A stretch of 32,000 nucleotides of DNA from Clostridia bacterium (GTDB taxonomy: Bacteria; Bacillota; Clostridia; UMGS1883). Of this stretch, positions 1 through 32,000 are shown in pieces. Position numbers and translations under genes: made by a program. Position 1 is the stretch's first letter. Each line of letters starts with the position of its first letter. The DNA is taken from assembly GCA_017505525.1 (NCBI GenBank), contig JAFVPB010000009.1, forward strand, positions 20,765 to 52,764, read 5' to 3'. Below the pieces are notes generated by a model. That model made no database searches and had not been told where the DNA came from. It saw nothing but the letters and a program-made list of their open reading frames with translations.

Positions 1-644
1 TAAACATCAATACCGTATTTAGATGCTCTGTGGATAAGCTCATTCATATCCATATATCCTGTGGTTGTAACATTAACATCCTTTACAAACACTAAAATTG
101 CATCCATTCCAGCGTGAGCAATTGCAGCAAGATGTTCGTTCGGGAACCAGTCGATACCATAGCCGGAGTGAATCATTCTTGGAGAATACATTGTTCTTCT
201 TGAATTTGTGCCTTTTTCAAGATAAGGAGCTTTCCTGATAGACATTAAATCTTCAAGATAGTAAAGCGCCTGTGCTGCACCTCTTTCGTCGAAAGCGATA
301 ATGGTTACGTTGTCGCCAACAATGATTTTACTTCCCATGTAACCGTTTCCTTCACCTAAGTCTTCCCCATCTTTTGCTATGCGAACATTAATTGTTCCAG
401 CTTCATATGTGCATCCATTTGCATCGATTTGTGCCGCTATATTCATGCTTGTGAAAAGATAATCAGTGAAATCTTTTGCCGCAAGATTTATAACATCACT
501 TAAATTATTTTCGATGCAGATTTTCACGTTGTTTGTGAGTACAAGCTCGTTTGCTATTGGTTCAAGGGAAAAATCGCGTATGTTCTTTTTATGAACCTCA
601 AGCATTTTTTTTCTGAAATCGTAGTGTTTTTCGTTTACTCTCAT
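1..644 (-). CDS. Partial CDS (N-terminal ~214 codons, runs off the left edge). Cytoplasmic protein with a GH20b/GH67N-like N-domain followed by the start of a TIM-barrel-like region; putative glycoside hydrolase.
   Basis: Not in the supplied ORF track because there is no stop in the window. Manual minus-strand translation from ATG 644-642 gives MRVNEKHYDFRKKMLEVHKKNIRDFSLEPIANELVLTNNVKICIENNLSDVINLAAKDFTDYLFTSMNIAAQIDANGCTYEAGTINVRIAKDGEDLGEGNGYMGSKIIVGDNVTIIAFDERGAAQALYYLEDLMSIRKAPYLEKGTNSRRTMYSPRMIHSGYGIDWFPNEHLAAIAHAGMDAILVFVKDVNVTTTGYMDMNELIHRASKYGIDV, and it stays open to position 3. GGAGGA lies 6 nt upstream of the ATG, inside the 3' end of the preceding gene. No signal peptide. The ...Y.G..I.V....I.I.A....G...A...L..L stretch resembles the small N-domain found in GH20/67/84/89-type enzymes. 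Function is pattern-level only. Confidence 0.6.
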   Translation of the reverse strand, partial: MRVNEKHYDFRKKMLEVHKKNIRDFSLEPIANELVLTNNVKICIENNLSDVINLAAKDFTDYLFTSMNIAAQIDANGCTYEAGTINVRIAKDGEDLGEGNGYMGSKIIVGDNVTIIAFDERGAAQALYYLEDLMSIRKAPYLEKGTNSRRTMYSPRMIHSGYGIDWFPNEHLAAIAHAGMDAILVFVKDVNVTTTGYMDMNELIHRASKYGIDV

Positions 645-646
645 TA

Positions 647-3600
647 TTAGTCCTCCAATGCTCCTGCCTTTTCGAGTGAAAACTTATAAAATCCTTTAAT
701 ATTGTTAAATACCGGTGAATTAATGTCTAATGTGTAATCTTTGTTTGCATAATCGATGAATCCAACTTCACCTGATTCGGCTTGCGCTTTAGTATAAATC
801 AAATTATCTTTGTTTATAAGAACTTCTTTGGAATCGTTATCGACACTGAAATATCCTGTATTTACCATTAAGTTTTCAGCAAATATGTTATCCACAGGCT
901 TACATGGTTCATTATCCTCGATACAATATACTTCAGGGAATCTCTTATACCATAATTCAGAATCATATTTATTTTTAACAATATCAATACTATCGAAAAA
1001 GTTCTGTATATCCTTTTTGTTAGGATCTAAGCCGATTGCGGTCATATAAAGACTGCCATAAGTATTTACAAGTACGTTCTTTTTAAAGATATTATCTCTT
1101 CCGCCATTTATGAAATAGGCATATCCGCCGAAGTCTGAAAAAATATTTCCTGTTACTTCAAGGCCACTGTACAAATTATCAAGATATACACCATAGATGT
1201 CAACTCTGTTACCGTAAATTTCTTTGTTACCGATATTAGAAGATATATCATGAATATAGTTGTACCTTACTTTATTTCCTCTTGAAATCCAGCTTCCTCC
1301 AACATAAATTGCTGCCATATCTCCGGCTTCTGTAAGAATATTTGAAATATCATTATACTCGATTATATGGTCGCAACCACTGAAACTTATAGCGTAATGG
1401 GGTGCATTTTTTATTGTGTTGTGTGTTGCTCTGTTCCCTACTCCGCCTAATCCAATCGCTGCGCTGTATGTTTCTGTTATTCTTGAGAAATTATCAAAAG
1501 TACAGTTTTCAACAAAACTATTACCGGGAGTAAGGGTTGAAAGAGTTCCTGTAGATAAGCTTACTCCGCCGGCTACATCCTTAAAGGTGCAGTTTGTAAA
1601 ACCATGACCACTGTTTATTCCTCTTGTAAGGCAAGCATAATCTCCTGTGTTTATGAAAGAGCAGTTTTTAAATACGAAGTTCTTGTTACCAAATTTTCCG
1701 CCCTCACAGAAAACTACAAGTCCTCTTGTGTTTCCAAATGTAATTCCATCAAACACATAGTCATGAGTGGATCTTAACCAGATAAGAGGAGATGATGTTT
1801 GTGTTAAAGATACTTTTGCGCTGTTAATGTCGGTATCTGTGGGAGGATAAAGGTATAAAACTCCTTTCTCTCTATCAATATAATACTCTCCCGGAGAATC
1901 AATTTCTTCTAAAAGATTATAGGTGTAAAAATAACCACCTTCAGACAGATCATCAGTAGTTGGATATTTAGATGTAATCGTTCCCTGCTCTATATCAATA
2001 GATTTAATAGGAATTGCCTGGTCTGACCATGAATAACGCCAGTAACCATACATAATTGCATCTTTTGCATTTTTCCACTTTTTAAAACGATCTTCTTTGG
2101 GGACTATGGTAAATCCATCATCATCGTCTTCAATAATTTCGTTATATTCTTTGCCGACTTGATTTTTTTCCCATTCTTTATAGTCTCCGCCTTTAGATAC
2201 CACGCTATCAATAAACATGTGCCCGGTGTTTGGATATCTTGAAAGTTGCATAACCTTTCCATCGATTATAAGTTCAGGCATAGTTGCGTTTTTAGATGTT
2301 CTGTTGGTATCCTTCATAAATGGTGCAAGCTGATAGCTACCTGGAAATGTTATATCACCAAGCACAAACTCTTTATTTGAAGCTGTTTTCTGCTCAAATA
2401 AATTTATTTTAACAAGATGTTCGCGTGCAGATTCTTCTACAAGACGATTTTTTTCCTCTTCACTGGCAGGTTCAAATTCACTTGAATCAAGGAATTGCTC
2501 TCCCGAAAAGATTACAGTTTCATTTTCTGCTGCTTTAAATGTAATAGGTTTATCGCCATCTTTTCTCCATGTATAGTCAAGCCAGTTTTTAGAACCTAAT
2601 GATTCTACATTACCATTTGAATCGTAAGTATCTCCAAGCAAATAAAGGCTGCTGTATTTTCCTTCGTGAAGAATAACTGTTATACCATCTTTAGGATAAG
2701 GGACTCCGGAATCACATATTTCCTGTATTTTATTTCTTGCACCGCCAAGACTAGAGAAAATATTATTTTTACTGTCAGTCATTCCGTTCAGGTAAACATG
2801 CAGAACAATTTCATCACTTTGGACTAATTCTTTTACATTGTTTTGAGGCGTTAAATTACTGTTCCAAACATAAAACTTTACTATTTGTTTGGAAGAATCT
2901 GTAATAGTAAGTTTTTTTTCAAGCTCTACAGGCTTTTCTTCGAATTCAGCTAAAGATACGCCCTGAATGAAGCTTACATCTTCTAACTTATTAGCATCCT
3001 TATCCTTATAGAGCGCAGCTGCAATAATTAAGTTTTTAGCCTCGGTTCCATTTTTAAGGAGTGTTTTAATTGTAAGTTCTCCATTAATAAGGCTTGAGGT
3101 TTCAATTCCGTTATTAATGAATGAAAAATCTGCTGAAACATCTTTAAACTCATCTCTCATTTCTGCAATGAAAAATGAATCGGCATAATAGTTGGCCTGT
3201 TTAGCGTTAACTGAAACAAATACTTCCGTTGTACTTTGTAATTTATTGGTATCGAGCACTGCAGAAACCCTGTGCCACTCGCTATTATCTGTATTTACAG
3301 TTATGCTGCTTATTGTTATATTTTGATTATCAGTTGCTAATACAAACTGATTCTGGTTGTTATTTGCATTAACTGCGGCAGTTACTAAATATTTTTTTCC
3401 GGGATTAAGATAAATTTTCTGTCCAAAGTTTTTCCCTGAAACAAAGGCACTGAAACCTCCGTCAAATGTTTCTTCGGAACCTACTATAAATTTACCTTCC
3501 CATTCTCCTTTTGCAATTTTTTCAAAATCTCCATTTGCAAAAAGATTTCCTTTTTCTTCGTAATATGAAGGTCGAATTTCAATCTCAATTTCGTCAGATA

Positions 3601-4402
3601 TCGTGCCGCCAAGCGCCGAAGTATATTCTGCGCAAGCTGTAACTACACCAACAGATGCATTTGGTCTAACGGTTAAGACGCCTTCGCTGTTAATTGTTAC
3701 TCCATCCGAGGCACCAGATAAAGACCAAACCAATCCATTCTTTATTATATGCATGCCTTCATTTCCGCCGTGCTGATTAATGGCGGTACATCTTAAATGT
3801 ATGTTGTTAACTCCATTTTGAGGAACGTTAACTGCAGTTGCACCTTTTAGGGTTATTATTGCGGGATAAAGCTTGCTTGTATCCACTTTTTTTACAGAAA
3901 CATCGTCTATATAAAATTCTAATTCAGGACTTGTATAGTTAGCAACACCCACATTAACAGATTGTTGAGCATTATCAACAACAATAGTTTTCTTAAGTTC
4001 TACCCATTTAGATGCATATGCTTCTAAATAAGAGCCGTAATCTGTTATCATCGTTGAATTAGAGGCAAGAAGCTGTATCTTTTTACCATCGTATTTAGCA
4101 TCTTTTAATTTAACCCATACAGAAACAAGATATGTTGCGTCTTTTTCCAGCTTTAAAGGCTGATAGACCTGCTGATTTGTGTTAGTACGTCCTGTAACAA
4201 GACCTGCACCCGGAGAATTGTGACCAACAGCAGAATCATATTGAAAAAATCCCGAATGATACCAATCTCCTATACCGGATTTAAATTCCGGATTGTAAAT
4301 TAAATTTTCCCCTGTTGTTTCCCATGTCATATCAGCGAAAACCGACATGCCGGACAATACAATTGAAAATGAAAGTATAATTGCGAAAATCTTTTTTATC
4401 AT
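647..4402 (-). CDS. Secreted multidomain right-handed beta-helix (pectate-lyase-fold) protein with N-terminal CBM-like / Big_2-like / CBM-like modules; putative polysaccharide lyase or hydrolase.
   Basis: ORF 647..4462. I moved the start to ATG 4402 (residue 21), which gives MIKKIFAIILSFSIVLSGMSVFA|DM, a Sec signal peptide, with AGGAGG 7 nt upstream. CBM4_9/22-like jelly-roll signatures are present (NLIYNPEFKSGIGDWY...ELEFYIDDVSVKKV; GNLFANGDFEKIAKGEWEG...). A Big_2-like module reads VWSLSGASDGVTINSEGVLTV. The C-terminal half has beta-helix repeats (NCSFINTGDYA, NCTFKDVAGG, NCTFDNFSRI, HNTIKNAPHYAISFSG, YNDISNILTEAGDMAAIYVGG, YNYIHDI). It is a clear paralog of the 14671..17301 product (shared YNLLEEID.PGEYYIDR..GVLY.YPP and H..I.DAPH.AISFSG). 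Confidence 0.8.
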   Translation of the reverse strand: MIKKIFAIILSFSIVLSGMSVFADMTWETTGENLIYNPEFKSGIGDWYHSGFFQYDSAVGHNSPGAGLVTGRTNTNQQVYQPLKLEKDATYLVSVWVKLKDAKYDGKKIQLLASNSTMITDYGSYLEAYASKWVELKKTIVVDNAQQSVNVGVANYTSPELEFYIDDVSVKKVDTSKLYPAIITLKGATAVNVPQNGVNNIHLRCTAINQHGGNEGMHIIKNGLVWSLSGASDGVTINSEGVLTVRPNASVGVVTACAEYTSALGGTISDEIEIEIRPSYYEEKGNLFANGDFEKIAKGEWEGKFIVGSEETFDGGFSAFVSGKNFGQKIYLNPGKKYLVTAAVNANNNQNQFVLATDNQNITISSITVNTDNSEWHRVSAVLDTNKLQSTTEVFVSVNAKQANYYADSFFIAEMRDEFKDVSADFSFINNGIETSSLINGELTIKTLLKNGTEAKNLIIAAALYKDKDANKLEDVSFIQGVSLAEFEEKPVELEKKLTITDSSKQIVKFYVWNSNLTPQNNVKELVQSDEIVLHVYLNGMTDSKNNIFSSLGGARNKIQEICDSGVPYPKDGITVILHEGKYSSLYLLGDTYDSNGNVESLGSKNWLDYTWRKDGDKPITFKAAENETVIFSGEQFLDSSEFEPASEEEKNRLVEESAREHLVKINLFEQKTASNKEFVLGDITFPGSYQLAPFMKDTNRTSKNATMPELIIDGKVMQLSRYPNTGHMFIDSVVSKGGDYKEWEKNQVGKEYNEIIEDDDDGFTIVPKEDRFKKWKNAKDAIMYGYWRYSWSDQAIPIKSIDIEQGTITSKYPTTDDLSEGGYFYTYNLLEEIDSPGEYYIDREKGVLYLYPPTDTDINSAKVSLTQTSSPLIWLRSTHDYVFDGITFGNTRGLVVFCEGGKFGNKNFVFKNCSFINTGDYACLTRGINSGHGFTNCTFKDVAGGVSLSTGTLSTLTPGNSFVENCTFDNFSRITETYSAAIGLGGVGNRATHNTIKNAPHYAISFSGCDHIIEYNDISNILTEAGDMAAIYVGGSWISRGNKVRYNYIHDISSNIGNKEIYGNRVDIYGVYLDNLYSGLEVTGNIFSDFGGYAYFINGGRDNIFKKNVLVNTYGSLYMTAIGLDPNKKDIQNFFDSIDIVKNKYDSELWYKRFPEVYCIEDNEPCKPVDNIFAENLMVNTGYFSVDNDSKEVLINKDNLIYTKAQAESGEVGFIDYANKDYTLDINSPVFNNIKGFYKFSLEKAGALED

Positions 4403-4486
4403 TTTAAATCCTCCTAAGCATATAAAAAAATTATATGCACTATGGATATTTGAACTATGCATTTTAAATAGTTTTTAATTTTCTAA

Positions 4487-4515
4487 GAGGGTGTAAAATT
4501 TTCTTTTACACCCTC
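4487..4515 (-). terminator. Hairpin downstream of the 871-aa gene; probable intrinsic terminator or attenuator.
   Basis: GAGGGTGTAAAA (4487-4498) and TTTTACACCCTC (4504-4515) form a perfect 12-bp stem with a 5-nt loop, 18 nt after the stop at 4533. The minus-strand downstream tail is TTAGAAAATTAAAAAC, which is only a weak U-tract. A TATAAT (minus strand, 4435-4430) lies between the hairpin and the next gene. Confidence 0.5.
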
Positions 4516-4532
4516 ATTTAGATTTATTATAA

Positions 4533-7148
4533 TTACCTGTATACTACAACGCCAACTTCACCCCAGCCGCCAAACATTGCAACTCTGTCGTCGGGGCTTA
4601 CATCGTTAAGTGTAGCAATTTCTGCTGTTTTTGTTTTAGTATCGTAAATAAGCACACGACCAACAGACACTGAGAAAAGATCAGTTGTTGAATTACCCTT
4701 ATATGTGTATGATTCGAAAAGAAGAAGTTCTTTTGCGGCATCCGCTTTTATAGCCTTACCTATAATATAGTCGTTAGCGTTTTCATACTTTAATGAATCA
4801 TGCATATAATAGTCATCTGCCATCATAGAATCTTCTCTGGCAAGATACTTAAAGTCGCTGAGCTTACCATTTGCATCAAAGGTACGACGTCCGAAGTCAC
4901 CCTTCTTGATATCGGGATGACGCTTTACAAAGTCAGGAGTGGTTGTATATTTCATAATCTGCCAGCCTTCGCCTGTATCAAGAGCGTCGTAAGCTTCGAT
5001 AACGTAAACATCTTCGTCTTTTTCGTTGGTTGAATTCATTACTTTTGTAACAACCATATATCTATGTCCATCAGGGAACGAACCAACAGATTTACCCTGG
5101 AACACAACAAGATCGGAATAGAAGAAATCATCAAGATTATACAAATTAAGCGTTACACCCTCTTGCTGCTTAAGGTCTTTCTGCTTCATAACTTTATATT
5201 CTTCTTCTGCTGTGAGATCTTCAGGCTGGAAGAATATAAGAGCTGTTTCCAAAATACCATACTTTGTTCCCGGAAGAGTCTTACCTTTGTTCCATTCAAT
5301 AGATGTTGAGAGGTTTTCAACTCCAAGTGAAATACTTTCAATATCGCTACCCTCTTCATCTTCGTTAAATACCTTTGTATCAATGAATGAGATTTGCTTA
5401 CTTGTGTTGAGTTTATATCTGATAATGGTGTTCTTTGTTTCAGCTTCAATCGATTTTAAAATTGTTTTAATTTCGTTGAATGAGCTGTATTTCACTCCAT
5501 CAATAACTACTTGCTTAGCTAATGTGTAGTTATTCCACTTGTTATCCTGCGTGAATATACGAATTCCTATGCTTTCGTCAAGACCTTCCTCAGCAACTGC
5601 AACAGTTTTTAATATAGCATATTTAAATGCAGAGTCAACATCTCCAATATAAGCGATATGTCCTAAAGCATTAAGCTTAAAGGTGCTTTCAAGTCGAAGT
5701 TCAATAGCAGGAATCTTAGCACCATTCTTCCTTGCATTATTGTATGCAGAAGATACAAGATAGAATTTATCCTTTATAAGGTATGCTTCTCCAAGTGAGC
5801 TTTCTGTTTCCATAACTTCTTCAATTTCGCCTCTAACAGTTTTATTAGAAGCATCGATCTGAACATAGCCGTTTTGGTTTGCAAGCACACTTATTACATA
5901 TCCCTGACCAAGATCGGTTGCTTTTGCAGATTTTCCGTTTAATGTGATAGATACATACGGATTTACATTTTCGCTTAAATCAATATATCTTTTTCCGTTA
6001 AATGTTAAACCATCTGCAATATAGATTTTTTCATCGCGCGCACTAACACGTTCGACAACAAATGTTTCATATTTATTGATTATTGCTGCATCGTAGTTAT
6101 TACCATTTGAAGATATGAAAAGAATAGTACCTTCGCCCGAAGCAATTTCACTTAACTTAGCATTACCTGCATAAGCAGTTCCATTATATAAAATATTCTT
6201 TATTGAAGAAACATATGCTTTTCCCTTAATTCCGTTAAAGTTCCAGCTAAGCGAACTTCCGTTATCTTTAATTTCATCAAACGGAACAAGAACACTTTGC
6301 TTGTAGTTATCCTCTGCAAGGAATATAACCTTATCCCCTTCTTCAATTTCAACCAAACCAAATACTTTTTTACCTAAAAGAGTGGTTGTGTCAACACCAT
6401 CTTCAAGTAAAAAGCTACCACGGTTAATTTCGATATAGTTCTCTTTAAGTTCCTTATTTGAATAAAGGTTTATACCGTTTGCAGCTGTTACAAGGCCTTC
6501 GATTTCTTCAACACCAAAAAGAAGCGCAAGAAGCGTGTTGTCTTCTGATGATGTGTAAACAATCTTCTTTCCTGCTGCAGCAATATCCATAACAGGAGTA
6601 TTTAATGCATTGTAAAGAAGCTGTGCCATCTCGCCTCTTGAAACATACTTTTCAGGATTATATGAAATTCCGTTAAGTATGTTTTCGCGGTACACTTTAT
6701 TCATAATGCTCTTTTCACTCATATATTCATATCCAAGAGCTTTAATAATTACATCAAGAACATCTTTATGGGTGATGTTTGTTTTTGTCTGATATTCATC
6801 ACTCATACCTAAAATGGCATCTACGATTATACAAAAATCACCAGTTTTTAAGATTTCATCTTCATTAAAGGCATCATCACGATACTTCATAAGACCAAGT
6901 GCAGTAACAATTTTAACTGCGCGCTCGTGCTTTAAAACCTCGGCGGGGATTTCTTCTACTACTTCTTCCTCATCGTCCGGTTTAGCAATCAAATCCATAT
7001 CGTACTTAAAAACATCATCTTTGTAATTAATTTGAGATTTATATTCAGCATCAAGCACATCAGCAATATTTGCTGCACCAAATGCTACGGAAGACATACA
7101 AAATGCAAGGATTAATGTAATAGAAATTATTCTTTTAAATCTCATCAT
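4533..7148 (-). CDS. Secreted 871-aa protein of unknown function with degenerate SLH-like N-terminal repeats.
   Basis: Full ORF. Signal peptide is MMRFKRIISITLILAFCMSSVAFG|AA. GGAGGAG lies 7 nt upstream of ATG 7148. The start overlaps the stop of the upstream SLH gene (ATGATGA, 4-nt overlap). After the signal peptide comes an acidic stretch (PDDEEEVVEE). Two SLH-like half motifs follow (AVKIVTALGLMKYRDDAFNEDEILKTGDF; YVSRGEMAQLLYNALN). I recognise no family in the remaining ~650 aa. Confidence 0.75.
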   Translation of the reverse strand: MMRFKRIISITLILAFCMSSVAFGAANIADVLDAEYKSQINYKDDVFKYDMDLIAKPDDEEEVVEEIPAEVLKHERAVKIVTALGLMKYRDDAFNEDEILKTGDFCIIVDAILGMSDEYQTKTNITHKDVLDVIIKALGYEYMSEKSIMNKVYRENILNGISYNPEKYVSRGEMAQLLYNALNTPVMDIAAAGKKIVYTSSEDNTLLALLFGVEEIEGLVTAANGINLYSNKELKENYIEINRGSFLLEDGVDTTTLLGKKVFGLVEIEEGDKVIFLAEDNYKQSVLVPFDEIKDNGSSLSWNFNGIKGKAYVSSIKNILYNGTAYAGNAKLSEIASGEGTILFISSNGNNYDAAIINKYETFVVERVSARDEKIYIADGLTFNGKRYIDLSENVNPYVSITLNGKSAKATDLGQGYVISVLANQNGYVQIDASNKTVRGEIEEVMETESSLGEAYLIKDKFYLVSSAYNNARKNGAKIPAIELRLESTFKLNALGHIAYIGDVDSAFKYAILKTVAVAEEGLDESIGIRIFTQDNKWNNYTLAKQVVIDGVKYSSFNEIKTILKSIEAETKNTIIRYKLNTSKQISFIDTKVFNEDEEGSDIESISLGVENLSTSIEWNKGKTLPGTKYGILETALIFFQPEDLTAEEEYKVMKQKDLKQQEGVTLNLYNLDDFFYSDLVVFQGKSVGSFPDGHRYMVVTKVMNSTNEKDEDVYVIEAYDALDTGEGWQIMKYTTTPDFVKRHPDIKKGDFGRRTFDANGKLSDFKYLAREDSMMADDYYMHDSLKYENANDYIIGKAIKADAAKELLLFESYTYKGNSTTDLFSVSVGRVLIYDTKTKTAEIATLNDVSPDDRVAMFGGWGEVGVVVYR

Positions 7149-10100
7149 TTATTATCTCCTCCGTTCTCTTTCACAAAATCTGCAATTCTCTTTGCAACAA
7201 CTGCAGTTTCGCTTCTTGTTACTGTGCCTTTTGGTAAGAATGCGCCTGTTTCAACACCCTTAACAAGTCCAAGGCCTAAAGCATCAGCAATATATGTTTT
7301 TGCCCACGACTGAATTACAGTAGCGTCTGTAAACACTGCTATATCGCCTGCTTTAATCTCGGCATTAGTTGAAGCCGTAATTGAAGCTACAATAATCTTG
7401 CACATTTCATCTCTTGTTAAGCTTCTGTCGGGGTAGAATAAATCGTTTTTACTGATGATATTCTTATCCACAGCTGCCTGAAGCAGACCGCTGAAGCTAT
7501 CCATAGAACTTACATCGCCGAATTCTCCGCGATAATCACTTTTTTCAATTCCTGCTGCTCTTAGTATAACAGACATAAATTCTTTTCTATCTATAAAATC
7601 TGAACCGGCAAAATCATCTTCAGTTACAGGTTCCATTATTTTATTTGCAATAACAAAGTCTACCTCTGCCTTTGCCCAATCTGGAACATTCTTAAGTGTG
7701 GTTGGCTGAGGAGCAACTACGATTGGCTTCTCAGGTTTAAATACCGGTCCGCTTCCACCGGGACTTCCACTGCCACCACCTGTAGATTTAATAGAAACCT
7801 TATAATCTTCTTCAACAGTTTTTCCCTTGTAAGGCTTTTTCTCTGCTATAGGAGTGATTTTAACAGTAAGAGTATCTCCATTATAGTTAGAAGCACGAAG
7901 CTTAGCACCTTCACCGATAAGAGTGTTTCCCTTGTACCATTCTATCACAGTATCGCCTTCTGCCACCTCAAATGGATGATTATAATCATAGGTAACTGTA
8001 ATATAGCTGTTTGAAGTTTTTTCAATTTCTATATTACTTACAGAAGGAGTTGCAGAAGAAAGTCTTGGCTCTGAAAATGCTTCGTTTTCTAAATCATATT
8101 CAGGGGCGTTCAAGCTTACTGCAATAATACCAACACTGATATACTTATCAGCATCTTCCGGTCTGATAGTATATTTATTTGTTGTTTCGCCTTCGATTGC
8201 AGTGTATTCATCTGTCTTTTCGTCATAGATGTACCACTGATATTTATGATTTAATTCATCAGGCTCGTCGCCATAGTTCAAATCATAGAAATCAAATGTT
8301 GCTTCCCATTCCTTGTCTGTTTCCTGAAGACCTTTAATTTTAATGTTTCTTGCCTCAGGAGCAGTGGGCTTGGATGCTTCATTCGAGAAAACCTCTTCAG
8401 AAGTATATACTGGAGTTGAATCTGTTGTTGGTACAACGCCAACTCTTAAATAATAGCTTTCATCTTCTGTTTTAACAGTGTATGAACCTGCTGTAGCCTT
8501 GGTTCCTGTTAAGAAAGGCTCTCCCCAATCTTCATCTTCGGGAAGCTTCTTATACCAGTTGATAACGCTTGCGTCATCCTCTCCGTCAACCTGGTAGTAG
8601 TCATAATCTACACTGAGAGAAAGTCCGTTTGAAACTATACCTGAAAGAACAACATCTTCAACAATGGGTTCCTTAGGAGCATTGGGGTCTTTTTCTATTT
8701 TAAGAGTAACATTTGCTGTTCTTGTTGCTTTCTGTTCAGCTGTCTGTTCGGCAGCACCTTTAAAGGTCGGGTTAAATGTTACTTTAAGCTTTGCTTCGCC
8801 GGGAGTTGCCGTTCTAAGAACTTTTAACTTACCATCTTCAAGCGTTACACCCTCAGGGAGTGATACTGCTTCCCATGTATAGGTAGAATCATCTCCGAAA
8901 TAATCGTTTGTACCAAGCTGGTTATATGCTTCGGCAGTAAGTTCTACTGTCTTTTCTCTTTCAATAGGAAGATAGATTGTTTCGGGAGTGGAATTTTTAA
9001 CCTTTGCTACAATAAGTTCACCAACATAGTAGTCATCTACATAGTATTCAACATCTTTTCCTGTTGAAACAACACCTACACTGTATGCCCAAGGACCTAA
9101 AGGCGCAACGTATTCAGAGGGATAAAATCCTGCAGAATGAACCATTTTCCACATATTCTTTGATGCTGCCTGCTGGTTTTCCTCTGTTGAAGCGGGAGCA
9201 TCAAGCATTTCGCTTAAAAGAACAGGATTTTTCTTTTCAAAGAAACCTGATGTGATAAAATCTTCAAATCTATAGAAATATCCACTTGCAACATAATAAC
9301 CGAACTTAAGTGCAATTTGTGCATCAGGCTTCAGAGCTACTGCTTCAGCATTCGCCTTTGTACCAAGAACCATAGCTGATGCAACAAGTGTTTTTCCTTT
9401 AAGGATGCTGAATCCCGGGAAATGAGATTCATTTGTATATGAGTTTTTAGCATGTGTTAAAAATGATTTGCTTCCGTTATATACCTGCTTATCCGTAATA
9501 GCATATGTGTTACTTCTCTGAGTTGAAGGAGAAAAGTAGAAATAATCCTCCCAAGGCTCGGTATCGCCTAAATCTTTGCTTTCCATATTGCCCGAACCGC
9601 ATCTGTTTGTAGCATTTCTTATGCTTTCAAAATATGCCGCATCCTCATCAACAACATCATCGATAATATCATCGTCTTCGTCGTCATCGCCATTGCCGCC
9701 ATCATCAATAGCGGGTGCCTTTGCAACTGCTATATCTACAATTTTGGTTCTGTATTTTGTAATTTCTTCGCCCTGTGTGTCGGCACCGTGGAAATCGGGA
9801 ATAGCGGTAATCTTAATTTGAATTGTTCCTTCTTCTGCTTCGTTTGTAAGAGTTAAGACATCATCTGTAATCGAAGCTCCTGCAGGCTCACCCACAAGTT
9901 CGTATGTAAATTCAGTATTTTCAATACCTGCTTTATTTTCAATCTGATTAAAAGCTTCAGCGCTGAGTTCAACCGTCGCGTTGCCATTGGCAGGAACAGT
10001 AACCTCTGTTTCTCCTGTGTAGTTAACATCTGCAATCATAAGCTCGCCAATGTAGTAATCATCGGTGTAAAGCTCGAGATATTTACCAGTTTCAGGATTT

Positions 10101-10816
10101 GCAACAGTGCTGTTCTGCATTGAAATAGCAACACCAACGCCGATAACCTGCACATCTGTTGACTTAACCTCAATTGTGGAATACATTCTCTTCCATTCGC
10201 TTTTTTCAGCCTTAGCGCCCTGAGCATCGCTGTTGGCAGCTGCTGAATATAAAAGGTTAATCGGGAAATATGCGGTTCCCGTAGCTGTTTTTGATGTATC
10301 TCCCTTCACAGCCTTATCTTCCGAAACATCAACCCCCGAGTTGGTCGCACACAAAGAAAGAGCAAATCTTGGCTCCCACTGACCGTTTGCAAGCGAGTTT
10401 CCAACCCAGTGCGGCTTGTTTGCCACAGTACCAAGCGCCATAAGCGATGTTATAAAGGTTGTGTTGCTTCCTGTAACATTAACATAAGCTGTTAAAAAGT
10501 CGTTTCCGCCTGTGTGGGAAAAGAAAAGAGATTTTTCTCCGCTGTAGGCTTCCTTTGTTTCCGCTCTGTAAGAGGGGTTATTACCGTTTTTAAAGCGGTA
10601 ATCATAAAAATTTAAAGTTTCTTCTGATTCTTTTCCGATATCAAATTTATCTTCAAAGCTGCTGTTTGCAACAAGATTCGTTTCATTACGAATCTGTTCA
10701 AACACACTAATCTGTGCCTCTTCCTCCTCTGCCATAGCGAAAGGTGCAAAAATCATCACCTGCATAACCATAGCCAAAGAAAGGATTATTGAAATTAATC
10801 TTTTTGAGTTTTTCAT
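7145..10816 (-). CDS. Cell-surface protein. Architecture: signal peptide, [CBM-like jelly-roll + Big_2-like]x2 split by an acidic linker, three ~98-aa tandem domains, a G/S/P linker, then a triple SLH anchor.
   Basis: Full ORF. Signal peptide is MKNSKRLISIILSLAMVMQVMIFAPFAMA|EE. GAGGTG RBS lies upstream. Each CBM-like module ends in the DDYY.GEL motif (YLELYTDDYYIGELMIADV; VEYYVDDYYVGELIVAKV). Each is followed by a Big_2-like module (FTYELVGEPAGASITDDVLTLT; YTWEAVSLPEGVTLEDGKLKVL). Paralogous to 12235..14640. The C-terminus carries three SLH motifs. Confidence 0.85.
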   Translation of the reverse strand: MKNSKRLISIILSLAMVMQVMIFAPFAMAEEEEAQISVFEQIRNETNLVANSSFEDKFDIGKESEETLNFYDYRFKNGNNPSYRAETKEAYSGEKSLFFSHTGGNDFLTAYVNVTGSNTTFITSLMALGTVANKPHWVGNSLANGQWEPRFALSLCATNSGVDVSEDKAVKGDTSKTATGTAYFPINLLYSAAANSDAQGAKAEKSEWKRMYSTIEVKSTDVQVIGVGVAISMQNSTVANPETGKYLELYTDDYYIGELMIADVNYTGETEVTVPANGNATVELSAEAFNQIENKAGIENTEFTYELVGEPAGASITDDVLTLTNEAEEGTIQIKITAIPDFHGADTQGEEITKYRTKIVDIAVAKAPAIDDGGNGDDDEDDDIIDDVVDEDAAYFESIRNATNRCGSGNMESKDLGDTEPWEDYFYFSPSTQRSNTYAITDKQVYNGSKSFLTHAKNSYTNESHFPGFSILKGKTLVASAMVLGTKANAEAVALKPDAQIALKFGYYVASGYFYRFEDFITSGFFEKKNPVLLSEMLDAPASTEENQQAASKNMWKMVHSAGFYPSEYVAPLGPWAYSVGVVSTGKDVEYYVDDYYVGELIVAKVKNSTPETIYLPIEREKTVELTAEAYNQLGTNDYFGDDSTYTWEAVSLPEGVTLEDGKLKVLRTATPGEAKLKVTFNPTFKGAAEQTAEQKATRTANVTLKIEKDPNAPKEPIVEDVVLSGIVSNGLSLSVDYDYYQVDGEDDASVINWYKKLPEDEDWGEPFLTGTKATAGSYTVKTEDESYYLRVGVVPTTDSTPVYTSEEVFSNEASKPTAPEARNIKIKGLQETDKEWEATFDFYDLNYGDEPDELNHKYQWYIYDEKTDEYTAIEGETTNKYTIRPEDADKYISVGIIAVSLNAPEYDLENEAFSEPRLSSATPSVSNIEIEKTSNSYITVTYDYNHPFEVAEGDTVIEWYKGNTLIGEGAKLRASNYNGDTLTVKITPIAEKKPYKGKTVEEDYKVSIKSTGGGSGSPGGSGPVFKPEKPIVVAPQPTTLKNVPDWAKAEVDFVIANKIMEPVTEDDFAGSDFIDRKEFMSVILRAAGIEKSDYRGEFGDVSSMDSFSGLLQAAVDKNIISKNDLFYPDRSLTRDEMCKIIVASITASTNAEIKAGDIAVFTDATVIQSWAKTYIADALGLGLVKGVETGAFLPKGTVTRSETAVVAKRIADFVKENGGDNK
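7148..7696 (-). other. Region encoding three tandem SLH (S-layer homology) cell-wall anchoring domains.
   Basis: These are the last 183 residues of the 1223-aa protein. SLH 1: LKNVPDWAKAEVDFVIANKIMEPVTEDDFAGSDFIDRKEFMSVILRAAGI. SLH 2: FGDVSSMDSFSGLLQAAVDKNIISKNDLFYPDRSLTRDEMCKIIVASI. SLH 3: FTDATVIQSWAKTYIADALGLGLVKGVETGAFLPKGTVTRSETAVVAKRIADFV. All fit the SLH pattern (F.DV...W....I......I..G.....F.P....TR.E.). Confidence 0.85.
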
Positions 10817-10843
10817 AAATTCACCTCTGATTGTCGCGTTATA

Positions 10844-12070
10844 TTATCGACTGAATGTATCTCCTACCTTGCACGGCAAGGTAATATCACTGTATTTTTC
10901 TGCAAAAGGCTTTCGGTAATCTCCTCTTACCTTATCGCGCTCTTCTTTATTACGGAAATCGGGTACCGTCATTTCCTTACTTTCAGAAAGAACACTGTAC
11001 CAAGCCAGTATGCCTGCTGCAGAAAGAGCTGCAGAGCGATACACATCGAAAAACGCTTCTTCTTCGCCTCGTAAATACTTTATAAAGTGAACAAATAACA
11101 ATAAATCTATTCCTCCATGGCCCGCCCCATCAATTGCTTCGGAATATTTCTTTTCTTCTTCTTCCGTAAAAGCATTGCACGAAGACCATGTGTGATTTGT
11201 TGTTTTAATCTCGTGAGTATCGGAACCAACTTCGATAAGCTTGGTTAAGCCTCCGTCGTTTCCGTCAAATCTTGGAGTTTCCATAGTGCCATATTCACTT
11301 ACAACGCGGAACCATTTACCCGTTGTTCCAACACTATTACATCCTGTAGTGTTAAAAACCGCGCCATTATCCATTTCGGTTAAAACAAATGATTTCACGC
11401 CGTTTGAAATTTTTGTGGTTGGTTGTGTATGGGCTTTCACTACCTTACCCACCACTTTTTTAGGCACTGAATTTGTTATATACATAAGCGGACCGAGTGA
11501 GTGCATATTGTAGTAAGTTGCGGGAAGCGTTTGTCTCCAGTGAAGATGATCGTAATCAACCTCAACTCCTGTGCCCGAAATAACCTCTCCCTTTGTTTTT
11601 CCGTGAACATATTCGGCATCGGCATAGCAAACCTTGCCGTATTTTTCTTCTTCAACAAGCTTTTTCATTGCGTGAACAGGCTTTATATACAAGCAGTTTG
11701 CCCCAAGCATATATTTTCCGCCCGTTCTTTCAACTGCCTCTACCAAATCAACGCATTCACCAAGGCTTGGTGCCGCAGTTGTTTCGCTAAGAACGGCAAC
11801 GCCTGCTTCAAGCGCCGCAATTGCATATTTTGTATGCTCGTGGAAATAGTTGCAAAGAATAACTGCATCTATTCCCGAATGAATAAGCTCGTCAAATGTT
11901 TCGTAAACCTTTGTTTCTTCTGTGAAAAAGCTTGTTGTATAGTCGTTAAAAACTGATTTATCGAAATCGCAAACGGCTGTTACAACTGCTTCGTCAGGAA
12001 GAAGCTTTGCAGCATTAAGAGCAAAACATCCTCTGATTAAACCAAAAACTCCAAGTTTTATTCTTTCCAT
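10844..12070 (-). CDS. Gfo/Idh/MocA-family NAD(P)-dependent oxidoreductase (cytoplasmic).
   Basis: Full ORF of 408 aa with no signal peptide. N-terminal Rossmann pattern: IKLGVFGLIRG...VVTAVCDFD...YETFDELIHSGIDAVILCNYFHEHTKYAIAALEAGVAVLSETT. This matches the GFO_IDH_MocA layout, with ETT where EKP is usual. Weak AAGGA RBS. Confidence 0.75.
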   Translation of the reverse strand: MERIKLGVFGLIRGCFALNAAKLLPDEAVVTAVCDFDKSVFNDYTTSFFTEETKVYETFDELIHSGIDAVILCNYFHEHTKYAIAALEAGVAVLSETTAAPSLGECVDLVEAVERTGGKYMLGANCLYIKPVHAMKKLVEEEKYGKVCYADAEYVHGKTKGEVISGTGVEVDYDHLHWRQTLPATYYNMHSLGPLMYITNSVPKKVVGKVVKAHTQPTTKISNGVKSFVLTEMDNGAVFNTTGCNSVGTTGKWFRVVSEYGTMETPRFDGNDGGLTKLIEVGSDTHEIKTTNHTWSSCNAFTEEEEKKYSEAIDGAGHGGIDLLLFVHFIKYLRGEEEAFFDVYRSAALSAAGILAWYSVLSESKEMTVPDFRNKEERDKVRGDYRKPFAEKYSDITLPCKVGDTFSR

Positions 12071-12142
12071 GTTCTAACATCCTTTTTTCTTTCCTAAACA
12101 TGTTTACGTCGATGCGTTAATGCACCTGAAATGTGTGTTTGC

Positions 12143-12214
12143 GGAAAGGGCAAGCCCTTTCCCTACGTTATTTTATTGTATCGTTCCGTTTCGGGAGGGC
12201 ACAGAGACCCTCCC
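12143..12214. repeat. Two tandem, related GC-rich hairpin elements sharing a CCTACGTT + T-rich 3' flank on the plus strand.
   Basis: Hairpin 1: GGAAAGGGC (12143-12151) / GCCCTTTCC (12154-12162). Hairpin 2: GGGAGGG (12193-12199) / CCCTCCC (12208-12214). They are followed by CTACGTTATTTTATTG and CTACGTTTTAATTG respectively, and both are preceded by TTT(G)C. The two copies are spaced ~50 nt apart. Confidence 0.7.
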
Positions 12215-12234
12215 CTACGTTTTAATTGTGTTTA

Positions 12235-14631
12235 TTACTGCGGATAAACCACTGCATTGATAACGTTCTTCATTGGGTTGTTTTCATACCACATGAAGCA
12301 CTTGATTTCGTAATTGTAGTCAGGAGCTGTGATTGCTGTGAACTCAACGTTTTCTCCACCTGCAACAACGTCTTTTGCTTCAACGCCCATTAATTTCTTA
12401 GCGCCGCCTTCAAGAACCTTGTAAAGTGCGCAGTATGCCTTTGCATCAGCATCGAGAGTACCAACAACTGCTGTTGCTGTGATGCTTCCTTCAGCTTCTG
12501 TAAATTTGAAACCTGGATTTTCAACGATATCGATAACAACTGTTGTTGTTCTTCTTGCTAACACATTTGGATCTGTCTGGTTACTTGCACCTATGAATGT
12601 TGGGTTAAATGTTACGTTAAGAATAGCTTTACCTGCTTCTGCATCTTCTGCAATTATAAGTTTATTGTTTTCACTATCAAGTGTTACGCCTGCAGGAAGC
12701 GTTGTTCCTTCAGCTATACTCCATGTGTATGTTGATGCTGTTTCCCCATCAAAGTATTCTGTGTTTCCAAGCTGGTTATAAGCTGTAGCCTTAAGATCGA
12801 TTTCATCAACTTCACCAATCTTTGCTAATGTGTCTGTTGCGCTTTCAACCTTTGCAACTACAAGTTCACCCAAGTAGTAATCATCAACATAGTATTCAAC
12901 ATCAACGCCTGTAGTATATACACCTGTACCAAAATACCATGGTCCCGTTGAAAGAGTTAAGTCAGCCGGCCAGTAGCCTGTTGCATGAACCATCTTCCAG
13001 TCTGAAGCATCTGCTTTTGGCTGATTCTCTTCAGTTGAAGCTGGGGCATCAAGCATTGTGTTTAAAAGAACTGTGCTATTTCTTTGTGTTGATGTTTTTG
13101 CATTTGAGTCACCAAACGACCACATATAACCTGTAACATAATATCCAATTTTCATTCCTACGCTTGCATCAGGATTTGCTTCTACTGCTGCTGTATTGGC
13201 TGCTGTTCCAAGTACCATAGCAGAGCTTACAAGCGTTGTACCTTTCTTTACTGAACCTGTCATAGCGAAAGCTTCGCCTGAATATGAACCTTCCGGAGCA
13301 GTTACAAAATTGGATTTGCTTCCTGAATATGCCTGTTTATCTGAAACTGTGTTGGTGTTTACTTTTTTCCATCCATCAAAGAACTTGAAATTATCCTGTT
13401 TAGTACCAGATGTTGTGCTTCCGAGACTATATCCTACCTCGAAATTTTCTAATCCTGTTGTTGTGTTTACTCCGCTAAGAATATTTGAAGTGCTACGTAA
13501 GCTTGCATATAAATCTGCATCTGCTCCCTTAACAACTGTTAAATTAAATTCTTTTGTTCTGTAGGATACATCAACACCTGCTTCTTCCTGTGTATCTGCA
13601 CCTTTGAATTTGGGTTCTGCTGTAACCTTAACTGTAAGGTTTCCTGCCTGTGCGCTATTTGTTACTGTTAATTTGTTATCAATGATATATGCACCTGCAG
13701 AATCACCAACAAGCTCGTATGTATATTCTGCATCTTCAAGACCTGCGGTGTTTTCAATCTGGTTGTATGCCTGAGCGTCAAGCTCAACTGTTACGCTGCC
13801 ACCAGATGGTACATTAATTGTTTTTTCATTTTCGAGCTTGATATCTGCAACCATAAGCTCACCGAAATAATAGTCATCTGAATAAAATTCAACATAGTTT
13901 TTATCAGGATTTGCAGCACTGTCATAGCCGTATGTCTGTAAGCTTGAACCAACACCTACTGCAAAAACCTGTACTTCCTGTGATGTTTCTTTAAATTCAA
14001 ATGTATTGTATACACGTTTCCAATTTTCACGAGAAGACTTTTCTCCATCTTCATCATTGCTTGCTGCCGCTGTTAAAAAGTCAACAACGTTTATATATGT
14101 TTCATTCTTCTTAGTTGCTCCAACTTCGAATTCATTTACATCATTAACTCCAGCGCCGCCATCTTTAATAGCATTAATGTATACACTGAATCTTGGTGAA
14201 TATGTTGCATCAGAAGCTAAGGTGTTTCCTGTAACATGATTTCTGTTGGCCTCTGTTCCAAGAATCATAGCTGAAAAGATATATGTTGCGCCCCTTCTTC
14301 CGCCATCATATCCGGCAACATAGTTACCATTACCTGACTTTTTAGAAACAAGAAGAGACTTGTTTCCGCTATATGATTCTTTAGTAGATATTGATACTTC
14401 CATCGGGTTAGCACCCATATCATATCTATAACCAAAGTTATAGTTTGTTTTGTCAGTAACAAAATCGTCAGCTTCAAAATCACCATTATTAATCTTATTT
14501 GTAGCCTTACGAATCGTTTCATAGACTGTAAGCTCTGCTTCGCCTTCTTCTCCAGTTGCCATAACCGGAGCTACTGCGATAAGGGAAAGTGCCAGGGTAA
14601 GTGCTGTTAACAATGCGAGTAGTTTTTTCAT
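12235..14631 (-). CDS. Secreted [CBM-like jelly-roll + Big_2-like]x2 protein without an SLH anchor; paralog of the 1223-aa SLH protein.
   Basis: ORF 12235..14640. I prefer the ATG at 14631 (MKKLLALLTALTLALSLIAVAPVMA|TG) because GGAGA then sits 9 nt upstream; it abuts the ATG at 14640. Long collinear similarity to 7145..10816. Examples: LTVYETIRKATNKINNGDFE vs ISVFEQIRNETNLVANSSFE; YVEFYSDDYYFGELMVADI vs YLELYTDDYYIGELMIADV; VELDAQAYNQIENTAGLEDAEYTYELVGDSAGAYI vs VELSAEAFNQIENKAGIENTEFTYELVGEPAGASI. Confidence 0.85.
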   Translation of the reverse strand: MKKLLALLTALTLALSLIAVAPVMATGEEGEAELTVYETIRKATNKINNGDFEADDFVTDKTNYNFGYRYDMGANPMEVSISTKESYSGNKSLLVSKKSGNGNYVAGYDGGRRGATYIFSAMILGTEANRNHVTGNTLASDATYSPRFSVYINAIKDGGAGVNDVNEFEVGATKKNETYINVVDFLTAAASNDEDGEKSSRENWKRVYNTFEFKETSQEVQVFAVGVGSSLQTYGYDSAANPDKNYVEFYSDDYYFGELMVADIKLENEKTINVPSGGSVTVELDAQAYNQIENTAGLEDAEYTYELVGDSAGAYIIDNKLTVTNSAQAGNLTVKVTAEPKFKGADTQEEAGVDVSYRTKEFNLTVVKGADADLYASLRSTSNILSGVNTTTGLENFEVGYSLGSTTSGTKQDNFKFFDGWKKVNTNTVSDKQAYSGSKSNFVTAPEGSYSGEAFAMTGSVKKGTTLVSSAMVLGTAANTAAVEANPDASVGMKIGYYVTGYMWSFGDSNAKTSTQRNSTVLLNTMLDAPASTEENQPKADASDWKMVHATGYWPADLTLSTGPWYFGTGVYTTGVDVEYYVDDYYLGELVVAKVESATDTLAKIGEVDEIDLKATAYNQLGNTEYFDGETASTYTWSIAEGTTLPAGVTLDSENNKLIIAEDAEAGKAILNVTFNPTFIGASNQTDPNVLARRTTTVVIDIVENPGFKFTEAEGSITATAVVGTLDADAKAYCALYKVLEGGAKKLMGVEAKDVVAGGENVEFTAITAPDYNYEIKCFMWYENNPMKNVINAVVYPQ

Positions 14632-14670
14632 TGTTTTCATTCTCCTAACATTTAAAATTTTTAATATATA

Positions 14671-17301
14671 TTAATGAATAGTGAGGTATTCGTGAAGATA
14701 ATCGATGATTTCAGCATCGCTTGTTTCACTGAATAGCTCTGCACTATTGCTAACCACTATAAGACCTGTGTCGAACCAGTAAACCTGTTTTCCTAAAAGC
14801 TCTGCCACGTCGCGAAGCGGGATAAGTGTTCTTCCTGAGTTAACCTTTGCTTCTTTGCTAAGTGTTACTGCTTCGCCGTTTTTCTTGGCGTTTAAGGAAT
14901 CTACTGTAAGCTCGAGTGTGTCGCTTCCGTTTAATATTGTGATAGTTCTTGTTTCCTTATTATAATCAACTGTTGCACCGAATGCTTCAGACAAGAATCT
15001 TAAAGGAACCATTGTGTAGTTATCATCGATATATGGAACAACTGATATGTTTTCACTATCAATCTTCATATCCTTATCCATTGAACGAGCATAGGGGCTT
15101 CCAATCTGAAGAACAACAGAATCCTTAACGCGGGCAAGTGCCCTGTCGCTATAACGTCCCATTCTTGTGAAAGGAACGAAATTGAAGCCTGTGATTTCGT
15201 TGTATGCATCTGCATCATCATTTAACAGGAAGTTTTTATTTTCCATACTAACGAAACCAGGATCTGATTCTGTTACAAAGTTATTCTCCATTGTAAGATA
15301 CAGTTCTGAACCACCGAGCATTTTTGTTCCCTTACCATTAACAATAAGATTGTTCTTCATCAAGTTATTCAAAGGAAGCATTGACTGCTCTGTTGGTCCG
15401 TAAAGCTGAGGAAGAAGTTCAGGATAACGTTCTGTCCACACTTCGTTTTTCCAAGGTTCTGATGCTTTATCCTCCCACGGATATTTTTCAAACCTTGTTT
15501 TCATTCCATCGTGCATGTAGCCATATCCCTGCTGAAGAAGGTTACAGATATAAACTGCACCCTCGGGAACATCAACAACGATATTATTAAATACGTTACA
15601 ATCCTGGCCGCCGTTTATCCAGAATGCTGTTCCTGCAACGTTATAAACAACGTTACCCATCATAGTAACATCACTCTGTGCACCATCAAGATATACTGCT
15701 GAACGACCAACGCTGTGGCCTGTGCTCGATTTAATATCGTGCAGGTAGTTGTAGCGAATCTGAAGACCGCGTCCGCACCAGGTTTGTCCGCCGTAGATTG
15801 CGCCCGAGTCGTCGCCCTCCTGAATAACATCGTATACTTCGTTATATTCTACAATGTTTTCGTTACCTGAGAATGATATAGCCAAATGCGGCGCATCGTG
15901 AATTTCGTTATGTCTTGCGATGTTACCTACGCGGCCTACTGCCACGCCTGATTTATAGGTCTTATTAATACGAGAGAAACGTTCAACGTGATTGTTCTCA
16001 GCTATACAGTTACCTGGAGTAAGGTCGTCATATATACCTGATGAGAGGCTTATACCACCGTTTGTATCGTGAACATAACAGCTTTTAATCACACAATCTC
16101 TTGCGTTCTTTTCTGTTTTAATAGGCGAATCTGCTGAAAGTTCAACCTCACAGTTGATAACGTTTATATTCTGACCATCGATATAAAATGCACCCTTACG
16201 CATTGCTGTGAATTTCATATCTTTAAAATCGATATAAGAAGCACCGTTTTCAACATTTACAAGATATTCTTCAAGAAGAGATAACGAAATACTCTTAATC
16301 TTGCTCATATCCTTTGGAGGATATATATAAAGAACTCCTGTTGTTCTGTCGATATAATATTCACCGGGGATATCGATTTCTTCCAATAAGTTATATATGT
16401 AGTATCTCTGCCCCGGTCTTGTTCCGTAAAGAGAAGCACGGTCTGTTACAATTGTTTTCTTTACAGGGTCGACCTTTTCTACAAACATACTCTGGTCTGC
16501 CCAATCGTACCACCAGAAACCAAACAAACATGCATCGGGAGCTGTTGTCCAACCTGCAAGTCTTTCGTCGCTTATTTTTATTTCTATATTCGACCAGATA
16601 TCGCCTTTTCCTCTTCCGTCGGGAAGACCATCACTTGAATATCCATCGAACACAACCTCTTCAACAAGCGAATAGCTTGAGTTTGGATAACGTGCAACCG
16701 TCATTGCTTCACTATCGACAAAAAGCTCAATCGAATATGATGCAGGTGGCGGATCCAACGGACCATCCCAAAGATATGAGTATGCACCGTTGAGATAAAC
16801 ATCTCCAAGGTTGTTAAAGCCAAGAGCTTTAAGATTTACCGAATAAATCTGAGTGCGTGCACCTTCGTCGATAACTCTTGAAAGAATGCTTTGATCTGTT
16901 ACGGGCTTAAAAGCCGCAGGATCGATTGCAGCACCACCAACGAATGTTGCTGTTTCATCAGGATATGAACGGTAAACGATAGGTGCTTCCGCCGTTCCTG
17001 AATCCTCTGCAGAGAATTTAATCCCTTTGTCAACCGGATAATTACCTTCTCTGAAATAAACTACTGCTCCTTTTTTGCCGAGTGCACCGCTTGATTTGAT
17101 TTCCCTGAGTTTCAGCCTTGCACCGTCCATTGATTTAAGTGGTGCATCAATTGTTCCCGCGGCATCGTCGCTACCATCTGTTGCTACATAAAGATATGTA
17201 TACGCAGGGTCTGTCATAGCGAACGAACTTAACGGCAGCACGCTTAAAAGCATACCTACCAATGTGAGCATCACTAGAATCTTCTTTCGCAAAAAAATCA
17301 T
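14671..17301 (-). CDS. Secreted right-handed beta-helix (pectate-lyase-fold) protein with a C-terminal copper-amine-oxidase-N-terminal-like (stalk) domain.
   Basis: Full ORF of 876 aa. AGGAG directly abuts ATG 17301, so TTG 17292 (9-nt spacing, giving (M)RKKILVMLTLVGMLLSVLPLSSFA|MT) may be the real start. The N-terminal region reads YLYVATDGSDDAAGTIDAPLKSMDGA...GAVVYFREGNY, typical of pectate-lyase-superfamily proteins. Beta-helix repeats are present (CYVHDTNGG, ENNHVERFSRI, HNEIHDAPHLAISFSGN, YNEVYDVIQEGDDSGAIYGG, YNYLHDI). The last ~125 aa (about 14671-15048) read VVPYIDDNYTMVPLRFLSEAFGATVDYNKETRTITI...GRTLIPLRDVAELLG, which is Cu_amine_oxidN1-like. Confidence 0.85.
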   Translation of the reverse strand: MIFLRKKILVMLTLVGMLLSVLPLSSFAMTDPAYTYLYVATDGSDDAAGTIDAPLKSMDGARLKLREIKSSGALGKKGAVVYFREGNYPVDKGIKFSAEDSGTAEAPIVYRSYPDETATFVGGAAIDPAAFKPVTDQSILSRVIDEGARTQIYSVNLKALGFNNLGDVYLNGAYSYLWDGPLDPPPASYSIELFVDSEAMTVARYPNSSYSLVEEVVFDGYSSDGLPDGRGKGDIWSNIEIKISDERLAGWTTAPDACLFGFWWYDWADQSMFVEKVDPVKKTIVTDRASLYGTRPGQRYYIYNLLEEIDIPGEYYIDRTTGVLYIYPPKDMSKIKSISLSLLEEYLVNVENGASYIDFKDMKFTAMRKGAFYIDGQNINVINCEVELSADSPIKTEKNARDCVIKSCYVHDTNGGISLSSGIYDDLTPGNCIAENNHVERFSRINKTYKSGVAVGRVGNIARHNEIHDAPHLAISFSGNENIVEYNEVYDVIQEGDDSGAIYGGQTWCGRGLQIRYNYLHDIKSSTGHSVGRSAVYLDGAQSDVTMMGNVVYNVAGTAFWINGGQDCNVFNNIVVDVPEGAVYICNLLQQGYGYMHDGMKTRFEKYPWEDKASEPWKNEVWTERYPELLPQLYGPTEQSMLPLNNLMKNNLIVNGKGTKMLGGSELYLTMENNFVTESDPGFVSMENKNFLLNDDADAYNEITGFNFVPFTRMGRYSDRALARVKDSVVLQIGSPYARSMDKDMKIDSENISVVPYIDDNYTMVPLRFLSEAFGATVDYNKETRTITILNGSDTLELTVDSLNAKKNGEAVTLSKEAKVNSGRTLIPLRDVAELLGKQVYWFDTGLIVVSNSAELFSETSDAEIIDYLHEYLTIH

Positions 17302-17351
17302 CTCCTTTTTTATATTATATGTTAATTTTAATTATATTTTATAATAGACAT

Positions 17352-17367
17352 TTTAATGTACATTAAA
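17352..17367. promoter_or_regulatory. Perfect 16-bp palindrome TTTAATGTACATTAAA; candidate operator at the promoter of the minus-strand surface-protein operon.
   Basis: The sequence is self-complementary over 17352-17367 and centred on TGTACA. It directly abuts a minus-strand extended -10, about 50-65 nt upstream of the beta-helix gene start. Confidence 0.4.
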
Positions 17368-17375
17368 TTATATCA
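17367..17375 (-). promoter_or_regulatory. Candidate extended -10 promoter element (TGATATAAT) for the minus-strand operon.
   Basis: The reverse complement of 17367-17375 is TGATATAAT (TGnTATAAT consensus). There is no good -35; the upstream sequence is T/A tracts. Other TATAAT-like hexamers exist closer to the RBS, so the assignment is tentative. Confidence 0.35.
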
Positions 17376-17633
17376 CACTTTTATTTTTAAAAAAAGTGAT
17401 ATTCTTCCTTTTTTTTGAAATATATTCCTTTTTTACGAAAAGCACGAACATTTTCTAAAAGAAATTTTATTCTTTTCCATATTCTTTCTTACATCAATTT
17501 TACCAATATTTTTGCAAAATGTAAACGTATAATTTTTTTACATTTGTACAAATTTTTTACATTTAAGGTTTAATTCATACTTTTAAACAGTAAAAATCGT
17601 TTCAGCAGCAAAATTGACATGATTCTGCAAGCA

Positions 17634-17662
17634 TTGACAACAAACACATTTTTTTATATAAT
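17634..17662 (+). promoter_or_regulatory. SigA-type promoter for the LTA-synthase-family/GDPD operon.
   Basis: TTGACA (17634-17639), a 17-nt spacer, then TATAAT (17657-17662). Both hexamers match consensus, about 37 nt upstream of ATG 17699. Confidence 0.6.
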
Positions 17663-17698
17663 TAAAAAGTATTTTTTTATAAAAGGACGAATAAAATT

Positions 17699-19549
17699 AT
17701 GAAAAAAACGTTGTTTAAAAACCTATCTATTATAAGCATTCTTTTAGTATTGGCCTTAATTTTTATTTTTTTAAACCATGTAATCTCTTATCAAGGCTTT
17801 TATTTGAGTATTAAAATGATATTTTCCAATTTCATTCCTTTTATTTTTGAATTATTGATTTTTCTTGGTTTTTCGCTTATTCTATACTCATTATTAAATA
17901 AAATCTGGCTCTCGATACTTATAATCGAAATGACTTATTTAATTATTACACTTATAAGCAGTTTTAAAGAAAATATAAACGGAACTCCACTTCTTTTAAA
18001 GGATATTGAATTTGCAAAAAATCTGTCAGAACTTGCAGGATTTTCCTCCGGAAAATTAACGATTTCACTAATAACAGCAGTTATTATTATTTTAGTTATT
18101 GCATCATTGTTTCTGCTTTTTCTATGGAGTAAAAGTAAAGAAAAACTAAGTGTTAAAACAAGAATATCATTACTTTTAACAGGCGTTACAATCACGTTAT
18201 TTTTCTTTAATCCTCTTACTTACAGATTAAACTATAAAATTTCAAGGAACTACAGTGAAGAGGAAAAAATCAGTAATTACAGCGTTGTAAATGGTTTATA
18301 CTTTACACTTTCCTCAAACATTGCTACAAACTATAATCCAACAAAAAAAGAGATTGAAAATTTAAAAAAAGAAGTTGCTTACGCAACTGATAATTACACT
18401 TTTAATAATAAAGAGATAATCACTCCGAATGTGATTTTTATAATGTCGGAAGCATTTTTCGATATAACAGAGCTTCCAGACGTTTCGTATTCAGAAGACC
18501 CATGCCCTAATTTTCACGAATTAAGCAAAATTTCTACATCTGGAAAGTTTGTTTCCACAACGTTCTCTGGGGGTACGGGGTATGTTGAAGCAGAGGTTTT
18601 AACAGGACTGTGCGGAAAAAACCTTAAAGGTAGTTCTAATCTTACAGCTCTTTCAAATGATGTATATAATAAAATGCCTGTTATTACAGATGTGTTTAAA
18701 AATTATGGATATGAAACAACGTTTCTACATTCTTATAACAGCAACCTGTACAACAGGTTGAATATGTATAAAGGCTTTGGATTTGACAATATTTTCTTCG
18801 ATGATACCTTCCCATCTGATGTTACAAAGCACAATGAATTGATTTCTGACAGTGATTTGACAAAAAAAATTATATCACTTATTGAGTCAAAGAGTGATAA
18901 ACCAATGTTTATGTATGCCGTTTCTATGGAGAACCACTATCCCTATATAAATGGTAAATATGCTCCCAACGAAAGAATAGATGTTAAAAGCAAAAAACTT
19001 AGCGAAAACGAACTTGAGATTATGAATGCTCTCGCCGACGGTATAAATGGTGCTGATACAGCACTTGGAGAATTGGTCGACTATCTGAAAAATGAAGACG
19101 AGCCCTATATGGTTGTATTCTTTGGAGACCATCTCCCCAATCTTTCTACAACTGATGGTAAATCTGTTTATACTACGCTTGGTGTATCTTCTTCAACTGC
19201 AACTTCCACATGGCAACCTGAAGAATTATTTAAAATGCTTCAAACCGATTATCTTATCTGGACAAATTATGAAGAAGATGGAAACTATCCGGATAAAACC
19301 GAAGGGTGCACATTCCTTGGTTTAAGCGTTCTTAAAAGACTTGGTTTTAATTTAACTGATTATTATATTTATCTTGATTCTGTTATAGCAAAAAGCACTC
19401 TTATATACAGAGATCGTTTATTTGTTGATCAAAATAAAAAGTGCTACAAAACAATACCAGAAAACAAAATAGAATTAATGAATAATTATAAAACAGCTGT
19501 CCGTGATATAATTTACTCGGACAATGAAGTATTTAAAATAAACAGGTGA
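17699..19549 (+). CDS. LTA synthase family / sulfatase-like phosphoglycerol (alkaline-phosphatase superfamily) transferase, polytopic membrane protein.
   Basis: Full ORF of 616 aa. The N-terminal ~190 aa hold several hydrophobic helices. The extracytoplasmic sulfatase-type domain follows (PNVIFIMSEAFFD, TFSGGTGYVEAEVLTG with the candidate nucleophile Thr, VVFFGDHLP). Confidence 0.75.
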   Translation: MKKTLFKNLSIISILLVLALIFIFLNHVISYQGFYLSIKMIFSNFIPFIFELLIFLGFSLILYSLLNKIWLSILIIEMTYLIITLISSFKENINGTPLLLKDIEFAKNLSELAGFSSGKLTISLITAVIIILVIASLFLLFLWSKSKEKLSVKTRISLLLTGVTITLFFFNPLTYRLNYKISRNYSEEEKISNYSVVNGLYFTLSSNIATNYNPTKKEIENLKKEVAYATDNYTFNNKEIITPNVIFIMSEAFFDITELPDVSYSEDPCPNFHELSKISTSGKFVSTTFSGGTGYVEAEVLTGLCGKNLKGSSNLTALSNDVYNKMPVITDVFKNYGYETTFLHSYNSNLYNRLNMYKGFGFDNIFFDDTFPSDVTKHNELISDSDLTKKIISLIESKSDKPMFMYAVSMENHYPYINGKYAPNERIDVKSKKLSENELEIMNALADGINGADTALGELVDYLKNEDEPYMVVFFGDHLPNLSTTDGKSVYTTLGVSSSTATSTWQPEELFKMLQTDYLIWTNYEEDGNYPDKTEGCTFLGLSVLKRLGFNLTDYYIYLDSVIAKSTLIYRDRLFVDQNKKCYKTIPENKIELMNNYKTAVRDIIYSDNEVFKINR

Positions 19550-19555
19550 TTTATT

Positions 19556-20329
19556 ATGAAAAAAATATTGTTATCTATCATATGCTTTATAATTGCATTC
19601 AGCTTAGTTTCATGCAAAAAAAACATCGCGGAAACTTCTTCCCCTCCTGTTCTTATTGCTCATTCAGGCGGTCAAATATATGGATATAGATTAACCAATT
19701 CAAAAGAAGCTCTTGACCTTGCATATAAAAATGATTTCAGGCATATTGAGCTTGATTTTGAGATAACAAGCGATGGAGAATATGTTCTGTTACACGATTG
19801 GGAAAGCATGGCACAAAGAATGCTTGGCAAAAGCGGTATTTTAACAAAAGATGAATTTTTAAATTCCAAAGTTTTCAGAGATTTAACGCTTCTTGATTTT
19901 GATGGACTATTAAAATGGCTGAAAAAACATAACGATTGCTACATAATAACCGATGTAAAATGCGATAATATTCCATTTATTGATAAGATTGCTTCCTTGG
20001 AAAAACTTAAAGATAATTTTATTATACAAGCATATAGCTACGATGAATATTACTATGCTAAAAGCAAAGGTATTAAAAATGTCATCCTAACCCTTTACCG
20101 ATTTCTTCCTGTAGAATCAGAGGTTATTGAATTTGCAAAAGAAAACAATCCATGGGCTATAACTCTTTCTGAGTTTTATGCAACAGAATCTCTTCTAACT
20201 GCGCTTAAAGAAAACGGCACTCCCACCTATATGCATACTGTTAATGAATTATATATTTATGAAAAATATAGAGATTTAGGATTACACGGAATATATACAA
20301 ATTATTTTGAAGCAAACCATTGGGAATAA
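19556..20329 (+). CDS. Glycerophosphodiester phosphodiesterase (GDPD/PI-PLC-like) family lipoprotein, divergent.
   Basis: Full ORF of 257 aa. Lipoprotein signal MKKILLSIICFIIAFSLVS|C. AGGTGA RBS lies 7 nt upstream, and the gene starts 6 nt after the previous stop. GDPD-like core: VLIAHSGG...NSKEAL...FRHIELDFEITSDGEYVLLHDW. It has HSG where HRG is usual. Confidence 0.65.
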   Translation: MKKILLSIICFIIAFSLVSCKKNIAETSSPPVLIAHSGGQIYGYRLTNSKEALDLAYKNDFRHIELDFEITSDGEYVLLHDWESMAQRMLGKSGILTKDEFLNSKVFRDLTLLDFDGLLKWLKKHNDCYIITDVKCDNIPFIDKIASLEKLKDNFIIQAYSYDEYYYAKSKGIKNVILTLYRFLPVESEVIEFAKENNPWAITLSEFYATESLLTALKENGTPTYMHTVNELYIYEKYRDLGLHGIYTNYFEANHWE

Positions 20330-20330
20330 A

Positions 20331-20371
20331 AACAAGGCTGTAAAGTACTTTCATTTTACATCCTTGTTTTT
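20331..20371 (+). terminator. Intrinsic terminator after the GDPD-like gene.
   Basis: AACAAGG-c-TGTAAA ... TTTACA-t-CCTTGTT forms a composite stem (20331-20368), followed by TTT. It begins directly after the stop at 20329. Confidence 0.7.
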
Positions 20372-20433
20372 AGCAAAGGATAATGATTTTTGTAATATTT
20401 TTAATGGTTTCGTATATTTTGTGTAAATTTATG

Positions 20434-20462
20434 TTGTATTATAGCATATTTTGTGGTAAAAT
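20434..20462 (+). promoter_or_regulatory. Candidate promoter (TTGTAT, 17 nt, TG-n-TAAAAT extended -10) for the acyltransferase-like/ligase pair.
   Basis: TTGTAT at 20434-20439, TGG at 20454-20456, TAAAAT at 20457-20462. GAGGTGG RBS lies 4-5 nt before ATG 20502. Confidence 0.4.
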
Positions 20463-20501
20463 ATGAATAGTTTGTAAATAAATATACTATAGAGGTGGAT
20501 T

Positions 20502-21368
20502 ATGAAAAAGTTTGGCGACAGAAAAGATGGTGTACTCTTAAAAGACATTGATTCAATGCACTTTATTACCCCTATTATATTTCCGAACAGGGCTGATAAC
20601 GAAGCATTCATTTCAGAAAGAATTGATTTGACTAATATTAACAAATATTTAGAACAAAAAAATGCAGAAAATCCGGAATATAAATATAATTTATTTCAGA
20701 TAATTGTAACTGCTCTTTTAAAAACAATTACTTTAAGGCCACAAATGAATCGTTTTATAGCAAATAAGAATATATATCATAAAAACGAAATTTCTGCAGC
20801 TTTTACTATTAAAAAAGTTTTTTCCGATACAAGCGAGGAAGCCCTTGCTTTTATACATTCAAAAGATACGGATAATATCGAAACAGTACATAACGATATA
20901 TTCCGTCAGGTATCTCACGTTAGAAAAAGCGTATCCTCTAAGGATAAAACATCCGATGTTATGGATTATTTAAATAAATTACCAAGGTTTATTTCAAAAA
21001 GCGTGGTATCGCTTATGTATTTACTTGATAAACATGGGATGGTTCCATCTTCACTTATAGCAACAGATCCTTATCATGCATCAGTTTTGATTTCAAATCT
21101 TGGCTCAATTAAATTAAAATCCGGATATCATCATTTGTCTAATTGGGGCACAACGTCTGTTTTTGTTGTTATCGGAGAAAAGAAAATCAGGCCATTTTTT
21201 AACGAAGATGGTACATACACAATGAAAGACAGCGTTGACATAGGATTAACGGTTGACGAAAGAATTGCCGATGGATATTATTTTTCGAAAACTATCCGTT
21301 TATTAAAAAAGCTACTTGAAAATCCCGAATTGCTTGAAAAATCTTTTAAAGAAGAGGTTGACTATTAA
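20502..21368 (+). CDS. Stand-alone 2-oxoacid-dehydrogenase E2 / CAT-fold acyltransferase catalytic-domain-like protein (no lipoyl or subunit-binding domains).
   Basis: Full ORF of 288 aa. The C-terminal half matches the E2 catalytic-domain pattern: VLISNLGSIKL...SVFVVIGE...IGLTVDERIADGYYFSKTIRLLKKLLENPELL. Compare the canonical ..SNLG......aIL.vG......lslS.DHRviDGa..a.F...l...le.P..ll. Confidence 0.65.
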   Translation: MKKFGDRKDGVLLKDIDSMHFITPIIFPNRADNEAFISERIDLTNINKYLEQKNAENPEYKYNLFQIIVTALLKTITLRPQMNRFIANKNIYHKNEISAAFTIKKVFSDTSEEALAFIHSKDTDNIETVHNDIFRQVSHVRKSVSSKDKTSDVMDYLNKLPRFISKSVVSLMYLLDKHGMVPSSLIATDPYHASVLISNLGSIKLKSGYHHLSNWGTTSVFVVIGEKKIRPFFNEDGTYTMKDSVDIGLTVDERIADGYYFSKTIRLLKKLLENPELLEKSFKEEVDY

Positions 21369-23104
21369 TGGAAATTTTAGCTAAAACTCCATGGAAAAAT
21401 AGTTGGGGCGATATTCCTTTAACTCTTGATTATTTTAAAGGAACCATGTTTGAAGCAGTTGAAAAAATTGCCGAAAAGTATCCTAAAAATGTTGCTTTTG
21501 ACTTTATGGGTGCACCCACTACATATTCTAAACTTGTAGAAGAAGTAAAGAAGTGTGCTAAATCGCTTAAAACAATAGGTGTTCGGGAAGGAGACAAGGT
21601 TACAATTGCTCTCCCCAACTGCCCACAGGCTATATACGTTTTTTATGCTGTTAATCTGGTTGGCGGTGTAGCTAATATGATACATCCGCTTTCAGCTGAA
21701 AACGAAATTGAATTTTATTTAAATGAATCTGAAAGCGTTACAGCTATAACACTTGATCAGTTTTACAACAAATTCGAAAGTGTACGACACAAAACTAAAG
21801 TTTTGAACATTGTAATCGCAAGCATAAAAGATGAACTTTCTAAGCCTATAAAAGCCGGTTATATGCTTACAGAAGGTAGAAAAATCAAAAAAATTCCTTC
21901 AGATGCGCCTATAATCAGATGGCAGGAATTTATAAAGCTTGGAAAGCATTGTTTTTATAATTATGCCGTTAAAAGAAATGCGGATGATCCTGCGGTTATT
22001 CTCTACTCAGGAGGGACAACGGGAACCTCAAAGGGCATTGTGCTTACTAACTACAATTTTAATGCTCTTGGTCAGCAGATAATTGCAACTAACCCAATGT
22101 TTTCTCCCGGAGATAAAATGCTTGCTGCTATGCCACTTTTCCACGGCTTTGGTTTAGGCGTTTGTGTTCACTCGATGCTTTCAAACGGTGGAAGATGTGT
22201 TCTTGTTCCTCGCTTCACCCCAAAAAGCTATGGAAAACTTATTACAAAACATAAGTGCAACTTTATTGCTGGTGTCCCAACGCTTTACGAAGCTCTTTTA
22301 CGTCTTCCTTCTATGGAAAAAGCTGATTTAAGTGCTCTTAAAGGTGTTTTCTCAGGTGGAGATTCGCTTTCTTTTGAACTTAAAAAGAAACTTGATAAAT
22401 TTCTTTATGATCATCACTGTATGATACAAGTGCGTGAAGGATATGGAACAACTGAAACTGTTACTGCTTGTTGTCTCACTCCCCCACACATATATAAGAA
22501 AGGAAGCATCGGCATACCTCTTCCCGATACATACATAAAAATTGTAGAACCAAATACAGACATTGAACTTCCTTATGGCGAAGAGGGAGAAATTCTTCTT
22601 GCAGGACCAACAGTTATGAAAGAATATATGAATCATCCTGAAGAAACTGCCGTAACACTCAGAAATCATGCTGACGGATTAAGGTGGGTTTATACTGGGG
22701 ATTTGGGTTATATGGACAATGAAGGATTTATCTATTTTAAAGGTAGAGCTAAAAGAATGATTATTACTTCCGGTTATAATGTATACCCTGCTCAGCTTGA
22801 GAATATTCTTGATTCTCATGAATTTGTGCAAATGAGTTGTATTATAGGTATTCCTGATCCATATAAAATCAAAAAAGTTAAGGCTTATGTGAAACTAGCC
22901 CAAGGCGTAAAGGCAAATGACGATACTAAAGAGGCTTTAATGGAGCATTGCAAAAAAAATGTAGCAAAATACGCTATGCCGTGCGATATTGAATTCAGAG
23001 ATGAATTACCTAAAACCTTAGTAGGCAAAGTTGCGTATCGTGAACTTGAAGAAGCTGAACTTAAAAAATATGAAGAATCTCATAAAGAAACTGTATTATT
23101 ATAA
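21368..23104 (+). CDS. AMP-binding acyl-CoA/acyl-AMP ligase (long-chain fatty-acid--CoA ligase-like).
   Basis: Full ORF of 578 aa. The start overlaps the previous stop (TAATG, 21366-21370). ANL-superfamily motifs are present: ILYSGGTTGTSKGIVLTN, REGYGTTE, YTGDLGYMDNEGFIYFKGRAKRMI, LPKTLVGKV. Confidence 0.85.
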   Translation: MEILAKTPWKNSWGDIPLTLDYFKGTMFEAVEKIAEKYPKNVAFDFMGAPTTYSKLVEEVKKCAKSLKTIGVREGDKVTIALPNCPQAIYVFYAVNLVGGVANMIHPLSAENEIEFYLNESESVTAITLDQFYNKFESVRHKTKVLNIVIASIKDELSKPIKAGYMLTEGRKIKKIPSDAPIIRWQEFIKLGKHCFYNYAVKRNADDPAVILYSGGTTGTSKGIVLTNYNFNALGQQIIATNPMFSPGDKMLAAMPLFHGFGLGVCVHSMLSNGGRCVLVPRFTPKSYGKLITKHKCNFIAGVPTLYEALLRLPSMEKADLSALKGVFSGGDSLSFELKKKLDKFLYDHHCMIQVREGYGTTETVTACCLTPPHIYKKGSIGIPLPDTYIKIVEPNTDIELPYGEEGEILLAGPTVMKEYMNHPEETAVTLRNHADGLRWVYTGDLGYMDNEGFIYFKGRAKRMIITSGYNVYPAQLENILDSHEFVQMSCIIGIPDPYKIKKVKAYVKLAQGVKANDDTKEALMEHCKKNVAKYAMPCDIEFRDELPKTLVGKVAYRELEEAELKKYEESHKETVLL

Positions 23105-23132
23105 AAGTTTTAAGAGTATCATAATAGCACAT

Positions 23133-23170
23133 AAAACAAGAACCAAGGCTATGGCCTTGGTTCTTGTTTT
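23133..23170. terminator. Bidirectional intrinsic terminator between the convergent ligase (+) and pckA (-) genes.
   Basis: AAAACAAGAACCAAGGC (23133-23149), tatg loop, GCCTTGGTTCTTGTTTT (23154-23170). This is a perfect 17-bp inverted repeat with an A-tract on one side and a T-tract on the other. Confidence 0.85.
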
Positions 23171-23183
23171 ATAATATTTAAAA

Positions 23184-24788
23184 TTAAAGTTCTGGTCCGG
23201 CACTTACAAGTGCTTTACCTGCATCGTTACCTGTATACTTATCAAAGTTCTTAACGAAGCGAGTTGCAAGATCTTTTGCTTTTTCTTCCCATTCAGCTGC
23301 ATTTTCATATGTGTCGCGAGGATCTAAGATTCCTGAATCAACACCTGGAAGTGCTGTGGGAACTGCAAGATTGAAGAAAGGAATTTCCTTTGTTTCTGCC
23401 TTTAAGATAGAACCATCTAAAATAGCATCGATAATTCCTCTTGTATCTTTAATAGAGATACGCTTACCTGTACCGTTCCAGCCTGTGTTTACAAGATATG
23501 CCTTAGCACCGCTCTTTTCCATCTTTTTAACAAGTTCTTCAGCATACTTTGTAGGATGAAGCTCTAAGAATGCCTGACCGAAGCAAGCAGAGAATGTTGG
23601 TGTAGGTTCTGTAATTCCGCGCTCTGTTCCTGCAAGCTTTGATGTGAAGCCTGAAAGGAAATAGTACTGTGCCTGTTCAGGTGTAAGAATTGAAACAGGA
23701 GGAAGCACTCCGAAAGCATCTGCTGAAAGGAAGATAACGTTCTTTGCATCGGGAGCTGCAGATACAGGACGAACAATCTTTTCAATGTGATCGATCGGGT
23801 AAGAAACACGTGTGTTTTCTGTTACTGAATCGTCAGCAAAATCTAAAACTCCGTTTTCATCAACTGTAACGTTTTCTAAAAGAGCGTTACGCTTAATAGC
23901 ATTGAAAATATCAGGTTCTGATTCCTTATCGAGGTTAATAACCTTCGCATAGCAGCCGCCTTCAAAGTTGAATACGCCGTTATCGTCCCAGCCATGTTCG
24001 TCGTCGCCGATTAAAAGACGCTTAGGATCTGTTGAAAGAGTTGTTTTACCTGTTCCTGAAAGACCGAAGAAAAGAGCTGTGTTCTTTCCTTCCATATCTG
24101 TGTTTGCACTACAGTGCATTGAAGCCATTCCGTTAAGAGGCAAGAAGTAGTTCATCATTGAGAACATACCCTTTTTCATTTCGCCGCCGTACCAGGTGTT
24201 TAAGATAACCTGTTCACGTGAAGTGATGTTGAACACTGCAGCTGTTTCAGAGTTAAGACCTAATTCCTTGTAGTTTTCAACCTTTGCTTTTGATGCGTTA
24301 TAGCAAACAAAATCAGGTTCAAACTTTTCAAGTTCTTCAGCACTGGGGTTGATAAACATATTCTTAACGAAGTGAGCCTGCCAAGCAACTTCCATAATGA
24401 ATCTGATCGACATTCTTGAATCTTCGTTAGCGCCGCAGAAAACGTCTACAACATAGAGTTTCTTATCTGAAAGCTGCTTAACAGCTAAATCTTTAAGAAC
24501 CTTCCATGTTTCTTCGCTGCAGGGGTGGTTGTCGTTTTTGAATTCGTCTGATGTCCACCAAACAGTGTCTTTTGAGTTTTCATCCATAACGATGAACTTG
24601 TCTTTGGGAGAACGACCTGTGTAAATACCTGTCATTACGTTTACAGCACCAAGTTCAGTTTCCTGACCTCTTTCAAAGCCTTCTAAAGAAGGATCTGTTT
24701 CCGCTGCAAATAATTCTTCGTATGAAGGATTGTGAATAACCTCCTTCACACCTGTGATTCCGTACTTTGTTAAATCAATAGATTTCAT
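23184..24788 (-). CDS. pckA: Phosphoenolpyruvate carboxykinase (ATP).
   Basis: Full ORF of 534 aa. The N-terminus is typical of ATP-PEPCK (LTKYGI...[11 protein letters not shown]). Kinase-1a P-loop [13 protein letters not shown] is present, followed by LIGDDEHGW. The length is also typical of the family. Confidence 0.9.
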
Positions 24789-24817
24789 ACAAAAATTCCT
24801 TTCTTTTATAAATTTAA

Positions 24818-26050
24818 TTAAAATAAAATTATTATAAACTGAGATGCAAATACTACTGCAACAAGTGCAATAGGATATGTAGCTGCATAAGCTGCTGCCA
24901 CATCTTCTGTGCCTGCCACGTGAATAAGAGTTCCCAATGCAGGCGTACTTGTCATACCGCCTGTGATTGAACCCAGGGTGTTAAGCACATTGATTTTAAG
25001 AATATATTTTGCAAAAATAAAACCAATAATCATAGGAAGAGTTGTCATTATCACACCATAGATGAAATAATCTATTTTAAACTCCTGAACAAATCTTGCA
25101 CCGCCGGAGATACCCGCACCTGCAAGGAAAAGGACAAGACCGAGCTCTCTGAACACCTTAAGAGTTGGCGCAGGGGGCATAACATTAACTTTGCCGATTT
25201 TACCAAAATGACCAAAAGCAAGAGATGCAAGAAGGCATCCGCCTGTGGTGGTTAAAGAAAATGTTGTGCCGTTAAGGCCTTGTGAGGAAAGCGGAATTTT
25301 TACCATACCTATGAAAATTCCTATAAGTGCTGCAATCGCAAAAGGAGCAATACCGTAATCATCAAGTTGGATTAATTTGCCACCTGATTTTTCAGAGGCT
25401 GCAGCACTTTCTTTGGCAACAAGCTTTGCACGTTCTTCATCCATATTTACCTTTAATATTTTAGGCATAAGCTGAACAAATAATACAACACCTATAACGC
25501 CGAAAATGTATGCAATACCATAGCCTACGGAAACAAGCTGCTCCATTTCAGGGCTTGAAACTGATGCTTTAGCTGCTGAAAATGCAGGTGTGGAAGTAAG
25601 CGCACCGGCAAACAAGCCTGAAACAATTGCAGAAAGTCTTTCCATATCGGTTTCACCCATAAGCTTTCCTACAAACACACAACCAACCGCAACAAGCGCA
25701 CCTGATAATATAATAACCAATCCAAGCAACACATATGATGTGAAATTTTTCTTCATATTGCTGAAAAATTTGGGGCCTGCAATAAATCCAACCGCTGCGA
25801 CAAAAAGAACAAGGCCAAGGTTTTCAACAATTTTCAAAGCATTTGTTGTATAACCCGAAAGCTGAGCATCAAGGTCGTCATAAAACAAACATCCAAATAT
25901 AAGAGCAATTATAAACACTCCTGCAGAACCAAGTGATACACCCTTTATTGTTATTCTACCAAGTGCATATCCAACTGCTAAAATAGTAAAAATACAAAAC
26001 ATCAAAAATGTTATTCCCGTAATCGGGATAACTCCGCCAAACAAGCTCAT
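24818..26050 (-). CDS. AAEx-family (AspT/YidE/YbjL/SucE-type, Asp-Al_Ex duplication) transporter lacking the cytoplasmic RCK_C/TrkA_C insert; possible C4-dicarboxylate (succinate/aspartate) exporter or exchanger.
   Basis: Full ORF of 410 aa, hydrophobic throughout. The N-terminal half starts ...[31 protein letters not shown], the signature of the Asp-Al_Ex repeat. A second, related half follows a short charged loop ([22 protein letters not shown]). GGAGGT RBS is present. The gene starts 17 nt after the flavoprotein stop. Confidence 0.6.
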
Positions 26051-26067
26051 ACTATTACCTCCTGAAA

Positions 26068-27666
26068 TTATCTTTTTCTAGTGTAATCAGGAAGAAGCTT
26101 TGGAGAAACCGTTTCTGTTTCAATACCTGCATCAGCTATTTCCTTTTCAAACTTTTCAATATGTGAAAGTAAAAGCTTACCCACTTTAACATTTTTAGCC
26201 TTGGCAGCGGCATTCTGCCCTGCACTTCTGCCAAATACGATAATATCAAGAAGGCTATTTCCCATAAGTCTGTTCTTGCCGTGAATTCCTCCAACTGCTT
26301 CGCCTGCAACAAAGAGGTTTTCAACGTTTGTTGTCATACAGTCTGGTGTAATATCGAGTCCGCCGTTCTGATAATGAAGCGTGGGATAAACGAGAATAGG
26401 CTCCTTACGGATATCTATGCCATATTTCTCAAACATTCTCCACATAGCGGGAATTCTCTTCATAATAGTTCCCTCACCGCCGATTTTTTCAATCATAGGC
26501 GTATCAAGCCATACTCCCTTTCCGCTTCCTGTATCCACACCGTTATCTCTTTCTGAGCATTCGCGGATTATAGAAGCTGCCGCAACGTCACGTGTTTCAA
26601 GCGGATGCATAAATACTTCGCCGTTTTCGTTTACAAGCTTTGCACCAAGTGAACGAACTTTTTCAGTAACAAGAGCACCGAAAATCTGCTCGGGATAAGC
26701 AACGCCTGTGGGATGATACTGAAGTGTTTCAGCATAAAGGAGCTTTGCACCTGCGCGGTATCCGAGAACAAGTCCATCGGCAGTTGCGCCATAGTGGTTT
26801 GATGTTGGGAATCCCTGATAGTGCATACGACCTGCGCCGCCAGTTGCAATAATAACTGTTTTAGCCTTTGCAACAAGAAGCTCTTTTGTTTCCATATTCA
26901 TAAGCACAGCACCTGCTGCGTTGCAATTTTCATCAAGAATAAGCTCTATTGCAGATGTAAAATCAACAACGGGAATGTTGCGGTTTAACACTTCGTCGCG
27001 AAGTGTTCTCATAATTTCGGCACCTGAATAGTCCTTTGCAGCGTGCATTCTCTTTCTTGAAGTACCGCCACCATGCGTTGTTACCATTGTGCCGTCGGCT
27101 TCCTTATCAAACTCAACGCCTAAATTGCTGAGCCATAAAATAGCCTCGGGGGCATCGCATACAAGCTTTGATAAAAGCTCTTTTTTAGCGGCAAAATGTC
27201 CGCCACCGAAAGCATCTACAAAATGGATTGCGGGCGAATCGTTTGGCTTATCTGCCGCCTGAATACCACCCTCTGCCATCATTGTGTTGGCATCGCCCAT
27301 TCTGAGCTTTGTAACAATCATAACTTTTGCGCCTGCCTCATCAGCTTCAATTGCTGCTGATGTGCCTGCACCACCACCGCCGATAATTAACACATCGGTT
27401 TCATAATCGGGATTTGTAAGGTCAACACTATCTTTTGTGATACGGCTGTGTGCCTGAAGAATTTCGGCAAGCTCTGTGGGCACCTTATCTCCCTTATTGG
27501 GGCCAATTTTTAAAACATCAAATTCTTCCTGCTTGTAGTCCGGATGAAAAGTTGCAAGCAAATCTTCTTTCTGCTTTGCTGTCATACGTTCCGGTTCTAA
27601 TGCAATGTTTTTTTCTCTTGCTGCTTCAACTGCTGCAATAGATTTCTGAAATTTTTCCGAATACAT
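26068..27666 (-). CDS. FAD-binding flavoprotein of the succinate dehydrogenase/fumarate reductase (FrdA/SdhA/TfrA) family with a ~90-aa N-terminal extension.
   Basis: Full ORF of 532 aa with an AGGAGG RBS. Motifs: DVLIIGGGGAGTSAAIEA (dinucleotide fold, begins at residue ~91), MMAEGGIQ, LQYHPTG...LVTEKVRS, and HGKNRLMGNSLLDIIVFGRSAG. Confidence 0.75.
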   Translation of the reverse strand: MYSEKFQKSIAAVEAAREKNIALEPERMTAKQKEDLLATFHPDYKQEEFDVLKIGPNKGDKVPTELAEILQAHSRITKDSVDLTNPDYETDVLIIGGGGAGTSAAIEADEAGAKVMIVTKLRMGDANTMMAEGGIQAADKPNDSPAIHFVDAFGGGHFAAKKELLSKLVCDAPEAILWLSNLGVEFDKEADGTMVTTHGGGTSRKRMHAAKDYSGAEIMRTLRDEVLNRNIPVVDFTSAIELILDENCNAAGAVLMNMETKELLVAKAKTVIIATGGAGRMHYQGFPTSNHYGATADGLVLGYRAGAKLLYAETLQYHPTGVAYPEQIFGALVTEKVRSLGAKLVNENGEVFMHPLETRDVAAASIIRECSERDNGVDTGSGKGVWLDTPMIEKIGGEGTIMKRIPAMWRMFEKYGIDIRKEPILVYPTLHYQNGGLDITPDCMTTNVENLFVAGEAVGGIHGKNRLMGNSLLDIIVFGRSAGQNAAAKAKNVKVGKLLLSHIEKFEKEIADAGIETETVSPKLLPDYTRKR

Positions 27667-27679
27667 ATCCTTTTCCTCC

Positions 27680-28354
27680 TTACTTTTCTATTTCTCTTGT
27701 ATTATAAAGCTCTTTCATTTCCTCGATAGGCTTTTGCATAAGAGCTTCTATAAGTTCCTTAAAGTCGCCGTCTTTGATTTCCTTAACACGGTCTTCAAGA
27801 TGACCACATCCCGGAGCTAAGTATTTGCCGTTGATTCTTCTTGCAAGCATTGCAACCTGAGGATGAGAAATTCCTGCAGGACATCTTGAAGAACATACTC
27901 CACACATTACGCAGTCGAATGATTCTTCAGCACATTTTTCAAAATCACCGCGCTGAGCATATGCAATATACTGCATAACGTTAAGCCCCTGAGTGCAAGC
28001 CTTTGTGCAAGCATTACAGCCGATACAAGCGTAAATTTCAGGATAAAGCTGCATCATAACAGATTCGTTTGTTGGAATCTTTTCAATGTCGTATCCTTCT
28101 TTAACAAGCGGGAAGAAAGGAAGAGTTGCAATATACATATTATCCTCAACCTTTGTCTGGCAAGCAAGGCAAGCCTTAAGCTCCTTATCCCCTTTTATGC
28201 GGTAAATAGTTGCACATGCACCACAAAAACCGTTACGGCAACCGCATCCGCGCACAAGCTGATATCCCGCATATTCCATAGCTGTCATAATCGTTAAATT
28301 TTCGGGCACTTCATACTTTTTTCCGAAAAGATAAATACTAACTAATTTTTCCAT
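27680..28354 (-). CDS. SdhB/FrdB-like iron-sulfur subunit (N-terminal 2Fe-2S ferredoxin-like domain plus two 4-Cys cluster motifs).
   Basis: Full ORF of 224 aa. The GCGCRNGFCGACATIY...CLAC stretch resembles the SdhB CxxxxCGxC...C 2Fe-2S motif. Two further motifs are CIGCNACTKACT and CVMCGVCSSRCP. AAGGAG RBS is present. The gene starts 12 nt after the upstream stop, and the flavoprotein gene starts 13 nt after its own stop. Confidence 0.7.
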   Translation of the reverse strand: MEKLVSIYLFGKKYEVPENLTIMTAMEYAGYQLVRGCGCRNGFCGACATIYRIKGDKELKACLACQTKVEDNMYIATLPFFPLVKEGYDIEKIPTNESVMMQLYPEIYACIGCNACTKACTQGLNVMQYIAYAQRGDFEKCAEESFDCVMCGVCSSRCPAGISHPQVAMLARRINGKYLAPGCGHLEDRVKEIKDGDFKELIEALMQKPIEEMKELYNTREIEK

Positions 28355-28366
28355 GTTAACTCTCCT

Positions 28367-29200
28367 TTAATACTCATCCGGAAGCTCATCAAGCTCGTCG
28401 CATCTGAATACCGGACCGTCTTTACACACGTATTTCGCGCCAACATTGCATCTTCCGCATTTACCAACACCGCACTTCATTCTGAGTTCAAGTGTTGTGT
28501 AAATCTGCGTTTTATCAAACCCAAGTTCGCAAAGTCCCTCAAGTGTGAACTTAATCATAATCGGTGGTCCGCAAAGAACTGCCGTTTTATTTGTATCGAA
28601 GCCAAGCTCTTTTACATAGCTTGGAACAAATCCAACGTGGCCGTCCCATCCATCCTGCGGATTATCAATCGTTAAATGAACGTTTACACCTGCATCAGTT
28701 GACCATTCCTCAATAATTTCATTGTAGTCAAGCAAATCATCTTTACTTCTTGAGCCATAAACAATATCTATATCGCCGTAGCGGTCGCGATAATGTCTGC
28801 AATAGTTGATAACCGAGCGAAGAGGTGCTAAGCCTACACCGCCTGCAATAAACAGAAGGTTCTTGCCCGCAAACACATCATCCACAGGGAAAGGATTACC
28901 ATAAGGTCCCCTGATTGTTATCTGCTGACCAACCTCTGCCTGATGAAGCCAGTCGGTTACGCATCCGCACTTTTTAATGGAAAACTCCATATACTCTTCA
29001 TTCGTAGGAGAAGAAGTTATAGAAAACATTGCTTCGCCAACTCCCGGAACGGAAAGCATAGCACACTGCCCCGGGCGGTGGTCAAATGCTTTTTTTCCAT
29101 CAGGAGTTACAACCCTGAAGGTTTTAATATCAGGTGTGTCGATACGCACATCAGTTATAACGCCTACTTTTGGAATCAAAGTTTCTTCTCTGTTACTCAC
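28367..29200 (-). CDS. FAD/NAD(P)-binding oxidoreductase with a C-terminal 2Fe-2S (FlxA / AsrB / sulfhydrogenase-gamma / PyrK-like).
   Basis: ORF of 277 aa. The start codon is GTG (29200-29198), overlapping the upstream TGA (GTGA). It is the only start available after the in-frame stop. Motifs: flavin-binding barrel HRPGQCAMLS...FSITSSP, NAD(P) fold LLFIAGGVGLAPLRS, and C-terminal KCGVGKCGRCNVGAKYVCKDGPVF. Confidence 0.75.
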   Translation of the reverse strand: MSNREETLIPKVGVITDVRIDTPDIKTFRVVTPDGKKAFDHRPGQCAMLSVPGVGEAMFSITSSPTNEEYMEFSIKKCGCVTDWLHQAEVGQQITIRGPYGNPFPVDDVFAGKNLLFIAGGVGLAPLRSVINYCRHYRDRYGDIDIVYGSRSKDDLLDYNEIIEEWSTDAGVNVHLTIDNPQDGWDGHVGFVPSYVKELGFDTNKTAVLCGPPIMIKFTLEGLCELGFDKTQIYTTLELRMKCGVGKCGRCNVGAKYVCKDGPVFRCDELDELPDEY

Positions 29201-30222
29201 GCATCAACATCTCCAATCTTTTTCATTACTTTAACAATATTCATAGAAATAGGACACTTACTAAGGCATCTTCCGCAACCCACACAGCTGAACATACCAT
29301 CATTGTTTTCGGGATAGTAAACAAGCTTGTGCATAAATCTCTGACGGAAACGTTCCTTTTGAGTAATTCGGTTATTTCCGTGAGCCATTTTTGTAAATTC
29401 AGAATACATACACGAATCCCAGCATCTGAATCTTATAACGCCCTTGCCTGTGTTGAAATCTTTAATATCATAACATTGGCAGGTGGGACATACAAAAGTA
29501 CAGGTACCACATCCAAGGCAGCTTCCCGATAACTCTTCCCAAACGGGATTGTTAAAGAATTCTTCTGTTTTTCCGCCGCCAAAAGCATCTGTTTTTAAGT
29601 CTTTAAGCGGAAGTTTAGCCATAATTGCAGAAATCTTTTCTTTCTGCTCTGTAACTACTGTTTCGTCACATTCCTCTGTGTATGCAGAAAGTTTTTCTAA
29701 AAGCGCCTCTCCCTTAGAGGTATTAGCCTTAAAGAAGATTTCATCTTCTGTTTTCCAGGTTGTAACATCGCCCTCAGGCTCTTCAGGGGAAATTCCAAAG
29801 GTTTTACAAAAGCATGTTTCCGAAGGCTTTGAGCAAGCTGTCGATACGATTACTCCCTTTTCACGCCTTGAAGCATAGTAGCTATCAACAGGTTCTGAAA
29901 GAAACACTCTGTCTAAAACTTCAAAGCTCTTTACGTCGCAGGCACGAACACCGAAGATAACAAAATCTTCTGTTTCGCATCGATTATCGATAACTTCGAT
30001 GTTTTTACCCTCTGTTTTAAATTCCATCAGATTTTCCATCTGCGGCAAGAAGAAATCCTTAGGGCTTCTTACAGTATTTAAAGAACTGCTCCATTCAATT
30101 CCATTTTCCCACTGCTTATAAACGGCACTGCCATCCTTATCGTCAGCTGGAATGTAAAGCTTCGCAGTTTTTGCGATTTCTTCAAAAACTGAATTTATTT
30201 TATCAAGAGAACATTTAAGCAT
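29197..30222 (-). CDS. 4Fe-4S polyferredoxin-like protein (FlxB / AsrA / sulfhydrogenase-beta-like).
   Basis: ORF 29197..30240. I prefer ATG 30222 (MLKCSLDK...) because AGGAGGG lies 6 nt upstream; this leaves an 8-nt overlap with the previous gene. Motifs: GVRACD, CFC, GSCLGCGTCTFVCPTCQCYDIKDF and SCVGCGRCLSKCP. Confidence 0.75.
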   Translation of the reverse strand: MLKCSLDKINSVFEEIAKTAKLYIPADDKDGSAVYKQWENGIEWSSSLNTVRSPKDFFLPQMENLMEFKTEGKNIEVIDNRCETEDFVIFGVRACDVKSFEVLDRVFLSEPVDSYYASRREKGVIVSTACSKPSETCFCKTFGISPEEPEGDVTTWKTEDEIFFKANTSKGEALLEKLSAYTEECDETVVTEQKEKISAIMAKLPLKDLKTDAFGGGKTEEFFNNPVWEELSGSCLGCGTCTFVCPTCQCYDIKDFNTGKGVIRFRCWDSCMYSEFTKMAHGNNRITQKERFRQRFMHKLVYYPENNDGMFSCVGCGRCLSKCPISMNIVKVMKKIGDVDA

Positions 30223-31213
30223 CAATATCCCTCCTGTCAAACACTTCGCCAGGCTCTAAATCCTCGGTAGTGTAGTCTACAAGAGGTGCTCTTGAGCCAA
30301 CCTCTGCCCCCGCCTGATATTCGCCGTAGAATTCGTTAATATCCTTTATGAACTTACGGTTAAGAAGATGAAGCGGAATATTCTGTGGGCAAACTCTTGA
30401 ACATTCTCCGCAGTCTGTACATCTTCCTGCAACGTGATATGCTCTTATAATATGGAACATTTTTTCTTCAAAGCTATTAGCAGGTGCTTTATTTTCAACG
30501 CCCGATTGAGGGTTGTCGAACACGCACTTTTCACAAGTACAAGCAGGACAAGCATCGCGGCAAGCATTACAACGGATGCAGCGTGAAAGTTCGTTCTGCC
30601 AGAAAGCAAATCTTTCATCGGGTGTCATTGCTTCGATTTTTGCCACTTCGTCAAATCTTTTCGACTCAATAACTTCGCCCTCGTCGCCCATAAGTTCGTC
30701 GTAAGCAACGTGCTTTTTACTCTTACAATTTATGCAGCGCTCTAAAAGAACATCCTTAAATGCAACCTTAACAGGAGCATCTTCGTAAATCGTTGTAACA
30801 AGAAGATTTTCGCCATCCTCTTTAATTTCGCTGATACCTTCGCCAGTTACGGCTTTTAATTTTATAACATCAACCATTCCCTCGCAAGGAATACCTACTG
30901 CATAAACCTTTTCGCGTTCAAAACGATGCTCGGTTAAAAGCTGATTAAAGCTATACGTATCACAGGGTTTTAAGAAAACAAGGATTTTTCCATCGAATCT
31001 GTCGGTTTTAGAAACAAGATATTTTGAAAAATTCACTCCGCAAAAATCGTTCCACACAAAGTTTTCTTTTAAATCTTCTTCTGTTTTGAACATTTTTGGA
31101 GTTACATCGTAGCCGAATTCACCCCTGCTCCAACCGAGAACAGCATTAACAGTGCCATCAGAAAGCAGAGAAGCTGCTTTTTCTATCAACTGATTTTGTG
31201 TTATCTTTTGCAT
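30215..31213 (-). CDS. Second 4Fe-4S dicluster protein (FlxC-like).
   Basis: Full ORF of 332 aa. GGAGG lies 7 nt upstream of ATG 31213. There is a 13-nt overlap with mvhD. Motifs: RCIRCNACRDACPACTCEKCVFD and GRCTDCGECSRVCPQNIP, plus the extra Cys pairs LKPCD, IPCEG and CINC. Confidence 0.7.
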   Translation of the reverse strand: MQKITQNQLIEKAASLLSDGTVNAVLGWSRGEFGYDVTPKMFKTEEDLKENFVWNDFCGVNFSKYLVSKTDRFDGKILVFLKPCDTYSFNQLLTEHRFEREKVYAVGIPCEGMVDVIKLKAVTGEGISEIKEDGENLLVTTIYEDAPVKVAFKDVLLERCINCKSKKHVAYDELMGDEGEVIESKRFDEVAKIEAMTPDERFAFWQNELSRCIRCNACRDACPACTCEKCVFDNPQSGVENKAPANSFEEKMFHIIRAYHVAGRCTDCGECSRVCPQNIPLHLLNRKFIKDINEFYGEYQAGAEVGSRAPLVDYTTEDLEPGEVFDRRDIDA

Positions 31214-31635
31214 CGCAGATCCTCCAATCTCTTATTTTCTCCGAGTGCTGTTACCTTTTCAACAAAATCATTCATTGTAGCGGCAAACTTTGCACCCTCT
31301 GCCGCAGAAACCCATTCCAAACGGGTACGTTCTCTTTCGATACCAAGGAAATCAAGCATTGAAAAGAGAGCTGCCATTCTTCTGCGTGTGTAGTAGTTTC
31401 CTGATGTGTAGTGGCAGTCGCCGGGATGGCAACCGCATATGATAACTCCGTCGGCCCCCCTTTGGAATGCACGAAGAACAAACATAGGATTAACACGGCA
31501 TGAGCAAGGAACTCTTATAATTTTCACATCCGCCGGATAATTAAGACGGTTGTTTCCTGCAAGGTCTGCACCGGCATAAGAACACCAGTTGCAGCAGAAT
31601 GCAACAATTAAAGGCTTATGTTCATTTACTTGCAT
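31201..31635 (-). CDS. mvhD: MvhD/FlxD-type hydrogenase iron-sulfur (delta) subunit-like protein.
   Basis: Full ORF of 144 aa. Sequence IVAFCCNWCSYAGADLAG...IIRVPCSCRVNP...RAFQRGADGVIICGCHPGDCHY matches the MvhD/FlpD pattern. GGAGGTGGA RBS is present. There is a 10-nt overlap with hdrA. Confidence 0.85.
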   Translation of the reverse strand: MQVNEHKPLIVAFCCNWCSYAGADLAGNNRLNYPADVKIIRVPCSCRVNPMFVLRAFQRGADGVIICGCHPGDCHYTSGNYYTRRRMAALFSMLDFLGIERERTRLEWVSAAEGAKFAATMNDFVEKVTALGENKRLEDLRCKR

Positions 31636-32000
31636 ATTGCGTCCACCTCCGCCATAATTTGATTACTTGCAAATCCATTTAAATCCATAGCACCTGACGG
31701 ACAAGCAACTGTACAAGCACCACAACCCTGACAAACTGCAGGATTTACTTTGGCAACTCTTCTTATTTTAGTTGTTCTGTCGGGCATACGGAATTCTTTA
31801 TCTTCATAAGTGATAGCACCATACGGACAAACCCTTTCACAGGAAGAGCATCCGTTACACATAAGCTCGTTTGAATGAGCAACACACGGGTTACCTGTTA
31901 ACTTATCTTTTGCAAGAAGACCAATAACCTTAGATGCCGCTGCACCTGCCTGAGAAACAGTTTCGGGAATATCCTTCGGGCCCTGGCAAGCACCCGAAAG
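31626..32000 (-). CDS. hdrA: C-terminal fragment of an HdrA-like (heterodisulfide reductase subunit A family) flavo-iron-sulfur protein; continues beyond the right edge.
   Basis: The track ORF 31626..31862 has no upstream stop. Manual translation stays open to 32000: LSGACQGPKDIPETVSQAGAAASKVIGLLAKDKLTGNPCVAHSNELMCNGCSSCERVCPYGAITYEDKEF...CQGCGACTVACPSGAM. GxCQGPKDIP followed by a 2x CxxCxxCxxxCP ferredoxin domain is the typical HdrA/QmoA-type C-terminus. Confidence 0.75.
   Translation of the reverse strand, partial: LSGACQGPKDIPETVSQAGAAASKVIGLLAKDKLTGNPCVAHSNELMCNGCSSCERVCPYGAITYEDKEFRMPDRTTKIRRVAKVNPAVCQGCGACTVACPSGAMDLNGFASNQIMAEVDAICK

What the first reader, a model, noticed from the sequence alone, without database searches (positions are those of the whole stretch)
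26068..32000. HdrA-MvhD-FlxCBA-type electron-bifurcation module coupled in one operon to a soluble FrdAB-like reductase, with no membrane anchor in the window
SEEN: seven consecutive minus-strand genes are nearly fused. hdrA/mvhD overlap by 10 nt, mvhD/flxC-like by 13 nt, flxC-like/flxB-like by 8 nt, and flxB-like/flxA-like by 4 nt (GTGA). Gaps of 12 and 13 nt then lead to an SdhB/FrdB-like gene and an FrdA/SdhA-like gene. Motifs are listed in the features. No FrdC/D- or SdhC/D/E-like membrane anchor and no HdrB/C-like CCG-domain gene occurs downstream. ESTABLISHED: HdrA is the bifurcating flavoprotein of MvhADG-HdrABC. FlxABCD-HdrABC of Desulfovibrio vulgaris is an NADH-linked Hdr complex built from exactly these FlxA (FAD/NAD/2Fe-2S), FlxB/C (polyferredoxin) and FlxD (MvhD) parts. 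Methanogen TfrAB is a quinone-independent thiol:fumarate reductase. Fumarate/succinate (about +30 mV) is a suitable high-potential acceptor for bifurcation from NADH (about -320 mV) to ferredoxin. INFERENCE: this may be a cytoplasmic, quinone-independent, NADH-dependent fumarate (or related enoate) reductase that co-reduces ferredoxin. I know of no biochemically characterised bacterial complex of this kind. CAVEATS: genes upstream of hdrA lie outside the window, so hdrBC could still be there. The substrate of the Frd-like pair is not proven.
Basis: partly seen in the sequence, partly recalled or inferred. Interest (0 to 1): 0.85.

Follow-up and report, generated by a model that had tools for sequence, protein, structure and literature searches.

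The report
Hdr-Flx-coupled soluble fumarate reductase operon
This gut Clostridia operon joins a membrane-free fumarate reductase to a complete NADH-oxidising Flx-Hdr electron-splitting module inside a full PEP-to-succinate pathway; the design was already proposed for Pseudoclostridium thermosuccinogenes but has never been tested biochemically.

Summary
Seven tightly packed minus-strand genes encode the HdrA C-terminus, MvhD/FlxD, FlxC, FlxB, FlxA, an SdhB/FrdB homologue and an FrdA/SdhA-type flavoprotein.

hdrB and hdrC lie directly upstream of hdrA, preceded by class II fumarase and a malate dehydrogenase. An AspT/YidE-family permease and pckA follow frdA. The unit is therefore a 13-gene PEP-to-succinate cluster containing a complete FlxABCD-HdrABC.

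The flavoprotein keeps every fumarate-binding and catalytic residue. It lacks the covalent-FAD histidine, the NadB glutamate and the C-terminal helical domain. The nine-gene core is colinear in 53 of 53 species-level genomes with enough contig.

The best reading is NADH-driven bifurcation at HdrA, sending electrons to ferredoxin and, through HdrC, HdrB and FrdB, to fumarate.

This idea is not new. The same "succinate operon" and hypothesis were published for P. thermosuccinogenes (2019 preprint, 2020 paper). I found no biochemical proof.

What is new here is the breadth (at least 578 species) and the evidence that the FrdAB pair is modular. It also occurs with Hdr but no Flx, and with a NuoF-like partner.

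The parts
31626..32000 (-). 3' end of hdrA, encoding the C-terminal 124 aa (ferredoxin-like 2x[4Fe-4S] domain) of a 664-aa HdrA
   Evidence: NCBIfam HdrA2/HdrA hits. The full gene on contig L001 aligns end to end with M. wolfeii HdrA 5odc_A, E 8e-205.
31201..31635 (-). mvhD / flxD (144 aa; MvhD-type [2Fe-2S] electron-transfer subunit)
   Evidence: Pfam FlpD, 187 bits, full length. Overlaps hdrA by 10 nt.
30215..31213 (-). flxC-like iron-sulfur protein (332 aa, 16 Cys, 2x[4Fe-4S] motifs)
   Evidence: Pfam Fer4_8/Fer4_9 hits and a weak AsrA hit. Cys map. Overlaps mvhD by 13 nt.
29197..30222 (-). flxB-like iron-sulfur protein (341 aa), homologous to sulfhydrogenase beta and AsrA
   Evidence: NCBIfam ShyB 181 bits, HdrB-unrelated HydB 168 bits, AsrA 148 bits. 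PDB match to P. furiosus sulfhydrogenase I beta 9nez_B, E 6e-46.
28367..29200 (-). flxA-like NAD(P)H-binding flavoprotein with a C-terminal [2Fe-2S] site (277 aa); the predicted NADH entry point
   Evidence: Pfam FAD_binding_6 + NAD_binding_1 + DHODB_Fe-S_bind. NCBIfam hydrogenase gamma / AsrB family. GTG start overlaps the flxB stop (GTGA).
27680..28354 (-). frdB-like iron-sulfur subunit (224 aa): [2Fe-2S] plus two four-Cys [4Fe-4S] motifs
   Evidence: hhalign against E. coli FrdB/SdhB gives 97.2% probability over both domains. Family-invariant Cys residues: C39/C44/C47/C65, C110/113/116/120 and C148/151/154/158.
26068..27666 (-). frdA-like flavoprotein (532 aa): FAD and capping domains, an 88-aa N-terminal extension and no C-terminal helical domain
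   Evidence: Pfam FAD_binding_2, 232 bits. Best NCBIfam hit TfrA, 352 bits. H318, T334, E335, R338, R359, H431 and R466 conserved; Asn127 replaces the covalent-FAD His. AF2 model pLDDT 94; best fold match E. coli FrdA 1kf6_A.
24818..26050 (-). AspT/YidE/YbjL (Asp-Al_Ex) family permease (410 aa); putative succinate exporter
   Evidence: Pfam Asp-Al_Ex x2. 17-nt gap after frdA. Directly downstream of frdA in 60 of 74 related loci.
23184..24788 (-). pckA, ATP-dependent PEP carboxykinase (534 aa); CO2-fixing entry into the succinate branch
   Evidence: NCBIfam PRK09344.1-1, 974 bits, and TIGR00224, 823 bits, both above cut-off. 29-nt gap after the permease. This position is conserved in only 8 of 62 related loci.

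Best explanation
The window holds the downstream two thirds of a roughly 14-kb operon: mdh-fumC-hdrB-hdrC-hdrA-mvhD(flxD)-flxC-flxB-flxA-frdB-frdA-permease-pckA. It comes from an uncultured Oscillospiraceae-type Clostridium of the ruminant gut.

The operon encodes the whole reductive branch from PEP to exported succinate:
- PckA carboxylates PEP to oxaloacetate.
- An LDH-family malate dehydrogenase (Arg at the specificity position) makes malate.
- Class II fumarase makes fumarate.
- FrdAB reduces fumarate to succinate.

FrdAB is soluble and has no quinone-binding anchor. I infer that it docks on a complete FlxABCD-HdrABC complex, which works as follows.
1. NADH is oxidised at FlxA (FAD, [2Fe-2S]).
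2. Electrons pass through FlxB/FlxC and MvhD/FlxD to the bifurcating FAD of HdrA.
3. One electron goes uphill through HdrA's ferredoxin-like clusters to ferredoxin.
4. The other goes downhill through HdrC, the two non-cubane clusters of HdrB and the three clusters of FrdB to the non-covalent FAD of FrdA, and then to fumarate.

Overall: 2 NADH + fumarate + Fd(ox) gives 2 NAD+ + succinate + Fd(red). Reduced ferredoxin can then drive H2 formation or an Rnf/Ech ion pump. This would recover the roughly 350 mV that a plain soluble NADH:fumarate reductase wastes.

**Shown:** gene content, order, cofactor motifs, active-site conservation, pathway context and conservation across genomes.
**Inferred:** physical association of FrdAB with HdrB, direct (thiol-free) electron transfer, NADH specificity, and bifurcation to ferredoxin.
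For: **Gene identities and junctions:**

**Extended contig:** mdh, fumC, hdrB and hdrC lie upstream; the permease and pckA lie downstream.

**Hdr subunits**
- HdrA is full length against the solved bifurcating HdrA 5odc_A, E 8e-205.
- HdrB has both CCG motifs intact, with 10 Cys, and matches methanogen HdrB at 1e-38.

**Flx subunits**
- Subunit sizes match D. vulgaris FlxA, FlxB, FlxCD and HdrA closely; HdrB (263 aa, ~29 vs 35.1 kDa) and HdrC (129 aa, ~15 vs 21.0 kDa) are smaller.

**FrdA**
- All dicarboxylate-binding and catalytic residues are conserved.
- The covalent-FAD His is replaced by Asn, and the NadB Glu by Gly.
- The AF2 model (pLDDT 94) best matches E. coli FrdA.

**FrdB**
- It is homologous to FrdB/SdhB over both domains.
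- Its third cluster has four Cys, as I recall for TfrB and type E SdhB (recalled, not checked here).

**Rosetta-stone argument**
- The TfrB model is matched by FrdB (positions 19-93), HdrC (134-220) and HdrB (262-487).
- HdrB scores equally against the SdhE CCG subunit of methylmenaquinol:fumarate reductase (154.6 bits).
- CCG proteins are therefore known direct partners of Frd iron-sulfur subunits.

**Conservation**
- The core is colinear in 53 of 53 genomes. fumC lies upstream in 44 of 50 and the permease downstream in 60 of 74.
- An independent variant reads korDABC-hdrA-mvhD-hdrC-hdrB-frdB-frdA, with no Flx.

**Membrane association:** no transmembrane segments in any Hdr, Flx or Frd protein.

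**Literature:** the same operon and hypothesis are published for P. thermosuccinogenes. There the operon is co-regulated, and H2 suppresses succinate formation.
Against: - No biochemistry exists for any member.
- HdrB retains a complete disulfide-reducing site, so a thiol/disulfide intermediate is not excluded.
- FlxA's nucleotide preference (NADH or NADPH) was not determined.
- Whether the genome lacks menaquinone, or has Rnf, Ech or hydrogenases to use the reduced ferredoxin, could not be checked from one contig.
- Promoter and terminator scans were no better than chance, so 'one transcript' rests on spacing and conservation only.
- More distant relatives of the flavoprotein (40-47% identity) occur without Hdr. 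The association is therefore clade-specific.
Confidence: 0.62

Rival explanations
1. Thiol-mediated two-step system modelled on methanogen Tfr plus Hdr. Flx-Hdr bifurcates NADH to ferredoxin and to a low-molecular-weight or protein disulfide at HdrB. The resulting thiols are re-oxidised by an FrdAB-HdrB unit (a split TfrAB) that reduces fumarate.
For: HdrB keeps both CCG motifs of the disulfide-reducing site. FrdB + HdrC + HdrB together tile the TfrB model. TfrA is the best-scoring model for the flavoprotein. D. vulgaris Flx-Hdr is thought to use the protein disulfide DsrC.
Against: No DsrC-like, thioredoxin-like or thiol-biosynthesis gene is present in the 13-gene cluster or in the flanking 10 kb. 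There is only one HdrB, which would have to both reduce and oxidise the same couple, with no net gain. FrdB itself has no CCG domain. As far as I recall, Clostridia do not make CoM/CoB (not checked here).
Confidence: 0.13
2. Non-bifurcating NADH:fumarate oxidoreductase. The Flx-Hdr iron-sulfur/flavin chain acts only as a wire from NADH to FrdAB, and no ferredoxin is reduced.
For: In marine Gammaproteobacteria the FrdAB-type pair is coupled directly to a NuoF-like NADH module with no HdrA. The pair can therefore work in a simple linear chain.
Against: A seven-subunit module with a full-length, highly conserved HdrA would be a very costly wire. HdrA has median 91% identity across relatives and is full length against 5odc, including the C-terminal ferredoxin-like domain. 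As I recall, the HdrA complexes characterised so far are bifurcating or confurcating enzymes (for the D. vulgaris Flx-Hdr proposal). In P. thermosuccinogenes, H2 suppresses succinate formation, as expected if ferredoxin reduction is obligatory.
Confidence: 0.12
3. The flavoprotein/iron-sulfur pair reduces or oxidises a substrate other than fumarate, such as another enoate or L-aspartate. The TCA-branch neighbours would then be coincidental.
For: The protein fails every NCBIfam equivalog cut-off (best is TfrA, 352 against 718). It has an unusual architecture, with an N-terminal extension and no C-terminal domain. Remote relatives sit in unrelated contexts. The permease family is named for aspartate:alanine exchange.
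Against: All fumarate/succinate-binding and catalytic residues are conserved, and the NadB-specific Glu is absent. fumC lies directly upstream in 44 of 50 genomes and mdh in 42 of 50. A second, independent Hdr-linked variant lies next to a 2-oxoglutarate-type oxidoreductase. The fumC gene scores about 195 bits higher as fumarase than as aspartase.
Confidence: 0.06
4. Two independent enzymes that merely share an operon. Flx-Hdr would serve an unrelated acceptor, and FrdAB would take electrons from free ferredoxin or another donor.
For: No direct evidence of physical interaction was obtainable; no multimer modelling was available.
Against: The order is invariant and the junctions overlapping or nearly abutting in 53 of 53 genomes. 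The frdBA pair again follows hdrCB directly in the Flx-less variant. The operon contains no other candidate high-potential acceptor for bifurcation.
Confidence: 0.07

Closest known systems
'Succinate operon' of Pseudoclostridium thermosuccinogenes (Koendjbiharie & van Kranenburg 2019 preprint; Koendjbiharie et al. 2020, PMC7282089)
   Same: The composition and order match: fumarate hydratase, seven Flx-Hdr genes, two fumarate reductase genes, then a putative succinate transporter. The proposed function also matches: NADH-dependent fumarate reduction coupled to ferredoxin reduction.
   Different: The host is different: uncultured mesophilic gut Oscillospiraceae-type Clostridia rather than a thermophile. 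Here mdh precedes the operon and pckA follows it. Neither system has been characterised biochemically.
FlxABCD-HdrABC of Desulfovibrio vulgaris (Ramos et al. 2015)
   Same: The same seven parts with broadly matching sizes (FlxA, FlxB, FlxC+D and HdrA close; HdrB and HdrC smaller here): FlxA (NAD/FAD/[2Fe-2S]), FlxB and FlxC (sulfhydrogenase-beta/AsrA-like iron-sulfur proteins), FlxD (MvhD), and HdrA, HdrB and HdrC.
   Different: The gene order is hdrBCA-flxDCBA rather than flxABCD-hdrABC, and FlxC and FlxD are separate proteins. The proposed high-potential acceptor is FrdAB/fumarate encoded in the same operon, not DsrC. The physiological context is succinate fermentation, not ethanol or sulfate metabolism.
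Thiol:fumarate reductase TfrAB of methanogens
   Same: It is soluble and quinone-independent. TfrA is the best-scoring model for the flavoprotein. TfrB combines exactly the modules found here as FrdB, HdrC-like and HdrB. The FAD is non-covalent and the third cluster has four Cys.
   Different: TfrA scores 352 bits against a cut-off of 718. The C-terminal domain is missing and an N-terminal extension is added. The CCG domains are on a separate HdrB rather than fused. The electron donor is inferred to be NADH through Flx-Hdr, not CoM-SH/CoB-SH.
Type E succinate:quinone oxidoreductase / methylmenaquinol:fumarate reductase (SdhABE)
   Same: A CCG-domain subunit (SdhE) partners directly with the iron-sulfur subunit. 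HdrB here scores 154.6 bits on the SdhE model, equal to its HdrB score. I also recall that the third cluster of type E SdhB is [4Fe-4S]; this was not checked here.
   Different: There is no membrane association and no quinol donor. The CCG protein is part of an HdrABC unit.
Bifurcating enoyl reductases Bcd-EtfAB and caffeyl-CoA reductase CarCDE
   Same: The logic is the same: NADH reduces a high-potential C=C bond and ferredoxin at once, allowing 'respiration' through Rnf without quinones (established knowledge; review).
   Different: The protein families are unrelated (Etf/acyl-CoA dehydrogenase against Hdr/Flx/Frd). The substrate here is a free dicarboxylate, not a CoA thioester.

Membership tests
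FlxABCD-HdrABC NADH dehydrogenase/heterodisulfide reductase | FlxA with FAD-binding, NAD(P)-binding and [2Fe-2S] domains | tested here: met
   PF00970 + PF00175 + PF10418 in the 277-aa protein. Size matches the 31-kDa DVU2399.
FlxABCD-HdrABC NADH dehydrogenase/heterodisulfide reductase | FlxB and FlxC iron-sulfur proteins plus an MvhD-type FlxD | tested here: met
   FlxB matches ShyB/HydB/AsrA and 9nez_B at 6e-46. FlxC has 2x[4Fe-4S] motifs. MvhD hits PF02662 at 187 bits.
FlxABCD-HdrABC NADH dehydrogenase/heterodisulfide reductase | Full-length HdrA, HdrB with two CCG motifs, and HdrC with two [4Fe-4S] motifs, all in the same cluster | tested here: met
   Found on contig L001 just outside the window. 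HdrA against 5odc_A gives 8e-205. HdrB Cys: 9/41/42/77/80 and 151/191/192/227/230. HdrC has 8 Cys.
FlxABCD-HdrABC NADH dehydrogenase/heterodisulfide reductase | NADH-dependent reduction of ferredoxin and of a disulfide acceptor (DsrC in Desulfovibrio) | not testable with these tools
   This is an activity and needs enzymology. No DsrC-like gene was seen in the 21.6-kb locus.
Complex II-type fumarate reductase / succinate dehydrogenase (FrdABCD, SdhABCD) | Flavoprotein with the conserved dicarboxylate site (FrdA H232, T244, E245, R287, H355, R390) | tested here: met
   H318, T334, E335, R359, H431 and R466 are aligned and invariant. The fold is closest to 1kf6_A.
Complex II-type fumarate reductase / succinate dehydrogenase (FrdABCD, SdhABCD) | Covalent 8-alpha-N3-histidyl FAD (FrdA His44) | tested here: not met
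   Asn127 occupies this position, as in the whole N-extension family.
Complex II-type fumarate reductase / succinate dehydrogenase (FrdABCD, SdhABCD) | C-terminal helical domain (Succ_DH_flav_C) | tested here: not met
   No PF02910 hit. Only 38 residues follow the FAD domain, against 126-183 in the E. coli enzymes.
Complex II-type fumarate reductase / succinate dehydrogenase (FrdABCD, SdhABCD) | Iron-sulfur subunit with [2Fe-2S], [4Fe-4S] and [3Fe-4S] clusters | tested here: inconclusive
   Homology across both domains is clear (hhalign 97.2%). The third motif, however, has four Cys (CVMCGVCSSRCP), which predicts a second [4Fe-4S] instead of a [3Fe-4S].
Complex II-type fumarate reductase / succinate dehydrogenase (FrdABCD, SdhABCD) | Membrane anchor subunit(s) and a quinone site | tested here: not met
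   There is no anchor gene in the 21.6-kb locus and no transmembrane segment in any Hdr, Flx or Frd protein.
Thiol:fumarate reductase TfrAB | TfrA equivalog (NF004900, cut-off 718 bits) and a TfrB with fused CCG domains | tested here: not met
   352 bits covering only model positions 6-427. FrdB is 224 aa without CCG; the CCG protein is a separate HdrB.
L-aspartate oxidase NadB | TIGR00551 cut-off (452.75 bits) and the NadB-specific Glu121 | tested here: not met
   272 bits. Gly lies at the Glu121 column: HGGGTS against REGGHS. NadB-type representatives fall outside the clade.
APS reductase AprA | Sequence similarity to AprA/PAPS-reductase alpha | tested here: not met
   The only related PDB hit is 8a8o_A at E 1e-6 (31 bits), against 1e-50 to 1e-63 for SdhA/FrdA.
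P. thermosuccinogenes-type 'succinate operon' (Flx-Hdr-linked fumarate reductase) | One operon with fumarase, seven Flx-Hdr genes, two frd genes and a putative succinate transporter | tested here: met
   L001 reads fumC, hdrB, hdrC, hdrA, mvhD, flxC, flxB, flxA, frdB, frdA, permease. This matches the published description CDQ83_RS03365-03315.
P. thermosuccinogenes-type 'succinate operon' (Flx-Hdr-linked fumarate reductase) | Sequence orthology of the Frd subunits to the P. thermosuccinogenes proteins | not tested
   Those sequences could not be retrieved. The single genome-contig scan returned only the 80 closest relatives, and the preprint is not held.

The most novel reading that the evidence does not exclude
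The FrdAB pair found here has three defining features: an N-terminal extension on the flavoprotein, no C-terminal domain, and non-covalent FAD with an all-[4Fe-4S]/[2Fe-2S] partner. It may define a separate class of soluble fumarate reductases that plug into interchangeable electron-input modules:
- Flx-HdrABC (this operon)
- HdrABC-MvhD without Flx, next to a 2-oxoglutarate:ferredoxin oxidoreductase (L085)
- a NuoF-like NADH module in marine Gammaproteobacteria (L087)
- a self-fused FrdB-FrdA (P0122)

In the Hdr-linked forms, HdrB's non-cubane clusters would pass electrons straight to FrdB with no disulfide substrate. That would make this the first 'thiol-free' use of the Hdr catalytic site, and a quinone-free fumarate respiration common in herbivore and human gut Clostridia.
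Probability: 0.45. Interest if true: 0.75.

Novelty: new member of a known kind. Interest (0 to 1): 0.55.

Why it matters
Succinate is a major intermediate of gut and rumen fermentation and a precursor of propionate. Textbook fumarate respiration needs menaquinone and a membrane-bound reductase, which I understand many Clostridia lack (general knowledge, not tested here).

If this operon works as inferred, it explains how a very large group of uncultured gut Clostridia makes succinate while still conserving energy. At least 578 species-level genomes carry close relatives. Energy would be conserved by turning the NADH-to-fumarate potential drop into reduced ferredoxin for H2 production or an Rnf pump. 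That bears on hydrogen and methane budgets in ruminants.

It would also add a new high-potential acceptor, a free dicarboxylate, to the short list of Hdr-based bifurcating systems. It would give a natural test of whether the HdrB site can act purely as an electron relay. The hypothesis is published but untested, so the value lies in showing how widespread and modular the system is and in pointing to tractable experiments.

Tried and rejected
**Hypotheses rejected**
1. NadB identity. NadB models score lower than TfrA/SdhA models. The Glu121 column is Gly. NadB-like representatives fall outside the clade.
2. AprA identity. There is no meaningful similarity.
3. Aspartase instead of fumarase for the upstream lyase. 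The fumC_II model scores 714 bits against 519 for aspartase.
4. Lactate dehydrogenase for the first gene. NCBIfam LDH models pass their cut-offs, but the specificity position is Arg (GMPRKAGQSR), which indicates malate dehydrogenase.

**Analyses that gave nothing or could not be run**
5. Promoter and terminator scans to define the transcript. Counts did not exceed the shuffled expectation.
6. Structure prediction of FrdB with a locus-derived alignment.
7. A first bootstrap tree with Biopython's calculator timed out. I redid it with a numpy distance routine. Deep nodes are weakly supported (27-34%).
8. Retrieving the 2019 preprint. It is not held.
9. Ten literature searches for a biochemical characterisation. 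None was found.
10. Sequence-level comparison with P. thermosuccinogenes or Ruminococcus champanellensis.

Full report
**Observation**

The ORF list and domain scans confirm seven consecutive minus-strand genes:
- 31626-32000: the last 124 codons of hdrA
- 31201-31635: mvhD (Pfam FlpD, 187 bits)
- 30215-31213: a 332-aa poly-[4Fe-4S] protein (FlxC-like)
- 29197-30222: a 341-aa homologue of sulfhydrogenase beta/AsrA (FlxB-like)
- 28367-29200: a 277-aa protein with FAD, NAD and [2Fe-2S] domains (FlxA-like)
- 27680-28354: a 224-aa [2Fe-2S] + 2x[4Fe-4S] protein
- 26068-27666: a 532-aa FAD_binding_2 flavoprotein

Each start is preceded by an AG-rich Shine-Dalgarno-like stretch. The 8-nt overlap assumes the ATG at 30222; a TTG at 30240 is also open. 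None of these proteins has a hydrophobic segment of transmembrane type.

**What lies around it**

An exact-protein look-up placed the window on a 107-kb ENA metagenome scaffold (L001). Upstream of hdrA, just beyond position 32000, lie four more genes.
- hdrC: 129 aa with two CxxCxxCxxxC motifs.
- hdrB: 263 aa with both CCG motifs complete (C9, C41C42, C77, C80 and C151, C191C192, C227, C230).
- A class II fumarase: TIGR00979, 714 bits, above cut-off.
- An LDH-family dehydrogenase whose specificity position is Arg (GMPRKAGQSR), so a malate dehydrogenase.

Downstream of frdA, inside the window, come two more genes.
- An Asp-Al_Ex (AspT/YidE/YbjL) family permease after a 17-nt gap.
- ATP-dependent PEP carboxykinase after a further 29 nt.

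The functional unit is therefore a 13-gene cluster that encodes every step from PEP to exported succinate. The electron module is a complete FlxABCD-HdrABC, not an HdrA-only fragment.

The subunit sizes of FlxA, FlxB, FlxC+D and HdrA match those of the D. vulgaris complex closely; HdrB and HdrC are smaller (~29 and ~15 kDa). In D. vulgaris, FlxA is 31 kDa, FlxB 39, FlxCD 54, HdrA 71, HdrB 35 and HdrC 21. HdrA aligns end to end with the structurally characterised bifurcating HdrA of M. wolfeii (5odc_A, E 8e-205). HdrB aligns with methanogen HdrB (1e-38). FlxB aligns with P. furiosus sulfhydrogenase I beta (6e-46).

**Is the flavoprotein a fumarate reductase?**

Among NCBIfam models the best hit is TfrA (352 bits), followed by SdhA/FrdA models (285, 279) and NadB (272). 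All are below their cut-offs, so the protein belongs to no curated equivalog.

I aligned it with E. coli FrdA, SdhA and NadB and with 32 representatives.
- Every dicarboxylate-binding or catalytic residue is conserved: FrdA H232, T244, E245, R248, R287, H355 and R390 correspond to H318, T334, E335, R338, R359, H431 and R466.
- The histidine that carries covalent FAD is Asn127.
- The NadB-specific Glu121 column is Gly (HGGGTS against REGGHS).
- The protein carries an 88-residue N-terminal extension.
- It lacks the C-terminal helical domain: 38 residues follow the FAD domain, against 126-183 in the E. coli enzymes.

An AlphaFold2 model is confident (pLDDT 94.1, pTM 0.93). Its best structural match is E. 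coli quinol:fumarate reductase FrdA (1kf6_A, E 2.6e-37, TM 0.72). NadB ranks 37th. The only APS/PAPS-reductase hit in the PDB is marginal (E 1e-6).

A neighbour-joining tree gives the following picture.
- The window protein groups with an Hdr-linked relative (98% bootstrap).
- Both fall inside a family that shares the N-terminal extension.
- That family is sister to TfrA and actinobacterial SdhA-like sequences.
- It is separate from E. coli FrdA/SdhA and from NadB.
- Deep nodes are weakly supported.

From what I recall of E. coli FrdA His44 mutants (not checked here), non-covalent FAD is compatible with fumarate reduction but not with efficient succinate oxidation. This fits the reductive direction implied by the neighbouring genes.

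**The small subunit**

Sequence scores against SdhB models are weak. Even so, a profile of the family aligns with E. coli FrdB/SdhB across both domains at 97.2% probability (E 3e-11). The family-invariant cysteines are listed below.
- [2Fe-2S]: C39, C44, C47, C65
- First [4Fe-4S]: C110, C113, C116, C120
- Second cluster: C148, C151, C154, C158

The last motif has four cysteines where FrdB/SdhB have three. This predicts a second [4Fe-4S] in place of the [3Fe-4S]. As I recall, TfrB and type E SdhB share this trait (not checked here).

**Link between Frd and Hdr**

Three observations argue that FrdAB is the high-potential arm of the Hdr complex rather than a mere neighbour.
1. The nine-gene core hdrB-hdrC-hdrA-mvhD-flxC-flxB-flxA-frdB-frdA is present, colinear and on one strand in 53 of 53 species-level genomes whose contig reaches far enough. 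fumC sits directly upstream in 44 of 50, mdh in 42 of 50, and the permease directly downstream in 60 of 74. pckA is there in only 8 of 62.
2. A 56%-identical relative lies in a different arrangement: korD-korA-korB-korG (2-oxoglutarate-type ferredoxin oxidoreductase), then hdrA-mvhD-hdrC-hdrB-frdB-frdA, with no Flx genes. The Hdr-Frd association therefore survives a change of donor module and again sits in a TCA context.
3. Methanogen TfrB is a natural fusion of these parts. FrdB matches TfrB positions 19-93, HdrC matches 134-220 and HdrB matches 262-487. HdrB also scores as well on the CCG subunit SdhE of methylmenaquinol:fumarate reductase (154.6 bits) as on the HdrB model (154.4 bits). CCG proteins are thus established direct partners of Frd iron-sulfur subunits.

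**Proposed mechanism**

NADH is oxidised at FlxA. Electrons travel through FlxB/FlxC and MvhD to the HdrA flavin, where they bifurcate.
- One electron reduces ferredoxin.
- The other runs through HdrC, HdrB and FrdB to the FrdA flavin and then to fumarate.

With E0' of about -320 mV for NADH, +30 mV for fumarate/succinate and about -450 mV for ferredoxin, the overall reaction is clearly exergonic. Reduced ferredoxin can feed hydrogenases or Rnf, giving a quinone-free equivalent of fumarate respiration. The logic parallels Bcd-Etf and caffeyl-CoA reductase.

- **Shown:** gene content, cofactor motifs, active-site conservation, pathway context and conservation across genomes.
- **Inferred:** docking of FrdAB on HdrB, thiol-free electron transfer, NADH specificity and ferredoxin reduction.

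The main rival is a Tfr-like thiol shuttle. It is not excluded, because HdrB's disulfide site is intact. It lacks any candidate thiol carrier in the locus.

**Prior knowledge**

The idea is not new. Koendjbiharie et al. (2020, PMC7282089) describe a P. thermosuccinogenes 'succinate operon'. It contains fumarate hydratase, a seven-gene Flx-Hdr complex, a two-gene fumarate reductase and a putative succinate transporter. [quoted passage not shown]

They report co-regulation of the operon. They also note that H2 abolishes succinate formation, as expected if ferredoxin reduction is obligatory. A 2024 preprint notes a STRING association of HdrA with Sdh/Frd and a FlxA-like protein in Ruminococcus champanellensis.

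Ten full-text searches found no biochemical or structural characterisation. No closer solved structure appears in the PDB copy. The claim of novelty does not.

**What this analysis adds**

Close relatives (at least 83% identity among the 80 kept) occur in at least 578 species-level genomes. They are almost all uncultured Clostridia from yak, sheep, goat, deer, buffalo, chicken and human guts. Record labels include Ructibacterium, Congzhengia, Acutalibacteraceae, Oscillospiraceae and Ca. Parachristensenella.

The FrdAB pair also appears to be a portable module.
- In marine Gammaproteobacteria it is followed, with 4-nt overlaps, by a NuoF-family NADH module (frdB-frdA-nuoF-like).
- In one MAG the two subunits are fused into a 727-aa protein.
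- In Prochlorococcus sp. MIT 1201 the pair stands alone.

More remote relatives (40-46% identity) sit in unrelated contexts, so function should not be transferred to them.

**Verdict**

It needs two amendments: HdrBC are present, and the hypothesis has been published before.

I classify this as a new member of a known but uncharacterised kind. Interest is moderate. The system is widespread and physiologically important, and the bifurcation hypothesis is directly testable, but a specialist aware of the P. thermosuccinogenes work would not be surprised.

Noticed in passing
L087:9366-12891 and L088 (marine Gammaproteobacteria MAG contigs): A three-gene cluster frdB-like (212 aa), frdA-like (545 aa, 47% identical to the window protein, same N-terminal extension) and a NuoF-family protein (418 aa, 386 bits). 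Consecutive genes overlap by 4 nt. It looks like a soluble, non-Hdr NADH:fumarate reductase. The contig also carries DsrE, rhodanese and cytochrome c genes.
   Followed up: partly
L085:811-9771 (Logan SRR24270839 contig): A Flx-less variant: four genes of a 2-oxoglutarate-type 2-oxoacid:ferredoxin oxidoreductase, then hdrA-mvhD-hdrC-hdrB-frdB-frdA. The electron donor for this Hdr-Frd unit is unknown.
   Followed up: partly
L086:5250-7433 (protein P0122): A 727-aa natural fusion of the FrdB-like and FrdA-like subunits (58% identity to the window flavoprotein). It stands alone next to polysaccharide-synthesis genes, with no Hdr or Flx genes on the 7.7-kb contig.
   Followed up: no
L089:10001-12357 (Prochlorococcus sp. 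MIT 1201 chromosome CP138947.1): A frdA-like/frdB-like pair (45% identity, same architecture) beside a GNAT acetyltransferase, in a region of many very short ORFs. A soluble Frd-type pair seems unexpected to me in Prochlorococcus. Its role is unexplained.
   Followed up: no
L096:6001-9497: A short (406 aa) sister-group flavoprotein with neither the N-terminal extension nor the C-terminal domain. It lies directly upstream of class I fumarase-like alpha and beta subunits and a ComA (phosphosulfolactate synthase) homologue, inside a polysaccharide-type cluster.
   Followed up: no
L001:483-1424 (first gene of the operon, outside the window): The dehydrogenase passes the NCBIfam L-lactate dehydrogenase cut-offs (343 against 339; 328 against 304). 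It nevertheless has Arg at the LDH Gln102 specificity position, so automatic annotation would probably misname a malate dehydrogenase.
   Followed up: partly
window 647-17301, minus strand: A run of very large ORFs (1271, 871, 1223, 408, 801 and 876 aa). Their domains are CBM_4_9, SLH, AIR9-type Ig, beta-helix/Pel9A-like and Cu_amine_oxidN1, which suggests a cell-surface polysaccharide-degrading apparatus. The 871-aa and 801-aa proteins have no Pfam match at all.
   Followed up: partly
window 17001-21400: G+C drops to 0.28-0.33, from about 0.40 on either side, and GC skew changes sign where the coding strand switches. The plus-strand genes here are a sulfatase-family protein (616 aa), a GDPD phosphodiesterase, a protein with a 2-oxoacid_dh acyltransferase catalytic domain (288 aa) and an acyl-CoA ligase (578 aa). 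The ligase's start overlaps the preceding stop.
   Followed up: no
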